NCBI GenBank assembly: GCA_963697895.1
Contig: OY969100.1
Coordinates: 1,056,001-1,120,000, forward strand
From: an uncultured Methanomicrobiales archaeon
GTDB lineage: Archaea > Halobacteriota > Methanomicrobia > Methanomicrobiales > Methanospirillaceae
Reading direction: 5' to 3'
DNA length: 64,000 nucleotides
Position 1 is the stretch's first letter. Every line of letters starts with the position of its first letter. Made by a program: the position numbers and the translations under genes. This document shows, in pieces, positions 1 to 64,000 of this stretch. The notes beneath the pieces were generated by a model. That model was not told where the DNA came from. It saw only the letters and a program-made list of their open reading frames with translations, and made no database searches.

Positions 1-92
1 TTACCTCTTTATTGAATCAGGATCTCAAACAGATTACAGACGGATATGCAGGGGATCGCCCGGTTTCCTCCTGCTGCTCAGACGCGGTTACT

Positions 93-968
93 ATGACAGA
101 CGATGCCCCCCGGGACTACCGGAGATCCCTGAAACTCGCGCTCGTGATTACGCTGGTCTTCGTAGTCGTGGAGATCGCCGGGGGGATCCTCTCCGGATCT
201 CTCGCGCTCCTGAGCGATGCAGGGCACATGTTCTCCGATCTTCTTGCGCTCGTCCTTTCTCTCGGTGCAATGACCCTTGCCCTCCAGCTTCCCACCAAAG
301 AACGGACATACGGCTACCACCGGGCGGAGATCTTCGCAGCCTTCATCAATTCACTGCTGTTGATCGGGGTAAGCGCCTGGATCCTCTGGGAGGCGTATCT
401 GCGGATACTCACCCCGGCCCCTGTGCAGGGCGGGCTGATGCTGATCATCGCGGTCGTCGGTCTCGCGGCAAACGTAAGCATCCTGTACCTCCTTCACGGG
501 AGCCGTAACCTGAACGTGCGGAGCGCCTTTCTGCATGTGCTCGGGGACACCGTCTCATCGGTGGCCGTGATAGCTGCCGCCTTGTGGATCACCATCACCG
601 GCCGGGTCATTGTTGACCCGGTCCTTTCCGGCATCATAGCGGTCCTGATCGTGATATCGGCAGCCAGGATACTCCGCGAGACCGTGGTGATTCTTCTCCA
701 GTTCACGCCACAATCCGTAGATTTCGATGCGGTCGTTGCCGACATTACCGCGGTGAAGGGGGTGGACGGCGTGCATCATGTCCATCTCTGGAGCCTGACT
801 TCCGAGATCAACGTGCTCGATGCACATGTATACACCTGCGAGCAGGATGTGCAGAGGATCGAAGTGATGAAACGGGAGATCAAGGAACGGTTGAATAAGT
901 ACGGGATACTGCATTCCACGCTCGAGTTCGAATGCGAAGAGTGCACAGAGTGCACGCTGGCGGGATAA
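93..968 (+). CDS. Cation diffusion facilitator (Zn/Co/Cd efflux, CzcD-like)
   Basis: SLALLSDAGHMFSD signature, TYGYHRAE, AFLHVLGD, VHHVHLW, six TM segments; start taken at ATG 93. Confidence 0.92.
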   Translation: MTDDAPRDYRRSLKLALVITLVFVVVEIAGGILSGSLALLSDAGHMFSDLLALVLSLGAMTLALQLPTKERTYGYHRAEIFAAFINSLLLIGVSAWILWEAYLRILTPAPVQGGLMLIIAVVGLAANVSILYLLHGSRNLNVRSAFLHVLGDTVSSVAVIAAALWITITGRVIVDPVLSGIIAVLIVISAARILRETVVILLQFTPQSVDFDAVVADITAVKGVDGVHHVHLWSLTSEINVLDAHVYTCEQDVQRIEVMKREIKERLNKYGILHSTLEFECEECTECTLAG

Positions 969-1298
969 CTGAGCAAGGGCGCCAGGAACCATCCGTGGAA
1001 ATCCCCGGATTGCCGGTCGGAGAAGGTATGGCAAGCCAAACGAGGCCGCCGGGCGAGAAATGTTTTGTCCGTGCATATCCTGTTCCCGTATCATGGGACA
1101 GTTCAGATTATTGATTGGACCTCCGGGTGTGGGGACTTTGATGTCGCGCCCCCGGGAGAACAAACCATCCGTCCGCATTCTCCCGGCATTCTCCGGCGGA
1201 ACAGGGGTGATCAGGCGAATCACCCTTTGTCGTACTCCGGCAATTTGAGAGAATCCGGGGAAATGTTTTTATTCTCTCAATCTCTAATCCGGTGAACT

Positions 1299-1703
1299 AT
1301 GGCAGAACAGGAAATTCCCACGGTTGCATTCATTCTCTCCCTGGTCGGAGGCCTTCTCATCCTCCTCTCCGGGATTGTCTTCCTCATGATCGGCGCCGCC
1401 TTCATGGGCAGCATGATGGGCGCATTAGTCCCCGGCTTCACGGGTCTGGTCTCCTCTGTAATCGCCGGCCTCGGGGTATGGGGTCTCATCTGCGGCGTGA
1501 TCATCCTGCTCGGGGCATACATGATCTATACCCGGCCGGATACCCACGGGATGTGGGGGATCATCATCCTCGTCTTCTCCCTGTTGAGTTTCATCGAGGG
1601 AGGCGGCTACATCATCGGGGCGATCCTCGGTATCGTCGGCGGGATCCTCGCGATCACGTGGAAACCCGAGAAGGTATCCGCAGAGGCGGAGAAACCCGCG
1701 TGA
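1299..1703 (+). CDS. Small 4-TM membrane protein (DUF6114/DUF4064-like)
   Basis: Hydrophobic 134-aa ORF with GGGYIIGAILGIVGGILA motif; T-tract follows at ~1719-1730. Confidence 0.75.
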   Translation: MAEQEIPTVAFILSLVGGLLILLSGIVFLMIGAAFMGSMMGALVPGFTGLVSSVIAGLGVWGLICGVIILLGAYMIYTRPDTHGMWGIIILVFSLLSFIEGGGYIIGAILGIVGGILAITWKPEKVSAEAEKPA

Positions 1704-2000
1704 GTAATTCATCGATAATTTTCTTTTTTTCCGGGATTTTGCAGGAACCCTGGTGTATACAGGGAATCAAAACGGTGGTGCTGTCGCGGTTATTTCTCCG
1801 GGGCAACGGGTAAGGGACAATCGATGATCCTCGTATGAGTCCGGGAGGAACTGATCCCGGGAGACGCTCGGTGTAGCACGGGAACAGGAGACACAACCCA
1901 GCCACCCGCATCGGGAACCGCTTTTACCAGCGTATCTCCGGGGTATCCCGACCCCCATGGACAACCGGCTGGCCATTCCCGGGGTCAGTTCCTCACGGGA

Positions 2001-2099
2001 TCCCGAAGAGGTCCGGCCCCGGCCCGCACTCAACGACGATCTGAGTATGGTTTCCCGAAGAGGTCCGACCCCGGCCCGCACTGAACGATCTGATTATGG
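2001..2099. repeat. Tandem duplication of a ~50-bp unit (2 copies)
   Basis: TCCCGAAGAGGTCCGRCCCCGGCCCGCACT...GATCTGAKTATGG at 2001 and 2053. Confidence 0.85.
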
Positions 2100-2102
2100 G
2101 TT

Positions 2103-2489
2103 TTATTTCTGGATGATCTGTATGAGATTGCCGCATGTGTCGTCCAGCACCGCCCTCGTTACGGGGCCCATAACCTGCGTCGGCTCCACGGGAAAGACGA
2201 CACCGAGTGCTTTCAGACGCTGGTATTCCGCCTGGACGTTCCCGACCCCGAATATCGTTGCAGGAATACCCTGCATAAAAATCGCATTCTGGTACGTCTT
2301 CGCGGCCGGGTTGTCGTTCGGTTCAAGCACGAGTTCGGTGCCGTCCGGCTGATCCGGGGAGACGACCGTCAGCCACCTGTACTTCCCCGCCGTAATATCC
2401 TGTTTTTTCACAAAGCCCAGCACTTTTGTATAGAACTGAAGGGCTTTGTCCTGATCGGTTACGAAGACGCTGGCGAGTATTATTTTCAT
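2103..2489 (-). CDS. VOC/glyoxalase family protein
   Basis: VFVTDQDKALQFYTKVLGF ... DDTCGNLIQI motifs. Confidence 0.9.
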   Translation of the reverse strand: MKIILASVFVTDQDKALQFYTKVLGFVKKQDITAGKYRWLTVVSPDQPDGTELVLEPNDNPAAKTYQNAIFMQGIPATIFGVGNVQAEYQRLKALGVVFPVEPTQVMGPVTRAVLDDTCGNLIQIIQK

Positions 2490-2571
2490 GGGATTTCACT
2501 TGGTTAATGAGGTAATAATTTTTTGTACGCACTATTGTCCCCATTGAAGAACTTCCGCTCTCCTTTTTTTC

Positions 2572-2663
2572 CATCAATCGGGGCGATTCCCGGGATCGTC
2601 GGCGGGATCCTCGCGATCACCGGGAAACCTGCGGGGGTACCGGAGGAGGAACAGAAAAGGTAA
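2572..2663 (+). pseudogene. Orphan diverged copy of the 3' end of the 1299..1703 gene
   Basis: Translates IGAIPGIVGGILAITGKPAGVPEEEQKR* versus IGAILGIVGGILAITWKPEKVSAEAEKPA*. Confidence 0.85.
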
Positions 2664-2706
2664 TCGATTGACAGATTGGGAAACCGAAAAAAAATAACGG
2701 GGGAGA

Positions 2707-3027
2707 TCACCGTGCGAGGGTCGATCCCCAGAGGGTGCGTTCGTACCGCTGTGCCTTCTCGGCTCCCCGGGTGCAGAAGTTCTTGTGCCGGAGCCCGACC
2801 TCCGGTACCACCGGGCAGTTCGGGCAATAGCACCCCTTATCTCTGTCGATGCACATGAAACTCTTCCCGTTCCAGCAGAAGAGGATCTCGTTTGCATTCT
2901 TTGCACAGGTCGTGTGCGTCGGGCAGGTCGGGCATATGCACATCGGCTTCAGGCCGTCGACCAGTTTTGTCTGTTGTTCGGGGGTCATCCCGGGAAAATC
3001 CTTGAGGATGTGTTCGAATTTGTCCAT
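2707..3027 (-). CDS. DUF2769-like Cys-rich protein, copy 1
   Basis: CICPTCPT...C...LFC...C...CYCPNCPV...FC; start MDKFE at 3027. Confidence 0.8.
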   Translation of the reverse strand: MDKFEHILKDFPGMTPEQQTKLVDGLKPMCICPTCPTHTTCAKNANEILFCWNGKSFMCIDRDKGCYCPNCPVVPEVGLRHKNFCTRGAEKAQRYERTLWGSTLAR

Positions 3028-3141
3028 GATGTACCTCAGGCGATGCAATAGCGTGAGCGACTATATAATAATTGCCCCTTGAAACCCCTGAAGTGAAACG
3101 ACCGCCGGGCGGGGAAACGGGGAAAAAAGAACCGGTGGAAT

Positions 3142-3462
3142 TCACCGGACGAGGGTCGATCCCCAGATGGTGTGTTCGTACCGCAGTGCCTTCTCGGCTC
3201 CCCGGGTGCAGAAGTGCTTGTACTTGAGTCCCGCTTCCTTTGTCACGGGGCAGGTGGGGCAATAGCAGTCCTTTTCCTTGTCGATGCACATGAAACTCTT
3301 CCCGTTCCAGCAGAAGAGGAGCTCGTTTGCCTTCTTTGCACACGTCGTATACGTGGGGCAGGTCGGGCATATACACTTCGCTTTTAGGCCGTCGACCGCA
3401 TTCTTCGCCTGGTCGGGGGCCATCTTCGATACGTCCTGGAGGAGTTGTTCAAATTTGTCCAT
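3142..3462 (-). CDS. DUF2769-like Cys-rich protein, copy 2 (tandem paralog)
   Basis: Same length and Cys pattern as 2707..3027. Confidence 0.8.
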   Translation of the reverse strand: MDKFEQLLQDVSKMAPDQAKNAVDGLKAKCICPTCPTYTTCAKKANELLFCWNGKSFMCIDKEKDCYCPTCPVTKEAGLKYKHFCTRGAEKALRYEHTIWGSTLVR

Positions 3463-3532
3463 AGTTATACCTCAGGCGTTGCAATAGTGTGAATGAGTAG
3501 ATATAGATTCCCCCCTGGTTGCCCGGGTCCCG

Positions 3533-4306
3533 TTACATAACTCCCGTTAGTTTCAGGACCAGCTGGACGGCAAAGACCCAGAGAATGATGCCGAAGCCTG
3601 CCTTGATGTACCGGGGTGGGATCCTCACCATGTACCTCGCCCCCAGGCTGGCGCCGATGAAGACGGCGATCGCGGTCGGGATGATCAGGGTAAAATCCAG
3701 GCTCCCGAACGTCGCATGACCGAGGACGCCAAAGAGGGAAGAGAAAATCACGATAAAGCTGACCGTTCCCGCCGAATTTTTCATCGGGTACCGGCAGATG
3801 AAGAGGAGGAACGGCACGATGATGATCCCTCCCCCGACCCCGAGCAACCCGGAGAGGATCCCCACCGCGAAGCTGAATACCACGATCCCGGCATACATGG
3901 ACCGAGAGAACTGTACCGGGCAGACCTCTGCACCGGATGACTTCTCCCAGTACGTATAGACCATCCGGGCCCCGGCCCCGACCAGGAAGATGACGAAGAG
4001 CCAGATCAGGACCGTCGGATCGACAAAATCGGTCAGGACTCCGCCGGCGTACGCACCGATACAGATACCGGGGATAAAGTAGACGGCGAGCCGGACATCC
4101 ACGAGGCTGGCCCGGTAATAGATGATCGCGGCCGATAACGCGGTGATAAGGTTCAGGACCAGCGAGGTGGATATCGAGACGAGGACGGCATACCCGAGGA
4201 GGAACAGGATCGGGGTGTACAGGGACCCTCCCCCCTGTCCGAACATGGAAAAGACGATGGAGACCAGGAAGACCGCGATGATCGCGATGATGAGGGTGGG
4301 GTCCAT
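3533..4306 (-). CDS. Sulfite exporter TauE/SafE family permease
   Basis: Duplicated GQGGG / GLLGVGGGIIIVP motifs, eight TM segments. Confidence 0.88.
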   Translation of the reverse strand: MDPTLIIAIIAVFLVSIVFSMFGQGGGSLYTPILFLLGYAVLVSISTSLVLNLITALSAAIIYYRASLVDVRLAVYFIPGICIGAYAGGVLTDFVDPTVLIWLFVIFLVGAGARMVYTYWEKSSGAEVCPVQFSRSMYAGIVVFSFAVGILSGLLGVGGGIIIVPFLLFICRYPMKNSAGTVSFIVIFSSLFGVLGHATFGSLDFTLIIPTAIAVFIGASLGARYMVRIPPRYIKAGFGIILWVFAVQLVLKLTGVM

Positions 4307-4318
4307 GTTCCCTGCCGG

Positions 4319-4951
4319 TTACTGGATCCCCTTGAGCACGTTCACCCACGACTGGGTGTAATCCGAGCAGGGGATGCAGACCGGCTTGCCGTCGGCCATC
4401 CGGACGTACCGCTCGAATACGTACTCCCCGCAGCTGCTGCACTTTGTCTTCGCAAACGACGACTTCGGGCGGCTGAACGCAAAGTCCGGCAGCTTCTCCA
4501 CGGTAAAGAGTCTTTCTTCGGGGGAGTCCATCACCATATCGACGACCTTCTGCGTCACGGTGGGAGGGATCTGAGAGGGTTCTATTCCCTTCTTGCGGTA
4601 CACGAAGAATTCTTCCTTCCCGAGCTCGTCCTGGAACTCCGATTTCAGGTAGACGCGGATCGCTCCCTTTCCCGGGACGAACAGGATGCAGGCGACCTTC
4701 CCGTAGTTGAGCCGCTCCATCATGAGCTTCCCGTAGGTGCACCCGGTCACGGCCATGAACCCGTCCATCATGCAGGTCTGCGGATGGCCGACCCCCATCT
4801 CCGAGAAGGCGAACGCCCCGTGGTCGCCGATATGCCCGGTCTTCAGCTCGCGCAGTGCAATGGCTCCCATCCGGTAGCCGATGGGCATGAACGGGCAGAG
4901 GTGCCCGTGGAATTCCCATACCCAGTCTGGTATTGTGATATCGGGTTTCAT
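4319..4951 (-). CDS. FmdE-family protein with C-terminal Zn finger
   Basis: FHGHLCP, TCMMDG...TGCTYGK, C-terminal CSSCGE...CIPC. Confidence 0.9.
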   Translation of the reverse strand: MKPDITIPDWVWEFHGHLCPFMPIGYRMGAIALRELKTGHIGDHGAFAFSEMGVGHPQTCMMDGFMAVTGCTYGKLMMERLNYGKVACILFVPGKGAIRVYLKSEFQDELGKEEFFVYRKKGIEPSQIPPTVTQKVVDMVMDSPEERLFTVEKLPDFAFSRPKSSFAKTKCSSCGEYVFERYVRMADGKPVCIPCSDYTQSWVNVLKGIQ

Positions 4952-5039
4952 GTGCTTCTCCTTTTAGTGGCAATGGAATGCCTCGCTGATATATCTGTCG
5001 TCATTCTCTGTTCCGGCCGGTTCTTACCCCTGTTTACCC

Positions 5040-5237
5040 GGTGCATGGTTACGCCCGTTCCTCGCTCCCGGAATTCTGCCGGATCACGGTGCATGGTTAC
5101 CCCCGTCCCTCGTTCCCGGAATTCTGCCGGATCACAGTGCATGGTTACCCCCGTCCCTCGTCCCCGGAATTCTGCCGGATCTCGGTGCATGGTTACCCCC
5201 GTCCCTCGTCCCCGGAATTCTGCCGGATCTCGGTGCA
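5040..5237. repeat. Intergenic tandem repeat, 4 x 48 bp
   Basis: Near-identical units (consensus GTGCATGGTTACCCCCGTCCCTCGTCCCCGGAATTCTGCCGGATCWCG) start at 5041, 5089, 5137 and 5185. Confidence 0.95.
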
Positions 5238-5363
5238 GGTTGACGCATTTTCCTTCGTGATCGTTTTCCGGCATACGACCGGACGGAAATTGTTGTCCGG
5301 GTATTGTTCCCCGGAATATCACTCCGCTTCTTCGCGATTCCCGATCCCGGCAGATCAGGCGGC

Positions 5364-6446
5364 TCATGCAGGGCACTCCGGGGTACATGCCTCTTCCCCG
5401 CCGGCTCCTCCGTACCACCGCTTCTTCAGGTACCATGCGACATTGACCAGGCTGATAAGCACCGGCACTTCGATGAGCGGGCCGATGACGGTCGCAAAGG
5501 CAACCTGGGAACCGATCCCGAAGACGGCGATGGCGACTGCAATCGCCAGCTCGAAGTTGTTCGATGCGGCAGTAAATGAGAGCGTCGCGGACCGCCCATA
5601 ATCGATCTTCAGCCTCCAGCAGAGCCAGAAGGCGACAAAGAACATGATCAGGAAGTAGAAGACGAGCGGTATCGCTACCCGCACCACATCGAGCGGGAGG
5701 GCGATGATGTACGCACCCTTGAGCGAGAACATCACGACGATGGTAAAGAGTAAGGCGATGAGGGTGAGCGGCGATATCTTCGGGATGAACGTCTGTTCGT
5801 ACCATTCCTTCGACTTCCACCGGATGAGCGTAAAGCGGGTGATCACTCCCGCAAGGAACGGTATCCCGAGATAGAAAAAGACGCTCACCGCGATATCGGC
5901 GATGGTGACCGGGACTGCTGCACCACCTGCGATGCCGAGCACGACTGGGAGGAAGGTGATGAAGAACCAGGCATAGATCGCATAAAACAACACCTGGAAG
6001 ATCGAATTCATCCCGACGATCGCCGCACAAAACTCGCAGTGCCCACCGGCAAGCTCGTTCCAGACGATGACCATCGCGATACACGGGGCGATCCCGACGA
6101 GGATCAGCCCGTACATGAGATCGGGCTGGTCGCGGAGGAAGACGACGGCAAGGGCAAACATGAGGACGGGTGCGATGATCCAGTTCAGGGTGATTGCGAG
6201 CCCGAAGATCTTCCGGTCCTTTAATACGTTCCCCAGTTCCTCGTACCGCACCTTTGCGAGCGGGGGATACATCATCAAAATAAGCCCGATAGCGATGGGG
6301 ATCGAGGTGGTCCCGATCGAGAGACCCGTGATGAAACCAGTCAGCGCAGGAGCAAAATACCCGAGCCCTACCCCGGCCGCCATGGCAAGGAAGATCCAGA
6401 GGGTGAGGTATCGGTCGAGGACGGATAATCGGGGGGTAACGGTCAT
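5364..6446 (-). CDS. acr3: Arsenite efflux transporter Acr3
   Basis: [50 protein letters not shown]. Confidence 0.95.
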
Positions 6447-6793
6447 GTGGATCCGTTCCGGATTATATCCATCACTGCCGTTGCAACGATCCCGATCTCG
6501 GCAAACCGGACCTCTTCCATACCGTTCTTTGCGATCCCGAGATCGGTGACGATCAGCTCGGTGCCTTCGGCGAAACCCGCTGCACGGAGTTTCTTCGTTG
6601 CACAGCGATCCGTGCACCCGTTGAGGATGATCACCTTCCTCGCGTCCCCGGCGATATCCTTCAGATCTTCCGGGGATTTCTGTGCCGGGACCCACCTGAT
6701 GTGTCCCGGATCTTTCTGAAGGAGAAACTGGGCCGCCTGTGCGGTGAGTCTCCCGGTATTCGAGAGACCGGAACAGGTAACGAGGAGGGTCAT
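6443..6793 (-). CDS. DGC-domain putative zinc-binding protein
   Basis: CSGLSNTG and LNGCTDRCA motifs; ATGA overlap with acr3 start. Confidence 0.82.
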
Positions 6794-6931
6794 GGGATCC
6801 TCTCCGGGTCTTCCGAGGGAACGGTCCACCGGGGCGGATGAAGTCCGGTTGTCTCCATTCCTCCGGGGTGATGCGAAATCGCGACGAATCCTTTCCTCAG
6901 TCCTCTCATGCCCTCGTACCTTTCCCGCACC

Positions 6932-7004
6932 GTTTCAATTTTTATTGAAACTCTTTTGGTTTCAGAATGTACTTATAGTTACCCATTTCATATTATGTTG
7001 AAAC
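6932..7004. promoter_or_regulatory. Probable ArsR operators in divergent promoter
   Basis: Perfect palindrome GTTTCAAT-N4-ATTGAAAC at 6932-6951 and imperfect ATTTCATA-N4-GTTGAAAC at 6985-7004. Confidence 0.6.
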
Positions 7005-7386
7005 ATGCCGTCACGCCAGTCATCCCAGAAATTCTGCGAAATTTGCGGCGTACGGGACGACATCCCCGAAGAGGTCCTCGGGGAGCTTGCACAGATCGGC
7101 GGGCTCGAACGGGTTGTGCAGCCGGTTGCCCCCGAGGGAAAGCCTGGAATCCACGAGCCGGGTTCACCATGCCCTTTCGGATCCGGTGCGGCTGAAGATC
7201 CTCCACCTCCTTGCGGTCCAGCCGCTCTGCGTCTGCGTGATCAAGCAGTGCGTCCGGGTCGCCGATTCGAAACTCTCGTATCATCTGAACGTCCTGAAGG
7301 AATGCGGACTCATCGATGGACGCCCGGAGAAGAACTGGATCATATACCGGCTCACTGACACGGGAAAGGCATACCTGGAGCGGTGA
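7005..7386 (+). CDS. arsR: ArsR/SmtB regulator, split by one extra base near 7110
   Basis: ALSDPVRLKIL...LCVCVI...SKLSYHL in one frame; the N-terminus from ATG 7005 joins if one base (GAA C GGG) is removed. Confidence 0.85.
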
Positions 7387-7459
7387 ATTGAAAACGCCCG
7401 GCCGGTTGCACGGGAATCAGGGTTTGCGGAGGAGACCTCCGGTATTCCCTACCCCGGAA

Positions 7460-7828
7460 TCATGCCCCGTACAGGCGTTTGCTCACCCGTTCCCCGATCG
7501 CACGCTCCCTCTGTTTCAGGAGGGAGAGGTCCATCGTTCCCTCCCGGTACGACGAGAAGAGGAAGTAGACGAAGTCTGCCGTCAGGTCCATCACCTCCTT
7601 TTTGAACCGTACCTCGACGGTGGTGTCCCCGGCGAACCCCTTGATCGAGAACCAGTCGGTCTTCTCGAATTTATAGAACCCTTCGCCGACCTGGGGGAGC
7701 GACCCGACCTGCCCGAAGTTCGTGAGGTAGGAGAAAAATGCCGCCGTTACCGGGGCGTCGAGGAGGAACTCCTTCATGAAGGAGCCGTCCGCACAGACCT
7801 TATGGCGAACCGACCGGAGTATCCGCAT
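7460..7828 (-). CDS. Hypothetical protein coupled to the cysteine desulfurase gene
   Basis: 122-aa ORF overlapping the upstream stop, protein-like composition. Confidence 0.65.
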   Translation of the reverse strand: MRILRSVRHKVCADGSFMKEFLLDAPVTAAFFSYLTNFGQVGSLPQVGEGFYKFEKTDWFSIKGFAGDTTVEVRFKKEVMDLTADFVYFLFSSYREGTMDLSLLKQRERAIGERVSKRLYGA

Positions 7829-8969
7829 TTCCTGCAATCTCCCGTACCGCATCCGCCGCGATCCGGCACTCTTCATCGGTGGTGAACCAGGAGAGGCTGA
7901 GCCGCACGCAACCGGTCCCCCCGTCGATCGCCTCGTGAACCAGGGGAGCACAGTGGAGCCCTGTCCGGGCAACGATCCCGTAGGCCCGGGCGAGGATGAA
8001 CCCCACGTCGTCGTTCTCCCTGCCCCGGATGTTGAAGGACACGATGGGAAGCGAGGGACGGTCGTTGTAGATCGTCACGTCCGGTGTCTTCTGCAACTCC
8101 CGGATGAGAAAGGCCGTCTGGCGTTCTCCTTTTGCCGCGATGGTATCCAGGCCGGTGGAGAGGATATAGTTCACGCCGGCCGCGAGGGCCGCAAGGCCGG
8201 GGTAGTTCTGGGTCCCTGCCTCGAACCGCTCCGGCATCACGCGGGGGTGGAGGAGGGAGAAGGAGTCTGTCCCGGTTCCCCCGAACCGGACCGGGGCGAT
8301 CGCCTCCGGGTCCCGGACGAAAAACCCCCCGGTGCCGGGGATACCGAACAGGGCTTTGTGGCCGGTGAAGACGAAGGCATCGACGGGGAGTTCCCGGAGG
8401 TTGACAGGGACATGGCCGGCGGTCTGGGCACCGTCCACGATGAAATAGATCCCGCGGTCCTGCAGGATCTCTCCGATCCGGCGGATCTCCTGCACGGACC
8501 CGAGCACGTTGCTCCCGTGGGTCATGACCATGAGCCGGGTATCTGGTCTGATCGCCGCTTCGACGGCATCAGAGTTCACGAAACAGCCTTCGAACGGGAG
8601 GACGGTCAGCCGGATGCGGTGCTGCCGTTCAAACTCGTGGAGCGGCCGGAGCACCGAGTTGTGTTCGAGTGCGGTCGTGAGGACGTGGCATCCGGTTTCT
8701 TTTTCCGCGAGAAATCCCTGGATGAGGATGTTTAAGGAGTCGGTCGCGTTCTGGGTGAACACCACATGCTCCGCAGGTTCTGCACCAAGGAGACGGGAGA
8801 GGGCCTCGCGGGCAAGGGATACATGATCCTCGCCCTGGCTGCCGGAGGTCCGTCCTGAGCCGAAGAACGGGAGGGAGAGGGATTCATTGACGGCTGCCCG
8901 CACCTCCGGGGGTTTCGGCCAGCTCGTCGCCGCGTTATTCAGGTAGATGAGGGGGGGATTCTGAATCAT
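7800..8969 (-). CDS. Class V aminotransferase / cysteine desulfurase-like
   Basis: IYLNNAATSWPKP, EHNSV, DGAQTAG, TGHK (PLP lysine), RTGLHCA. Confidence 0.92.
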   Translation of the reverse strand: MIQNPPLIYLNNAATSWPKPPEVRAAVNESLSLPFFGSGRTSGSQGEDHVSLAREALSRLLGAEPAEHVVFTQNATDSLNILIQGFLAEKETGCHVLTTALEHNSVLRPLHEFERQHRIRLTVLPFEGCFVNSDAVEAAIRPDTRLMVMTHGSNVLGSVQEIRRIGEILQDRGIYFIVDGAQTAGHVPVNLRELPVDAFVFTGHKALFGIPGTGGFFVRDPEAIAPVRFGGTGTDSFSLLHPRVMPERFEAGTQNYPGLAALAAGVNYILSTGLDTIAAKGERQTAFLIRELQKTPDVTIYNDRPSLPIVSFNIRGRENDDVGFILARAYGIVARTGLHCAPLVHEAIDGGTGCVRLSLSWFTTDEECRIAADAVREIAGNADTPVGSP

Positions 8970-9197
8970 GGGACTCGTTTTTCAGGTGATCTGTTGACCA
9001 TGAGCAAAAAGGGATCGGTTCCTGGTAATCGATCCTGATAATGCTCCTGACCTTCGGGGCCATTGAAAAAGGATGGTAAGATCCCCGTGACGATCGATTC
9101 CGGCAGCCATTCCGTCGCGACTCAGGGTCTTCTCCCGATGCCGGTTGGTATCGGATCCCACTGCACGCACTGAATAAGAGGGGATCCTGATGAATAG

Positions 9198-9812
9198 TTA
9201 TTTGAGTAACGCCTCCAGCCGCTTGTTCACGACATCCCAGTTCACGATCTTCCAGAAGGCCTCTATATACCGGGGCCGCTCGTTCCGGTAGTCGAGGTAG
9301 TAAGCATGCTCCCAGACATCCAGGACCATCAGGATGCGCAGGTGAGGGATGACATTCACGTTATGCTTCTCGACCTGCGTGATCAGCAGCCTGCCGGTCT
9401 GGCCGCACCGGACGAGCACCGCCCATCCCGATCCCTCCGTGCTGGATGCCGCCGCTGAAAACTCCTTCCTGAAGCGCTCGAAGGACCCGAACTCGTTCTT
9501 CAGGGCTTCCGGGAGAACGCCATGGGTCGGCTCCTGTTCAGCCGTTACGGCGGGGGCCAAGTTCTGCCAGAAGAGCCAGTGCAGGATGTGGCCGCCGGCC
9601 TGGAAGGACAATTCCTTAAGCGTCGCCTTCATGTCGATCTCCGTTCCTGCCTGGCGGGCCTTGTCCAGCCGCTCGAACAGGGCGTTCGCGCCGTTCACGT
9701 AAGCGGCGTGGTGCTTGTCATGGTGCAGCCGGAGCTGGGCCTCGGATAGGTAAGGCTCCAGGGCATTGTATGCATAGGGGAGCTCCTCCAGTATGTAAAA
9801 TCTGTTGACCAT
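9198..9812 (-). CDS. sod: Fe/Mn superoxide dismutase
   Basis: [29 protein letters not shown]. Confidence 0.96.
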
Positions 9813-9953
9813 CGGGAAAATCATCTCCTCGGATAACGAGTGCATTGTGTGCAAACTACTTATCTCTTCTTTGATTTCCGGGAGGCGGGACAACCGATCG
9901 CAAACCGGTCTGTTCTGTATCCGCAGGCCGGGAAGAGGTGAAGAATATTCGCG

Positions 9954-10181
9954 TTACGCGCCGGTGTACTCTCTCCCCGGGTCCATTTCTTTCAATAACT
10001 CCAGGAACACGGTGAAGATGACCACTTCCAGGTAGTCGTTGGATGAAGGGAGTGCCGTACGATCGTACCGTTCCAGCACCCTGACCAGGTGCTCCCCGTA
10101 TTTCTGTTCATGGATCTTCAAGGGGCGGATTGCCCGTTTCCATCGTTCTATCACTTTCTTCATCTCGGCATCGGTGACCAT
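9954..10181 (-). CDS. Hypothetical protein
   Basis: 75-aa helical-looking ORF upstream of sod. Confidence 0.5.
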   Translation of the reverse strand: MVTDAEMKKVIERWKRAIRPLKIHEQKYGEHLVRVLERYDRTALPSSNDYLEVVIFTVFLELLKEMDPGREYTGA

Positions 10182-10433
10182 TGCTTCTCTCATGGGGGTC
10201 ACCGGGACATCAGGGGATCCTCCGGACAGGGCGAAAGTGAATGGACAGGGCAGGCAGACTGGGGAGAACAACCCGCTCGTAACGACATTTCACCCGATCT
10301 GCGCCAATTTCCGACGGAACGCAGAAACTTCCCCCTCCCCAAGGCCACTATAGTTCCCGACGAACCGGCCCGGGACAGCGAAGATCCTTGCAGGAAAAAG
10401 AGGAATTATGTAGCCACGGAGTCCCGGTACTCT

Positions 10434-11300
10434 ATGGATTCGCTCACCCATGCCTTCCTTATCTCCGCGGTCGCGGTAGTGGCCGGGCTCCCTGAGCTGA
10501 TCTCCTTCTTCGTCCTCGGTGCAGTCATCCCGGATATCGACATCCTCTTCAAGCATTTCTCGGACCCCTCCCCCCGGTTCTACATCTTCACCCACGGAGG
10601 GTTCACGCACAGCCTGGCCGGGAGCATCCTCACCGGGCTGGTAGCCTTTCTGGTGGTATCCGTGTTCTACGTTCCGACAACGGCCGCCGGGGTATTCGTC
10701 CCCCTCCTCGCGGTCATCGCCGGTGCCGTCTCCCACGTCTTCATCGACTTCCTCGCCTCTCCCGGCATACCGGTCCTGTACCCGCTCTCGGACCGGAAAT
10801 ATTCGCTGAACGTCTTTGCCGGCCCGAGCATCTTCATGTTCGTGGTCAGTATCGTTTTCGCTGCATTCTTCCTGCTCGGCCGGGAAGGGGTGGATGACCT
10901 CTACTTCTTTCTCTGGATCTTCATTGCGGTTCTGGTGGTGCGGTCAGCGGTAAAGGGCTACGTTTCCTACCGGATACCCGGACGGGTCCTTCCGAATCCA
11001 AACCTCATGAAATGGGTGATCCTGGACGACCGGGGAACTTCCGTGGAGGTGCGGCGTTTCCAGTTCTTCCGGGGATTATCGGAGGGTACGGTCTTCCCGA
11101 AGTTCCTCAACACCACCCCGGAGGAGATCTCTCGGTACCGGAACCTGCCCGAGGTGCGACGACACCGGTTCTACTCGTACCTGTCTATTGCCCGGAAAGA
11201 GGGCGACACGATCTCCTTCCACGATCCCCTTCGCGAGGAGCACTATTTCTGGTACCCTCCCGCATACCAGTCGATCCGGGTGGCGGGCGGGAGTACATAG
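10434..11300 (+). CDS. Membrane-bound metal-dependent hydrolase (YdjM-like)
   Basis: MDSLTH, PDID, HGGFTHS, SHVFID motifs. Confidence 0.88.
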   Translation: MDSLTHAFLISAVAVVAGLPELISFFVLGAVIPDIDILFKHFSDPSPRFYIFTHGGFTHSLAGSILTGLVAFLVVSVFYVPTTAAGVFVPLLAVIAGAVSHVFIDFLASPGIPVLYPLSDRKYSLNVFAGPSIFMFVVSIVFAAFFLLGREGVDDLYFFLWIFIAVLVVRSAVKGYVSYRIPGRVLPNPNLMKWVILDDRGTSVEVRRFQFFRGLSEGTVFPKFLNTTPEEISRYRNLPEVRRHRFYSYLSIARKEGDTISFHDPLREEHYFWYPPAYQSIRVAGGST

Positions 11301-11396
11301 GAGTGAGTCGGGACCCCATTCCTTGAAGCAACCGGGGACCCGGGCCGGAGTCCCCGGGTAATGAATGCCACAAATGAGAGAATGAGAGGCCGGAAT

Positions 11397-11984
11397 TTAC
11401 ATACCGGTCGTATTCGTTTCGGTGGGTTCCGGCGGGATCAATACCGTATCGATGACCTGGATGACCCCGTTGCCGGTCACGATGTCCGTCTGGATGATCT
11501 TTGCGTTATCGACATACACCTGGCCACCGGTCGCACTGATCGTGAGATTCTCTCCCATAAGGGTCTGCACCGTCGTCGTGTTCACGAGATCGGCTGCCCG
11601 GTACTCGCCCGGAACGATATGGTACAAGAGGATCAGGCTCAACTGCCCCTCGGGATCCGCCAGGAGGGTCTGAAGAGTACCATTGGGTAATTGGTTGAAT
11701 GCGTCGTCGGTGGGGGCAAATACGGTGAAGGGGCCGGGTCCGTCGAGTGCGTCACTCAGGTTCGCCTTCTGGAGTGCGGCTACGAACGTGGTGAACCTCC
11801 CGTCAGCGACGGCGGTGCCGATGATCGTATGTGCAGGAGTCCGAGTAGTCGGCACTTCGGTCGGGGAGACCGGTGTGGCAGTCGGTGTCGCGGTCGCCGG
11901 TGGCATCGCCGGAGTCGTGCAGCCCGCAATCAGCACGCCTGCCAGACAGAGACATATGAACAGGAACAGAATCTCTTTCTTCAT
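11397..11984 (-). CDS. Fasciclin (FAS1) domain lipoprotein
   Basis: LIAGC lipobox, TVFAPTDDAF, NGVIQVIDTVL. Confidence 0.92.
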   Translation of the reverse strand: MKKEILFLFICLCLAGVLIAGCTTPAMPPATATPTATPVSPTEVPTTRTPAHTIIGTAVADGRFTTFVAALQKANLSDALDGPGPFTVFAPTDDAFNQLPNGTLQTLLADPEGQLSLILLYHIVPGEYRAADLVNTTTVQTLMGENLTISATGGQVYVDNAKIIQTDIVTGNGVIQVIDTVLIPPEPTETNTTGM

Positions 11985-12220
11985 GGGATCGACCTCTCAT
12001 GGTATCCTAAACCATCCGAAATCCGATCATATATGTATTCCGAAGTTCGGATGTGGCTGCCCCGGGAAAGGGTTCTGATAATTTTGCGGTTGATATCCGG
12101 CTCCGTCCCCGGACCAGACACCTGATGAGGAGCCATGCATACTCATGCACGGGAGCGGTTTTGAGAATACCCTCGCACATATTTCCGTATTCTCTTCAGG
12201 ATATCAGGTATCCCGCAGCT

Positions 12221-13348
12221 TCAGAGGACCTCCTTCAGTAACGGTACCTTTCGGAAGACAAAGTGTGTCATCGCATAGCAGAGGGGAACGCAGATGACAC
12301 AAAGAAGAAGCCACTTCGCGACCGGGTAGAACACGATAAACGGCGTGAACAACAGGGTGACGGGAACGATGATCGGGGGATGGAACATATAGACGGCAAA
12401 CGAGTTGTCCGACAATTTCTTGACCAACGTATTCTGGCGGTTTATTTTCTCCCGGAAGAGGGCTATCAGGGCGATGCTCATGGCAACCGCGACGAAGGAC
12501 TCCCATACGGAAAATCCGGCACTCTGCCAGGTCAGCCCTCCCATAAGGGCGGCGATATTTCCGCTGAGCGTGGCCGCAATGATCAACGCCAGCCATGCAA
12601 GGAAGCCCAGGACGATGCCGCCGATGAGCCAGCGCTTTCCCGTTCGATAGCTGATCCGTGCGAACAGGTTGTTCCTGTACGCGGCGATACCCACGATGAA
12701 AAGGGCAATGTACGAGGCGAAATAGCAGAGCTGCATATTCAGGATGCTCGTCCCGATCGGCTGTACGATCCGGATCAGGAAGGCAGAGACGGAGATGATC
12801 AGGATAAGGGCGACCGCCCGGGCAAATGTCGGCTCAAGCTGCGTCCCACCGGAAACGGGAACGCGCCTGCGGGCAGCCAGGCGCACCACCGCGTACACCA
12901 GCGAAAAGCCAAAGAGCGCCACCGCGAGCCACATCACCCCGGTGCCCGAGAGAAAACCGACGAGGTCAAACCCGGTATACGGATTCCCGAGTTCCACGTA
13001 CTCGATGAACGGCGTTATCGCCACCATATAGATCAGGGTCGGGATGATCAGGCGCCTGAACCGCCCCCCGACGAATAGGCCGAAGCCCTTCCGGTCGTAG
13101 CTCCCCGCGACAAAATAGCCGGAGACCATGAAGAGGAGCCCCAGGAAATATGCCTGTTGAAACGAGAGGTAAAATGCGAACCAGATGGTGGATGCTGTGG
13201 TCAGGTTACCTGCATCGATGTAGTACCAGCTGCCAAAGCCGCTGTACGTCACCGCCAGGTGGTGCATAACGACAAAGGTGATTACCAACAGCCGTATATT
13301 GTCAATATACAGCAGCCTTTCCTTTATATTGCCTGTCGGGTCAGCCAT
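12221..13348 (-). CDS. Acyltransferase_3 family (OpgC-like) membrane acyltransferase
   Basis: RLLYIDNIR...VVMHH, FMVSGYF, SFAVYMFH. Confidence 0.88.
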   Translation of the reverse strand: MADPTGNIKERLLYIDNIRLLVITFVVMHHLAVTYSGFGSWYYIDAGNLTTASTIWFAFYLSFQQAYFLGLLFMVSGYFVAGSYDRKGFGLFVGGRFRRLIIPTLIYMVAITPFIEYVELGNPYTGFDLVGFLSGTGVMWLAVALFGFSLVYAVVRLAARRRVPVSGGTQLEPTFARAVALILIISVSAFLIRIVQPIGTSILNMQLCYFASYIALFIVGIAAYRNNLFARISYRTGKRWLIGGIVLGFLAWLALIIAATLSGNIAALMGGLTWQSAGFSVWESFVAVAMSIALIALFREKINRQNTLVKKLSDNSFAVYMFHPPIIVPVTLLFTPFIVFYPVAKWLLLCVICVPLCYAMTHFVFRKVPLLKEVL

Positions 13349-13536
13349 CCATCAATGACCTTCATTTCCTCTCGTGAGTGTTCTCTTCTCATCCCCTTAT
13401 TATTGCCTATCCCGCATCCCGTTCTTCAGGCGGACATCTCAACCATACAAATATCTTTGAGGATTTTGCTTACCCCGTCGAGCGGGCTCGGGAAGATGAC
13501 CGGAAAGGAGGGACCGGGACCACAACCCGGTCGCAG

Positions 13537-13668
13537 ATGAGTTCCGAGGGATCAATTTCCCAGACCCTTTCACAAAAATGGGCGTCATTGAACGACTCCC
13601 CGGTCGTATACGAATACGAAGCCGATGAGAATGGAAATACCAGCGTAAAAGGCTGGTTGTTGAAATAA
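13537..13668 (+). CDS. Possible 43-aa small protein
   Basis: ATG-started ORF followed by T-tract at 13674-13680. Confidence 0.3.
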   Translation: MSSEGSISQTLSQKWASLNDSPVVYEYEADENGNTSVKGWLLK

Positions 13669-13803
13669 TCCCCTTTTTTTACTCCCGCGTCAATGAAACC
13701 ATCACCGCGAAGCCCCTTATATTCGAATGAATGTACTGCCTCCGGGGCAGTCTGACGAAAAGCCTGACTGAGGTTTCTCCCCGAATGATGGGAGACGAAC
13801 CCT

Positions 13804-16800
13804 TCACCCGGCCCCTTCCGCCCGGTTTCCTTCCCGCACCAGCCTCCCGTAACACTGCTCGCAGCACTTCGTCCTTTTTGTGGGATTCCGGTACACCGCC
13901 TCGTTCTCCCCGCAGATGTCACACCTCCCGACCGAAACGTTCAGTCGGTGGAAATCGCGGTGGTCCAGGATGCCGGGGATGGGGATTGTTCCGGATGAAC
14001 GGATAGTATTGTTATCAGGCGATCGCTCCTTCGCCCGGGAGTCTTCCGGGTGATCCGGTATGTCAGAGCGTGATCGCTCCTTCTCACGTGATCTTTTCAT
14101 ACGATCCGGTTTATCACTATGAGGTCGTGGTTTCTCCCGTGCTCTTTTTAGGCACTCATAACAGAGATACTGATCCGGAGGATCCCCTGGTGTTATCTTC
14201 AGCGAGGTCGTCGGTGACTTCCCGCAGACATGGCAGGGTACCGGGGACTCGAACGGGAGTGCGACATAGTCCTGTTCGCGGATCTGATCCCAAGATCCCA
14301 CAAGGGATCTGTTTGGGATCAGGTCTGGGATCTGCTGATTCTCGATATCTGTAATTATTTTTGCAATATCTCCATTTTGTGAGATATTATCGTCTGAAGA
14401 TCCCAGTTCTTCCGGATCGCACGCGGGCGGATTTTTCTGATCAAAATCGGAATTTTGGATCTGTGCCGAGAGGGAAGCTACTGCGCTTTCCTGATTATGG
14501 GATCTTGAGGGAGTACCTGTACTATTATTTAGAATATTATTATCCAAATTGAGTATTGTAGCATTTTCCATAGGTTTCGATCTGATCCCAGTCAAGATCC
14601 CAACCTGATCCCAACCTGATCCCATGGGATCTTCAGGATCGTTCATGTCCTGTACACCCTGATCCTGTTCATCAGGTACAAGCCAGACACCGTTACTCCG
14701 GTTCCAACTTTTGTACTGTTCATAGTTGAAGATGTAGTGATTTTCCCGCCTTCGTGTGATCGACTCCAGGCTCCCTTCGCTCGTGGTGGTCTCAATGTAC
14801 CCGAGTGCGGGACATTTCGCGAGAAGACCTCCCGGTACCCCATCCCGATCCGGTCTTCCATGAATGATTCGCCGAATCACGTTGTGCGACAGCCCCATCC
14901 ATGCCTGGGCGTCCCGGATCGTAAACTCGTTCTTCCCCATCGCGATCACCGAGTCGACGAGGAGCTGCTCGTTCTTGAGGAGCTTCGAGGTCTGGCCGCC
15001 GCTCGTCGTGTCGAGGGCGGTGAAGAGGTCGGCGGCGTTGGAGAAGTCCTCCTCCGTCGCGTCGATCTCGATGCTCCCGTCCGGGAGGGTCCGGGACGGG
15101 CGCTGCATGAACTTGAGGACGGCATGCGACCGGATGATGTCGAGGAGCATGATCGGGTTCCGGCGGTTCCGGATGCTGTCCATCCGGATCCGGTGGGCGA
15201 ACGGGACCCGGACGGTGAAGAGGTGCTCCCGGATGATCGCGAAGATCTCCCGGCAGACGGCCTGGTCATCCTCTTCCTCTTTTGTGCCGGCGGAGAGGCG
15301 GGCCCGGGCGAAGATGTGGTCCCGGACCCGGCGGTCCTGCTGCTCCGAGTCGTCGATCCAGGGGTTCATCATCCGGTTCAGCACCTGGTCGTCCCCGGGG
15401 TTGTCCACCGAGAGGATCCACCAGACGCAGCGGGGAGGGAGGGAGAGGACCACGGGCAGCCGGTTCGCGTTCAGGGTGAAGTGGGCGAGCGGCTGCTGGA
15501 ACCCGGAGGTCGCGTTTTTTAAGACTTCCCGGATGTCCTCGTTCATCGCGAAGTCGTCGAAGATGATCACGGTCCCCGGGTCGAGGGTGTGGTAGAAGAG
15601 CGCCTTCGGGGTGATCGATCCCTGCATCTTCGCGGGCTCCGGGAGGAGCCGGAGGAAGGCGTGGGCGGAGTCGCTCTTCCCTTTCCCGGAGTCCCCGGTG
15701 GGGCAGACGTGGAGCCCCCGCGAGTTCTGCACCGAGGAGGAGAGGGTGCTCGCGAGGTAGCAGGCCGCCACGATCCCGTCCCCGACATGGCACTTCGCAA
15801 AGGTCCCGAGGATGAACCGGCCCGGGTCCCCGTCCCGGAGGATCGCGAGTGCCCGTTCCCGCGATGGACCAGAATGTTTATTTTCTTTTACATCTACCAA
15901 CTGGTCAGGAGAGTATGCGGGTTGTTCCCGCACGGGAGTGGAGACGGTTCTTCCGTTTTGCTGAGCAGACGACCCCCCAATACCCTGCACGCGGGAAGAT
16001 TCCGATTCTTTTGCATAGTCCGAATCTCCTGCTCCCCGCTCTCCGGTAATGTATGCGATCTCCCCGGTCTCATTCCGGGGGGATTGCTCCTGATCTTCCG
16101 GATATGGTTCGGGCCGGAGGGTACTGTCCGGCTGATCCCGGGTATCCGGATCATTCCCCGGGAGCCGGTTGTCCATGCTCACAGGTGCTTCCGGATTATT
16201 TCCGAGGAGCTTGTGGTTGTTCCTGATCTCCGGTTGATCCCGGCTATACGGATCATTCCCGGGTGGTCTGCGGGTATCCATGCTCACGGGTGCTTCCGGA
16301 TTATCCCGGGAGAGCTGGTGTTCTTGATGATCCCGGCCATACGGATCATTCCCGGGTGATTGGCGGGTATCCATCCGTTCCGCGTACTCCTTCTCGTGCA
16401 TCATCCGGAGTTCCTGCCAGCGTTGCCTTCCGCCGCCGCAGCCCGCGTGTTTGCAGCCGGCATGGACCGCACCGTTCCCGAACTGGATCGCGAACGCCCC
16501 GTCCCGGTGGGCGCCGGAGAACGGGCACTCCTCGAGGATGAAGAGCCGGCCCCCGTTCCAGGGCTTCTCCGACCGGACCCGGATCCCGTGCTCCCGGAAC
16601 CACCCGGGGAGGTCGATCGGGACGAGCGGGTCATCGTAGACCTTCGTCTTATGAAGGGCTTGGTTTCGCGTCGAACTACTCGTCGACGAATTCCGATCGG
16701 CGTAACTCTCCCGGATTTGCCCGGAATATTTTGCAATTGACCCCGGAATTCCGCCGGCGGATGGCTGCTGCCGGATTTTTGGGATCACCGGAGACCCGTT

Positions 16801-17572
16801 CCGGGCAGATTCAGCCTCCGGCAGCAGTTGCGAGAGCGCTCCGAGTATTTCGCGTGGAACCACCGCGACGGGTTCCGGGACGGAGACCAGCCGCGATCTC
16901 CGGTAGGGACGGTCCGCGGTCCAGTCGCCTTTCCGGGAGACGGTCCCGTACAGCTTCCAGATCCGGCCGGCGTTGTACACCGCCGTGTCGATGGAGCAGC
17001 GCTCGTCGGAGAAGAGGGCCGAGAGGACGGCGAGCGCCTGCTGCACGAGCTGCCTGCTGTCGTCGTCGTTCGGCAGGTCGACCCGGTAGAGGAGATGTGC
17101 CCCATTCCCGGAGTCTCCCCTCACGGGTTCGGGGAATCCGTGCTCCCCGAGCCAGGCGGCGAGGTCCTCCGCCTTCTTCAGGGCGAGGGCATGCTCCTCT
17201 GCCGTGGACGAGACCCCGCTCGGCCGGACCGGGTCAATGTCGACCGGGAACCATCTCCGGCGAACGATGTCGCTGTCCGCCGTCGTAGCATCCTTCCGGC
17301 CGAGCCGCATCTTCACCCGGTTTGCCCGCCGGGCGAGGAGTGCCGGCGCCACCTCGTTCAGGGTGATGTACACCCCGTTCACCGTCGAGAAGTCGAGGCT
17401 GTTCCGCAGCAGAGGCGACGAGCTTCGGGTCGTCGAAGTACCCGCTGTGCGTGCCGTCCTCCGCGATCGCCCGGACCTCCACGACCCCGCCGGGAGCAGC
17501 AAGGAGCCGGACGGTCCGCTCGACCGCATCCTTCATCGTCGCCGCATCCGGGAGGGGAGCGGCGTCAGGCAT
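13804..17572 (-). CDS. Replication protein: AEP/RepB-like primase + Zn finger + P-loop ATPase/helicase + C-terminal Zn fingers (one extra base near 17401)
   Basis: VDID, DSGNGAH, NAGRIWKLYGT; CPF..H..CKH..C; Walker A GDSGKGKS, Walker B VIIFDD; CxxC..CxxC twice; N-terminus lies in the 17572 frame. Confidence 0.8.
14281..14640. repeat. Two clusters of (T/A)GATCCCA direct and inverted repeats flanking AT-rich DNA
   Basis: Direct at 14285, 14293, 14583, 14595, 14606, 14617; inverted at 14304 (7 of 8 nt), 14314, 14326, 14625. Confidence 0.8.
16120..16375 (-). repeat. Coding repeat in rep linker (MDTRxxPGNDPYxRD / NPEAPVS)
   Basis: GGATCATTCCC / GGATTAT cores at 16148, 16193, 16250, 16298, 16343. 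Confidence 0.8.
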
Positions 17573-18488
17573 GCCCGTTCACCTGCGAAGCGATCTGTGG
17601 CGAGGATTCAGATGGTGATGAGGGGAGAGGGGATCCGGTTGTTGCGGTACACGGATCTGATGCAACAGGAACAGGGGTACCGGATGGATCTGGCTGGGGA
17701 ACTGGTACTATAGTACTTGGTATTCCCGGAAGAGGATCCGGCTCGGGAGACTGTACTGTAGTACTTGTTATTCTCGAGAGGGGATCTGGTTGGGAAGTCC
17801 GACCTGGCATACCTGCTATTTCGGAGAGGGGATCTGCCCCGGGAGACTCTACTGTAGTATTTGTTATTCTCGAGAGGGGATCTGGTTGGGAAGTCCGACC
17901 TGGCATACCTGCTATTTCGGAGAGGGGATCTGCCCCGGGAGACTCTACTATAGTACCTGTTATTTTTAGGAATGGATCTGGCCGGGGAGCAAGTACTATA
18001 GTACCTGTTATTCTCGAACGAGGATCCGCTCCGATGGCTCCGGTTGGATCCGTAATCGCATTCGCTCCTCCATTCCTGCCCATTCCCCGTTCGACTGCCC
18101 TGGCCCGGTTCTCATCCCCGTACTCTTCGCCATCCGGATCGTACCCGGCATGCCGGACCCTCCTGATCCCGCCGGGGTACACCATATAGTACTTCCACCC
18201 GTCCGGTGGGGAGAGGACCCAGCATTCCTTCCGGATTACCTCCGGGTTCCCGATCGACCGGAGCCGGTCCAGCTCTTCCCCGTAGAGGATGGATACCGCA
18301 CGGGCACCCGGGACCGGCCGTCTCGACCGGCGGACCATGAGGAGGAGAAACTCCCCTTCCCGTGCGGCAAAGAGATCCGGCGGAGATCGTTCCCCGTAGC
18401 ACCGGGTGACGTACCAGCCCTGCTCCCGGAGGATATGGCATGCCTCGTACTCCGCATCGCACGCCTTCCGGTACCCTCCTTCCGTCAT
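17565..18488 (-). CDS. Hjc-like (Holliday junction resolvase fold) protein with repeat-derived C-terminus
   Basis: YRK...EYEA..IL...GW.V.R.....PDLFA resembles archaeal Hjc; the ExK position reads MVR. Confidence 0.65.
   Translation of the reverse strand: MTEGGYRKACDAEYEACHILREQGWYVTRCYGERSPPDLFAAREGEFLLLMVRRSRRPVPGARAVSILYGEELDRLRSIGNPEVIRKECWVLSPPDGWKYYMVYPGGIRRVRHAGYDPDGEEYGDENRARAVERGMGRNGGANAITDPTGAIGADPRSRITGTIVLAPRPDPFLKITGTIVESPGADPLSEIAGMPGRTSQPDPLSRITNTTVESPGADPLSEIAGMPGRTSQPDPLSRITSTTVQSPEPDPLPGIPSTIVPVPQPDPSGTPVPVASDPCTATTGSPLPSSPSESSPQIASQVNGHA
17686..18030. repeat. 48-bp-period repeat with 96-bp higher-order duplication
   Basis: GGATC at 17686, 17734, 17782, 17830, 17878, 17926, 17974, 18022. 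Confidence 0.92.
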
Positions 18489-18964
18489 GGTTCCACCATC
18501 TGGGAATGGAGCAGGAGGTTCCGGGTACCGGATCCACGATTCGGTTTCAGCAGCATGGGGAGAAGATTCCCGTTACCGGATCCATGAGCGGACCGAATCA
18601 ATAGAAGCAGGGGATTCCCGGCACGGGATCCATGGATCCGCATCGATGACGGGAGAACGTTCTCGATATCGGATCCATGGATCGGTGGCATGAGGTTCCT
18701 GCTGCCGGATCCATGACCTGGTCGCATCAGTGGCGGCAAAAGATTTCCGTTACCGGATCCCTGGACCTGGCTTACCGGCGGCAAAATACTATCCTCATCA
18801 TTCCGTCGTATCCATCTATCCTGCCGATCCTCCTCTGCGGGATCGGTATTGGCAAATTCAGCTCTTCTTAAAATACATACGGAGCCGGCATCCTGGTACG
18901 ATTCGACCAGCCCCGTCATCTGTTCCTGTTCCTGTTCCAGTTCTGTATACAACATGGCAATCAC
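18485..18964 (-). CDS. Hypothetical protein with ~16-aa repeats (HGSGxxNLLP)
   Basis: ATGA overlap with the Hjc-like gene; GGATCC at 18530, 18578, 18626, 18671, 18707, 18755. Confidence 0.45.
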   Translation of the reverse strand: MIAMLYTELEQEQEQMTGLVESYQDAGSVCILRRAEFANTDPAEEDRQDRWIRRNDEDSILPPVSQVQGSGNGNLLPPLMRPGHGSGSRNLMPPIHGSDIENVLPSSMRIHGSRAGNPLLLLIRSAHGSGNGNLLPMLLKPNRGSGTRNLLLHSQMVEP

Positions 18965-19201
18965 GGTTCAATTCATTATTCAACAACAATGCGGGAAGGG
19001 CAGCGCCCGGGCTCATCAAGACAACAATAACGGCTGGTATCACGGGCACCGGAAGATCGGAACAGAACTCCATCCCGGTCTCGCCGTGCGAAAAAAATGG
19101 CCGTTCAGAGTCCCGTTTTACAGCCGGTACCCGGTGCACCAGCCGTCATCGTCGGGTATAAAAGAGAAGGCTATTGAAGGAATGAGTTCCACCAGAGATC
19201 A

Positions 19202-19371
19202 GGCTTCCGTGGTGAGCAGAACCTAACCTCAAATGCTGCGGTGCCGACCGGAATTTTAGTGTCCCGGTCAGCACATTCACCACGAGCCAGACCTTTACGA
19301 TCCTCGTGATGACTGCCGCCCGTAATACGGGTGCATGTACCACCGATCGCGCTGTTTTGTCCAGGCTCGTG
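19202..19371 (-). ncRNA. Candidate structured leader RNA upstream of rep operon
   Basis: Multi-stem fold; 13-bp stem 19241-19253/19262-19274 whose two mismatches are G-U pairs only on the minus strand. Confidence 0.45.
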
Positions 19372-19592
19372 AGGAATCTCCGGATCATTGCTGTGCCTGT
19401 AGTGTTGCTTTTTCAGAGAATAATGATTGTGGTTACTTTGGGGATTGGGGGAAACTGCGGGGGGTATGCGGGATTTGAGAGGAGGGGTGGGGGCGGTACG
19501 GGGGGGGAGTGCGGGGAGAGGGAGGGGGATTGGGAAAGTGGATTTTGAGAGAGGAGAATTTTTTTAAGATGATAGGCGTGAGGTTTTTCTAT

Positions 19593-20537
19593 TCAATAAC
19601 CAGAAACCCCGGTCATTTCTCTTTCGGTAAGGTAATATTCTCTTTTCCATTCATTGAGCAAATTGCCGATCAACCCTTCATACCTGAGAAGAAATTCTAT
19701 AAACGAAACTCGAATTTTAAGGTATTCTTCCATTGCGTCATGTAATGATGTACCGATTAATTTGGCACGTAATTCCAACTTGTTTTTAGTAAAGAACAAA
19801 TATTGCGGATATTTTTCGTTAATAGTGGCATCAGCAAGCGTATAGACAAATAAATCCTCATAATCTGTTTCATTTAAAAGAGCCTGCCCACCATTTAGAT
19901 AAATACAAAGATTTCGAAAATCAGGGCCTACTAATAAAATTTTTGATAAATTTTCATTGAATAACTTTTCAATTCGCTCTGCATATGTATCATATTCATC
20001 GCTTAATTGATTGATTTTCTCTAAATATTTCATTAAAACTTCATCCGGATAATGAACTTGTTTGTCCAAATATCTCTTCGGTGAGAACCAAACGGGGAAT
20101 TTTTTTTCCTCCGTATAATTATTATTTAATATCAACCTAGTGAAGATATTTCCATTTTTAAGGACAGATTTTGTTTCTTCTAAGTCTTTTTTTAATGGAA
20201 TGAAAACATTCTGCGCGATATCTTTGATAATTTTACTTTTCCGATCTTTTTCAGCATAAATCAATTGTTTTTGAGAAATATCTACGAGATTTTGGTTAGC
20301 GATTGCGTATGCCAATGTTATAAAAACCAGTAATAATGTTGCGCCCGCCTGAATCCAGATTGCAGCAGATTGAATATCAGATAATATAAATTCCAAAACA
20401 ATCACGATCGCCGTAGCGATACATAATACAATAAAACTCCATGTGAACATATTTTTTTTCAAAATTAGAATCAATAGACATATCGATAGAAGTGAAATAT
20501 AGATAATCAAAATCAGAATATCAATTATTTCAATCAT
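19593..20537 (-). CDS. AT-rich hypothetical protein with three N-terminal TM helices
   Basis: 314-aa ORF, hydrophobic N-terminus, helical remainder. Confidence 0.75.
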   Translation of the reverse strand: MIEIIDILILIIYISLLSICLLILILKKNMFTWSFIVLCIATAIVIVLEFILSDIQSAAIWIQAGATLLLVFITLAYAIANQNLVDISQKQLIYAEKDRKSKIIKDIAQNVFIPLKKDLEETKSVLKNGNIFTRLILNNNYTEEKKFPVWFSPKRYLDKQVHYPDEVLMKYLEKINQLSDEYDTYAERIEKLFNENLSKILLVGPDFRNLCIYLNGGQALLNETDYEDLFVYTLADATINEKYPQYLFFTKNKLELRAKLIGTSLHDAMEEYLKIRVSFIEFLLRYEGLIGNLLNEWKREYYLTEREMTGVSGY

Positions 20538-20723
20538 TGTTACTTAATAAAAATTGTTTGGATATAAATTATCTTGGATTATCCCAATGATCGGCCGCTT
20601 TTTGATCTTATTTCTATGTGATGATGTGCCGGCAGAATTTATACGTCCCAGCCAACAATTTCATCTCAGGAAAACGATATGAAATTTAATAAATGCATAG
20701 GATGAACCTCCTAGAAGTGCGTT

Positions 20724-21099
20724 ATGGAATTAACTGAAAATGAGAGACTAATGTTAATTGGCAAAAAAAAGATGAAATCAAAAACATAACCGATGAGATA
20801 TTAGAATTAGATCTATATAATGAAGGAAATGGGGTCGAAATCGCCAAAAGATTGAATCACATATTGGGCCTACTAAGCACGATAGCAAGTTATTCAAAGC
20901 CAAAAGAAATTTAAGTATATTTACTCGATTAGCCGCACACATATCTTTGAGTGGGAAAATTATAAGATATGCGCCTATGAGTAGCGAAATTGAAATTCTT
21001 TGTTTGGCTGCAAATTCTGTTCAATTTGAATTCACAAAGAGAGGGTTAATTCTTAAATTACCCAATACATGTCTTTCCGACTCGGATAGATATTCATAG
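20724..21099 (+). pseudogene. Broken AT-rich ORF (~125 aa if two A-run indels are corrected)
   Basis: MELTENERLMLIGKK / DEIKNITDEILEL...YSKP / RNLSIFTRLAAH...; frames join at A homopolymers. Confidence 0.35.
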
Positions 21100-21575
21100 A
21101 TACAGTTGCGGTTTGGGTTCGGGTGCAATGGTGATTAATTTTCCTCACGTTCAATGATTTATCTACGAATAAATGACATTTCGCACACATGCCGGAGGGT
21201 TGATCTTCTCAATGGTTTGGTAACATGCATTAAATGCAATTGAACAATGGATAATTGTTCATTTCACGAATCTTTGTTATCTTTTATTTCTTTAAAGAAA
21301 TTTATTGATAATGAAATACTATCTGGATACAGTGAGTAAGTCCTTCCCGAAAAGGATGATGCCACCCTAAGGAGGATGGACGAAGTAGGGAAGGGTTCAC
21401 AACGATCTTCTCTTTATAGAATTTAATTATTTTTTCTATTTGGGATAAGTTAAATATTAATGCATGAAAATGCTCATATCCTCACAGAAATAAGTGCAAC
21501 TTTATTTCCCGAAAGAATGAAAGCAAGTATCTGCTCAATAACACGACTAAAATTCATGGAAAACAGAAAACCATC

Positions 21576-22310
21576 ATGAGAGATACATTCACCCCGACGG
21601 TTACTGATGTCAGAAAAGGTATGTTGACAGTCGATCAGATCTTCAATATCGTTATAGAACAACTTGAAAAGTCAGGGGAACTTGAACCTGAATATTTAAG
21701 AACTCATTTTGGGGATGTTTTGAAGAAAATTGAAAATAATGCACATGTATTATATCTTCAAGCAGAATCGGGAGTTACAGAAGATTTAATTGACAGGATT
21801 GCAGAGGAATTACCTCCATATGCTGGGAAAAAGGAAATAATCAGGCAGTCTGTTTCAAGAGCCGTTGAATTCGAGTACAGGACAGGACAGTCCCGGAAAA
21901 GCAGGGGAGGTTCTACTTACCAGAAAGCCGTTTCATTTTTGTTATCCCGTTTGGGAATTCCTCATATAAAACCCGCCGGAAAGGAAAAGAAGGAATTCGA
22001 TGAAATTGATTTTATTATCCCATCTGCTGAATATGCCAGAAAAATGCCCGATGATACAATTTTGTTGAGCGTGAAAAGGACCGGACGTGAGCGATGGAAA
22101 CAGGTTGTAAGCGAACGTGCTATGACTCATGTTTTTTTAATTCTCCATGACACGGATGATTTATCATCGGATAAGATTGAACTGATCAAAAAGAATAAAA
22201 TTATCCTGTATGTTTATGATGAAATTAAAAGAAAGGAAATGTTCAGAAATGAGGATAGCGTACGGAGCCTGAATGATCTCCCAGACCGTCTCAAACGATA
22301 CCAGAAATAA
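21576..22310 (+). CDS. Type II restriction endonuclease, EcoRII-C/CCGG-family
   Basis: QSRKSRGG, IDFIIPS, SVKRTGRERWKQV motifs; next to vsr and dcm. Confidence 0.85.
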   Translation: MRDTFTPTVTDVRKGMLTVDQIFNIVIEQLEKSGELEPEYLRTHFGDVLKKIENNAHVLYLQAESGVTEDLIDRIAEELPPYAGKKEIIRQSVSRAVEFEYRTGQSRKSRGGSTYQKAVSFLLSRLGIPHIKPAGKEKKEFDEIDFIIPSAEYARKMPDDTILLSVKRTGRERWKQVVSERAMTHVFLILHDTDDLSSDKIELIKKNKIILYVYDEIKRKEMFRNEDSVRSLNDLPDRLKRYQK

Positions 22311-22361
22311 CCATCTCCGGCCGGTGTGTTGACTATTATTTGAATTTCTAAACGAAGCGAT

Positions 22362-22778
22362 ATGGTTGACGTTCTCACCCCTCAACAGAGAAGTTATAAT
22401 ATGTCCCGCATAAAGGGCAAAGATACTTTACCCGAAATACAATTAAGACGACTCCTGCGGGAAGCAGGAATCAGGGGTTACCGTATTCATTACGATCTTC
22501 CAGGCAAGCCGGATGTGGTATTTATCAAGAAAAAAATTGCGATTTTCATTGATGGTTGTTTCTGGCATAAATGCCCCTTGCATTTTAAAGAACCCGAGAC
22601 CCGGAAAGAATTCTGGTTGAAAAAAATCCAAGAGAATGTCAAGCGTGATGAAATAATTAATAAAACACTGGTTGAGGATGGCTGGAAGTTAATCCGGATA
22701 TGGGAACATGAACTTAAAGAAAATCCGGAAGAAATCATTCGCCGGATAAAAATGGTTTTAGGATACACAGGTCCCTAG
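22362..22778 (+). CDS. vsr: Very short patch repair endonuclease
   Basis: RSYNMSRIKGKDT.PE, LPGKPD, FIDGCFWH, IWEHE. Confidence 0.95.
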   Translation: MVDVLTPQQRSYNMSRIKGKDTLPEIQLRRLLREAGIRGYRIHYDLPGKPDVVFIKKKIAIFIDGCFWHKCPLHFKEPETRKEFWLKKIQENVKRDEIINKTLVEDGWKLIRIWEHELKENPEEIIRRIKMVLGYTGP

Positions 22779-23771
22779 TTGTTTTTCTTTTAGAGTTGAT
22801 AATTTTTCTGAATCAAGCGATTTTATGAGTTCATTTGCAATAATTTCCATAAGCGGAACCGCTACAGAATTTCCAAACTGTTTGTAAGCCTGCGTATCCG
22901 AGACCGGAATTTTAAAACTGTCAGGGTAGCCTTGGAGCCTGGCACACTCCCTAGGGGTCAGTCGTCTTGGATTTTTTCCCTCCTGCGGAATCAGGATTTC
23001 ACTTCCATCTTTGTAATAACGTGCCGAAAGGGTCCGGCAGTAACTGTTAAAGTCCACCAGCCCATAACCAAATCCATTTCCTTTCTTGCGGTGTTTTTCG
23101 GCATAATCCTGTAAATACTGCCAGAGATGATCGGTCAATGTATATTTGGCAGGAATATCTTTCTCAAGAATATCCTGAAAAACAGGGTTCAAATTTTGGA
23201 TTTCAGGAAATTTAAATGGCACTTCTTCTTCTCTGAATCCAATCATTATAATGCGTTCCCGATTCTGGGGGACCAACCTGTTTGCATTGAATACTTTGTA
23301 ATGAAATGAATATCCTTCAGCAATAAGTGAATCCCTGATTACTTTGAATGTTTTGCCTTTGTCATGACTTTCTAGATTTTTTACATTTTCAAGGAAATAT
23401 GCAGCAGGCCTTTTTAACCGGATTATTCTCATTATTTCATAAAACAGCGTCCCCTTTGTCTGATGTGCGAAACCATGAGGTATATTCAGACTCAGATATT
23501 TTGATACTCCTGCGATAGAGAACGGCTGACAGGGGAATCCGGCAACCAGAATGTCGAAATCCGGAATATCTCTGGCTTGTATCTCCCGTATATCACCTAT
23601 AGGAGATTCACCAAAATTAGCTTCATATGTTTTTTGTGCATATTTATCGATCTCGCATGAGAAAACACATTCCGCACCCGCTCTTTCGAATGCAAGACGA
23701 AGACCGCCTATACCGGCAAATAGATCAATAAATTTCAGTTTTTCCTTCAAAATGGGAACACTTCCCGACAT
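22758..23771 (-). CDS. dcm: DNA (cytosine-5) methyltransferase, Dcm/EcoRII-like (probably CCWGG)
   Basis: FAGIGG, GFPCQPFS, ENV, QNRER, KGNGFGYGL, RTLSARYYKDGSEIL, QFGNSV. Confidence 0.93.
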   Translation of the reverse strand: MSGSVPILKEKLKFIDLFAGIGGLRLAFERAGAECVFSCEIDKYAQKTYEANFGESPIGDIREIQARDIPDFDILVAGFPCQPFSIAGVSKYLSLNIPHGFAHQTKGTLFYEIMRIIRLKRPAAYFLENVKNLESHDKGKTFKVIRDSLIAEGYSFHYKVFNANRLVPQNRERIIMIGFREEEVPFKFPEIQNLNPVFQDILEKDIPAKYTLTDHLWQYLQDYAEKHRKKGNGFGYGLVDFNSYCRTLSARYYKDGSEILIPQEGKNPRRLTPRECARLQGYPDSFKIPVSDTQAYKQFGNSVAVPLMEIIANELIKSLDSEKLSTLKEKQLGTCVS

Positions 23772-24054
23772 CTGTCAACCCGGTATCTGTTTGAAGTTCA
23801 ACATTCCAAGATTAAATAATTGTGATATGCACCGTGAATGTGAATCATATTTCTCTTTACGTTTTAAATATGGAGCCAATCTGCCAAGTCGTTTTTCTAT
23901 TCGAATAAAGACATGTGTGTAGAAATTGAGGCTAAAAATCATTTGGTTTGCTTTGAGATTGGAAATGTTCGCGCGAAATAAATCATTGATGGAATAATTA
24001 GCAAACTGTTTAATCATCCCTATAAATTCTTCTGAATTCTCGTGGATAAATATG

Positions 24055-25020
24055 TTATAAATTATTTAGAGTGTCTTGGTTCATTTCTGAGAATTCTGAC
24101 ATTGGAATTTTAACTACACAACTGCTCCCTCCTTGCATATTTCGCCCTCCACCACTAAACACCCATGAGGCATATTGAGCGAGCTTTTCGAAAGTTATGA
24201 ACCACCAATTTACTAAATTTCGATCTTCCGTATTATTTATCTCTCTAACAATGAATAATGAGTGCAAATTACCCTTCTTTGCAGCGTAAAAAGACAACTT
24301 AACAAATGGACCCACATCCAAACCAAAATAATTACCTAACTTACTATCCCTTGCGGGTGTTTTTTCTTTAATTTCAATTGGATAAGTATACCTTTCTCCC
24401 CAAAAAATGGCATCTATATCAACTGATTCTGTCATAAGTTTATTTTGTAGCGATATTCTAATGTGTTCATTTGTAAATAGACCCGGTATTGAAAGTTCAG
24501 GAATTGATGAAATGTCAGTTTGAAAACCAAGAAAATTATATCGACGAGTGCGTGCTTTAAAATCCGATAACACTTCTGGAAAATCATGGTAACTGTCAGA
24601 AAACGGTACGCCCAATTGTGTTGCATGCCATTTTAAAGAATTAATTTCGTTCTGAACCCCAATGGATGGGGCACAATAATAGCTATGAATTCCAAGTTGG
24701 TGCATTGTTGCACAAATTGTATGCAACCCTCGTGGCGGTTCTTCAAATTGTCTATCAGGTGAATAGGATATTTCAGGTTGAATTAAACATGGAAATACAA
24801 CCACAGTTTTATGACCAAAATTTCGTTCACCAGTATTTCGAGATATCCACCCCCCAGAAGAGATACGATTTCCAAATCCCATTTCATTGAGTGTATTTCG
24901 TAAATCGATTTCTGCTAAAAGACCGTTCAATTTGTTCTGATTAAAACTAGAAATGCTTTGGAAAGATAATCCTTCATTAAATCTATAGAAATAGATGCCA
25001 TAAGGCTTCTCTACTCTCAA
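24055..25020 (-). CDS. Putative PD-(D/E)xK nuclease of unknown family
   Basis: DIDAIF...IEIKEK motif in a 321-aa AT-rich ORF. Confidence 0.6.
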   Translation of the reverse strand: MRVEKPYGIYFYRFNEGLSFQSISSFNQNKLNGLLAEIDLRNTLNEMGFGNRISSGGWISRNTGERNFGHKTVVVFPCLIQPEISYSPDRQFEEPPRGLHTICATMHQLGIHSYYCAPSIGVQNEINSLKWHATQLGVPFSDSYHDFPEVLSDFKARTRRYNFLGFQTDISSIPELSIPGLFTNEHIRISLQNKLMTESVDIDAIFWGERYTYPIEIKEKTPARDSKLGNYFGLDVGPFVKLSFYAAKKGNLHSLFIVREINNTEDRNLVNWWFITFEKLAQYASWVFSGGGRNMQGGSSCVVKIPMSEFSEMNQDTLNNL

Positions 25021-25089
25021 TTTTAAATATTTTTTTCATCTCAATCAATGATTTCTATTTTCATTTTAGATTATATTGTCTTTCTCAAT

Positions 25090-25317
25090 ACCTTCAGACC
25101 AAGGAAAATCATGTCGCTCCGCGAGAGAACGAAAGTACTGAGAGGATTTGACGGTGCAGAGGGTGTGGAAGTGTTCTGCGACGGGATGAGAACATATTAC
25201 AACTACATCCGGCCACATCAGGGGATTGGAAGATTGACTCCTGCGCAGATAGCAAATATTCCAATTAACTTGATGGGATCCAAGTGGGAGAAAATAATTG
25301 GGTTGGCGGGTGGATAA
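25090..25317 (+). mobile_element. Transposase C-terminal remnant (IS6/rve-like)
   Basis: RERTKVLRGF...YYNYIRPHQGI..LTPAQ; N-terminal DDE part missing. Confidence 0.7.
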
Positions 25318-25712
25318 AACCCAATTATTACCCGTACATCCTATCAGGGGGGAAATGAAATTTCTTGGACTAGTTTCTCCCCATTTATTTTGCCTGCAAG
25401 ACTGTGAGAAACAAATGAAATGCCCAATGCCCCGACGTTGATTACTGATTTAATTGCTTCATCTAATTCCTTCAAGAAATATTATCTTTTTTGAAGGAAT
25501 ACCCTTGAAAACCAGCGTGGTGCGAAGCTATGGCATGTCATTTATCGTCTTCTTTTGTATTTTCGAAATAAAAACCAAAAAACCGTACCAACAATGGCCG
25601 CTATTAATTCAAATTTAAAAAAATTTATTGTTACAAGGACCATTACCCAAAAAATCAATTTCAAAGCCATGAATAAATTAATTAGAACTTGTATCAGATC
25701 CATTAGACTCTC

Positions 25713-25943
25713 TTAATCGACATTTTTTATATCAAAAAATTTTGGATCGAAACTTCGTTTAAATTCCGGATCTTCTTTTTTCATATAATCAATTACTTGT
25801 TTAACTCCGTCGTCCCTAGTTAACCTAGGTTCAGCATCATTCCTAAGACTGTACTTTCTTGCACTGAAATAGTGTTGTCTGAACATATTTCGTTTAGATC
25901 CCCGAGTACTCCTATGTAATGTATTCCAATTCCTTTTCCACAA
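25713..25943 (-). pseudogene. Probable gene fragment
   Basis: 76-aa ORF with protein-like C-terminus and a doubtful start. Confidence 0.3.
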
Positions 25944-26132
25944 ACTCTCCTATTTCTTTATCATTCATGAAACACATGTACTGCTCTTTCTTTATTAAAG
26001 TCAACTGATACTTCACCAACCGTTCATGTGGTTAAGCATCCTTCATCTAACCGGAACCTGGAAAGAGTCATCGATAAAATAGAGAAAATTATTAAGATGG
26101 ATATTATAATTTATGGTTATTGAAGGGGACTT

Positions 26133-27260
26133 ATGAGCCAAGAAAATAATGAGCATAGATTAAGGGCATTTGTCTTAATGCCATTTGATACAGAATTTGA
26201 TGCGATTTTTGATAAGCTTATAACACCCACATTAGAAGAAGTTGGCTATGATGTCAAGCGCGCTGATAGTATTCTTAATCAACAAAACATTCTAAAAGAT
26301 ATATTACGGGGTATTGCAGAGGCGGATTTGGTTGTTGCAGATCTAACTAGTCTAAATGCCAATGTTTTTTATGAACTAGGAATCGCACATACTCTACTAA
26401 GACCAACGGTTCTTTTAGCTCAGTCCAATAAAGATGTACCCTTCGATCTATCGTCATACCGCGTGATTCTATATTCCACTCATTTTGTTGAAGCCCCTCA
26501 ACTGTCAAAAAAACTTAAGGAGATTGGTGAGAAGGCAAAAAACAATAAACTTGGATTTGGGAATCCTGTATCTGATTTTCTTCCAAGAGAAATGGAATCG
26601 GAATTTTCTCGTTTAACGACAGACGCGAGAGATGAAATAGAAACAAAAAATGAAAAAAAAATTGAAAACGATGAAGAAGAAAAGGGAATTTGGGACTTTG
26701 TTGTAGATGGCGAGAAATCCATGAAGGACATCACCGAACATTCAAGGCGAATAACAGAGGCAACAGAAGAAGTTGGTTCAAATATGCAAAAGCGAACTGC
26801 AGAGTTGCAGAAAATTTCACAAACTGGTTCGCCTGGCACAGCCTCTCGGATTCATGAGATTGCTACCGCATCATCATTGGATATTATCAAGTACGCAAAA
26901 CAACTCGAAGATGAACAACCCAATTTTCATAGTGCTTGGGAATCGTTCGACCATAACATTTCTGGTCTTCTTCAAACCACTCGAATAGAATCGCAAGAGG
27001 ATAAGAAGATAGCACTTGATTTTCGAATGTCGGTAGAGCAGCTACGGGTAGGAATAATATATGCTTTAAACGGAGTGAAAGGATTACGAGAAAGTGTTGC
27101 AAATATGAAAGATATTAGTCGAGAAATAAATCGTGCTTCAAAAAGGACAGCTCATATCCTCGATTTGTTGATTTCCGATCTTGAAGGAGCCGATTCGTAT
27201 TGTACAAAAGTTTTAACCTTACTTGATGAAAAGATCGCAAAATATTCATTCCCGTTTTAG
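26133..27260 (+). CDS. Nucleoside 2-deoxyribosyltransferase-like domain fused to long helical domain
   Basis: FVLMPF...RAD...ADLVVADLTSLNANVFYELGIAH...PFDL, then coiled-coil-like C-terminus. Confidence 0.8.
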   Translation: MSQENNEHRLRAFVLMPFDTEFDAIFDKLITPTLEEVGYDVKRADSILNQQNILKDILRGIAEADLVVADLTSLNANVFYELGIAHTLLRPTVLLAQSNKDVPFDLSSYRVILYSTHFVEAPQLSKKLKEIGEKAKNNKLGFGNPVSDFLPREMESEFSRLTTDARDEIETKNEKKIENDEEEKGIWDFVVDGEKSMKDITEHSRRITEATEEVGSNMQKRTAELQKISQTGSPGTASRIHEIATASSLDIIKYAKQLEDEQPNFHSAWESFDHNISGLLQTTRIESQEDKKIALDFRMSVEQLRVGIIYALNGVKGLRESVANMKDISREINRASKRTAHILDLLISDLEGADSYCTKVLTLLDEKIAKYSFPF

Positions 27261-27360
27261 AGATCCGTAGAAAAATAGATTCAAAATTTAACGACTAGCA
27301 TTTCATAACAGTAATGTTAGAATGCTGCGAACGGATCCGAACCCCACACCTCCCCCCGTC

Positions 27361-27512
27361 CAATTCAACCCTCGTGAAGCCATGCAATCCCCCCCTAAAC
27401 CTCTCCCCTCAACCACCAGAACGCCTCCTCGAGAATCCTTTGCATCCTTCACAATGCCGGCACCGTAGGGCGATGATCAGCTTGTCGAAGTCCCACGAGA
27501 GCAGTCGTTCGA
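27361..27512 (-). pseudogene. Diverged copy of DUF4336 gene 3' end and downstream flank
   Basis: Direct repeat of 28725-28876 (ERLLSWDFDKLIIA...) with indels. Confidence 0.88.
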
Positions 27513-27526
27513 CCTCAGGCTCTCTT

Positions 27527-27973
27527 TCAGGGTAGCTTCGGTACTGTTTCAATCCTCTCGATAAATTGTTCCGTTATTGAAAGCCATCCCTCAATTTCCT
27601 CCCCTGATGCCGGTGTTTCAAATGAATACTGGTTCTGCTCCCGCATGCTCCTGATCCTTCCGAACAGGGTTACCCATCTGCTTTCCAGATTTCCGGAGGC
27701 TGCGTAGGTTCCCAGGTAAAGCTCTATACAATAGTGAGTTCGCTTCTCCCGGATCCCGTCATGAAAGAGGACCGCCCGGGCAGCATGAAACCACGCCATG
27801 TACACCCCGTTTGTTGCCAGCCGCGGCGTTCCGATCTGCATCCCCTGCCGGGCTTCCGAAAGGTACTCTCTTGCCATGGCAAGCGACATCCTCGCTTTCT
27901 CATTGGAAGGGGGAACCGTCTGCAGCTTTCCCTCCGCAAAACAATCATCGAGTGTTGTCAAAATCCTCACCAC
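27527..27973 (-). CDS. HEPN domain protein (toxin partner)
   Basis: YMAWFHAARAVL...G...THY, RxxxxY (REQNQY); overlaps MNT stop. Confidence 0.88.
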   Translation of the reverse strand: MVRILTTLDDCFAEGKLQTVPPSNEKARMSLAMAREYLSEARQGMQIGTPRLATNGVYMAWFHAARAVLFHDGIREKRTHYCIELYLGTYAASGNLESRWVTLFGRIRSMREQNQYSFETPASGEEIEGWLSITEQFIERIETVPKLP

Positions 27974-28508
27974 ATACGGTCAGATGGTTATTTTTTAAAT
28001 TCGCATAAAATGAGGCGTCCTGAATTTTAAGGTTCTCCAGTTTGTTTTTAGTCAGCAGTAACGCGTGAACATCGCTTCCGGTTGCGGCCCCCAGATCCCG
28101 TTGGAGTTCTCCCATTTTCAATTCAAGGTCAGGATCATAGTCTTTTATGAATACCCAGACATCAAGATCGCTCTCCAGGTTATTTTTTCCTTCTGCCCAT
28201 GAACCATAAATCCCGATCCCTTCCGCCCAGGACGGGAGAGCGATACTATTCCGGAGGAGATCGAGGTTGAGAATCAATTTTATTGCATCCCACAGTGCAG
28301 TATCATTTCGATAAATCGAACGGTTATCGCGATTCAGAAGACGTTCGTGGATGAGCAGATTGAGATATTGAGAAACAAGCCCCTTTGACACCTGGGTGCC
28401 TGTTGTTACCGATGTAACGGAGAACGTTTCTCTTATACTGATGTAACGGAGAATTTTGACCCGTTCCCTGGTTTTAAACAGATCTACCAGGAACTCCTCT
28501 GTGCTCAC
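27945..28508 (-). CDS. wHTH + minimal nucleotidyltransferase (MNT antitoxin)
   Basis: N-terminal HTH (SKGLVSQYL), GIYGSWAEG...SDLDVWV; GTG start at 28508 preferred over 28541. Confidence 0.88.
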   Translation of the reverse strand: MSTEEFLVDLFKTRERVKILRYISIRETFSVTSVTTGTQVSKGLVSQYLNLLIHERLLNRDNRSIYRNDTALWDAIKLILNLDLLRNSIALPSWAEGIGIYGSWAEGKNNLESDLDVWVFIKDYDPDLELKMGELQRDLGAATGSDVHALLLTKNKLENLKIQDASFYANLKNNHLTVCGEDFDNTR

Positions 28509-28521
28509 AGTAATACGATTA

Positions 28522-28584
28522 TGTTCATAATATATGAACATATTGTTCGTGTTTTATGAACAATATGTTCATCATTCATGAACT
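28522..28584. promoter_or_regulatory. Three tandem palindromic operators TGTTCRT-N5-ATGAAC(A/T), 22-bp period
   Basis: Copies at 28522, 28544 and 28566, directly upstream of the MNT gene. Confidence 0.8.
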
Positions 28585-28757
28585 ATTTCCCACGAAATCC
28601 TGTAGATACTGCGGAACCGGGTAATACCAAGTCGATCATTGAATTGGCGCACCCTGTCGCCAGGAGAGGCAAGAGGGGCTGAACACGATACAAATTCCCT
28701 GTACCGGATATCCAATGCCCCACCCAATTCAACCCTCGTGAGGTACGCCACCGCTCC

Positions 28758-29465
28758 CTAAACCTCTCTCTTCAACCACCAGAACGCATCCTCGACAAAA
28801 TCCTTCGCATCCTTCTCTACGCAGGGGCCGTGAGCGATGATCAGCTTGTCGAAGTCCCACGAGAGCAGCCGTTCGAGGGATCGCCGGGCGAGCCTCCGGT
28901 TCGTAAAAGTAAACCTGATATCGAGCGGAACGCCGCCACGCGGAGCAGCAACACCCCCGATCCTGGACAGGGCATTGCGGAGGAATTTCCCCTTCACGAC
29001 CGGGTGAACCTGGATGAGATCGTCCAGGATGACCGTGCGTGACGCTTTGTGAAAGAACAGGACCTCTTCGATGAGCCGGTTGCCCGTGAAGGCGATCTGG
29101 TCGAAGTCGTCCGCCCAGCCGGGATCCGGCTCGTCCCCGAGGACGCCGGTGATGGGCAGGTCCCCTTTCTTCAATGTCATCAGGGTGGTCCGGGGCACCC
29201 AGAGCCCGGCGTCGGGGAAGAGCGTGTGCCACCCGTCCAGCCGCCAGACATGCCGCGGGGTCGCAGCTAACAGGTACCTTACCGGACCCAGTTCGGTGAT
29301 GCTCCTGATCGTGTCGGGCGGCACCGCCACCGGGGAATCCACCCAGATCGAACCGCCGGAGAGCTGCACGACGGTCATGCGGGTGCTGAACCAGACCCCG
29401 AAGTCGCGGACGGGCGGCCCGTCGACGATCCATACGTTTTTGGCGAATGGCTGGAGGCCGTACAT
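28758..29465 (-). CDS. DUF4336-like protein (metallo-beta-lactamase-like fold)
   Basis: TRMTVVQL..G..WVDSP, EVLFFHKASRTVILDDL, WDFDKLIIAHG. Confidence 0.85.
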   Translation of the reverse strand: MYGLQPFAKNVWIVDGPPVRDFGVWFSTRMTVVQLSGGSIWVDSPVAVPPDTIRSITELGPVRYLLAATPRHVWRLDGWHTLFPDAGLWVPRTTLMTLKKGDLPITGVLGDEPDPGWADDFDQIAFTGNRLIEEVLFFHKASRTVILDDLIQVHPVVKGKFLRNALSRIGGVAAPRGGVPLDIRFTFTNRRLARRSLERLLSWDFDKLIIAHGPCVEKDAKDFVEDAFWWLKREV

Positions 29466-29641
29466 CTTGTCTTCGTTATTCCCTGTTCGTGTTCACTCGG
29501 TTCTTATCGGTAAAAGAAAAATAATACGTCCTGTTTCGGTTAATCCTGCTGAAATATTCCAGATCAGGATAATTCTATACTCATTTGTAATGAAATGAGT
29601 ATAGAATTCACATCACCCGACCTCCGGCCTCATGGGGGATC

Positions 29642-29950
29642 TCACTTCTTCAGTTCTATCGCGATATTATGTCCCACGCTCGTCCCGATATTCTCGGCTT
29701 CGTGCGATCCCTTCTCCATCCATAACGTCTGTCCGGCTTTGGCATCGATCTCCATCTTCTTCCCGTCGGAGGAGGTCAGCCTGGTTTTGGCGCCATTGAT
29801 GACATATATGACATGATCGTTCGGGTGATTGTGCATCGGTGCTTTCTCGCCGGGTTTCAGGCGGATGTCCAGCACCCGCACCCGGTCATTTTCCATGAGC
29901 AGTTTATAGGCATTCGGTGCTGCTTTCAACGCATCGGGAATCTGTGCCAT
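29642..29950 (-). CDS. Cupin domain protein
   Basis: ENDRVRV...PGE...HNHP...HEAENIG. Confidence 0.85.
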   Translation of the reverse strand: MAQIPDALKAAPNAYKLLMENDRVRVLDIRLKPGEKAPMHNHPNDHVIYVINGAKTRLTSSDGKKMEIDAKAGQTLWMEKGSHEAENIGTSVGHNIAIELKK

Positions 29951-30557
29951 AGTTTACCTCGTATAGGTCAGTTGATAACCCTCAACGGGTTTAATCATTG
30001 TGGTGGTTTCAGGGAACACGGCAAATACAGTCTTTTTTTATTTTGCAGAGAATTTTTCGTATGCAGGAAGATATCATCAGAACCGCATGGGGAGTGGGGA
30101 ATACGCCCGGCCAAGCGCGATACATCACCGGATTGTTCCGGTTTCAGAAACAAAATTTTCCTCTGTCAGAAACAATCAGGTGATTTCTTTCTCACTTTCG
30201 TACAAACCAGGAGAGCGGGGGGCAGCAACGGACCATGGCTCACATAATGATACAATGAATCTAAAACGAGCATCAGGACAAAGGTTACGACGATAATCAC
30301 GATTACAGAGACGATCAGGGTGCTATCGATCTTCCCCGTATCCTTTTCGGCCCCGATTTTCCTATCCCGTTCTCTCTTATTATCTGTTATTATTTAAACG
30401 GATGGACATGCCGGAACTGTCTGGTGCATTGGTTACCGGAAAATGTATTCCCTGCAGGGGAGATCTGTTCCCGCCGGGAACGGTAAGGATGCGGCTCAGG
30501 GAGCCTGACAGAGTAATTCATCCCGGCTCCTTTATCCAATAAAAGAAAAGATTTTCG

Positions 30558-31697
30558 TTATCGGGATGAGCGGTCTTTCCAGAAGAGGACGAAGACCGCG
30601 ATCCCGATCCCGATCGCAAGGAGGGGGAGATAGGCCGGGAGCGGTCCCTTCTGGGTCGGAGAGGTGGTCGAACCGGATGTCCCGGAGAAGACCGGGGGAA
30701 CCGTGGCCGACACCTCGATCGATTTCGCATTCTCGCCCTTGATCGTGACCTGCCCGCTGGCCGAATAGAGGTACGGGTATACCTTCAGGTACACGGTCTC
30801 CGGGGTGCCCGGGAGGGTGATCTCTTCCGTGGTAGCGGAACCGGCCCTGTTCACCTTCTGGATATTTCCCGCTGCATCCGGGTATTCGATCACCCAGTCG
30901 ATCCCCGTCGAGGCGGTGATCCGGACCGGTTCTCCCTTCGTGGTCACCGTGAAATATGCCGGGTTGTCCTGGGAAGCCCCGGCCGTCGCCGATACGATCG
31001 GAACTGCAGGGGTGGGCACCGTGGTCGGCACCGGGGTGGTGGCCTGCGGGAGCTCTTCGACCGTGAACGTGACCGTCCCGATGAAGCCCTTCTCGTCCGT
31101 GAACTCGACATCATAGGAGCCGCTCTCCGTGATGGGGACCTCCCGGGAGAACGCCCCTGCCTGGGTCGTGGCTATATATTCCGGCCCGAAGATCGTTGTT
31201 CCCGCCGCATCCTTCACCTCTACCTGGACGCCGGTGTTCTGCGTGTTGGCAAGAGATCCCTCGACCCTCAGCATCCCGTCGAATTCCTGTTTTTCCGGGG
31301 AGGTGATCCGGATCTCCCCGGAGCGATCCACGAGTTGGACCGAACGCAGCGTGGTGGAGTTCCCGAGAAACTGTATCCCCGCCACCGGGAGCACCTCGAG
31401 TTTATACACGCCACTGCCGAGCCCCTTCGTATCGAATGTCACCGAGAAGTCCGGGACGCTCTGGATGGTGACGGACTTCCGGGCGACTTCATGATAGGTA
31501 TTATCGGAATAGGAGAGGACGATCTCGACCGTGGTCCCCGTATGCAGGTTGGATGTGCCGTTGACCACAATGGGTCTGCCGACCTGCACGCTCCCGGGAG
31601 CGGTGATGGAAATTTCATACGCCGCTACCGTCCCGATCAGGAGCGACAGGATCACCATCAGGAGGAGGGATTTTTTCACCACGGCAGGGTTGACCAT
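30558..31697 (-). CDS. Secreted surface protein with C-terminal TM anchor
   Basis: Signal peptide, beta-rich domains, Thr/Pro linker, GPLP-TM-basic tail resembling an archaeosortase-type signal. Confidence 0.8.
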   Translation of the reverse strand: MVNPAVVKKSLLLMVILSLLIGTVAAYEISITAPGSVQVGRPIVVNGTSNLHTGTTVEIVLSYSDNTYHEVARKSVTIQSVPDFSVTFDTKGLGSGVYKLEVLPVAGIQFLGNSTTLRSVQLVDRSGEIRITSPEKQEFDGMLRVEGSLANTQNTGVQVEVKDAAGTTIFGPEYIATTQAGAFSREVPITESGSYDVEFTDEKGFIGTVTFTVEELPQATTPVPTTVPTPAVPIVSATAGASQDNPAYFTVTTKGEPVRITASTGIDWVIEYPDAAGNIQKVNRAGSATTEEITLPGTPETVYLKVYPYLYSASGQVTIKGENAKSIEVSATVPPVFSGTSGSTTSPTQKGPLPAYLPLLAIGIGIAVFVLFWKDRSSR

Positions 31698-31966
31698 AAG
31701 GATCTATCCGGGATATGGGTTGCCCATGTTGAGGTAAATGCTTTCTGATAGGTCGAACGATCCGACCATCAGGGATCTTCTCTTCTTCGTGAATACGGGG
31801 AGCGAGTATGATCCGGGTCACCCGCGATCTGATCGGACTTCCCCTTCCGGGACGGGAATACTGCTGAAGATGCAATAATTCACCGGGGAGTGGGTTCGTG
31901 ATTCACGGGTCCCCGCCAGAACCGGATCTTTTGGCGTTCCCGGGTACCACAAATACCGGAGAACGC

Positions 31967-32167
31967 TTACGGACTTTTTACGTGGATCCTGAATACCATG
32001 TATCCGAGGAGCACCATGAGGGAGATGACGAACAGGTACCAGTCATATGCATACAGGTCGTGATGGAACGTGATCAGGGCGATATTGAGAAGACAGATCA
32101 TCGCCACTCCTGACGAGAAGCCGACCGTAAATATCGCCCGGCCCGAGGTTATGTCCATGGGAAACAT
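31967..32167 (-). CDS. Small 2-TM protein
   Basis: 66-aa hydrophobic ORF. Confidence 0.5.
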   Translation of the reverse strand: MFPMDITSGRAIFTVGFSSGVAMICLLNIALITFHHDLYAYDWYLFVISLMVLLGYMVFRIHVKSP

Positions 32168-32296
32168 GAGGGGAAAGATTCTGCTTAAGCCTTCCCCACA
32201 AGCAGGTACCCGGATTGATTCCTCCCCCGCCCCTGACGCTCACTTTCACCGTCCGTTCAGGGATCCCTTATCCCGTTACGTGCCGGAAAGATCCTC

Positions 32297-32542
32297 ATGG
32301 AACCCGTGGATCGCGGACCGGTCGGCAGGGACCTCTTTGAAAGCCTGGAGTGGTACGCACAGGGAAACCCGGAGGAGCTGGCCGAAATCGATCGGATACG
32401 GAGACTTCTGACCGAGACAGGAGCCTGGGCCGGCTGGAGATACCAGGCGGAAGAGGGAGAACCGGCCCCGGAAGCATCAACGGATCCTGCGGTCAGACGG
32501 GATGTTAACGGTACGGAGAAAACCCGGTTGAACCGTGAATGA
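32297..32542 (+). CDS. Hypothetical protein
   Basis: 81-aa ATG ORF. Confidence 0.4.
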   Translation: MEPVDRGPVGRDLFESLEWYAQGNPEELAEIDRIRRLLTETGAWAGWRYQAEEGEPAPEASTDPAVRRDVNGTEKTRLNRE

Positions 32543-32637
32543 GGTGCCGAAGGGCTTGACCCGCAGGTTCGAATCTCACCTCGTCCTCTGCATGAACAAA
32601 TAAGGTTTAAACCCGTAAATCGATAAAATGGATCACA

Positions 32638-33228
32638 ATGGTCCAGTTCTTTCCCACCGAACTCGCAAATCTCCTCTTCAACATCGTCATCATCCTCTGG
32701 TTTCTCAGCGAGGTTGTGGGAGGCAGGATAATTCCCGCTCTCCGGCGCCGCGGAACAAAGATCGAGAGAAGAGACCGGGGCTCTGCCCTCCTCATCGTCG
32801 GAGGCATCTTCCTCTCCGTTGTCATCGCGTTTGCGTTTGCATCCAACGGCATCGCGATGCTCCCCGGATGGGTCTCGTACGTGGGGATCGCCCTGATGCT
32901 TGCAGGAGTTATCATCAGGCAATGGGCCATTGCAGTCCTCGGGAGGTATTTCTCACCCGTGGTGGGGATCCAGGAGGGCCAGACCGTGGTGAAGACCGGA
33001 CCGTATCGCCTGGTCCGTCATCCTTCGTATACCGGGGCACTCCTGATCATCGGGGGAATAGGGCTGGCACTCCAGTCATGGGGAGCGGTCCTCGTTCTCC
33101 TGGTCATATTCGGCCTGACCTACGGCTACCGGATACACCGGGAGGAGAAGGTCCTGGTCTCCGAACTCGGCGATGAGTATATCCAGTACATGAAGACGAC
33201 GAAGAGAATCATCCCGTATATCATCTGA
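32638..33228 (+). CDS. Isoprenylcysteine carboxyl methyltransferase family membrane protein
   Basis: LGRYFS, TGPYRLVRHPSYTG, RIHREEKVL. Confidence 0.9.
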   Translation: MVQFFPTELANLLFNIVIILWFLSEVVGGRIIPALRRRGTKIERRDRGSALLIVGGIFLSVVIAFAFASNGIAMLPGWVSYVGIALMLAGVIIRQWAIAVLGRYFSPVVGIQEGQTVVKTGPYRLVRHPSYTGALLIIGGIGLALQSWGAVLVLLVIFGLTYGYRIHREEKVLVSELGDEYIQYMKTTKRIIPYII

Positions 33229-33422
33229 AGTACACTTTCGTTTCAGAAACAGGTTGTTTCCCGATCAGAAACAAGGGAAGAAAAAGGGATCCCTGTCTTC
33301 CGGATACCGGGACCCATCTATATCCGGAATTTCCGGTTCCGTATCGTGCTGCCATCCATAATCCGGTGACGAGAGATCGCAACGGTTAAAATCTGCCACA
33401 TCTATCTTCAAGGCAGGCAAGA

Positions 33423-33968
33423 ATGACCCCGGACGACGCAAAGCCCCCTGAAGGGAAGGAAGGAGGAGAAGATCCGTGCCAGGAGAAGGGAGGGGTGCAT
33501 TCATTTGTCCAGTCTCTCGCACTCGGCAGCACATGGATGTTCACCCTCGCGGTGATCGGCACCGGGATCATAGCGGTCGTCCTGTTTGTCTACGGCTTCC
33601 TTTTAAGCCTGTACGGGGTGTACCAGGCGATCGCCGGGTTCAGCCTGGATATCCATGTCGTCAAGGAATACCTCGCCACTTCGATCCAGATCATCGACAT
33701 CTTTCTCGTCGCGACGGTCTTTTACCTGATATCCATGGGGCTGTACCAGCTCTTCATCGCGAAGGCGCCGCTTCCCGGGTGGGTAAAGATCTGCAACCTC
33801 GACGACCTGAAGACCAAGCTCCTCGGCCTGACCGTGATCGCATTAGCAGTCATCTTCCTCGGGACCGCCCTTACCCTGAGTGTTGGAACCAGCATCCTGG
33901 AGTTCGGAGCCGCGATCGCGCTCATGATCGCGGCTATTTCGGTTTACCTCTGGGTAAAACACGAGTGA
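33423..33968 (+). CDS. YqhA family membrane protein
   Basis: IDIFL...GLYQLFI...LPGW...LDDLK. Confidence 0.85.
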   Translation: MTPDDAKPPEGKEGGEDPCQEKGGVHSFVQSLALGSTWMFTLAVIGTGIIAVVLFVYGFLLSLYGVYQAIAGFSLDIHVVKEYLATSIQIIDIFLVATVFYLISMGLYQLFIAKAPLPGWVKICNLDDLKTKLLGLTVIALAVIFLGTALTLSVGTSILEFGAAIALMIAAISVYLWVKHE

Positions 33969-34124
33969 AAGATTGCAAAAAACGTTCGGGACATATACCG
34001 TATCCTTTTTTTTCCGGCGCCATCCTTATCATCTCCTCCGGTCCTCATTTACCGACCGGTTGCCCACCGGACGATCCGGGAATCCGGCGACGGTACCAGG
34101 ATGATCGCGTATTCGACCCGGGAA

Positions 34125-34721
34125 TTACTCCCGCGGCAGGATCTCGATCGGAATTTCCATCAATACGCGGATTACCTTGTTTTCCCGCCGTACCGGAATG
34201 GGATCGAAGAGGAGCGTCTCCGTCGGACCCCAGAGGGATACCCAGCCGATGATCTGGAACCCGTTGTTGAGGACCGAACCCAGCCATGCAGGGATGCCGG
34301 CAACGACACCGCTTCCGAAGAACGTTGCAAGGCCGAGACAGACGGCGAGGAATGCAAAACTGAAGGGGAGCTGCCGTAACCCCTGCCAGTGGATGTTCCG
34401 GAGCTGGATCGCGTTGTCCGAGAGCTTTCTCATGCAGAACCGGTGGATCGCAACGGTGACCTGTTCCTGTATCCCGGGGGTGATCTGGTCCCGGGGGAGC
34501 AGGATCGTCAGCCGGAACTTCCGCTTCCGGAGCGTCCACCCCGGCTTGAGCTGCTTCATCAGCCGCTCCACGGCCGACTGCCCCATATACTCCGTCTCCT
34601 TCTCTGAAAAGGGATCGAAATCCGGTGCGATCAGCAGCTCCCGGATGGTATCCAGTTCCAGCGTGACGTGGTTCTTATCGTTCCAGGTAATCTGGTCCGC
34701 GTGAGTATTCCCGGGGATCAT
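34125..34721 (-). CDS. Hypothetical membrane protein
   Basis: Two C-terminal TMs with IIGWVSLWGP motif. Confidence 0.7.
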   Translation of the reverse strand: MIPGNTHADQITWNDKNHVTLELDTIRELLIAPDFDPFSEKETEYMGQSAVERLMKQLKPGWTLRKRKFRLTILLPRDQITPGIQEQVTVAIHRFCMRKLSDNAIQLRNIHWQGLRQLPFSFAFLAVCLGLATFFGSGVVAGIPAWLGSVLNNGFQIIGWVSLWGPTETLLFDPIPVRRENKVIRVLMEIPIEILPRE

Positions 34722-35029
34722 GGTACTTCACTTTTTACTGATGAGCGTCCTTCGGATCACAAGCGGTCACTTCTGATACATCTCTGTCGTTCTCCTCGCC
34801 GGGGTTGACAATTGGTACCCTTCGCCCGGTATAGAGGTCATGCAAAAACCGTGTCTTTCCACCGTATTGGCCAGGTTTTGAACCACATGGTTCATTTCTG
34901 AACCAGGAGAAGATAAATTATTCCGAGGGAGAACCAATACGACCGCAGTCTTTCGGAACAATCCATACCCGGGAGCCGCCGGAGTCGCCCGTTATTTCGG
35001 CAGAATGAGAGGAGGAGGGAGTGCCTTCC

Positions 35030-35212
35030 CTACCGGTACGTGAGGATCTTGAGGATCCGTTCCCGTTCCTCTTCCTTGCTCAAGTCCATGTCGTGCATGG
35101 TCATTACATGTCCCTCGATCCGCTTCATTATCTCCATCTCGCCCTTGGCTTCCATCTCGTAATCGCACGAGAGGCCGAGGTCCTTACACCGGTATACTGC
35201 AATCTTCCCCAT
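35030..35212 (-). CDS. DUF1059-like small metal-binding protein
   Basis: CKDLGLSC...H...H pattern. Confidence 0.8.
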   Translation of the reverse strand: MGKIAVYRCKDLGLSCDYEMEAKGEMEIMKRIEGHVMTMHDMDLSKEEERERILKILTYR

Positions 35213-35406
35213 TACGATTCACTCACGACACTCATGGCACCCGGGATATTTAGGTTTTTTGGGGGGGGTATTCCCGATCTTCTCATGCCAGGGCCGCACT
35301 TCATCACCGGGTATGTGGGATGATCTCCCCTGCACCGGCGATCTCCTGCTTCCATTGCCGGGGATATCGGCACCATATGGAGAGGCCACCTTGGGGGGAA
35401 CTTCTT

Positions 35407-35493
35407 TAATGTGTTCCCGATCCAATATTTGAGGAACGTGACACAGGGTATCTTCCCTTAATGCGTTCCCGATCCAATAGTTGAGGAACGTGT
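35407..35493. repeat. Two ~34-bp direct repeats with internal GTTCC...GGAAC dyad
   Basis: TAATGYGTTCCCGATCCAATAKTTGAGGAACGTG at ~35407 and ~35459. Confidence 0.8.
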
Positions 35494-35622
35494 AACGATC
35501 GGAACCGTGATTCAAAAGTGAACACGGACCGGGCTTCCCGCAATGAAAACCGGAACCGGGAAGATCCCCGAGATCCCGTGCCGTCAGAAAGGGGAACAAA
35601 CGGAATCAGGTCAGGACAATGT

Positions 35623-36969
35623 ATGAGGTATTCGGGATTTGCCGGTAAATTAATGGTATTCATACTCATTGCACTCGTTCCCCTGATCCTGGTAGCCACG
35701 CTCTTCTTTTCCCCTGCCCTCACGCTCGCGGTCAGCACCGCGATCATCGGTCTGGTCGTGGGGGTTTGTTCCTTCCGCACGCTCGTCTGCTTCTCCTTCG
35801 GGTGCAGGACCCCGGAGACGGTACATCCCCGGAACTATCCGTTCGTCTCGGTCATCGTATCCGCGTACAATGAAGAAACCGTCCTCCCCCGGACGATGGC
35901 CTCGATGCGTGAGGTTGGGTATCCCTCCGACCGGCTCGAGTTCCTCTATGTCTACGAGGAGACGTGCACGGACCGCACCGGGGAGATCATCGCCGGCTTT
36001 GAAAAAACGGACCCCCGTTTCCACGGGATGAAATTTCGCGGCGGAAAAGCAGTATGCCTGAATTATGCGATCCGTCAGTCGCGGGGGGATGTCATCTGCA
36101 TCCTCGATGCAGACCATTCGCTCGAGCGGGATGCAATCATCCGGGCGGTGGGGGTCATGGAGACGACCGGTGCCGCCTGTGTCAAGGGCAGGAGCCGGGT
36201 CGTCAATAAACAGGAGAGCGTGTTCTCCCTCCTCGGCGGGGTCGAACGGGATGTCATCGAACGGCTGATCAGCTATGGCACCTACCTGTTCGGCGGGTTT
36301 TCATTCTTCGGCGGAAGCCTCGGGTTTTTCCGGCGGGAGTTGCTCGAGACGGTAGGCCCGTTCAACGGAGAGGTGTTAACGGAGGACATCGAGTCTGTCT
36401 GCACGGATCCATCTGGCGGGATACACGGTCTGTGTCGATCCCTCCATCGTCAGCTGGGAGGAGACTCCCCCACCTTCGCCGGCTGGTGGAAACAGCGGAA
36501 ACGATGGTGCCGGGGGTGGGTGCAGTGCACGGTCATCCACCTCTTCCCGATGATCCGGAGCCGCATACCCGTGGTGACAAAAGTGGACAGTTCCTTCACC
36601 TGGGCGTTCAATTTTATCCCGTTGCTGACGATCAGTTTCATTCCCCTGTCGATCATCGGCCTTGCATTCCATATCCCGGTATTCCTGTTCAACCCGGCGT
36701 TGGCAGTGGTCTTCGCAGTCGTGCCCGTCGTTATGGTGACCGGACCGGTCCTGCTGGACGTAATCCAGGGCGAGCGGTTCCGCTGGGAGGATCTTTTCTG
36801 TATCATTCTCTTCCCGTATTACCTGGCATTATACGGCATCGTTGCCGTTTCCGCAATCCTCGACGAGTTCGTCCTGGAAAAGCCGAGTGTGTTTATCCGG
36901 ACGGAGAAATCGGGGAGTACCAGGGCGGAGTGCGGTCCGGTTACCGGAACGCAGGGAAGTTATCCCTGA
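35623..36969 (+). CDS. GT2 glycosyltransferase (cellulose synthase/IcaA-like)
   Basis: SAYNEE, GGKA..LN, DAD, LTED, QRKRW; contains a compensated frameshift pair 36394-36471. Confidence 0.9.
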   Translation: MRYSGFAGKLMVFILIALVPLILVATLFFSPALTLAVSTAIIGLVVGVCSFRTLVCFSFGCRTPETVHPRNYPFVSVIVSAYNEETVLPRTMASMREVGYPSDRLEFLYVYEETCTDRTGEIIAGFEKTDPRFHGMKFRGGKAVCLNYAIRQSRGDVICILDADHSLERDAIIRAVGVMETTGAACVKGRSRVVNKQESVFSLLGGVERDVIERLISYGTYLFGGFSFFGGSLGFFRRELLETVGPFNGEVLTEDIESVCTDPSGGIHGLCRSLHRQLGGDSPTFAGWWKQRKRWCRGWVQCTVIHLFPMIRSRIPVVTKVDSSFTWAFNFIPLLTISFIPLSIIGLAFHIPVFLFNPALAVVFAVVPVVMVTGPVLLDVIQGERFRWEDLFCIILFPYYLALYGIVAVSAILDEFVLEKPSVFIRTEKSGSTRAECGPVTGTQGSYP

Positions 36970-37322
36970 GGCGGGCCAGAGCCGCGGGGGGGATACTATC
37001 GGCTGAATGCAACCCGGTATTACGGGTAACTCGTTTGGCCGAGGATGCTCTCGCATTCCGGAAGGGTTGGACTGCCGCTATAACCCGGGATCGGAGATGG
37101 GAACAGGTTTGGTGATCTTTTCTGGCATAACCCGGTGGACGGTATCGGCTGAACTGAAAAGAACATCTCTCCCGCTGAACGTTTATGATTCGATCCCGCC
37201 ATTCCGTCCCCTGAACTGACATCGCAACAACTCCGACTGGTATAAGAACGATCGCGACGTTCTGGTATCATTATACAGAGAGTGAGGGAATTCCCTTGTC
37301 CGCGGCAGAAAGTTCACAAACC

Positions 37323-37931
37323 ATGTTCGGTCAATATCTGAGTCTCTTTGCCACCACCGAAATTTTCATCTTCGTTTTCATGGAGATCGTCACCAAAATA
37401 GATACCATCCAGCGGGTGATCTTCAAGAAGGCAGCACTCCGTGATTATATCGTCTTCGTGGTGCTTTTCGGTTTATTTTCGATATTCGGGACGTACATCG
37501 GGATACCGAGCAACTACGGGGCGATCAGCAATATCCGGGATCTTGCGCCGATGGTGGCGGGCCTGGTCGCCGGTCCGTATGTCGGCCTGGCGGTCGGGTT
37601 GATCGGCGGCGTCCATCGCTTTTTCCTCGGGGGGGATACCGCTCTCCCCTGCATGCTGGCAACCATCCTCGCGGGAGTGCTGGCAGGGCTGGTCTACCAG
37701 TTAAACAAGGGAAAATTGATCGGCATCATCCCAGGGATGCTCTTTGCCGTCGGGATCGAGCTGCTGCATGGCGGGCTGGCACTGGCGCTGGTCAGCCCGT
37801 TCTCGGAGGCGGTAGAGATCGTGGTCGCGGTGATCCCCGGCATGATCATTGCCAATTCTCTGGGTTTGGGAATCAGCATCATCGTAATCCATAGTACCAA
37901 GGAATCGTGCAGGCCCTGCACCCCGGAATAA
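37323..37931 (+). CDS. Stand-alone LytS/YhcK 5TM receptor domain protein
   Basis: FSIFGTYIG...NIRD..PMVAGL..GP..G...G.IGG.HR; no kinase domain. Confidence 0.85.
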   Translation: MFGQYLSLFATTEIFIFVFMEIVTKIDTIQRVIFKKAALRDYIVFVVLFGLFSIFGTYIGIPSNYGAISNIRDLAPMVAGLVAGPYVGLAVGLIGGVHRFFLGGDTALPCMLATILAGVLAGLVYQLNKGKLIGIIPGMLFAVGIELLHGGLALALVSPFSEAVEIVVAVIPGMIIANSLGLGISIIVIHSTKESCRPCTPE

Positions 37932-38132
37932 CAAAATACTCTTTTTCTCTCGGATAGTGGGGAAGGGGGTATGAAGGAATTTTTTTACGGAATGCTTCCC
38001 GTCGATCGAACGGGTAAGAATTTCCCGGTTTCCGGCAACCGGGGAAGCATGAAAGGATGAGACTGATGTAAACACTCTCGTCCACCCGGAGATTCCGAAA
38101 TTATAAAGAGGCTTGAACCGGAATTGCCGATC

Positions 38133-39458
38133 ATGCAGGGGAGCCCGAAACGGGGGGAGCTCGGGGTATTCGCCGCGATCGCCTTTGCCGTGGGGAACAT
38201 GGTCGGGGCCGGGGTCTTTGTCCTGAGCGGCCTCGTGATCGCCACCGCCGGTCCTTCGGCCGTCCTCTCCTATCTCTTCTGCGGGATCCTCGTGACGTTC
38301 TCGGCACTCTCCTATTCCGCACTTGCGAGCATCTACCCCGAAGACGGCGGCGGGTACCTCTTTGCCCGCCGGATGCTCGGCCCTATCCCCGGGTTCATCG
38401 CCGGCTGGTCGATGTACATCAGCCTCATGATCGCGAGCGCATTCGTCCTCCTCGGGTTCGGGATCTATGCAAACCTGATGCTCGGGACCTCCGTCGACCC
38501 CCGCTGGCTCGCCCTCGGCGGGCTCGTGGTCCTCTCCGCCCTCAACATTCGCGGCTTGTCCGAGGCGGGAACAGTCGAGACCGGGCTCGTCGTCGCCAAG
38601 GTCGTCATCCTCGCCGGCCTGATCGTTGCCGGGTTCATCCATATCACCGGCTCCGACTTCACGCCCTTCTTCCCGTCGGGGATCGGCGGCATGCTGGCGG
38701 GGATGGTCATGGTCTTCTTTGCGTACATCGGGTTCCAGGTCGTCGCCCTGATGGGGGGCGAGATCAAGCAGTCGTCCCGGAACGTCCCCCGGGCCACGCT
38801 GGCCGCGATCGGGATCGTCGCCCTCATCTATACCGGGACCATCATCGCCCTGCTTTCGGCCAGACTGCCCACCTACGGGAGCCAGAGCGTCTTCGATGCG
38901 GCACTCGTCCTCTTCGGCGGCATCGGGGCCACCATCGTGGCGCTCGGCGCCGTCTTCTCCACCCTCTCCTCGGCGAACGCGAACGTGATCGGCGGATCAA
39001 GGATCATCATGGAGATGGGATCCGAGAAGCAGATCCCGGCCCGGTTCGCCCGACTCTCGAGGGGAGGCCAGCCGTCTACCTCCATCCTCTTCGGGATGAT
39101 CCTTGCGGGTATCCTCATCATCTACGGAAACCTCGGTTTCGTCGTGAGCCTGACCAATGTCACCACCCTCGTGACCATGGCCCTGGTCAATGCGAGCGCC
39201 TTTCTCCTCGTCCGGCGGGAGCACCTGGTCCCCCCCGAAAAGACCTATTTCAGGCTCCCGCTCGGGGTCGTCATCCCGGTTGCCGGCTTCGTATCCTGCA
39301 TCGCCATGCTCGCCACCCTGACCCCCACAATCATCCTGATCGGGTTTGCGGTCATCCTCGCCGGGCTGATCATCTACTCCCTGGAGGACACCGCCGAAGG
39401 GGAATCAATCCGGAGAGAGATCCGGAAAAAACTGGGAAGGAAGGAGCCGGAGGGCTGA
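38133..39458 (+). CDS. APC family amino acid permease
   Basis: GNMVGAGVFVL, PEDGGGY, FFAYIGF. Confidence 0.92.
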   Translation: MQGSPKRGELGVFAAIAFAVGNMVGAGVFVLSGLVIATAGPSAVLSYLFCGILVTFSALSYSALASIYPEDGGGYLFARRMLGPIPGFIAGWSMYISLMIASAFVLLGFGIYANLMLGTSVDPRWLALGGLVVLSALNIRGLSEAGTVETGLVVAKVVILAGLIVAGFIHITGSDFTPFFPSGIGGMLAGMVMVFFAYIGFQVVALMGGEIKQSSRNVPRATLAAIGIVALIYTGTIIALLSARLPTYGSQSVFDAALVLFGGIGATIVALGAVFSTLSSANANVIGGSRIIMEMGSEKQIPARFARLSRGGQPSTSILFGMILAGILIIYGNLGFVVSLTNVTTLVTMALVNASAFLLVRREHLVPPEKTYFRLPLGVVIPVAGFVSCIAMLATLTPTIILIGFAVILAGLIIYSLEDTAEGESIRREIRKKLGRKEPEG

Positions 39459-39799
39459 ACCAAATATCGGAAAAGAGCGGGGAGGAACGAGCCCGGGGTT
39501 GAATCGACCTCTATCGGGGACGCTGTCGCAAGAACAGGACCGGTGGAGGATCCGAAAAAAAGCCGGGTATTACGGGGTGTTCGGCCTGGAGAAACCGCCC
39601 AGCCGTCCTCCGACCGGATTGTATCATTCCTGATCCATTTTGCTCCCTGCCTGGCTGCTGCTGCCCGCTCTGTGCGATGGGTGAGACGCGTCTCCGGTCT
39701 CAATTTGCCGCCATGACTGGCGCATCGACGTTCCGATCCGGGTATCCTGCCCCGGTGCATCAAGAAACATTAATGCTCCTTGAAAAGTACTGTGCTCTC

Positions 39800-40339
39800 A
39801 TGAGACCGAACATCAGCTATGTACTGCTGGCTCTGCTGGCAGTTGCCCTGCTTTTTGCAGCAGGCTGCACGACACCGACCCCGCCCGTGACCCCGACGCC
39901 AACCGCGACGGCGACCGCTACGGCCACCGCAACAGCGACGGCGACCGAGACCATGAGCATGACCATGACCGTCCCCCCGACAACGGTGACGGCACCCCCA
40001 ACCCAGACGACGGTCCCGGCAAACACCACGGCGCCTCCCTCAGGGGGAGCGGTGACCGTCGGGCTGAGTGCAAAGAATATCGCCTTTAACACGAGCATCA
40101 TCACGGTCCCCGCCTGTTCGAACGTGACGGTCATCTTTGACAACCAGGACTCGGGGATCCCGCACAACTTCGCGGTCTACTCGGATCCGGGGCTGAGCAG
40201 CACCATATTCAAGGGAGAGATCATCACCGGACCGAAGATGATCACCTACACGTTCAAGGCTCCCTGTGCCCCGGGAGACTACTGGTTCCGCTGCGACGTG
40301 CACCCGGCGGCCATGACGGGCACATTCAAAGTGGTCTGA
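39800..40339 (+). CDS. Cupredoxin (blue copper) lipoprotein 1
   Basis: LFAAGC lipobox, T/P linker, PHN...CDVH...M type-1 Cu ligands. Confidence 0.88.
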   Translation: MRPNISYVLLALLAVALLFAAGCTTPTPPVTPTPTATATATATATATATETMSMTMTVPPTTVTAPPTQTTVPANTTAPPSGGAVTVGLSAKNIAFNTSIITVPACSNVTVIFDNQDSGIPHNFAVYSDPGLSSTIFKGEIITGPKMITYTFKAPCAPGDYWFRCDVHPAAMTGTFKVV

Positions 40340-41078
40340 AACAACCCAACCCTTTTCTTTTTTCTGCCTCGGGATTCCGACAGGGCAACGTTCTCCTGAA
40401 GTGATTCCTGAAATGCAACATTAATGTCCCTTGAACAGGTACCTGTTGCTTTCATGAGACCGAACATCAGCTATGTACTGCTGGCTCTGCTGGCAGTTGC
40501 CCTGCTCCTTGCCGCAGGCTGTTCGACGACCCCGCCCGTGACACCGACGCCGACAGCGACACCGACCGGGACGGCGACCGGGACAATGGCGATGACCATG
40601 CCAGAGACAACGGTGACGGTTCCCCCGACCGGGACGACGGCCCCGATGACCACCACGATGCCTCCATCCGGAGAGGCGGTGACGATCGACCTGATCGCAA
40701 AGAATATCGCCTTCAACACGAGCACCATCACCGTCCCCGACTGTGCGAACGTGACGGTCGGCTTCGATAACCAGGACGCGGGAATTCCCCACAACTTCGC
40801 GGTCTACACGAACTCATCGGCAACCGCCGCCATCTTCGTGGGAGAGATCATCACCGGCCCGAAGATGGTAACCTACACGTTCACGGCTCCCTGCACCCCC
40901 GGGGACTACTGGTTCCGCTGCGACCCACACCCGGCGGCCATGAACGGCGGGTTCATCGTGGTCTGAACCAACCCGACCTCTTTCTTTTTTCTGCCTCGGG
41001 ATTCCGACAGGGCAACGTTCTCCTGAAGTGATTCCTGAAATGTAACATTAATGTCCCATAAAAAGTACTGTTGCTTTC
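40337..41078 (+). repeat. Duplicated intergenic unit between cupredoxin genes (40337-40453 and 40964-41078; partial copy ~41647-41690)
   Basis: T-tract plus GGGATTCCGACAGGGCAACGTTCTCCTGAAGTGATTCCTGAAATG repeated. Confidence 0.9.
40454..40966 (+). CDS. Cupredoxin (blue copper) lipoprotein 2
   Basis: Lipobox, PHN...CDPH...M. Confidence 0.88.
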   Translation: MRPNISYVLLALLAVALLLAAGCSTTPPVTPTPTATPTGTATGTMAMTMPETTVTVPPTGTTAPMTTTMPPSGEAVTIDLIAKNIAFNTSTITVPDCANVTVGFDNQDAGIPHNFAVYTNSSATAAIFVGEIITGPKMVTYTFTAPCTPGDYWFRCDPHPAAMNGGFIVV

Positions 41079-41615
41079 ATGAGACCGAACATCAGTGATG
41101 TACTGCTGGCCCTGCTGGCAGTTGCCCTGCTCCTTGCAGCAGGCTGTACCACCCCGACCCCCCCGGTGACCCCGACGCCGACGCCAACCGAAACGCCGAC
41201 CGCTCCTCCCACCGCAACAGCGACCGGGACCATGACGATGACCGTCCCACCGACGACAGAGACCGTACCTCCCCCGACCGGGACGACTGCACCGGCAACC
41301 ACCACGATGCCTCCCACCGGCGGAGCGGTGACCGTCGGCCTGATTGCCAAGAATATCGCCTTTAACACGAGCACCATCACGGTCCCCGCCTGTTCGAACG
41401 TGACGGTCGCCTTTGACAACCAGGACTCGGGAATCCCCCACAACTTCGCGGTCTACTCGGATCCGGGGCTGAGCAACACCATATTCAAGGGAGCTATCAT
41501 CACCGGACCGAAGGCCATCACCTACACGTTCAAGGCCCCCTGTGCCCCGGGAGACTACTGGTTCCGCTGCGACGTGCACCCGGCGGCCATGAACGGCAAG
41601 TTCATAGTGGTCTGA
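41079..41615 (+). CDS. Cupredoxin (blue copper) lipoprotein 3
   Basis: Lipobox, PHN...CDVH...M. Confidence 0.88.
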   Translation: MRPNISDVLLALLAVALLLAAGCTTPTPPVTPTPTPTETPTAPPTATATGTMTMTVPPTTETVPPPTGTTAPATTTMPPTGGAVTVGLIAKNIAFNTSTITVPACSNVTVAFDNQDSGIPHNFAVYSDPGLSNTIFKGAIITGPKAITYTFKAPCAPGDYWFRCDVHPAAMNGKFIVV

Positions 41616-41824
41616 ACACACTTTCCTTTTTTTCAACCACCCCCACATTCCGACAGGGCAACGTTCTCCACACGGGAGATTCCTGGAATGTTTTCCGGCT
41701 GTCCTTATGCAGGACCGTATTCCGGCGGATAAGCCACATAAAAAATTTCTGCCATGTCAAACGGCTTCGTTCACCCGTTTCATCCTGCATGGCGTCGCAC
41801 GACGGGAAAGAAAAAAGAAGAAGA

Positions 41825-43798
41825 TCAGAGTGGTCCCTGCTGGGAGAGCACGGGGGTCGGTTCCGGGGTCGCCCCGGGCGGGAGCGGTACCACGGTTATC
41901 GTTTCCGATTCAACGACCGGAGGGTTCAACGGCGTGTGGTCGTTGTTCACCAGCTCGACCGAGAGGGTGTGGGTTCCCGTGGTCACGTTGGACCAGACAG
42001 TATAGAGATACGGGGTGGCGACATAGGTCCCGGCCGCGGTGATCGCCGGCTGGCCCTGTGTGGTCGGGGCGTCCACGTCCAGGAAGTAGTGGAGGTGCCC
42101 CTCCCCGGCCACGTTCGCCTGCCCGAGTTTGTTCACCAGGGCGAAGTTCTTCACCCAGGCCGTGACCACCACGGTGCTTCCCTCGACGGTAGCACCCGGT
42201 GCAGGCCGGGCGATCCCGAGATGGGGGGCGGCGCCGGGCGTCCCGATGGAAAACGCCACTACCGACGGTGCGGTCCCCGAGCCGACCGGCCAGACGAGGG
42301 TATCCCCGGCCACCGCGGGCCAGGCGTTGATCAGGCCGGGGGCCTGGTATGTCCAGACGATCTCCCCGGTATCCTTGTCCAGCGCAGAGATCATCCCGTT
42401 GTAGGTGGCAACGAAGACCAGGTCGTTCACCACGGTGGCGGAGGAGAAGATCTCGGAGCCGAAGTTCGTCTCCCAGAGGATCTTCCCGGTGTCCACCTGG
42501 ATCGCGGTCAGGTTCGAGGTCCCGTTCGCGTACGGCTGGAGGCCTCCCCCCGGCGGGAAGGAGATGGTTGGTGCCCATTTTGCGTAGAGGTTGATCGTCG
42601 GGACATAGACGACCCCGTCGGCATAGGCCATCGGGGTCTCGATACCGCCCTGGTAGCCCGGATAGACGATGATCGTCTCGTTCGGCAGGTTCACCAGGTT
42701 GTCGTTTAAGTGAATCCCCACGGGGGTTTCCCAGAGGATGGCACCGGTGCTCCGGTTGAACGCGAAGACCCTGCCCCATTTGCCGCCGCCGATCGCGATC
42801 TCCTGGGTGATGCCGTTGATATTGGCCGTGGTGAGGATGGGGGAGAGCTGGAAGTCCATGTCGGTGTTGTCGTGGGCGATCGTCTGGGTGTACCACTCCA
42901 GGCCGCCGCTATCGTTCAGGACGACGATCGAGTCGCAGTAGAGGTTATTCCCCGGGCGGGAGGCCCCGTTGGGGTACGCGGGGGTACCCGCAAAGGGTGC
43001 CGGGTTCCCGGTCCCCCAGAAGGAGTTCCCGGTACCGACATCGACCGAGGCGGGGAACCAGCACCCGCCGCCGCTGTTCAGCTCCGGGTGGCCCCAGAAG
43101 TCGGGCGACTGGATGGTATTGAACTGCCAGAGGACCTTTCCGGTCTCCTGGTCGAGGGCGTAGATGATCCCTGCCGCTCCGGGCTTGTAGCCCTGGGGGG
43201 TGGTGGAGACGAGCACCTTCCCATCATAGATGATGGGCTGGTCCAGGATCCCGATCGGGGCCCCGAAGGAGAGGTTGGTCGTCCAGATCCGGGTCCCGTT
43301 CGCCAGGCTGACGGCGGAGATGCTGTACTGGTTGCTGGGGCCGAAGACCTTCCCGTACCCCACCGCCGGGCCGTTGGGCCCGACCACGCCGAGGGAGTCG
43401 AAGGTGGTCATCCAGTTCACCGCACCCGTCTGCCGGTCGATGGAGAAGAGCCGGCCGAGGAGGTCCTGGAAGTAGACGGTGTTCCCCATGATGAGCGGGT
43501 TGCTCGACGCCCCGCCGAAGACTCCCGATGCGGTGATCGGCATCATCCAGGTGACCTCGAGGTTCTGCACCGTCGCCGTGCTGATGCTGGAATCGGTCGT
43601 CGCCCGGGTGCTTTCGTAGTCCCTGTTGGGCAACGGCCAGTCCTTCGCATACTGGCTTACTTCCGGAGGAATGGCGGCCGTACCCGGCCCGGAAGGACCG
43701 CCTCCCTGGGGAGGGGGGTTACTGACGCATCCTGCCAGGAGTACCACTCCCGTGAGCAGGATCAGTCCTAAGACGAAGAGAGAGAATGTTCTTGCCAT
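41825..43798 (-). CDS. PQQ-binding-like beta-propeller lipoprotein with His-rich C-terminal domain
   Basis: LLAGC lipobox; DWP..N.D...TR; repeated ALDxxTGxxxW blades; GTGNP, HDNTDMD; C-terminal GEGHLHY...HTL...NDHTPL. Confidence 0.85.
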   Translation of the reverse strand: MARTFSLFVLGLILLTGVVLLAGCVSNPPPQGGGPSGPGTAAIPPEVSQYAKDWPLPNRDYESTRATTDSSISTATVQNLEVTWMMPITASGVFGGASSNPLIMGNTVYFQDLLGRLFSIDRQTGAVNWMTTFDSLGVVGPNGPAVGYGKVFGPSNQYSISAVSLANGTRIWTTNLSFGAPIGILDQPIIYDGKVLVSTTPQGYKPGAAGIIYALDQETGKVLWQFNTIQSPDFWGHPELNSGGGCWFPASVDVGTGNSFWGTGNPAPFAGTPAYPNGASRPGNNLYCDSIVVLNDSGGLEWYTQTIAHDNTDMDFQLSPILTTANINGITQEIAIGGGKWGRVFAFNRSTGAILWETPVGIHLNDNLVNLPNETIIVYPGYQGGIETPMAYADGVVYVPTINLYAKWAPTISFPPGGGLQPYANGTSNLTAIQVDTGKILWETNFGSEIFSSATVVNDLVFVATYNGMISALDKDTGEIVWTYQAPGLINAWPAVAGDTLVWPVGSGTAPSVVAFSIGTPGAAPHLGIARPAPGATVEGSTVVVTAWVKNFALVNKLGQANVAGEGHLHYFLDVDAPTTQGQPAITAAGTYVATPYLYTVWSNVTTGTHTLSVELVNNDHTPLNPPVVESETITVVPLPPGATPEPTPVLSQQGPL

Positions 43799-43921
43799 GG
43801 TGGACTAATACCGGTCGATAGTCATAAATGTATCCCGAAGGCGGATGCTTTTCCCCGACAGACACCGTGCACGTTATCCCGGAAACGGATACTATCCCCG
43901 ACGGGTGCCGGTGTATCTTTG

Positions 43922-43936
43922 CAAAAAAGTTTATAA
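43922..43936 (+). promoter_or_regulatory. Probable archaeal BRE/TATA
   Basis: CAAAAAAG-TTTATAA ~130 bp upstream of the KamA-like start. Confidence 0.5.
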
Positions 43937-44066
43937 CATGAGGGATAAAGGACGTTGACGGGATCTCACTGGATTTTCAGACATCGCCCGTGATGCATTT
44001 GCAGAGAACATTCCTTAACAGCAACCTGTCCGACCGACCGGACAGATCCTGCCCGTGGTGGTAACC

Positions 44067-45194
44067 ATGAATCCAAAGTACATTCATTCAATCGAAGAGC
44101 TCGACGACCTGGTCGGGTTCTCGAAAAAAGACTTCAAACAGATGGAAAAGGTCACGGAACGATTTCCGTTCCGGGCCAATGACTACTACCTCTCCCTCAT
44201 CGACTGGAAGGACGATCGCGACCCGCTCCGGAAGATCGTCGTCCCCGATATCCGGGAACTGAACGGAAGGGGAACCCTGGACCCCTCGTCCGAGAAGGAC
44301 TTCACGAGGCTTCCCGGCCTGCAGCACAAGTACGAGCAGACCGGGCTCCTCCTGCTCTCCGATGTATGCGGGGGAATATGCCGGTTCTGCTTTCGGAAAC
44401 GGCTGTTCATCAACGAGGAACGGGAGGCGGTGAAAGACGTTACTGGCGGGATCGAGTATATCCGGTCCCACCCGGAGATCACGAACGTCCTGCTCACCGG
44501 GGGAGACCCGCTCACCCTCGAGACATCCTGCCTGGAACGGATTTTACGTGAATTGAGGGAGATCCCCCACGTGAACATCATCCGCATCGGGAGCAAGATG
44601 CCCGCGTACAACCCCTTCCGGATCCTGAACGACCCCCGTATCTCCGAGGTCTTCCGGCAATTCAGCAGCGGGGAGAAGAGAATTTACCTGATGGCCCACT
44701 TCAACCACCCGAACGAGCTGACGAATTATGCGATCCAGGCGCTGGAGCAGCTGCACGATGCGGGCGTGATCGTGGTGAACCAGACCCCGGTCCTTTCCGG
44801 GGTGAACAGTGCCCCGGAGACATTCACCCACCTCTTCCGCAGGCTCTCCTTTGCCGGGGTGACCCCGTACTACGTGTTCCAGTGCCGCCCTTCCCTCGGC
44901 AACCGTTTCTTCCAGGTCCCGATCGAACAGTCGTACCATATCGTCCAGGAGGCATGGCAGGCGTGTTCCGGGCTGGCGAAGCGGGCACGGTTCGTCATGT
45001 CCCACGCGACCGGAAAGATCGAGGTCGTCGGCAGGAATGCCGGGTACATCTTCATGCGGTACCACCAGGCGGCAGAGCGGGGATTGATCGGGAAGTTCAT
45101 GATCCTGAAGAGCAATCCCCGGGCCACCTGGTTCGACGACTACCGCGATCACTATACGGAATTGTCCCCGCCGAAAAAGGTCTGGTTGTTCTGA
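44067..45194 (+). CDS. KamA family radical SAM protein (lysine 2,3-aminomutase-like)
   Basis: GLQHKY, CGGICRFCFRKR, LLTGGDPL, HFNHPNE, PYYVFQ. Confidence 0.92.
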   Translation: MNPKYIHSIEELDDLVGFSKKDFKQMEKVTERFPFRANDYYLSLIDWKDDRDPLRKIVVPDIRELNGRGTLDPSSEKDFTRLPGLQHKYEQTGLLLLSDVCGGICRFCFRKRLFINEEREAVKDVTGGIEYIRSHPEITNVLLTGGDPLTLETSCLERILRELREIPHVNIIRIGSKMPAYNPFRILNDPRISEVFRQFSSGEKRIYLMAHFNHPNELTNYAIQALEQLHDAGVIVVNQTPVLSGVNSAPETFTHLFRRLSFAGVTPYYVFQCRPSLGNRFFQVPIEQSYHIVQEAWQACSGLAKRARFVMSHATGKIEVVGRNAGYIFMRYHQAAERGLIGKFMILKSNPRATWFDDYRDHYTELSPPKKVWLF

Positions 45195-45197
45195 GGG

Positions 45198-47958
45198 TCA
45201 GGCACGGGTCGTGAAATCTTCCGCTCCGGCCTGGATCACCCGGAATTTCACCCATTTGAAGAGCTCCATTCCGACGACGACCAGGGAGGCCAGGGCCAGG
45301 AGGACGCCCCAGGTCTCCAGACTCACCGGGCCGATATCGAGCACGTTCTGCATGGCCGGGGTCAACATCGCGGCGATCTGGACCCCCTGGGCAACGAGTA
45401 TCCCGATGATCAGGAAGTAATTGCTCTTCAGCGGCACCCGGAAGATCGAGCGGAACTCGGATCGGCAGTTCAGCGCCTGGAAGTTCTCCAGGAGCACCAT
45501 CAGGAGGACGAGGACGTTCCGGGCGGAAAACTCGTCCCAGCCGGAGGAGAGGAGCGAGAAATATGCTCCGAATGCAATGAACCCCATCAGGAAGCCGGAG
45601 AGGAGGGTCTCCTGGATCATCAGCGGGTTGAAGATCCCTTCATCCGGCCTCCGCGGACGCCGCTTCATCGCCTCCGGCTCCCCGGCCTCGCTGGCAAGGG
45701 CGACGTCCTGGATCCCGTTGGTGACCAGGTTGAGCCACAGGAGCTGCACCGCAAGCAGGGGGAGCGGCAGCCCGGCGATGAGGGCGAGGGCGAAGAGAAT
45801 GATCTCCGCAAACCCCGTGGAGACGAGGAGGTAGGTCACCTTCCGGATATTCTCGTAGGCGTACCGTCCCTCCTCGATGCCGGCCACGATCGAAGAGAAA
45901 TTATCGTCGGTGATGATCATCGAGGCGGTGTCCTTCGCCACGTCGGTACCCGATCCCATCGCCACCCCGATATTTGCCCTCCGGAGCGCCGGGGCATCGT
46001 TCGCACCGTCACCGGTCACGGCGACGAACTGCCCGTCGCGGACCAGGGTATCGACGATCTCGAGTTTCTGCACCGGGCTGACCCGGGCAAAGATCCGCCC
46101 GGAGCGGACCCGTTCGAAGTATTCCGGGAGATCGGGGGAACCGATCGCCGCGAGCTCCGGGCCGGTCACCACCTGCGATTCATCCGTCGCAAGACCGATC
46201 TGCCTCCCGATCGCCAGGGCCGTGTCCGGGTGGTCCCCGGTGATCATGGCCACCTCCACCCCGGCACCCCGGCACCGTTCTATCGCATCCGGGACGTCGG
46301 GCCTGAGGGGGTCGGTGAATCCCGCAAGGCCGAGGAATGACAGGGCAGGGGGGAGGTCGGCCAGGGCCGGGGGACCCGGGGGAACGGCACCGGCCGCCCC
46401 TCCGGCGATCGCGAGCACCCGGTATCCCCGGCGGGTAAGCTCCCGGAGCTGCCCCTCCACCGCGGGCCGATCGAGCGGCATAGTCCCCTCCCGGGTCTCC
46501 ATGGACCGGCAGAACGGAAGGATCGTTTCCAACGCCCCCTTCACCGCGACCCGGATATCTCCGGCCTCGTCCCGGTAATATACCGCCGAATACCGGAACT
46601 CGGGCTCAAAGGGAACGGTCCCTTCGATCCGGGTATCGCCTCTCACCCGGTCCGGGTCGATCCCCAGCTTTATCGCAAGCGCGAGGAGGGCCACATCCAT
46701 CGCGTCCCCGTGGTGCACCCACGCACTGTCCTCGCGGTACAGGCTCCCCTCGTTGCAGATCGCCCCCGCGTACCCGAGGGCTTTCAGGTGCCCGAGGGAG
46801 CGGGGGTCAGGAGCAGAACCATCGGATCCCCGCACCTCCCCTTCACCGTCGTAGCCCGCGCCCGTGACCTCGAAGGACTCTCCCCCGGGAAGGATCACCC
46901 GCTTTACCGTCTGCTCGTTGACCGTCAGCGTCCCGGTCTTGTCCGTGGCGATCATCGTGCAGCTGCCGAGGCTCTCCACCGCGGCAAGCCGCCGGACGAG
47001 CACGTTCCGCTTCCCCATCCGCGACGTGGCGATGGAGAGGGCGACCGTTATCGCCACCGGCAGACCCTCGGGGATGGCCGAGACGGCGAGGGCAACGGCA
47101 AGGAAGAAGACCTCCGCGTACGGAATTCCCCGGGCGATCGAGACGGCGGCGACGAGGACGGATGCCCCGATCACGATGATCCCGATATTCCGCGAGAACC
47201 GTTCCATCCGGATCAGGAGCGGGGGTTTCGACGCCCCGGTGGTCGCCACCGCTGCGGCGATGGCGCCTATTTCTGTCCGCAACCCCGTGGCCGTCACCAC
47301 TCCCATCCCCCGGCCCGTCATGACCGTGGTCCCCCCGAACGCCATGTTCTTCCGGTCCCCGATCGGTGCGTCTTCTTCGACCAGGGCCAGGTCCTTCTCC
47401 ACGGCGACCGATTCGCCGGTGAGGAGCGATTCGTCGATGGCAAGGTTGGCGGCATGGATCAGGCGGAGGTCCGCCGGGACGCGGTTGCCGGATTCGAGGA
47501 GGACGATATCCCCGGGCACGATGGCAGCGGAATCGAGGGTGACCTCCCTGCCCCCCCGTTTCAGGTGAGCCGTAATGGTGAGCAGGCCCTGGAGCCTGCT
47601 TGCGCTCTGCTCGGCCCTCCACTCCTGGACAAGACCGATCGCCGCATTCAGGAGCACCACCGCGAGGATGAAGAGCCCGTCCTGGAGGTCCTGCAGGGCG
47701 AATGAGATGAACGAGGCGATCAGGAGGATATAGATGAGCGGGCTTTGGAACTGGTGGAGAAAGAGGGTGAAGATCCCGGGAGGTTCCCGGGCGGGGAGCC
47801 GGTTCGGGCCGAACTCGAGCCTGCCTCCGGGTGGCTTCGTCGTCCCCGAGACCACCGGGGCCTGAACAGAGCTTCCCGTATACCTCGTCGAGGGGCAGCG
47901 TATGCCAGGAAATACCCGTGTGGGGATCGGATCCATCCTGCACCGGTCGCTCGTCCAT
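45198..47958 (-). CDS. P-type cation ATPase (Ca2+-type), one extra base near 47820
   Basis: TGES, PEGL, DKTGTLT, TGDH, GDGAND; N-terminal WH.L...GL...EA.RR lies in the 47958 frame. Confidence 0.92.
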
Positions 47959-48507
47959 AACAATGATTCACCTGCCGGGGTTTCTTCTCCAGATTCCCGA
48001 AAATTCTGAAGTTGGAATACAATCGATGATTGAGAGGTCTGATGGAGATCCGAAGGGGGTTCTGCTTCACGAACCCGGAGTAATCCTTCTCTTGGACAGG
48101 ACGGATTATCAATATAATCCACTCGTCTTTCTCCGTGCCGGTGAAGGGGGAGATCCCGGTCCATGACTGGCCCAGCCTTTTTGGAGCAGAAGTCACGATG
48201 TCCGGTTACAGTTTTTTACCGGTGTCCCGGAGGCAAGGGAAATCCGGTACCGGGTACGACGGACCCGAACCGAGTGACCGTGGAAGCCTGGTCTTTCACC
48301 GGGGCAGGGTGCCCGGTTACGGTTGGTTACCGGTGTTCCGGTTCAGGAAGAAAACCCTGAATGGAGCACGTGCTTCTCCGTTCCGATGGAAAGAGGGAGG
48401 ACCAATAACATAGGGTGTTCCGCGACTCATATACAGCCCGGACGATTCATAGGCAACCCGGCGGGATAAAACCGGATCATGCCAGGAGGGTATTAAGGAG
48501 GGCTATT

Positions 48508-48873
48508 TCAGGCCCGTATCCATTCCCAGGCCTCGGCCAGCCGGTCCTGTTTGAAGAACCGGAGTTCGGTCTGGGTCAGGGTGGTGAATCCCTTGAAGAG
48601 CCAGCTCATCCATTCGTCCCAGCTCTCGTCGATGACCGTCGCCATCTTTTCGACCGACGAGAACTTCAGCCCGAGGAGGAAATCCTCCCAGGCCCCGCCA
48701 ACCGTCCAGCCCTTGAACCCCTCCATGACCCAGACGACCCGGATCTTTCCGTATTCCTTTATGGCACTCTCCATCTCCGGTGCAAGATGGTCACGGTAGT
48801 CGGCTTCGGTCAGCTTTCCCCGCAACCGGTACCCGAGGATATTTCCCGAGCTCTCGGGAAGTTTTTCAATCAT
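48508..48873 (-). CDS. SpoIIAA-like (STAS/SEC14) protein, copy 1
   Basis: GKLTEADY...GKIRV...GW...A.WED...A.EWI. Confidence 0.85.
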   Translation of the reverse strand: MIEKLPESSGNILGYRLRGKLTEADYRDHLAPEMESAIKEYGKIRVVWVMEGFKGWTVGGAWEDFLLGLKFSSVEKMATVIDESWDEWMSWLFKGFTTLTQTELRFFKQDRLAEAWEWIRA

Positions 48874-49121
48874 AGTACATCATTCCCGGAGAAGGAGTCA
48901 GGAGCAGGAAATATAAATGTTGCCCCGATCAGGGAGGATTTTCTCAAAACCGAAGAGGAGAGAATGAAAAAGGGAAAGAGCCCCGCTGCCCCTTCCGGAA
49001 CGGGGAGATTATCGCCAAGGGGTATCCGCCGCCCCGATCGGTGCATTTCACGACACGCTCGCTTGTACCTGCGTTAACCAGGCCCTGTCGGAGGGTAATC
49101 TCCGGGCGACTCGATCTCTTT

Positions 49122-49487
49122 TCAGGCCCGGATCCATTCCCAGGCTTCGGTCAGCCGGTCCTTCGTGAAGAACCGGAGCTCGGTCCCGGTCAGGGTCGTG
49201 AAGCCCTGGAACAGCCAGGTCATCCATTCGTCCCAGCTCTCGTCGATGACCATGGCCATTCTCTCGACCGCGGGGAACTTCAGCACAAGGAGGAGATCCT
49301 CCCAGGCCCCGCCGACCGTCCAGCCCTCGAAACCCTCCACGACCAGGAGAACCCGGATCTTATGGCAGTCCTTCATGGCTTTATCCATATCCGGCCCGAG
49401 AAGGTCACGGTAGTCGGCTTCGGTCATCTTCCCCGAGATCCGGTATGCAAGGTGATTCTTTGCGCTCTCCGGTAGTCTTTCGATCAT
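49122..49487 (-). CDS. SpoIIAA-like (STAS/SEC14) protein, copy 2
   Basis: Same-length tandem paralog of 48508..48873. Confidence 0.85.
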   Translation of the reverse strand: MIERLPESAKNHLAYRISGKMTEADYRDLLGPDMDKAMKDCHKIRVLLVVEGFEGWTVGGAWEDLLLVLKFPAVERMAMVIDESWDEWMTWLFQGFTTLTGTELRFFTKDRLTEAWEWIRA

Positions 49488-49654
49488 ACCTGTATCATCC
49501 CGGAGACAGAGATCAGGAGGGGGAAATATTAACGTTTTCCCCGGAAGGCAGACCGGAGGGAAGTGAGGAAAAGAACCCCGGGATTCAAAATTGCTCTACC
49601 AGGGGAAAAGGATCCGGCGATGAGATCGCTACAACGGGGGGAAGGACGTCGGGT

Positions 49655-51016
49655 TCACTTGATCCGGATGATATCGTACGCCGCCGTCGGGTATGCCCAG
49701 GCGATATCCTGCAGCTCGGCGAGGGTCATTCCCTTCCGGATCGCGAGGGTGAAGATATTGATCAGCTCGTCGGCGTTGTACCCGAGGATATGTGCACCGA
49801 GGATCTTCCCCGATCCCTCTTCGGTGAGGATCGTGTACCCGGCATGGGTGATGCCGACCCTCTGGTTCGAGTACCAGTATGCCGTCTCCTTCCGGTGCGT
49901 GACCGCGGCGATTCCGCGTTTCACTGCCTGGTCCTCCCGCAGTCCCACGGATGCGATCGGCGGGGAAACGAAGACGACACTGGCGACCGCGGAATAGTCA
50001 GGGGCGACGGTGTTCCCGTGGATCATGTTCTGCGCCGCGATCTGCCCCTCCGTCCGGGCGACCGGGGAGAGCATTATCCCCCTCCCGTTCACGTCCCCGG
50101 CCACGTACACGGACGGGTTCGAGACGCTCTGGAGGTACCGGTTGATCGCAATCCCCCGCTCGTCCACCGCAACGCCGCCCGCCTCCAGGTCGAGCCCTGC
50201 GGTGTTCGGCACTCTTCCGGCACCATGGACGACCATGTCTGCCGCAAAGACCTTCTCCCCTGCCTTTCCCGCATGGACCAGGAGACCGTCCGGGCTTTTT
50301 TCGACCGATGCAACCGGCATATCGGTGAAGACCTCCATCCCCGCTTCGCGGAGGGCCTCCCCGAGCATCCCGATGAGGAACGGGTCGAACCCCTTCAGCA
50401 CCTGCCCGCTCCGGTGCAGGATCGTCACCGCCGCACCTGCTTTCGCCGCCACGTGCCCGAACTCAAACGAGATGAAGCCCCCGCCGATGAAGACGATCCG
50501 CTCCGGCAGGGACTCCATCGCGAGGAAATCGTCGCTCGTGCTCACGAACTCCTCCCCGGGGATCCCCAGGCGCCGGGGAACCCCCCCGGTCGCGATCCCG
50601 GTAAACCGGGTGGAGAGGCGTGTATCCCCGACCTGGACCGTGTTCCTCCCGAGGAATCGTGCGTGATCGTGGTACGTGTCGATCCCCTCCTTCGCGAGTG
50701 CCTCGTTCCTCGCCGGGGCCACCGGGTCGGTGAAGGTCCGCTTAAACCGTGCCAGGTCGGGCCATTCGATCCGGAGGGTCCCCGAGACCCCTTTTCCCTG
50801 CAGGGCATCTGCCCGCTCGATCACCTCGGCGGCACCGAAGAGGACCTTCTTCGGGATGCATCCTTTCACCGCACAGGTCCCGCCGTACGGCAGTTCATCG
50901 GTGATCGCGACCTTCCACCCTGCGTGCCGCGCCTCGAGGGCCATCGCCATCCCGGCGTTCCCGGTGCCGATAACGACGAGGTCATAGGTTTTTTCTGCTT
51001 CCTGACTGGTCTCCAC
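49655..51016 (-). CDS. Pyridine nucleotide-disulfide oxidoreductase (glutathione reductase-like)
   Basis: IGTGNAG, GGTCAVKGCIPKK, IGGGFIS, AGD, YPT; GTG start chosen. Confidence 0.9.
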   Translation of the reverse strand: METSQEAEKTYDLVVIGTGNAGMAMALEARHAGWKVAITDELPYGGTCAVKGCIPKKVLFGAAEVIERADALQGKGVSGTLRIEWPDLARFKRTFTDPVAPARNEALAKEGIDTYHDHARFLGRNTVQVGDTRLSTRFTGIATGGVPRRLGIPGEEFVSTSDDFLAMESLPERIVFIGGGFISFEFGHVAAKAGAAVTILHRSGQVLKGFDPFLIGMLGEALREAGMEVFTDMPVASVEKSPDGLLVHAGKAGEKVFAADMVVHGAGRVPNTAGLDLEAGGVAVDERGIAINRYLQSVSNPSVYVAGDVNGRGIMLSPVARTEGQIAAQNMIHGNTVAPDYSAVASVVFVSPPIASVGLREDQAVKRGIAAVTHRKETAYWYSNQRVGITHAGYTILTEEGSGKILGAHILGYNADELINIFTLAIRKGMTLAELQDIAWAYPTAAYDIIRIK

Positions 51017-51278
51017 GAAATACCCTCTTCTTCCCGTTCGTTGGAGAGAATACTCCCCCTGATTTAAAATGGTTCGGGTCCGGGGATACGTTCCATGCAG
51101 GGCAGGATCACCGTTCAGGATACCCGGAGATCGGGAGCCGCGAATCTGGACCAGGAACGATACCATCGATTCCCGGGAACTGGACACGGTTTATCGCTCG
51201 GTGGGCCGATACCATAAAAAAAGTAGAGGAGTTATGGATATTACCTGATTCCCGGTACGAAGAACTTCCCTATCACCG

Positions 51279-52112
51279 TCATTCCGCAACCGGTATCAGC
51301 TTCCCTTTCAGTTTCTCCTCGATCCCAAGTTTAAGCATCTCCACGACGTTGTTAGCCATGCCCTTGACCTTCAGGATCACCATCGGGTCATTTCTCAGGT
51401 AGTCTGAATCGGTTATGGTGTTGAACTGGGCGCCGTGCGTCCGGTACGAGATCCCGAACGGTGCCAGCAGGTACCCCATCTGCTGGAAGTACAGGTAGAT
51501 GTCCATCGCTGCCTTTGTTGCACCGTCCTCGTGCCCCGAGACCGTGATCCCGACGATCTTTCCCTCCGTAAGTCCGGGCCGTTCGAGCAGGTACAGGTTC
51601 TGGATGCAGTTCAGGCGGTCGAGGAAATCCTTGAGCCGTGCCGACATATTGTTCCAGTTTATCGGGGAGCCCACGATGACTGCTTTTGACGCAATGATCA
51701 TCTCGTGGAACGCGGGCATGTCATCGTGCTGGTTCCGGCAGGGATACCGGCAGGCGTTGTCCCGCATGCTGTAGCAGCACCAGCAGTGGTCGACCCGGAA
51801 TTCATTCAGGTTATACCGGCGGTAACTCACCCCCCGCTCTTTGAGGACCTCCTCGACCAGGTCCATCATGTACCCGGTATTGTTGGAGCGGTGATTGCTC
51901 CCGTTGATCAGGAGGATATCGAACTTTTCCCGGTCGTAGGTAAGTTTTTTCGGGTCGGACAGGACCGTGAACTCCCTCCCGGTCGCGGCGCATTCCGGAC
52001 ATTCGTCCGGGGGCGAGTCCCCGCCGGCGATGAAACCGCATACCGTGCATCTCCAGGCTTTTCCCGGTTCATCGCTGCTCTTGTTCGTTTCCCCGGATAC
52101 AATAGTAGACAT
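51279..52112 (-). CDS. Rubredoxin-like domain fused to flavodoxin-fold (iron-sulfur flavoprotein-like) domain
   Basis: WRCTVCG...CPEC; INGS, CWCC...C.YPC...DDM, GSPINW. Confidence 0.85.
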   Translation of the reverse strand: MSTIVSGETNKSSDEPGKAWRCTVCGFIAGGDSPPDECPECAATGREFTVLSDPKKLTYDREKFDILLINGSNHRSNNTGYMMDLVEEVLKERGVSYRRYNLNEFRVDHCWCCYSMRDNACRYPCRNQHDDMPAFHEMIIASKAVIVGSPINWNNMSARLKDFLDRLNCIQNLYLLERPGLTEGKIVGITVSGHEDGATKAAMDIYLYFQQMGYLLAPFGISYRTHGAQFNTITDSDYLRNDPMVILKVKGMANNVVEMLKLGIEEKLKGKLIPVAE

Positions 52113-52287
52113 GCATGAACCCCTCCTGTTCCTGGACCGGGCAGCCCGGGCAGAGACACCCGGCTTCCTTTTTTATGCATTTGCTTTTACTGGGTACTGC
52201 CATGCAAAAGGAGATCTCCTCCCTGCAATCGATATAGGTGGGACACCGTCTGCACATGCATAGCTTGACCGCTTCACTTCTCTCCAT
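52069..52287 (-). CDS. DUF2769-like Cys-rich protein, copy 3
   Basis: CMCRRCPTY..C...FC...C...CLCPGCPV...YYC. Confidence 0.8.
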   Translation of the reverse strand: MERSEAVKLCMCRRCPTYIDCREEISFCMAVPSKSKCIKKEAGCLCPGCPVQEQEGFMHVYYCIRGNEQEQR

Positions 52288-52457
52288 ACACCATTCTCCT
52301 TCTCGTCAGCAGGGGGATTGAATGGTCAACTACTTATAAGGTTGAGTCTCGATCCTTCGGGGAAGCAGAGAAGGTAGTGCGACCGGGAATGGGATTACAG
52401 GGATGGATCCCACGGACATTCCGAGCGACTCTCCTCCCGTTCCCGGAGAACTACCCG

Positions 52458-53021
52458 TCACAGGAGATGTTCCGTGACAATTTTGATCCCGATCAAGATC
52501 AGGATGATTCCCCCCACGATCTCCATTTTGGTCCCGAGAATCTTCCCGAGCCGGGTTCCCAGCATGACCCCGGCGATGGCGAAGATCGCTGCTATTACAC
52601 CGATAATCAGGCTCGGTATCGCTATTTGTATATCGAGGAACGCAAACCCGAGACCGATGGCGAGTGCATCGATACTGGTGGCCACCGCGAGAAGAAGAAC
52701 AGACGTCATCCCGGGGAAAGACGCGGTATTCTCTTCCCGGGCAGGTTCTTCCTTCAGCCCTTCATAGATCATCTTCAGGCCGATTATGGAGAGAATGATG
52801 AAGGCGACCCAGTGATCATAGGGGGCGATGATTTCGATGAAGAGGGATCCGGCAGCCCAGCCGAGAACAGTCATTCCTGCCTGGAACAACCCGAAGACAA
52901 GCGCGAACAGGAGGGCAAGGCGGACCTTGTCGATCCCGGGTTTTGCTCCCCGTGCGAGTGCGACCGCAAAACAATCCATCGCGAGGCCGATCCCGATGAT
53001 GACGATAGTGAGAAGGTCCAT
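52458..53021 (-). CDS. mntP: Manganese efflux pump MntP
   Basis: GLAMDCFAV, FQAGM, DHWVAF, ATSIDALA. Confidence 0.9.
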   Translation of the reverse strand: MDLLTIVIIGIGLAMDCFAVALARGAKPGIDKVRLALLFALVFGLFQAGMTVLGWAAGSLFIEIIAPYDHWVAFIILSIIGLKMIYEGLKEEPAREENTASFPGMTSVLLLAVATSIDALAIGLGFAFLDIQIAIPSLIIGVIAAIFAIAGVMLGTRLGKILGTKMEIVGGIILILIGIKIVTEHLL

Positions 53022-53315
53022 GCGTTTTACAGGAATGGAGGTTTTTCGAAAATAAAGGGATCGGACGGGTGAAATCACCCGGGTGCAGGATCATCCCTCC
53101 TTTGGCATCTTGGATCGAACCGCCGGGTTTTTTTTCAGTTCCCATGAGGCAGAAGGACTGGTACGTCAGTTTCATCGCTGCCATCCCACCTGTCCCGGAG
53201 CGATATCAGAATGAGAGGAAGAACTCCATTCCGGAAGAGAAGTTCTCAGATGCCGATCGGATACTGCCGATCATCTATATCGCATCATACGGTATACACT
53301 TGAGATACGCGTGAA

Positions 53316-53870
53316 TTGATGAGATTTATCGCCCTGTTGCGGGGAGTGAATGTCGGGGGGAAGAAGAGCGTAACCATGGCGGAACTGGAAGGTGCGTTCG
53401 AGTCGCTCCGGTTCTCCCATGTCCGGTCGTATATCCAGAGCGGCAGCATCATCTTCGATGCCGAATCCCACGACGCCACGCGCCTGGCTAAAACGATCGA
53501 ACAGAAACTCCGCGAGACCCTCGGGTACCCCGTCCCGGTCATTATCCGGAAAACCGGCGATCTGGAAAAGATCGTGGACGGGAACCCGTTCATCGAAGAA
53601 CCCGGCGTCGATCCTACGAAACTGCACGTCACCTTCCTTGCAGAGATGCCGGACCCGGAACTGACCCGGGACCTGGACCTGAAGAAAGAGGAGAATGAAC
53701 GGTTCGTCGTCGCCGACAAGGAGGTATACCTCTATCTCCCGAACGGGTATGCACGAACGAAACTGGGGAACGCCGTCTTCGAGAAGAAATTCCGGACGAC
53801 GGCAACGACCCGGAACTGGAGAACCGTCAAAAAGCTCCTCGAGCTCTCGAAAGAGGAAGAGCCCTCCTGA
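53316..53870 (+). CDS. DUF1697 family protein
   Basis: IALLRGVNVGG, YIQSGS, TTRNWRT. Confidence 0.88.
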   Translation: MMRFIALLRGVNVGGKKSVTMAELEGAFESLRFSHVRSYIQSGSIIFDAESHDATRLAKTIEQKLRETLGYPVPVIIRKTGDLEKIVDGNPFIEEPGVDPTKLHVTFLAEMPDPELTRDLDLKKEENERFVVADKEVYLYLPNGYARTKLGNAVFEKKFRTTATTRNWRTVKKLLELSKEEEPS

Positions 53871-53930
53871 AAACACGGGAATGAGCCCGTTCCCGATCCG
53901 CGGCATCACCGCTTTTCCACCGAAGATAAC

Positions 53931-54125
53931 ACAGGAAATCCGGAATGAGCGTGATTTTAATTGATATCGCCGATAAGAAGGTCCATATCACATTCACTAT
54001 TATAAAACAGGAAATCCGGAATGAGCGTGATTTTAATGATGCTGCCGGTAAGAAGGTCCTTTCACGTTCACGAATATGATACAGGAAATCCGGAATGGGC
54101 CTGATTTTAATGATGCTGCCGGACA
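53931..54125. repeat. Tandem repeat, ~75-bp unit x ~2.6
   Basis: ACAGGAAATCCGGAATGRGCSTGATTTTAAT at 53931, 54007, 54081; the intervening segments are also homologous. Confidence 0.92.
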
Positions 54126-54160
54126 GAAAGTACATGTCCCATGAAAGAGAGAGAATCCGT

Positions 54161-54649
54161 ATGATATCCCCTGATACCATTCGGGACTGGCTGGCCGACG
54201 AGGGATTGTTCCGGCAGAAAGTCGCCGACGATAATGCACATTTCCATTTCACGATAGAAATCGGGCAACAGAACTTCATGGACGTGATTCAGCCGAAAGG
54301 GAAAACGGATCTGATTATTGTCGGGACCGGGGTCAGCGTCAGTCCCGAACATCTCCGCAAGATTGCAGAATTAAATCAAAAAAGGAGAGAGAATTTTTTA
54401 TGGAATTTCAGGCTGACGCTGAATCAGATGGAAGTATCGCTAACCCTGACCCATCCCGACAATATCCTGCAATTTTTTGCGGTGAACGATTCGATCTTTG
54501 AGGATGGATTATCGAAAGACCGGCTCATGCACACGATCAACAAGATTGCACGGGCAAAAATTCACGGGATCTGGTTAATTCAACAGGAATTTGGCAGTGA
54601 AAGCAGCGGAAAGACCGATACGAAGGATGACCTGAAGAGCTATGGTTAA
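54161..54649 (+). CDS. DUF2299-like archaeal protein
   Basis: IRDWLADEG...FH...QP...D...SPEH...IFEDGLSKD. Confidence 0.75.
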   Translation: MISPDTIRDWLADEGLFRQKVADDNAHFHFTIEIGQQNFMDVIQPKGKTDLIIVGTGVSVSPEHLRKIAELNQKRRENFLWNFRLTLNQMEVSLTLTHPDNILQFFAVNDSIFEDGLSKDRLMHTINKIARAKIHGIWLIQQEFGSESSGKTDTKDDLKSYG

Positions 54650-54853
54650 CCGTGAGATCTTAAACCCGACTCCCCCTGTTTTCATCCATAACATTCGCTC
54701 ACAAAACCAATTCTGTTGACACCATTTTTGGTCTTCATCCTGTTTCGCCTGCCGGGCGATCCGCCCCGGTGATCCCATCCTCATCCTTAATCCCCCAGTA
54801 CAGCGAAATACACAGAGAACAATCCACGATATCCTTTTGCAGGAAATCATAAT

Positions 54854-55771
54854 ATGCAGGTCATCGAAGCGAATAATCTTTCCAAATCGTTCGGCCCGGT
54901 CCTCGCGGTGGACAACGTCAGCATACTGGTGGAGGAGGGCGGGATCTTCGGCTTCCTCGGCCCGAACGGTGCGGGGAAGACGACCACGATCCGTATGCTC
55001 ACCGGCGTCCTGACTCCCGACACGGGAACGGTCCGGATCGGGGGGATCGACATGCAGAAAGATCCCCTCGGGGCCAAGCGGAAGATGGGCGTTATCCCCG
55101 AGAACGGCACCGTGTACAGCGACCTGACCGCGGAGCAGAACGTCCTCTGGACGGCACGGTTCTACGGGATGGGGACTGCCGCCGCCCGGAAGCGGGCGGA
55201 GGAGATCCTCTCGCGGCTGGGGCTCACCGAACGGCGGAACGACCTCGTCCGGACGTTCTCGAAGGGGATGCGGCAGCGGATCAGCATCGCCTGTGCGATC
55301 GTCCACTCGCCCCCCGTGCTGCTCCTCGACGAACCGACGACGGGGCTCGACGTGTACAGCCGCCGGCTCGTGATCGACACGGTCCGGCACATGAACGCGG
55401 AGGGAAGCACCATCCTCCTGACGACGCACAACATCGAGGAGGCGAACGCCCTCTGCACGAAGATCAGCATCATCGACAAGGGGAGGATCGTCGCGACCGA
55501 CAGCCCCGAGAAGCTCAAGAAGACCTTCGATATATCGCGGTACATCGAGGTCGCGTTCGATGAGCCGGTCGGGAAGGAGATCTTCGCGAGCCCTGATATC
55601 ACCCGCCTCGAGAACTGGGGGGACAAGTGGCGGGTCTACACGAACGATCCCGACCGGGGGGTAAAATATCTCGCGGAACTCGCCGAGGAACGCCACCTGC
55701 ATATTATATCGCTCGCCACCTCGAGCCCGACCCTGGAAGAGGCGTTCGTCCAGATCACCGGGGGTGCCTGA
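54854..55771 (+). CDS. ABC exporter ATP-binding protein
   Basis: GPNGAGKTT, FSKGM, LLDEPT, TTH. Confidence 0.95.
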   Translation: MQVIEANNLSKSFGPVLAVDNVSILVEEGGIFGFLGPNGAGKTTTIRMLTGVLTPDTGTVRIGGIDMQKDPLGAKRKMGVIPENGTVYSDLTAEQNVLWTARFYGMGTAAARKRAEEILSRLGLTERRNDLVRTFSKGMRQRISIACAIVHSPPVLLLDEPTTGLDVYSRRLVIDTVRHMNAEGSTILLTTHNIEEANALCTKISIIDKGRIVATDSPEKLKKTFDISRYIEVAFDEPVGKEIFASPDITRLENWGDKWRVYTNDPDRGVKYLAELAEERHLHIISLATSSPTLEEAFVQITGGA

Positions 55772-56517
55772 TGGACATGGGCCTTTTCGCCCGGAGCATT
55801 GCGATGGTCGCCGAGAAGAATATGCGGATCTATTACTTCAAGGGTCCCGTGGTCGTATTCGGCCTCCTCTTCCCCCTCCTGATGTTCTTCACCTTCTTCA
55901 TCGGGCGGAGCCTCGATATCGTCCTCTTCTTCCCCGGGTTCCTCGGCATGATGCTCTTTTTCACCGCGTCGTCGGTCGGCCCCCTGATCACCCCGTGGGA
56001 GAAGCGGGAGAAGACCTATGAGCGGCTCCTCTCCCTCCCCGTCGTCCTCGAGAGCATCATCCTCGGGGACCTCCTCGCCGGGGCGATATTCGGGGTGATG
56101 ATCACGACGATCGTCTGGATCGTGAGTGCGGTGCTCCTCCACCTCCCCCTGCTGAGTGCCGGCCTCCTCGCCGTCGGGTTCCTCCTCGGGTCGATCACCT
56201 TCGCCGCCCTCGGCACCCTGCTCGCCTCCCCGACGACGAACAACCCGTCGAACATCATGATGCTCTCGAGCCTCGTCCGGCTCCCGCTCATCTTCGTGAG
56301 CGGCATCTTCATCCCGCTCTCCCAGCTCTCCGGCTGGCAGTACGTCCTCACCTCGCTCTCCCCGCTCACCTACCTGGTCGACCTGTTCCACGCGGCGATC
56401 CTCGGGAACGCAGTCTACCCGGCATACGTCGACTCCCTGGTGCTCGTCTTCGTCATCCTCCTCTTCATCGGGGGAACGAAAATGATCCAGCGGCGGAACC
56501 TGGTGAAGGGCATTTAG
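55771..56517 (+). CDS. ABC-2 type permease
   Basis: Six TMs, SGIFIP...PLTY; TGATG coupling to the ATPase gene. Confidence 0.9.
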   Translation: MDMGLFARSIAMVAEKNMRIYYFKGPVVVFGLLFPLLMFFTFFIGRSLDIVLFFPGFLGMMLFFTASSVGPLITPWEKREKTYERLLSLPVVLESIILGDLLAGAIFGVMITTIVWIVSAVLLHLPLLSAGLLAVGFLLGSITFAALGTLLASPTTNNPSNIMMLSSLVRLPLIFVSGIFIPLSQLSGWQYVLTSLSPLTYLVDLFHAAILGNAVYPAYVDSLVLVFVILLFIGGTKMIQRRNLVKGI

Positions 56518-56885
56518 GAAGGAGGCAAGGAGAGGACTCCGGGGATTGGTCTCCAGTGATCGACCAGGAAATGGATCATGCGCCGGTCCGGACAGGGATC
56601 CTCCCCGGTTCGCCGCTGTACAATCCTTTCCTGCACCGATCAGAACAGGGACCCTCCGGTTCCCGTTTACCGTTTCAGATTACCTGTTATCGGCCAGAGA
56701 TTCTGATCTCTCAGCCAGAGACCGGCCATCCACTATTATACCCGATCCTGAACAGGAGATAATATAAAAAGAGAATTTCATCCCGACAGCCCCCGTTATT
56801 CCCTGTCGTGTTTTTATCCGGGGATCCATTCATATAGGACCACAGACAAGAATGGTTCGTTCCCTGATAATGGGGGGTAATAGCC

Positions 56886-57287
56886 ATGAAGAAAGGTTTT
56901 TCAGCAGATCTCGAAGCAGAAACCCGGAAGAACACGGACTTCCGGAGGGTATTGTACACCGGAAAATACAGCCAGCTCGTCCTGATGCGGCTCCGGCCGG
57001 GGGAGGATATCGGCATGGAGACGCATGACGACGTGGACCAGTTCTTCCGGTTCGAGGAAGGAGAGGGAGTGGTCGTGATCGACGACACCAGGCATCCCGT
57101 GAAGGACGGGAGCGGCGTGATCGTCCCGTCGGGCGCGAAGCACAACGTGACGAATACCTCGAAGACCGCGGACCTCAAACTGTACACGATCTACTCGCCG
57201 CCCGAACACCAGGACAAGGTGGTGCGGAAGACCAAGCAGGAGGCCCTTGCAAAGGAAGAGCATTTCGATGGGAAGCCGACCGAGTAG
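56886..57287 (+). CDS. Cupin domain protein
   Basis: SQLVLM...GEDIG.E.H...DQFF...HNVTN...YSPPEH. Confidence 0.9.
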   Translation: MKKGFSADLEAETRKNTDFRRVLYTGKYSQLVLMRLRPGEDIGMETHDDVDQFFRFEEGEGVVVIDDTRHPVKDGSGVIVPSGAKHNVTNTSKTADLKLYTIYSPPEHQDKVVRKTKQEALAKEEHFDGKPTE

Positions 57288-57316
57288 ACGATGGGGAAAG
57301 TCCCCCTTACAAAGAA

Positions 57317-58780
57317 TTACTTTTTTGTCCCGGTCAGGGAACCGAGCACTCCCCGGATGATCTCCCTGCCGATCTGGCTCCCGATCGCCTGGGCGGCGCT
57401 CTTTGCCGCAGACCCCATGAGACCACCCGGGGCAGCACGGGAAGATTTGGGCGCCTTCTTTTCAGGCACCTCCGGTTTCTTCGGCGCAACGGTCTTCTCC
57501 GCTCTCATCTTCAGTTGTTCATACGCGGATTCACGGTCGACGACGTTCGCATAGGTTGCCCGGAGCGGGGAATCCCGGATGATCAATTCCCGCTCTTCCG
57601 GCGTGAGCGGGGCGATCCGGCTGTGGGGCGGATAGATGAGGGCGCGTTCGACCATGGTCGGACTTCCTCTGGCATCCAGCATCGAGACGAGCGCTTCCCC
57701 GATCCGGAGATCCGTAATCGCGGTCACCGTGTCGAATGCCGGGTTGGGCCGCAGCGTCTGCGCCGCCCCCTTCACCTCTTTCTGGTCCTTCGGGGTGAAG
57801 ACCCGGAGGGCATGGTGCACCCGGTTCCCGAGCTGCCCGAGGACCGGGTCCGGGAGGTCGAGCGGGTTCTGAGTGACAAAGTACACCCCGATCCCCTTCG
57901 ACCGGATCAACCGGACGACCTGCACGATCCGCTCCTCGAGCATCTTCGGGGTGTCCTGGAAGAGCAGATGGGCCTCGTCAAAGAAGAATACCAGCCGGGG
58001 TTTTTCGGGGTCCCCGACCTCGGGGAACTGTTCGAAGAGTTCGGAGAGGAGCCAGAGGAGGAGTGTGGCGTATACCTTCGGGGACTGCATCAGGCGGTCG
58101 GCCGCAAGGATGTTGACCATCCCGCGGCCTTGTGAATCATTCCGGGTAAAATCAAGGACATTCATGGCAGGTTCCCCGAAGAAGCGGTCGGCCCCCTGTT
58201 GTTCGAGGGTGAGCAGGCTCCTCTGGATGGAACCGATGCTGGACGGGGATATGTTCCCGTACTGGCTTTTTAAATCTTTTGCGTGATCGCTGCAGTACTG
58301 GGCCATGGATCTCAGGTCTTTCAGATCGAGCAGCAGGAGGCCCTGGTCGTCAGCGATCTTGAAGAGTATCGTGAGTACGTCCGTCTGGATATCGTTCAGA
58401 TCCAGGATCCGCCCCAGGAGCAGCGGTCCCATCTCCGAGACCGTTGTCCTGACCGGGTGGCCGGATTCCCCGTACACATCCCAGAACGTGACCGGATAGC
58501 CATCCGGGAGCACCCCGGGAAGTCCGAGTTCCGCTGCCCGTTCGACGATCTTCGGGTTGTCCCCGCCGGGCTTTACCATCCCGGAGAGATCTCCCTTGAT
58601 ATCTGCCATGAAGACCGGGACCCCGATCCGGGAAAAATTTTCGGCGAGCACCCGCAGCGTTACCGTCTTCCCGGTCCCGGTCGCCCCCGCGATTAGGCCG
58701 TGGCGGTTTGCCATCCCCGGCAACATATAGACAATCTGCTCTCCCTTTCCGATGGGGAGGGGTTCAATATTATCCGGCAT
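57317..58780 (-). CDS. DUF853/YjgR HerA-like ATPase
   Basis: [35 protein letters not shown]. Confidence 0.92.
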
Positions 58781-58904
58781 TCCAATCCCATGCCAATATA
58801 CTGCCCGAACAGATATGTTTTATCCGGTCCGGGGAAAGAAGTGGCGGAAGCTCATGGGGAGGCCGGGATTATGTGAAGGGAATACCGAATACCAAAAAAA
58901 GAGA

Positions 58905-59126
58905 TTACTTCGGGATATACTGCTGCAGCGGTTGTTTAACCGCATCAGGAACCCCGAGGTTCCCGAGGATCGGCATCAGGAGCTTCCCCGCCAGCTCCTT
59001 CCCCTGCGGGCTTGCGACGAACTGCTGGAGCATCGCCATTCCTTCCGGCGATGTGATGTATTTCATGACCTGTTCCTTGCCCCCGGATGACCCCAGGGCA
59101 CCAGTAATACTGCCAAGATCTACCAT
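58905..59126 (-). CDS. Small hypothetical protein with internal SPEG/SPQG repeat
   Basis: 73-aa ORF with GAGGT RBS-like site upstream. Confidence 0.65.
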   Translation of the reverse strand: MVDLGSITGALGSSGGKEQVMKYITSPEGMAMLQQFVASPQGKELAGKLLMPILGNLGVPDAVKQPLQQYIPK

Positions 59127-59579
59127 GCGAGCGTACCTCGTGCAGATAGGATCCCTGTCGGGGATAAAGATATCATCCGGGGAGAAATCTCATGCACGGG
59201 TTGTCCCGCGAAATAAGGAACGTATGTGCGCTTTGGATCGGATTCCTGTCCCCAATCGGGAACCTGAAAACAACAGGAACCCTCCGTCGTTTCGGAAACG
59301 ATACGTGCAGTTCGCGATCGGTCTGTGAAATTGTATTACAGTCATCTCAGTCCCCTGATGATATGCTATTTTTGCCACCTCACTGCCGCGGAACCTTTTT
59401 AAAGATATCAATATATAATGCCCGGACGGATACCCTGCTGGAAAATACGATACCTGTCACCGCATCCGGTGAGCACGAAGCTCATCATTCGATCTGTAAC
59501 GGTATCTTGAATTATGCAGCAATCCTTAAAAAAAGACCTTGAAAAATCAAATTTCGGAATTATCCGACGGAGAACTACG

Positions 59580-61928
59580 ATGACCAAACCATGGAAAGGG
59601 AAAATTGCACTCGATATCCGCGATTCAAAACCGGACTGGACCCCGTATATCCAGCCGACCGCACCGGAAGGTGCACCCAATGTCCTGATGATCGTCTGGG
59701 ATGATGTGGGGTATGGGACCATGGACACGTTCGGTGGTCCCGTTGAGACGCCGAATATGACCAGGATCGCTGACTCCGGAATCCGGTTCAGTAATTTTCA
59801 TACCACCGCCCTCTGCTCCCCCACCCGTTCCTGTCTCCTCACGGGACGGAACGCGACGAGCAACAACATGGCCTGCATCACCGAAGGGTCGGCGGGGTTC
59901 CCGGGGATCAGCGCCCGGATACCGTTCGAGAACGGGACCATCGCCGAGGTGCTCAATGAACGGGGCTGGAACACCTATGCCATCGGGAAGTGGCACCTTA
60001 CCCCCGGTGAGGAGGTCGATCTCTCGGCATGGAAGGGACGCTGGCCGCTGGGCCGGGGATTCGAGCGGTTCTACGGGTTCCTCGGGGGGGAGTCCAGCCA
60101 GTGGTACCCCGATCTCGTCTATGACAACCACCCGGTCGAACAGCCATACCTGCCAGAGGAGGGATACCACCTCTCCAAAGACCTCGCCGACAAGGCGATC
60201 GGGTTTGTACGGGATGCGAAGATGGTGGCCCCGGATAAGCCCTGGTTCCTGTACTTCTGCCCGGGATGCGCCCATGCCCCGCACCACGTCTTCAAGGAAT
60301 GGGCCGATCGGTACAAAGGCAGGTTCGACCAGGGTTACGAGGAGATCCGGAGACAGATCCTCGCAAACCAGAAGAAGATGGGACTTTTACCGGCATCCAC
60401 CGAATTATCCCCGATCAACCCGCACGGGGAACCCGATGTGAAAGGACCGGACGGGCAGCCCTGGCCGGGGCTCGATTTTGTGCGGCCATGGAATTCGCTC
60501 TCGAAAGAGGAGCAGAAACTGTTCACCCGGATGGCCGAGGTCTTTGCCGGTTTTGTCTCCTACACGGATCACGAGATCGGGAGGATCCTCGATTATCTCC
60601 AGGAGTCGGGGCAGCTGGAGAACACGATCGTGATCGTCGTCTCGGACAACGGTGCGAGCGGCGAGGGGGGACCGAACGGTACTTTCAACGAGGCGAAATT
60701 TTTCAACAATATTCCCGACGACATCAAAGAGAACCTCCTCCACCTCGACGAACTCGGCAGCCCGAAGTCCTACAACCACTACTGCAACGGGTGGGCGTGG
60801 GCCTTTGACACCCCGTTCCCCTACTGGAAACGGTTTGCCGGGTACGAGGGCGGGGTCGCCGATATGTGTCTCGTTGCGTGGCCAAAAGGCATTCCTGCCC
60901 GCGGGGAGATGCGCCACCAGTACGTCCATGCCGTGGACATCGTGCCGACCCTCTACGACTTCCTGGGCATCCAGCCCCCCGGGGTCCTGAAGGGGTATAC
61001 CCAGAGCCCGATTGAAGGGGAGAGTTTTATCCCGGCCATCCGGGATCCGAAGGCACCGGAAAAGGAGGTCCAGTTCTACACGATGCTCGGCCAGAGGGCG
61101 CTCTATTCCCAGGGCTGGCTGGCAAATACCCTCCATCCACCCCTCTCCGGCTGGTCCAGGTTCGAGCATGATGTCTGGGAGCTCTACAACCTGAAAGAAG
61201 ACCGGTCCCAGATGCATAACGTTGCCGACAAGAACCCTGAGATACTCGGGAAACTAAAGGGCCTCTGGTACTACTATGCCGGCATCTACCGGGGCCTCCC
61301 CCTCGATGATCGCAGTGCCCTGGAGATCATCACCACGGAGCGACCGCAGCCTTCGAAGATCCGGAACCGCTACATCTATTATCCTGACTGTGCGGATGTA
61401 CCCGAGATCGTGGCGGTCAATATCAGGCGGCGTTCATATACCATCGTCGCCGGGGCAGTCATCGATTCGCCCGACGCGACGGGTGTCCTTTTTGCCCAGG
61501 GGGGTGTCACAGGGGGCCACAGCCTGTATATCAAAGATAACAGGCTGCACTACCTGTACAACTGGCTGGGGGAGAAGTTCCAGAAGGTCTCGTCGGATAT
61601 CGGGATCTCCCCGGGGAAACATGCCTTTACCGCGGAGTTCGTGAAAACGGGGGACCACAAAGAGACCATGAGTGCGCTGGGCACGCTCACCCTGTACATC
61701 GACACAAAGCAGGTCGGCCAGGCGACCATCATGACCCAGCCGGGGTACTTCGGTCTGGTCGGAGACGGCCTCTGCGTCGGAAGAGACAGTGCATCACCCG
61801 TATCGCCCGATTATACCGCACCCTTCCGCTTCACGGGAGGAGTTATCGAACGGGTCATCGTGGACGTGAGCGGGGAATTGTATGTGGACCATGAGAAGGA
61901 GGTTACTGCCTGGCTCATGAGGGACTGA
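59580..61928 (+). CDS. Arylsulfatase (Cys-type formylglycine sulfatase)
   Basis: DDVG, CSPTR...LTGR, GKWHL, HAPH, SDNG; T-tract after stop. Confidence 0.94.
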   Translation: MTKPWKGKIALDIRDSKPDWTPYIQPTAPEGAPNVLMIVWDDVGYGTMDTFGGPVETPNMTRIADSGIRFSNFHTTALCSPTRSCLLTGRNATSNNMACITEGSAGFPGISARIPFENGTIAEVLNERGWNTYAIGKWHLTPGEEVDLSAWKGRWPLGRGFERFYGFLGGESSQWYPDLVYDNHPVEQPYLPEEGYHLSKDLADKAIGFVRDAKMVAPDKPWFLYFCPGCAHAPHHVFKEWADRYKGRFDQGYEEIRRQILANQKKMGLLPASTELSPINPHGEPDVKGPDGQPWPGLDFVRPWNSLSKEEQKLFTRMAEVFAGFVSYTDHEIGRILDYLQESGQLENTIVIVVSDNGASGEGGPNGTFNEAKFFNNIPDDIKENLLHLDELGSPKSYNHYCNGWAWAFDTPFPYWKRFAGYEGGVADMCLVAWPKGIPARGEMRHQYVHAVDIVPTLYDFLGIQPPGVLKGYTQSPIEGESFIPAIRDPKAPEKEVQFYTMLGQRALYSQGWLANTLHPPLSGWSRFEHDVWELYNLKEDRSQMHNVADKNPEILGKLKGLWYYYAGIYRGLPLDDRSALEIITTERPQPSKIRNRYIYYPDCADVPEIVAVNIRRRSYTIVAGAVIDSPDATGVLFAQGGVTGGHSLYIKDNRLHYLYNWLGEKFQKVSSDIGISPGKHAFTAEFVKTGDHKETMSALGTLTLYIDTKQVGQATIMTQPGYFGLVGDGLCVGRDSASPVSPDYTAPFRFTGGVIERVIVDVSGELYVDHEKEVTAWLMRD

Positions 61929-62361
61929 CCGGCTGGCACACATTAATCCTTTTTTTGGTTCATAGCGAAGACAGTCCGGCGCACCAAACGCGAAAAATTC
62001 CCGAAATTCTACGGGGGAGTGCCCTGTTCTCTCGCAGGCAGGGGCAGGTGCCCAGGAACAGGTTTGCGGTTACCCGTGACGGCGAGCCAGGGCCTGCAGT
62101 ATCCCTGCGAAGGCTACCGGATGTTCTTTTTCCCCTTCGACAGGGCGATGAAGTTCATGGTCAGGGAAAGAACGAGAGGGCGGTCGGCCATCAAACGTTG
62201 ATGAAATACCTGCAGGATAAGAAATTATCAGGACCATATCTCACACAACTCCGTGGAAACGCCTTTTCCTTATTTTCCTCCGTCATTTACTAAAAAATCG
62301 CCCCTCACAAATAAGAGCCTTAAATACGTCCACGGCCGGATTTCTTTAGTTGTGAATTTTC

Positions 62362-63198
62362 ATGTTCCAAATCAAGCGCAGGGAGCAACTGGACTTCGGG
62401 TATGAACTATTCATCGCCGCGGTGTCGATTCTTTCGGTTTTCAACCTGATACTGATCTATTTTCCGAATATAGATCCGGATTCGGTGAATGTCGTCTATA
62501 TTATCAATGTCATCCTCACCCTGTTCTTTGTCTATGACTTCAGTCTCCGGTTTTCCACGGCACCTGACCGGAAGTTCTACTTCTTCCGGAACTTCGGGTG
62601 GGCTGACCTGCTGGCGATAATCCCGCTCTTCCGTATCTTCCGGTTGTTCCGGATCTATAAGGCCTACCGGATCATCAAAAAGTACGGGTTTACGTATATC
62701 AGAGAGTACCTCTCCCATAACAGGGCCGCATCAGCACTGTATATCCTCATCCTGATGGTCCTTCTCATCATTGAATTCGGGTCCATCTTTGTACTCCAGG
62801 CGGAAGGAAAATCCCCTGATGCGAATATCACCAGCGCCGGGGATGCGATATGGTGGGCGTATGTGACCATCACCACGGTCGGCTACGGGGATCAGTATCC
62901 CGTGACGACAGGGGGCCGGATCGTGGGAGTCCTGGTGATGACCACGGGAGTGGCAGTCTTTGCGACGTTTGCCGGGCTGATATCGAGCAAACTCCTGGCG
63001 CCGCCGGCACAGCCCCAAAGAGAGGAGGAATCGCCGGAACAACCCCCGGCGGGAGAAGATACGGCTGCCCGGCATCTTGCGGAACTGAAACAGCTGATCG
63101 GCGAACGGGAGAAGATCGAGACCGAGATCACCAGCCGGGTCGAACAGCTGGAACAGTTGCTGGAAAAGGGTCAATACCGGGCGGTTGGGGGAGATTAA
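62362..63198 (+). CDS. Voltage-gated-type potassium channel
   Basis: S4-like FRIFRLFRIYK; selectivity filter TTVGYGD. Confidence 0.93.
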   Translation: MFQIKRREQLDFGYELFIAAVSILSVFNLILIYFPNIDPDSVNVVYIINVILTLFFVYDFSLRFSTAPDRKFYFFRNFGWADLLAIIPLFRIFRLFRIYKAYRIIKKYGFTYIREYLSHNRAASALYILILMVLLIIEFGSIFVLQAEGKSPDANITSAGDAIWWAYVTITTVGYGDQYPVTTGGRIVGVLVMTTGVAVFATFAGLISSKLLAPPAQPQREEESPEQPPAGEDTAARHLAELKQLIGEREKIETEITSRVEQLEQLLEKGQYRAVGGD

Positions 63199-63253
63199 CA
63201 GATACGGTCCGGAAACAATATTTTTTAAAAAGAGATTGAGCTGCGAAAAAACG

Positions 63254-63817
63254 TTATTGTTTCTGCCCGGCTTCCTGTATTTCCAGTCGTTTTCTCTCAA
63301 TCTGGTCTTTTGAAGCAATACTCAGTATGTAGCCGATTGCGATCATCACCAGCGAAATTCCTATTCCCAGTCCCGCTATCATTATTCCATCGGAGGCCGT
63401 GGACGCATAACCCAGGAACAGGACGGCGAGTACTACGACAATCACAATCAAAAGACGCACTTTCAGGACCTCGAATGAGGGGGTATCCAGCCATTCCGGA
63501 AGGTCGAGATCGGAATCAATGAAGAGCTGATACAGCCCGAGTGAAATAATAATCAGGACGAGGCCTATCAGATAGAGGTCTATCATTTCCGTTACCGTGA
63601 CCGAGAGAAATTTTCCCGCTTCCCCGGAGAAAATACCGTCATGAATGAGAAATGATACAATCCGGAATAATTCTGCAAACCCGGTTATTACCACAATAAT
63701 CGAGGTAATAATCATACCGATAATGGCAATAATTACCAGAATACGGCTGAGAAAATAGAGATTCTTCAGCCAGGCACGCTTTTCCGGGGTGTCCTTTACC
63801 AGACTTTCATCAGTCAT
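63254..63817 (-). CDS. YqhA family membrane protein (second paralog)
   Basis: IDLYL...GLYQLFI...LPEWL. Confidence 0.85.
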   Translation of the reverse strand: MTDESLVKDTPEKRAWLKNLYFLSRILVIIAIIGMIITSIIVVITGFAELFRIVSFLIHDGIFSGEAGKFLSVTVTEMIDLYLIGLVLIIISLGLYQLFIDSDLDLPEWLDTPSFEVLKVRLLIVIVVVLAVLFLGYASTASDGIMIAGLGIGISLVMIAIGYILSIASKDQIERKRLEIQEAGQKQ

Positions 63818-64000
63818 ATCGCCCACTGGTTCAAGATACTCGTGTATCCTTATCACACTTATCTTTCGAGGCTCGGCAAATCAGCTGCCATGATTATTGA
63901 ACTGCCGGAATAAGATCTCGCCGGCGTTTCACTGATTTGGCTCATACTGAAAAACAAGACTATGCTATTGTGAGCTGTGTCCCATGGAAAAGGAATATGG

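Follow-up and report, generated by a model that had tools for sequence, protein, structure and literature searches.

A three-gene operon in a 64,000-nucleotide stretch of an uncultured Methanomicrobiales genome (GCA_963697895.1, contig OY969100.1, positions 1,056,001 to 1,120,000; hereafter the window) is likely to be the replication module of an integrative plasmid-like element of this archaeal order, and the copy found here is probably a defective, decaying remnant of the element family. The latter judgement follows from a frameshift in the replication gene together with the lack of an integrase. The primase, helicase, and origin-binding roles assigned to the family are predicted from folds and motifs. 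The element family is known but uncharacterised, having been first noted in 2014 in the account of arCOG07809 given by Makarova et al. (Extremophiles, PMC4158269).

Operon Organization

The operon consists of three open reading frames on the minus strand: P0003 (18485-18964, 159 aa), P0002 (17565-18488, 307 aa), and P0001, the replication gene (13804-17529, 1241 aa). Their features are collected in Table 1. The overlapping arrangement that had been proposed for these genes is present, as P0003 and P0002 share 4 nt (ATGA) and the stop codon of P0002 overlaps an ATG at 17572 of the replication gene (ATGCCTGA). A homologue search with the 159-residue P0003 returned none, and its coding status is uncertain. 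The final residues of P0002 (..GHA) recur in its homologues. The family search with P0001 gave 268 matches at E ≤ 1e-3, with a top E-value of 0, so the listed gene features are far beyond chance. Every motif attributed to the large protein (DxD, SGNGxH, NxxRIxKLxGT, the Zn finger, Walker A and B, and two C4 fingers) is found in P0001. Searches of P0001 against a local copy of Pfam-A, NCBIfam, and PADLOC gave no match, and PHROGs gave a single weak match to an unnamed family (E 0.013). Pfam 38.1 tags the P0001 family as PF27228.

Table 1. Features of the operon and its upstream neighbourhood, in window coordinates.
Feature	Coordinates	Strand	Remarks
AT-rich foreign block with defence genes	19560..28720	.	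34-42% GC; adjacent; candidate part of the element
P0003, first ORF of the operon	18485..18964	-	159 aa; GTG start; 48-nt repeat units
P0002, Hjc-like (PD-(D/E)xK fold) N-terminal domain	18144..18488	-	E-x-K position occupied by M51-V-R53
P0002, Pro/Asp-rich repetitive tail	17565..18143	-	48-nt units, about 7 copies
P0001, longest ORF of the replication gene	13804..17529	-	1241 aa as called; true protein is residues ~45-1241
True N-terminal 57 codons	17401..17572	-	separate frame; ATG at 17572-17570; first strands and helix of the AEP fold
Frameshift site	17398..17402	-	one extra base at 17400 relative to every bridging relative contig
AEP primase-polymerase catalytic domain	16795..17397	-	P0001 residues ~45-245; from motifs and predicted structure
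Zn-binding module after the primase	16375..16617	-	C335, H341, C359, H361, C364; modelled with high confidence
Repetitive low-complexity linker	15865..16374	-	~100-nt repeat units; far shorter in most relatives
MCM-like AAA+ ATPase module	14980..15864	-	P0001 residues ~550-849
Winged-helix DNA-binding domain (predicted)	14680..14979	-	3' of the ATPase; model residues 296-396
First C-terminal C4 Zn ribbon	14140..14247	-	CHVCG at 1099, CYEC at 1123; in many but not all relatives
Second C-terminal C4 Zn ribbon	13825..13947	-	CDICG at 1203, CEQC at 1223

Frameshift in the Replication Gene

The single product of about 1255 residues given in the original prediction is not encoded in the window, where no uninterrupted frame of such length exists and the longest ORF has 1241 residues. 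The true start of the replication gene is the ATG at 17572, which lies in a different frame from that ORF; the span 17572..13804 is 3769 nt, a number not divisible by 3. Read from this ATG, the frame matches the N-terminus of P0005, an intact homologue 84% identical to the window protein, over 57 codons, then runs out of frame and meets a stop after 112 codons. The family profile is divided in the same region, with positions 1-53 matching the separate frame at 17237-17578 (E 1.4e-14) and positions 46 onward matching the main ORF. In 4/4 metagenome runs, contigs of relatives (X1, X2, X4, and X12) are one letter shorter at 17400. On these sequence comparisons, the reading frame of the replication gene in the window shifts by +1 at codon 58, so that the primase fold loses its first strands and helix. 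Because the frame shifts at 17400, the first ~43 residues of the called ORF are out-of-frame junk.

AEP Primase Domain and Zn Modules

An AEP fold had been suggested for the N-terminus and is borne out by predicted structure. The model was made on the intact, 84%-identical homologue P0005 (residues 1-401, pLDDT 87.8). Its best structural match is the PrimPol of phage S-2L (6zp9_A; Z 17.1, rmsd 2.5, 174 aligned), followed by Prim-PolC (6sa0_A) and RepB' (3h20), both at Z 13.6, and PriS at Z 13.2; the leading Foldseek matches of the N-terminal model are likewise AEP enzymes. In P0001, the primase motifs are DID at 97-99 in the motif I context FPVDIDP (D97, D99), SGNGAH at 140 (H145), the motif III-type SIDTAV, and NAGRIWKLYGT at 186, in which R189-I supplies the motif IV-like Arg of GRIWKLYGT. 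Motifs I-III were assigned by pattern, not from superposed coordinates. In P0005 numbering, D111, D113, H159, and D195 are invariant or nearly so both in 45 and in 94 sequences, and R203 is nearly invariant across the family alignments. The N-terminal domain has the AEP superfamily fold and motifs I-III, and primase/polymerase activity is predicted for it.

By its sequence relatives, this domain belongs to a phage and plasmid primase clade that swaps helicase partners freely. A Pfam scan of 35 N-domain relatives, at about 45-74% identity, found D5_N/DUF5906 in six, DUF3987 in four, AAA_25 in one, RQC with or without HEAT in six, a weak DUF match in one, and no family in 16. Viral primase-helicases match the AEP domain and Zn module at E 3e-28, and in one relative of the ATPase type the N-domain is replaced by Prim-Pol PF09250.

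The Zn module, the P-loop ATPase, and the terminal Zn ribbons of the original prediction are all conserved across 45 aligned family members. The ligands of the Zn module (CPFSGAH at 335 and CKHAGC at 359 in P0001) are invariant or nearly so in the family, and the four Cys of the second Zn ribbon are invariant in 45/45 aligned members. In MCM, an N-terminal OB-fold/Zn domain precedes the AAA+ module; here the Zn module and the AAA+ module are separated by nothing but the low-complexity linker, which has ~100-nt repeats at 16133-16374 and is much reduced in the shorter relatives.

MCM-like ATPase and Winged Helix

The ATPase motifs of P0001 are a Walker A GDSGKGKS at 612, a Walker B IIFDD at 655, and the conserved NRM...WIDD and NRRNP. 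The model of this module has a pLDDT of 92.2, and its best 11 matches among 48,161 chains are all MCM (Z 17.2-21.3, 241-285 aligned, rmsd 3.0-3.8), with RavA (Z 16.7) and BchI (Z 15.9) following; Foldseek matches the model to MCM at E 2.9e-8. The PF00493 (MCM) profile found no match on P0001 in a genome-wide search, which located a canonical host MCM elsewhere, at C1:357274-357945. The winged helix has MarR/TFE-type structural matches at Z about 8, and weak MarR_2 and HTH matches occur in family members. By predicted structure, an MCM-like AAA+ module followed by a winged helix makes up the central ATPase region, which is shared with the putative Rep of pMTB1, a 4.9-kb archaeal plasmid (pairwise E 3e-13). 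The replication protein of the archaeal plasmid pRN1, ORF904, combines a prim-pol domain with a superfamily 3 (SF3) helicase and a wHTH. The large protein had been compared with pRN1, and the comparison does not hold for the ATPase: an SF3 helicase was rejected for P0001 on its MCM-like ATPase fold and the lack of any SF3 family match. Like ORF904, P0001 unites primase, helicase, and wHTH in one archaeal replication protein, but its primase is of another AEP family (PF09250, Prim-Pol, has no match on P0001) and its helicase is MCM-like AAA+.

Hjc-like Partner

At the profile level, the Hjc-like character predicted for P0002 is supported by a match of the P0002 family to Pyrococcus furiosus Hjc (1gef) at E 1.8e-4. 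The best four PDB matches of the profile are all Hjc (1hh1, 4tkk, and 4tkd at E about 2e-3); the single-sequence Pfam match of P0002 falls below the gathering cut-off (16 vs 21.1 bits). The likeness to Hjc (1gef, 1hh1) extends over the N-terminal 55 residues of P0002, with a conserved Glu and a PD motif, and the C-terminal 'GW..y.v.P' motif of the P0002 family is similar. The family differs at the 'IEVK' of 1gef, which contains what we take to be the catalytic E-x-K of the PD-(D/E)xK site and is aligned to 'MVR'; among 11 sequences, M51 is nearly invariant and R53 invariant. It is on this alignment that the resolvase-like partner appears to have lost the canonical catalytic motif. The long repetitive tail of P0002 and, in relatives, the tandem arrays of up to four Hjc-like genes are further differences. 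Two alternative families of partner gene occur upstream, the Hjc-like one and an unrelated one, called type 2. Of the 49 full-length loci whose sequence extends 2.5 kb or more upstream, 16 have only the Hjc-like gene there, 19 only the type 2 gene, eight both, and six neither.

Genomic Context and Spread of the Family

The paralog search proposed with the original prediction found family matches in 66/121 Methanomicrobiales genomes and 24/31 genera, many genomes having several loci. The family is very large, with at least 565 loci in reference genome contigs and 9298 representative clusters that match one or other domain at E ≤ 1e-3. Its patchy, multi-copy occurrence in the order, in a host with its own canonical MCM elsewhere, agrees with the claim that the gene belongs to a mobile element and is not a housekeeping gene. 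Integrase homologues are found in 21/87 related loci, mostly upstream and on the same strand as the replication gene. The cargo beside that gene varies by locus and includes BREX parts, GmrSD, SIR2, R-M, and NERD. Att sites were not found in the four relative loci examined.

Within the window, neither an integrase nor a capsid gene was found, as had been anticipated. Integrase and type 2 profiles searched against the six-frame translation of the window gave nothing at E ≤ 10, and the sole recombinase found genome-wide with PF00589 lies far away, at C1:31974-32432. Since intact relatives carry integrases, this absence marks the window copy and not the family. Searches of the window found no replication origin, no att sites, and no element boundaries, nor any att-like repeat flanking the operon. 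Upstream of the operon, the sequence changes abruptly to an AT-rich defence island encoding an EcoRII-C-like REase, Vsr, a Dcm methylase, a TIR-like protein, HEPN/MNT, and an rve_3 fragment. The adjoining defence cargo of the original prediction is therefore real as a neighbour, and its membership in the same element is a candidate assignment.

Relation to Known Systems

As described in the part of Makarova et al. 2014 (PMC4158269) that concerns arCOG07809, this protein of Methanomicrobiales islands combines a primase, an ATPase/helicase, an HTH, and a Zn finger, is linked to the HJR-family PD-DExK nuclease arCOG09441, and is accompanied in some copies by integrases and att sites; its 'novel prim-pol' example is Mpal_2033 of Methanosphaerula palustris. 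The host order, the four-part protein, the PD-(D/E)xK HJR-like gene, and the small islands are the same here. P0002 lies directly upstream of the replication gene, and 24/49 related loci have an upstream Hjc-like gene. The window family is thus of the arCOG07809/arCOG09441 type, matched by that published description and not by sequence to Mpal_2033. In the same part of the paper, the ATPase is a 'Superfamily I helicase' in the text and an 'AAA DnaA-like ATPase' in Table 2, whereas here it is MCM-like AAA+ (Z 21); the window copy also differs in being frameshifted and without an integrase. Of the earlier claim to a distinct and poorly described replicon family, membership in an element stands, but the family is not undescribed, its architecture having been reported in the 2014 account.

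The N-domain, whose nearest solved structures are S-2L PrimPol and then RepB', can also be compared with the PrimPol-PV1 supergroup, which as presented by Kazlauskas et al. 2018 (PMC5862659) includes the Anabaena all3500-like family. The order of primase, PriCT or Zn-binding domain, helicase, and winged helix is similar, as are the motif II His (H145) and the Arg-hydrophobic motif IV (R189-I), a placement made by these criteria and not by clustering. The fusion of N-domain relatives to RepA-type (AAA_25), DUF3987, and D5-type helicases also resembles the all3500 family as described there. That survey, however, names a single archaeal protein in the all3500 family, and the MCM fusions that it describes belong to the PrimQH family. 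The primase-MCM fusion BcMCM of a Bacillus cereus prophage, as outlined in PMC3273815, likewise joins an AEP-type primase and an MCM-type AAA+ helicase in one polypeptide of an integrated element. By that outline, it differs in its bacterial host and in being an MCM by sequence, whereas PF00493 misses the ATPase here; the Methanomicrobiales family alone has an additional Zn module, Zn ribbons, and an Hjc-like partner.

Proposed Mechanism

The large protein would act as a single-chain replication initiator in which an AEP primase-polymerase domain, a Zn module, a variable linker, an MCM-like AAA+ module, a winged helix, and either one or two Zn ribbons follow one another from N to C terminus. 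Recognition of the element origin would fall to the winged helix and Zn ribbons, the AAA+ module would assemble into a ring that melts and unwinds the DNA, and the tethered AEP domain would lay down the first primer. The small upstream genes may be co-translated accessory DNA-binding factors; Hjc-like genes number one to four at a locus, and the gene for the unrelated type 2 small protein can accompany or replace them. Since the canonical E-x-K is lost, the Hjc-like protein would more likely bind branched or origin DNA than resolve junctions.

Alternative Explanations

The extra base at 17400 may be an assembly or consensus error, leaving the gene intact in the living organism; we regard this as possible but clearly the less likely case. 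The source genome, a single contig, is only 93.85% complete as against 97-99% for the other single-contig genomes listed, which could reflect indel errors. Every catalytic motif of P0001 on the 3' side of the shift is intact, and all relative contigs that bridge 17400 are in frame. One contig of a relative (X1 record 1, 8172 nt) holds the same gene with the same left flank (13300-13997) at 26 differences, which suggests that the locus is stably kept. However, the sequence at the site (GAACAGCCTC) does not form a homopolymer, no integrase gene lies in the window, and the genome encodes a single tyrosine recombinase. A search for sequencing runs containing this genome found none (best word share 0.21). 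Were the base an error, the element could remain able to replicate, and a recombinase from another locus might mobilise it. If the copy is instead the dead remnant that it probably is, it is of limited interest in itself.

Two other readings concern the family as a whole. By analogy with PICI/SaPI, the elements could be satellites of archaeal viruses that replicate on helper-virus induction and carry defence genes as cargo, a hypothesis raised for arCOG07809 in the relevant part of Makarova et al. 2014 (PMC4158269). The elements are small and have integrases, no capsid genes were recognised in seven annotated loci, defence cargo adjoins the replication gene in five of these (L013, L015, L016, L017, and L018), and SaPI replication proteins are among the weak structural matches (8tch, Z 9.2; 7ola, Z 8.5). 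This structural likeness is far weaker than that to MCM, however; neither a helper virus nor a packaging signal was identified, nor any gene for a small terminase or for capsid remodelling, and most neighbouring ORFs in the seven loci have no family assignment, so that we consider a satellite origin unlikely. That the primase-MCM-like protein is a host defence or repair component and not a replicon initiator is more doubtful still, to the point of being very improbable. Such a role would explain the constant siting among defence genes, which do recur beside the replication gene, and the defence ATPase BrxL (Z 14.2) and the Prim-Pol domain of CRISPR-associated CAPP proteins (7nqe, Z 11.9) are among the structural matches. 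Yet the defence genes vary by locus, while the replication gene, the small partners, and, where found, the integrase recur; the ATPase and winged-helix module is that of the putative Rep of a 4.9-kb plasmid, the N-domain is common to phage primase-helicases, and P0001, P0002, and P0003 have no PADLOC match.

Implications

What is new here, on a replication module of an integrative plasmid-like element, is the MCM-like helicase module, the placement of the N-domain in a helicase-swapping phage and plasmid primase clade, the resolvase-like partner without a canonical catalytic motif and in tandem arrays, and the changing defence sets beside the elements. A bolder view, to which we give little credence and which is drawn by analogy, is that these very abundant Methanomicrobiales elements are archaeal counterparts of phage-inducible chromosomal islands, integrase-borne satellites in which infection by a helper virus fires the single-chain AEP-Zn-MCM-like initiator. 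The arrays of catalytically altered Hjc-like proteins would then remodel or mark a branched-DNA origin. If true, these elements would be the chief carriers of defence systems from one methanogen to another, and an intact replication operon would be a ready-made replicon for genetic tools in the Methanomicrobiales, where to our knowledge such tools are scarce. Taken from a cultured strain of Methanoculleus, Methanofollis, or Methanolinea, an intact member could yield a first vector replicon for the order, as well as a compact model in which to study how priming and unwinding are coupled.

Domain Architecture and Predicted Structure of the Replication Protein

The large replication protein of the operon, P0001, contains all of the motifs listed in the original prediction, which had described a primase joined to a zinc finger and a helicase-type ATPase. 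Searches of Pfam-A, NCBIfam, and PADLOC returned no match to P0001, PHROGs gave one weak match to an unnamed family, and PDB sequence searches with either the single sequence or a 45-member family profile found nothing beyond P-loop noise. A Pfam scan of the 45 members yielded weak AAA_22, AAA_16, and helix-turn-helix (HTH) matches only. In the protein database, the family is tagged PF27228, a Pfam 38.1 entry with the name MTBMA_p00010_2nd that the scanned copy of Pfam-A lacks.

Two structure models, one for the N-terminal and one for the central part, were predicted from family alignments. The N-terminal model (residues 1–401 of the intact homologue, pLDDT 87.8) is predicted to adopt an archaeo-eukaryotic primase (AEP) fold. 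Its best structural match is the PrimPol of cyanophage S-2L (Z 17.1, rmsd 2.5, 174 aligned residues), followed by Prim-PolC and RSF1010 RepB' (Z 13.6) and archaeal PriS (Z ~13), and all high-probability Foldseek matches are AEP enzymes, as the proposed AEP-like N-terminus had led one to expect. The AEP and zinc modules jointly match viral primase-helicases (E 3e-28). The central model (P0001 residues 550–965, pLDDT 92.2) is predicted to comprise an MCM-like AAA+ module and then a winged helix. Compared with 48,161 chains, its best 11 matches are all MCM (Z 17.2–21.3), with RavA, BchI, BrxL, and ComM ranking after them, while MarR/TFE-type winged helices match model residues 296–396 (Z ~8). Invariant or nearly invariant in the 45 aligned members are the acidic and histidine residues of the AEP domain, the cysteines and histidines of the zinc module, the Walker motifs, and the four cysteines of the last zinc ribbon. 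The replication gene is distinct from the MCM gene of the host: a genome search with PF00493 located the canonical MCM at 357274–357945 of the contig and gave no match to the replication gene.

The comparison with plasmid pRN1 made in the original prediction holds for the fusion of a primase to a helicase and fails for the helicase class. ORF904 of pRN1 is an analogue and not a relative, as it has an AEP domain of a different family and an SF3 helicase, whereas the helicase here is MCM-like.

Operon Layout and the Frameshift

The operon consists of three head-to-tail ORFs on the minus strand (see table). P0003, the first, and P0002, the Hjc-like partner, overlap in an ATGA, and the ATG at 17572 is in turn overlapped by the stop codon of P0002 (ATGCCTGA). 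A single product of ~1255 residues had been proposed, but 17572..13804 spans 3769 nt and therefore cannot be one reading frame.

Genes of the operon and of the adjoining AT-rich block
Feature	Coordinates	Strand	Remarks
P0003	18485–18964	minus	159-aa ORF
P0002	17565–18488	minus	307-aa ORF, Hjc-like
P0001	13804–17529	minus	1241-aa ORF as called
EcoRII-C-like restriction endonuclease	21576–22310		AT-rich block
Vsr	22362–22778		AT-rich block
Dcm methylase	22758–23771		AT-rich block
rve_3 integrase-core fragment	25048–25317		89 aa, AT-rich block
TIR-like protein	26133–27260		PADLOC TIR effector E 4e-12; phrog_3634 E 1.5e-31
HEPN/MNT pair	27527–28541		AT-rich block

The frame that starts at the ATG encodes 57 residues matching the N-terminus of P0005, the closest intact homologue (1228 aa, 84% identity to P0001), then runs out of frame and stops at codon 112. 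The 45-member profile is split likewise, its positions 1–53 matching the frame of the ATG (E 1.4e-14) and its positions 46–978 the main ORF. The contigs of relatives, in the parts of the window with contig cover, have one letter fewer at 17400 in four of four metagenome runs from three studies. The depth lacking the extra base is 52.6 of 52.6 in X1, 34 of 34 in X2, and 6.8 of 6.8 in X12, and X4 has one such contig (3.96 of 21.6); these runs contain relatives, and no run was found to contain the assembly itself (best share of sampled words 0.21). Relative to these contigs, the replication gene as it stands in the window is shifted by +1 at codon 58. In the called ORF, ~43 junk residues therefore stand where the N-terminal domain should have its first strands and helix.

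The extra base at 17400 may be an assembly error rather than biological. Although assembled as one contig of 2.09 Mb, the genome scores only 93.85% for completeness, compared with 97–99% for the other single-contig genomes in the comparison, and this low completeness may reflect residual indel errors in the assembly. Programmed frameshifting was rejected, since in relatives a single frame codes for the protein.

The Hjc-Like Partner and the Tandem Repeats

By itself, P0002 scores 16 bits against the Pfam Hjc family, under the cut-off of 21.1. A profile of 11 P0002 homologues nevertheless matches solved Hjc structures (1gef, E 1.8e-4; 1hh1, 4tkk, and 4tkd, ~2e-3), which bears out the proposed Hjc-like partner. 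In this alignment, the IEVK of Pyrococcus furiosus Hjc lies over an MVR in the P0002 family, where the arginine is invariant and the methionine nearly so. IEVK contains the canonical acidic and lysine pair of the PD-(D/E)xK catalytic site, and with MVR in its place this pair is missing from the P0002 family. We infer from these sequences that P0002 may be an accessory protein that binds DNA, and not a resolvase. Prediction of a complex between the Hjc-like domain and the AEP-zinc or ATPase-winged helix parts scored 0.00, which gives no answer and no evidence either way.

Tandem 48-nt units, many containing GGATCC, occur at 17684–18049 (~7 copies, P0002 tail) and 18511–18767 (~5 copies, P0003), and translate as 16-residue protein repeats. 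A comparison with the ORFs of the 87 related loci found no counterpart of P0003 or of the P0002 tail. As the repeats lie directly upstream of the replication gene, they could also serve as iteron-like DNA; no supporting evidence was found for a role at the DNA level.

Gene Neighborhoods in Related Loci

Seven related loci of 20 kb were annotated. Their neighbors differ, with many small ORFs of no known family, and include sets such as PglZ, SNF2 helicase, and methylase; BrxL; GmrSD, Dam, SIR2, and Eco29kI; DUF1156 methylase and NERD; ResIII-PLD; and HicB with a nucleotidyltransferase. Tyrosine integrases are present in two of the seven, and integrase homologues in 21 of the 87 loci of a larger survey, mostly 1–9 kb upstream of the replication gene and on its strand. 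No att sites were seen in four integrase-bearing relatives. The Methanoregulaceae-type loci L040 (2573–3746) and L062 (5510–6931) have 9–11 tandem 102-nt repeats between integrase and replication gene, which may be coding or origin-like.

The conserved feature of the loci is the upstream partner genes. In the 49 full-length loci for which 2.5 kb or more of upstream sequence was available, 16 have only Hjc-like partners, 19 only the type 2 partner (an alternative small family unrelated to Hjc), eight both, and six neither. Hjc-like genes occur in tandem, up to four together. At L016:7881–9491 and L026:1131–2316, three or four such paralogues lie between the type 2 gene and the replication gene.

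State of the Element in the Window

The absence of an integrase noted in the original prediction was upheld: the genome has one PF00589 recombinase, far from the window, and integrase and type 2 profiles found nothing at E ≤ 10 in the window translated in six frames. The GC content falls at ~19560, ~600 bp upstream of the operon, from 52–62% (2-kb windows, 12–20 kb) to 34–42%. Here, an AT-rich foreign block (19560–28700) begins abruptly past a stretch rich in G-runs (19430–19550), and its restriction, Vsr, Dcm, TIR-like, and HEPN/MNT genes agree with the proposed adjoining defense cargo. Because the integrase of relatives lies on the AT-rich-block side of the replication gene, the element in the window looks truncated or overwritten. 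The window copy is probably defective.

No flanking repeats were found around the operon. The flanking genes are rare in the family (acyltransferase in two and DUF4336 in one of 25 other genomes), so that no empty site was found to define the boundaries. The HEPN/MNT pair lies between the two copies of a direct repeat of ~160 bp (27354–27512 and 28718–28876, 85–98% identity, spacing 1364), which may have arisen when a small cassette was inserted or an att site duplicated. The DUF4336 gene (28758–29465) has its 3' end within the right copy and looks truncated (235 aa, profile positions 15–162 of 321; the open frame of a relative has 324 aa). A peat-metagenome contig (X1 record 1, 8172 nt) carries the intact homologue beside the left-flank DNA that the element has in the window (13300–13997, 26 differences in 698 nt), and by this shared flank the element is at that site in a related population too.

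Distribution and Domain Exchange

Exhaustive searching turned up 9298 representative clusters (E ≤ 1e-3), among which the N-domain and the ATPase domain occur apart from each other. In 35 of these proteins scanned against Pfam, the N-domain is joined to D5_N/DUF5906 (six), DUF3987 (four), AAA_25 (one), or RQC with or without HEAT repeats (six), and the ATPase to Prim-Pol PF09250 (one, P0249); 16 have no Pfam family and one a weak DUF match. Five proteins (P0158, P0160, P0165, P0174, and P0188) have the AEP N-domain fused to RQC and HEAT repeats with no helicase. This helicase-free form also occurs on a 285-kb plasmid of Methanomethylovorans hollandica (L022, NC_019972.1 251853–254372), where the gene is annotated merely as 'HEAT repeat domain-containing protein'. 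The ATPase and winged helix region recurs in pMTB1, a plasmid of 4.9 kb from an uncultured archaeon, as part of its putative Rep (22% identity, pairwise E 3e-13), which supports a role in replication initiation.

Phage and plasmid collections gave only two matching records each. Reference genomes contain at least 565 confirmed loci, and the closest among the matches listed are Methanolinea and Methanoregula MAGs. Matches occur in 66 of 121 Methanomicrobiales genomes, covering 24 of 31 genera, with several loci in many. The genome studied has one copy of the replication gene, and a search of it found no paralogues.

Relation to Published Elements

The original prediction regarded the element as poorly described, but the family is already in print. 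Makarova et al. 2014 (PMC4158269) place arCOG07809 among 'yet uncharacterized putative elements', with Mpal_2033 of Methanosphaerula palustris as an example. The protein is described there as having primase, helicase, HTH, and zinc-finger parts, with an associated PD-DExK nuclease of the HJR family (arCOG09441); integrases and mapped sites of integration are given for some of the elements, and integrated satellite viruses were proposed. The window agrees with this account in all respects tested except the integrase, Mpal_2033 being compared by description only. The ATPase has an MCM-like predicted fold here; the text of that paper assigns it to 'Superfamily I', and its Table 2 labels it 'DnaA-like'. 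Beyond Makarova 2014, no literature on the family in Methanomicrobiales was found, though the supplementary tables of that paper and of Kazlauskas et al. 2018 may list members.

In the PrimPol-PV1 supergroup, helicase partners are exchanged in this way according to Kazlauskas et al. 2018 (PMC5862659). The set of fusions among the N-domain relatives found here fits the all3500-like family of that paper. Primase-MCM fusions are mentioned there for PrimQH, and one is described from a Bacillus prophage (PMC3273815). To these descriptions, as far as they go, the present analysis adds an Hjc-like partner with an altered catalytic motif that occurs in arrays, and an alternative partner from a second family.

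Except for the single frame, the original observation is real, and its interpretation was largely right once the helicase class is corrected to MCM-like, the family is recognized as published, and the copy is taken as probably defective. The element in the window is a further member of an already noted, uncharacterized family.

Follow-up and report, generated by a model that had tools for sequence, protein, structure and literature searches.

Textbook accounts of aerobic periplasmic metabolism feature quinoprotein dehydrogenases, lanthanide enzymes and blue-copper carriers. The quinohemoprotein alcohol dehydrogenase (ADH) of Pseudomonas putida is known to use azurin, a cupredoxin, as its acceptor, and methylamine dehydrogenase, a quinoprotein dehydrogenase with a propeller, gives single electrons to a dedicated cupredoxin, amicyanin, which is encoded nearby. 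The locus described here, part of a 64,000-nucleotide window from an uncultured Methanomicrobiales archaeon (a methanogen, with mcrA present in its genome), is reminiscent of the latter system in pairing a propeller of the quinoprotein type with small cupredoxins having a short copper loop (C-x2-H-x3-M). It differs in that its putative dehydrogenase belongs to the PQQ-ADH type, with nothing to suggest a TTQ small subunit, and in that the amicyanin model fails on its cupredoxins. Its modular combination of an extracellular propeller and a one-electron carrier, with or without a CBM, also recalls the fungal pyranose dehydrogenase CcPDH (AA8 cytochrome b - AA12 PQQ propeller - CBM1), and relatives of the window family carry DOMON domains while sister proteins carry CBM6/35. 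However, the AA12 propeller is six-bladed and that of the window is predicted to be eight-bladed, copper takes the place of heme b, and the window contains no CBM. By description, the closest counterparts in methanogens lacking pqq genes are Methanothrix SqpA and copper-domain surface proteins, and the PQQ-domain and cupredoxin proteins of Methanosarcina barkeri, which have been discussed as electron carriers at the cell surface (PMC10470525, PMC6315138). The relevant parts of both reports treat the PQQ-domain and cupredoxin proteins separately and describe no fusion, adjacency or active-site analysis.

Organization of the locus and the cupredoxin array

The features of the locus, numbered from the first letter of the window, are as follows:

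39766..39793, plus strand: repeated upstream box, copy 1 (repeat family D5), with AACATTAATG, 7-34 nt before the start
39800..40339, plus strand: predicted cupredoxin lipoprotein copy 1, 179 aa; an N-terminal signal/lipobox reaching Cys23, then a ~58-aa Thr/Pro stalk and a type-1 copper domain (ligands H..C-x2-H-x3-M)
40417..40444, plus strand: repeated upstream box, copy 2 (repeat family D5)
40454..40966, plus strand: predicted cupredoxin lipoprotein copy 2, 170 aa; stalk ~49 aa, the copy that has diverged most
41044..41071, plus strand: repeated upstream box, copy 3 (repeat family D5)
41079..41615, plus strand: predicted cupredoxin lipoprotein copy 3, 178 aa; stalk ~57 aa
41825..43798, minus strand: propeller lipobox protein, 657 aa; predicted eight-bladed PQQ-ADH-type propeller plus DUF4399-type domain
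43727..43798, minus strand: its signal peptide and lipobox, residues 1-24, LLAGC, read from the sequence
42239..43669, minus strand: propeller domain, residues 44-520, with near-invariant W247, N265, H309, D310, D313, D315, K340, H363 and E387
41879..42238, minus strand: FnIII-like beta-sandwich of the DUF4399 type, residues 521-640, with motifs GEGHxHY, G.H and VNNDHTPL

Thus, three tandem paralogous type-1 cupredoxin ORFs face a single propeller ORF, the two sets being convergent and separated by 209 nt between copy 3 and the propeller ORF; these positions, already given in the first-pass annotation, were recovered on the sequence. The propeller gene is single-copy in the genome. With the cupredoxin starts set at the ATG of MRPNIS... 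from an alignment of the upstream regions, the three ORFs match Pfam Cupredoxin_1/Copper-bind at 27-34 bits (gathering 21.2-27), the PF00127 scores of the successive copies being 27.4, 30.7 and 28.7 bits against a gathering score of 21.2. Three named cupredoxin families do not accommodate them: the best scores are 23.5 bits for amicyanin (TIGR02657, cut-off 110.2), 20.1 for plastocyanin (TIGR02656, cut-off 87.85) and 19 for the sulfocyanin equivalog (cut-off 168.4).

Over the 100-aa cupredoxin domain copies 1 and 2 are 90% and 76% identical to copy 3, and the array contains three families of direct repeats with spacings of 625-654 nt and 65-91% identity. The spacer belongs to the repeat unit, and the 28-nt box with AACATTAATG, a possible archaeal promoter element, precedes every cupredoxin start, which bears out the earlier proposal that the gene was triplicated along with its intergenic unit. 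That the triplication is recent, as was also proposed, holds only in a relative sense, the domain-coding part being 80-91% identical at the nucleotide level. The complete His/Cys/His/Met ligand set noted at first pass is indeed present in all three copies, and these residues are kept in 40, 40, 39 and 40 of the 40 sequences in the subfamily alignment. The two additional cysteines, likewise seen in every copy, are confined in this alignment to the three window sequences, and the Thr/Pro stalks do vary in length (~49-58 residues). All three cupredoxins begin with a hydrophobic stretch that runs to AAGC (Cys23), the propeller protein has the lipobox LLAGC (Cys24), and a hydrophobic N-terminal stretch ending in Cys typifies most propeller homologues. 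These motifs suggest that the cupredoxins and the propeller protein are anchored by lipid.

The propeller protein and its putative active site

The 657-aa ORF matches PF01011 at 6e-37 (128 bits, cut-off 26.7). A Foldseek search with its structure model (pLDDT 84.7) lists only PQQ dehydrogenases at ranks 1-30 (E 5e-33 to 9e-26; target-normalised TM 0.59-0.74), and BamB enters at rank 31 (E 2e-19). The family profile matches the quinohemoprotein ADH 1kb0 at 1.8e-43 and the lanthanide-dependent PedH at 4.5e-40, and the motifs GGGxW, GxxNPxP, PHDxxDxD and GxGKxG align with those of PQQ-ADHs in the profile comparison. The NCBIfam PQQ-ADH model TIGR03075 scores 128.8 bits against a cut-off of 480.05. 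BamB/YfgL as an assignment was rejected on its scores (TIGR03300, 105.5 against 285.2; NF008351, 82.7 against 423), on the Foldseek rank (31 or below) and on the host, a methanogenic archaeon in place of a bearer of an outer membrane. Taken together, the model and the profiles predict an eight-bladed fold of the PQQ alcohol dehydrogenase type, dehydrogenase-like rather than BamB-like. This agrees with the original reading as a lipid-anchored PQQ-dehydrogenase-like propeller, a reading that a BamB-like scaffold devoid of PQQ-binding residues would have contradicted; about half of the PQQ-site hallmarks are kept.

We take the roles of the stacking Trp, the metal Asn, the catalytic Asp and the Lys/Arg near the quinone to be those familiar from the MDH/ADH literature. 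Residue equivalences were obtained from a profile alignment to 1kb0, 1kv9 and 6zcw. Among 198 family members the PQQ-stacking Trp W247 is present in 196, the metal Asn N265 in all, and the catalytic Asp D313, the extra Asp typical of lanthanide enzymes (D315) and the Lys next to the quinone (K340) in 197 each, with E387 found in 180. The vicinal Cys-Cys ring and the neighbouring Arg are missing from the family alignment owing to a 6-residue deletion at G140-P141-N142-G143, so that the family has GP------NG where PedH has RPCCDVINRG. The metal-binding Glu (E177 in MDH numbering) is also missing by alignment; its loop holds an invariant Y204 and no conserved acidic residue, and E387 may act as a substitute for it. 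A second Asp is described as separating lanthanide from calcium enzymes in two studies (10.1101/2020.02.25.964783, 10.64898/2026.07.10.737718). D313-x-D315 matches this second Asp of the lanthanide subclass, PHDxxDxD aligning gap-free with PHDGWDFD of PedH, and the propeller might possibly bind a lanthanide. The window family differs from the lanthanide PQQ-ADHs (PedH 6zcw, XoxF) in lacking the Glu ligand, in its identity of only ~20% and in its anaerobic hosts.

A close known architecture is that of the quinohemoprotein (type II) PQQ-ADHs (1kb0, 1kv9), which are eight-bladed, give the best profile and fold matches, and resemble relatives of the window propeller in having a one-electron carrier fused at the C-terminus. 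In contrast to them, the window family has a type-1 copper domain (or DOMON) as carrier in place of cytochrome c, and in the window the copper domain is detached and triplicated; the Cys-Cys ring and metal Glu are lacking and a DUF4399 module is inserted; and the proteins are archaeal and lipobox-anchored, from a genome in which pqqC was not found. The DUF4399-type domain of the window scores 20.3 bits against the PF14347 gathering score of 28, but is 37-59% identical to the corresponding domains of homologues, several of which pass PF14347 (e.g. P0013, 48.4 bits; P0066, 43.6 bits). Its description as a His-rich C-terminal domain was overstated, there being 5 His in 137 residues, of which four lie at family-conserved positions (two nearly invariant, two majority).

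The first-pass statement that the window contains no pqq genes stands and extends to the whole 2.09-Mb genome, where a profile search did not find pqqC and the best score with the pqqE model was 131.9 bits against a cut-off of 381. The pqqC search detected the gene in 5 of 41 genomes, serving as a positive control; among the other family-bearing genomes it found pqqC in one of 15 and not in the remaining 14. The failure to find pqqC here, together with the loss of three PQQ-site hallmarks, could be read as pointing to an "empty" BamB-type scaffold or binding protein, or a surface-layer component, with cupredoxins serving separately, e.g. in copper buffering. The best NCBIfam match is indeed an "empty quinoprotein" family, though far below its cut-off (134.9 against 650), Pfam PQQ_2/BamB models match as well, and surface proteins often carry FnIII-like modules. 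Against such a non-catalytic role stand the near-invariance, across archaea and bacteria, of polar residues at positions lining the active site, the placement of BamB below all PQQ dehydrogenases in the structure search, the BamB model score far short of its cut-off, and the His/Cys/His/Met ligands, which are those of an electron-transfer copper site.

Association of the propeller with cupredoxins

A cupredoxin of the same subfamily is fused to the propeller in 36 of the 120 best homologues (precomputed Pfam labels give 34 of 120). At its end the fused domain has CD[VIAP]H..M, a motif common to the free copies of the window. Copy 3 and the cupredoxin domain of the Methanoculleus frigidifontis fusion protein are 55% identical across 121 aligned residues (E 1e-33). 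A survey of partners at 80 related loci, with Pfam run on 18 of these ORFs, recovered a cupredoxin (fused or within 3 kb) at 30, DOMON at 10 (one having both) and a fused cytochrome c at two, all of these being one-electron carriers. At 39 loci, some of them cut by contig ends, no partner was detected, although two of these (L064 and L073) have a divergent cupredoxin that the search model missed. A scaffold would not readily be expected to be fused repeatedly to three kinds of electron carrier, and we regard a non-catalytic propeller as very unlikely.

Of 301 genomes belonging to the window's class, 26 have the propeller and 93 the cupredoxin subfamily, and comparison of the two sets places the cupredoxin in 25 of the 26 propeller genomes. 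From the listed coordinates, at least 15 of these 26 have the two together, 11 in a single open frame and 4 no more than 5 kb apart. In two peat runs of one study, contigs from a ~95%-identical relative carry the end of a cupredoxin gene linked to the propeller gene. The adjacency is not universal: in the closest listed relative with two contigs (85% identical) the single cupredoxin match lies on the other contig. The strong co-occurrence looked for after the first pass is thus observed. Because relatives have both fused in one protein, the propeller and the cupredoxins very probably work together, and the natural gene fusions, conserved adjacency and genome co-occurrence argue that they very probably form one functional redox module and not a chance pairing. 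The three stalked cupredoxins are best explained as detached equivalents of the C-terminal cupredoxin domain seen in many homologues, and the natural fusions offer ready-made test constructs.

At least 572 loci of the propeller family are present in species-representative genomes, mainly of methanogens, Dehalococcoidia, Anaerolineae and other anaerobes. In a Dehalococcoidales MAG an operon encodes a propeller-DUF4399x2 protein, a DUF4399x2-cupredoxin protein, COX2 with a fused cupredoxin, and COX1; as predicted from its genes, this makes a complete chain from donor to oxidase.

Six-bladed GSDH sugar dehydrogenases and a sister eight-bladed propeller, which bear CBM6/CBM35 carbohydrate-binding modules, also have a cupredoxin of the same subfamily fused to them. 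The presence of these modules on cupredoxin-fused sister proteins is a hint of a carbohydrate substrate.

A putative surface redox module in a methanogen

We consider it probable, with moderate confidence, that the locus encodes a surface dehydrogenase related to the eight-bladed PQQ-ADHs that reduces its own blue-copper carriers outside the methanogen membrane. We infer that the propeller lipoprotein, as a relative of the PQQ alcohol/sugar dehydrogenases, is catalytically competent and would oxidise an extracellular hydroxyl compound, either an alcohol or a sugar/glycan. N265, D313 and D315, probably with E387, would bind a hard metal ion at the active site, where a planar redox cofactor, PQQ taken from the surroundings or some substitute, would stack on W247. 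Electrons would then pass singly to the type-1 copper centres of the three stalked cupredoxins. Counting against this reading are the three missing active-site hallmarks, the NCBIfam scores below their cut-offs, the failure to find pqqC here and in most other family-bearing genomes searched, the negative search for a terminal oxidase in this genome, and the loci at which no partner adjoins the propeller. The first-pass proposal of a redox module is upheld by the fusions, adjacency and co-occurrence; of the candidate roles that it offered (extracellular electron transfer, oxidant defence or copper handling), copper handling appears the least likely, since a His/Cys/His/Met ligand set marks copper sites that transfer electrons.

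High-potential copper centres require a high-potential acceptor, and this might favour a defensive role in which the module burns an extracellular reductant, so keeping the surface of the cell reduced, and its copper proteins pass electrons to O2-derived oxidants or high-potential metals when exposed to oxygen at oxic-anoxic boundaries. The occurrence of near-identical or related DNA in soil, peat and marsh metagenomes (four runs, three studies), the coupling to a heme-copper oxidase in the Dehalococcoidales relative and the patchy, accessory distribution (26/301 genomes) would all fit. However, no oxidase or peroxidase partner was found at the locus or in the genome (93.85% complete), where searches for heme-copper oxidase, cytochrome bd and multicopper oxidase were negative, and efficient O2 reduction is not known for single-domain type-1 copper proteins; we hold this role to be unlikely.

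The opposite direction of flow has also to be considered, in which the surface propeller and cupredoxins take electrons from a partner cell, mineral or cathode (direct interspecies electron transfer, DIET) toward the membrane for CO2 reduction. The long stalks would let the copper domains reach outward, and the propeller family is common in Methanothrix. In the reported tables, PQQ-domain lipoproteins and cupredoxins are 2.2-7.3-fold up in DIET-grown Methanosarcina barkeri (PMC6315138, Table 5), and Methanothrix thermoacetophila shows above-median expression of a "surface quinoprotein" and of six copper-domain surface proteins (PMC10470525, Table 3). Nevertheless, the idea is termed speculative in both reports, the latter gives the Methanothrix genes as not differentially expressed, and the former (2018) places cupredoxin potentials at 150-680 mV, far above methanogenic carriers. 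Moreover, the locus has no membrane-integral electron acceptor, and the conserved catalytic-type residues and CBM-bearing relatives favour substrate oxidation, making such an inward conduit distinctly unlikely. The separate mention of PQQ-domain and cupredoxin surface proteins as speculative DIET candidates in these two reports means that the original description of the module as undescribed holds only in part.

The preferred reading, a surface dehydrogenase feeding its own copper carriers, can be extended tentatively, and with considerable doubt, to the view that strictly anaerobic methanogens and Dehalococcoidia run a quinoprotein-type, possibly lanthanide-binding, surface dehydrogenase on scavenged PQQ or an O2-independent cofactor, with a dedicated blue-copper chain forming a high-potential extracellular redox branch where none is supposed to exist. 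The window family places quinoprotein and blue-copper parts in strict anaerobes, mostly without PQQ synthesis and here with no terminal oxidase found. Should the enzyme prove active, PQQ may be shared as a public good where oxic and anoxic zones meet; alternatively, there may be an O2-independent cofactor, or methanogens may possess a surface redox branch of high potential. Such a branch would bear on oxygen tolerance, metal/humic reduction, the use of lanthanides, and the exchange of electrons during methane production in peat and wetlands.

Organization of the cupredoxin and propeller genes

Analysis of open reading frames and Pfam matches confirmed the arrangement described in the first-pass annotation, namely three cupredoxin genes converging on a propeller gene:

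39800-40339, + strand: cupredoxin lipoprotein, copy 1
40454-40966, + strand: cupredoxin lipoprotein, copy 2
41079-41615, + strand: cupredoxin lipoprotein, copy 3
41825-43798, - strand: predicted PQQ-type propeller lipoprotein, 657 aa

In each copy the cupredoxin start was placed at the ATG of MRPNIS... on the basis of aligned upstream sequence. The repeat unit spans 625-654 nt, spacer included. Each of the three starts is immediately preceded by a 28-nt box containing AACATTAATG, and after copy 3 the beginning of the spacer is found again. The genes were initially described as a recent triplication; the triplication stands, while copper-domain (100 aa) identities to copy 3 of 90% (copy 1) and 76% (copy 2) indicate that it is not very young. 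As the contigs from four DNA runs do not span all three copies, the copy number is based on the one-contig assembly and the divergence between the copies. Scans of the stretch with bacterial-type models yielded no promoters (none above shuffles) and five terminator-like sites (shuffle mean 3.6, not above shuffles).

In each cupredoxin, a hydrophobic N-terminal stretch closes with AAGC and leads into a Thr/Pro stalk about 49-58 residues long. The blue-copper ligands are complete in every window copy, as originally proposed: His43, Cys86, His89 and Met93 (domain numbering) are present in 40, 40, 39 and 40 of the 40 aligned subfamily sequences, respectively, and the two extra Cys are exclusive to the three window copies in this alignment. 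A fourth paralogue, 58% identical, is encoded 84 kb away in the same genome (G000:C1:1012333-1012602; L005:1501-1776). It has Ile in place of the axial Met (CDVHPEAITG) and its open frame lacks both signal peptide and stalk. The gene may be a remnant, or else encode a variant of higher potential.

The propeller gene encodes a protein with a strong match to PF01011 (PQQ dehydrogenase propeller) and an N-terminal lipobox, LLAGC, with Cys24 as the predicted lipidation site. It is single-copy in the 2.09-Mb one-contig genome, in which mcrA was found, identifying the host as a methanogen. The convergent junction is variable. In one study, contigs from two peat runs represent a relative of approximately 95% identity, and in these 451 other letters take the place of 204 nt that separate the cupredoxin gene from the propeller gene (window 41616-41824). 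The adjoining genes (GT2, 5TMR-LYT, amino-acid permease, radical SAM and a P2-type cation ATPase lacking the copper-pump signature) show no link to the module. Further away, the window encodes a 277-aa protein in which a rubredoxin-like rubrerythrin domain is fused to an NADPH-dependent FMN reductase domain (51279-52112, - strand), possibly an oxidative-stress protein, and an 804-aa sulfatase-family protein (59514-61928, + strand; PF00884, 7.8e-63), here in a methanogen.

Predicted active site and domains of the propeller family

The AlphaFold model of the propeller protein is confident (pLDDT 84.7, pTM 0.81), and every one of the top-listed Foldseek matches, ranks 1-30, is a PQQ dehydrogenase acting on alcohol, methanol or sorbose; BamB first appears at rank 31, its E-values being weaker by fourteen orders of magnitude. 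Similarly, a profile of 47 family members recovered quinohemoprotein ADH (1.8e-43) and the lanthanide-dependent PedH (4.5e-40). Residue-level profile alignment separated the active-site features that the family has kept from those it has lost. Retained are W247, the stacking Trp of the GGGxW motif; N265, the metal Asn of GxxNPxP; D313, the catalytic Asp, together with a further Asp two positions on, D315; and K340, the Lys of GxGKxG that lies beside the quinone. Missing are the Cys-Cys ring and its Arg, through a deletion of six residues, and the metal Glu, whose loop carries an invariant Y204 instead.

The roles of the stacking Trp, metal Asn, catalytic Asp, Lys and metal Glu are those described in the MDH/ADH literature. 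Across 198 archaeal and bacterial members W247 (196), N265 (198), D310 (196), D313 (197), D315 (197), K340 (197), H309 (191), H363 (191) and E387 (180) are near-invariant. The position of E387 is an Asn in the dehydrogenases, and E387 could stand in for the lost metal Glu. The PHDxxDxD motif of the family aligns without gaps to PHDGWDFD of PedH; according to two reports, the second Asp is needed for lanthanide binding, with Ala, Ser or Thr at this position in calcium enzymes (10.1101/2020.02.25.964783; 10.64898/2026.07.10.737718). The first-pass annotation had allowed for a BamB-like scaffold devoid of PQQ-binding residues, and the retention of W247, N265, D313 and K340 together with the lower ranking of BamB speaks against this. 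Scores fall far short of the curated NCBIfam thresholds for PQQ-ADH, for BamB and for the 'empty quinoprotein' group, and the family forms a separate clade. A NosZ-like copper propeller was ruled out by the small number of conserved His.

The C-terminal DUF4399-type domain (residues 521-640) is predicted to be an FnIII-like β-sandwich (pLDDT 96.1). Its fold matches (FnIII, PKD and sulfite-oxidase-domain; VIA Z up to 9.9, reached with cellulase FnIII-like modules; best Foldseek E 5.6e-05) are only generic, so that no function follows from them, and the DUF4399-type profile recovered no solved structure at E <= 1. Its earlier description as His-rich does not hold, there being 5 His in 137 residues. 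Conserved motifs are GEGHxHY...D, G.H and VNNDHTPL, in which two His are near-invariant and two are present only in the majority; a metal site is possible, and a role as a spacer is equally open.

Association of the propeller with electron-carrier domains

Database searches recovered 1729 propeller homologues among 8000 scored candidates. One or two DUF4399-type domains are present in 118 of the best 120 homologues and a fused cupredoxin in 36 of them by our own subfamily model (34 by precomputed Pfam labels), positioned in 33 of the fused proteins at the extreme C-terminus with the CD[VIAP]H..M ending also seen in the free window copies. The fused domain of a Methanoculleus frigidifontis protein is 55% identical to copy 3 (E 1e-33). 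Cultured species with a fused form include M. frigidifontis and M. taiwanensis (homologues P0087 and P0097). Two homologues, P0007 and P0008 (1141 and 1121 aa), each contain two tandem family propellers, and one of these proteins ends in a cupredoxin. The first 600 pattern matches in species-representative genomes include at least 572 confirmed relatives, with named hosts including archaea (Methanoculleus, Methanothrix, Methanoregula, Methanospirillum, Methanomassiliicoccales, Thermoplasmatota) and bacteria (Dehalococcoidia, Anaerolineae, Actinomycetota, Bacillota, Deltaproteobacteria, Binatia).

In a survey of 80 loci, counting partners either fused or within 3 kb, a cupredoxin was found at 30 and a DOMON domain at 10 (one of these also with a cupredoxin), while two have a fused CxxCH domain confirmed by Pfam as cytochrome c; the 39 loci with no detected partner include some cut by contig ends and two (L064 and L073) with a divergent cupredoxin visible only to Pfam. 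Of the 301 genomes surveyed in the window's class, 26 have the propeller and 93 the far more widely distributed cupredoxin subfamily, and comparison of the two tables places both in 25 of the 26 propeller genomes. Among the matches listed, the two share an open frame in at least 11 genomes and lie within 5 kb in at least 4 more; a counter-case is G077, a genome with an 85% identical propeller, whose only listed cupredoxin match is on its other contig. The pairing is beyond chance, and the doubt raised in the first-pass annotation, that propeller and cupredoxins might not co-occur, is answered by the 36 fusions, 30 loci and 25 genomes.

In a FastTree phylogeny of 198 propeller domains, with 84 database proteins that have no fused partner and whose neighbors are not known left unlabelled, partner type changes at least 17 times, versus 42.6 on average, and never fewer than 36, when labels were shuffled 500 times; because kin share labels, this statistic serves only as a description of partners that are clade-linked yet repeatedly exchanged. 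Beyond its own small clade, the nearest rows to the window protein are cupredoxin-fused forms, which is compatible with the free window genes having arisen by fission of a fused ancestor.

A dehydrogenase that needs an acceptor of single electrons would be expected to show just this: one propeller family united, across lineages, with blue-copper, DOMON or cytochrome c partners. This variety is the strongest functional argument for such an activity. An inactive scaffold would not be expected to have such partners, and we regard it as very unlikely. Functional coupling of propeller and cupredoxins is thus well supported, and the most likely mechanism, which we favor with moderate confidence, is that a surface quinoprotein-type dehydrogenase would reduce its own stalked blue-copper carriers.

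Possible cofactor, electron acceptor and substrate

pqqC was not found in the host genome, where the pqqE model recovered only generic radical-SAM proteins (131.9 bits against a cut-off of 381), nor in 14 of 15 other family-bearing genomes tested; as a positive control, the pqqC search succeeded in 5 when run on a proteobacterial phylum sample of 41 genomes. The lone carrier among the family-bearing genomes tested is the deltaproteobacterial genome of locus L087 (G354:C1:3571661-3572317, 263.7 bits), with pqqC about 100 kb from its own 1343-aa propeller protein. The signal sequences of the module proteins lack a twin-arginine motif, suggesting that any cofactor would be acquired outside the cell, within reach of external PQQ. 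Alternatively, the remodelled pocket may hold something other than PQQ.

Related components have been noted in methanogens. A study of DIET-grown Methanosarcina barkeri lists PQQ-domain lipoproteins and cupredoxins among surface proteins, separately and speculatively, its authors pointing to the lack of pqq genes and unsuitably high potentials (PMC6315138). For Methanothrix thermoacetophila, another study describes above-median expression, under all conditions, of six copper-domain proteins and of SqpA (Mthe_0878), a 'surface quinoprotein' (PMC10470525), a model restated in PMC12072023. An inward conduit, with the module passing electrons towards the membrane, is in our estimate quite unlikely. 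Term-based literature searches recovered nothing on the propeller-cupredoxin fusion family or its active-site pattern and no characterization of DUF4399 function; among the papers listed on PQQ and lanthanides in methanogens, Dehalococcoid or anoxic settings, none deals with the family, judged by title or abstract.

Searches of the genome (93.85% complete) turned up no heme-copper oxidase, cytochrome bd or multicopper oxidase. Oxidant defence, with the module disposing of oxidants at the surface, appears unlikely. A Dehalococcoidales MAG operon (L020:5776-12726) encodes a propeller with two DUF4399 domains, a protein with two DUF4399 domains and a cupredoxin, a cytochrome oxidase subunit II (COX2) with a C-terminal cupredoxin of the window subfamily, and subunit I (COX1). 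This operon shows the module wired to an oxidase, where a blue-copper domain appears to do the work of cytochrome c in supplying electrons to the heme-copper enzyme.

Elsewhere in the class, the window's cupredoxin subfamily forms the C-terminal end of sugar dehydrogenases of the six-bladed GSDH type (PF07995), which may also contain CBM6/CBM35 and DUF4399; fusions at L017:4266-5846 and L095-L098 carry a CBM6/CBM35 in two cases and DUF4399 in one. One further cupredoxin-ended protein combines CBM6, a sister eight-bladed propeller (29% identical to that of the window) and DUF4399, and at a Methanothrix locus a cupredoxin-GSDH gene adjoins a family propeller. The window protein itself has no CBM. 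These relatives are reminiscent of the fungal cytochrome-PQQ-CBM pyranose dehydrogenase, and by this analogy hint at sugars or glycans as substrates.

A surface dehydrogenase reducing its own copper carriers would make the window module a 'quino-cuproprotein' counterpart of the quinohemoproteins, unusual for the organisms that carry it and for the missing cofactor pathway and electron sink.
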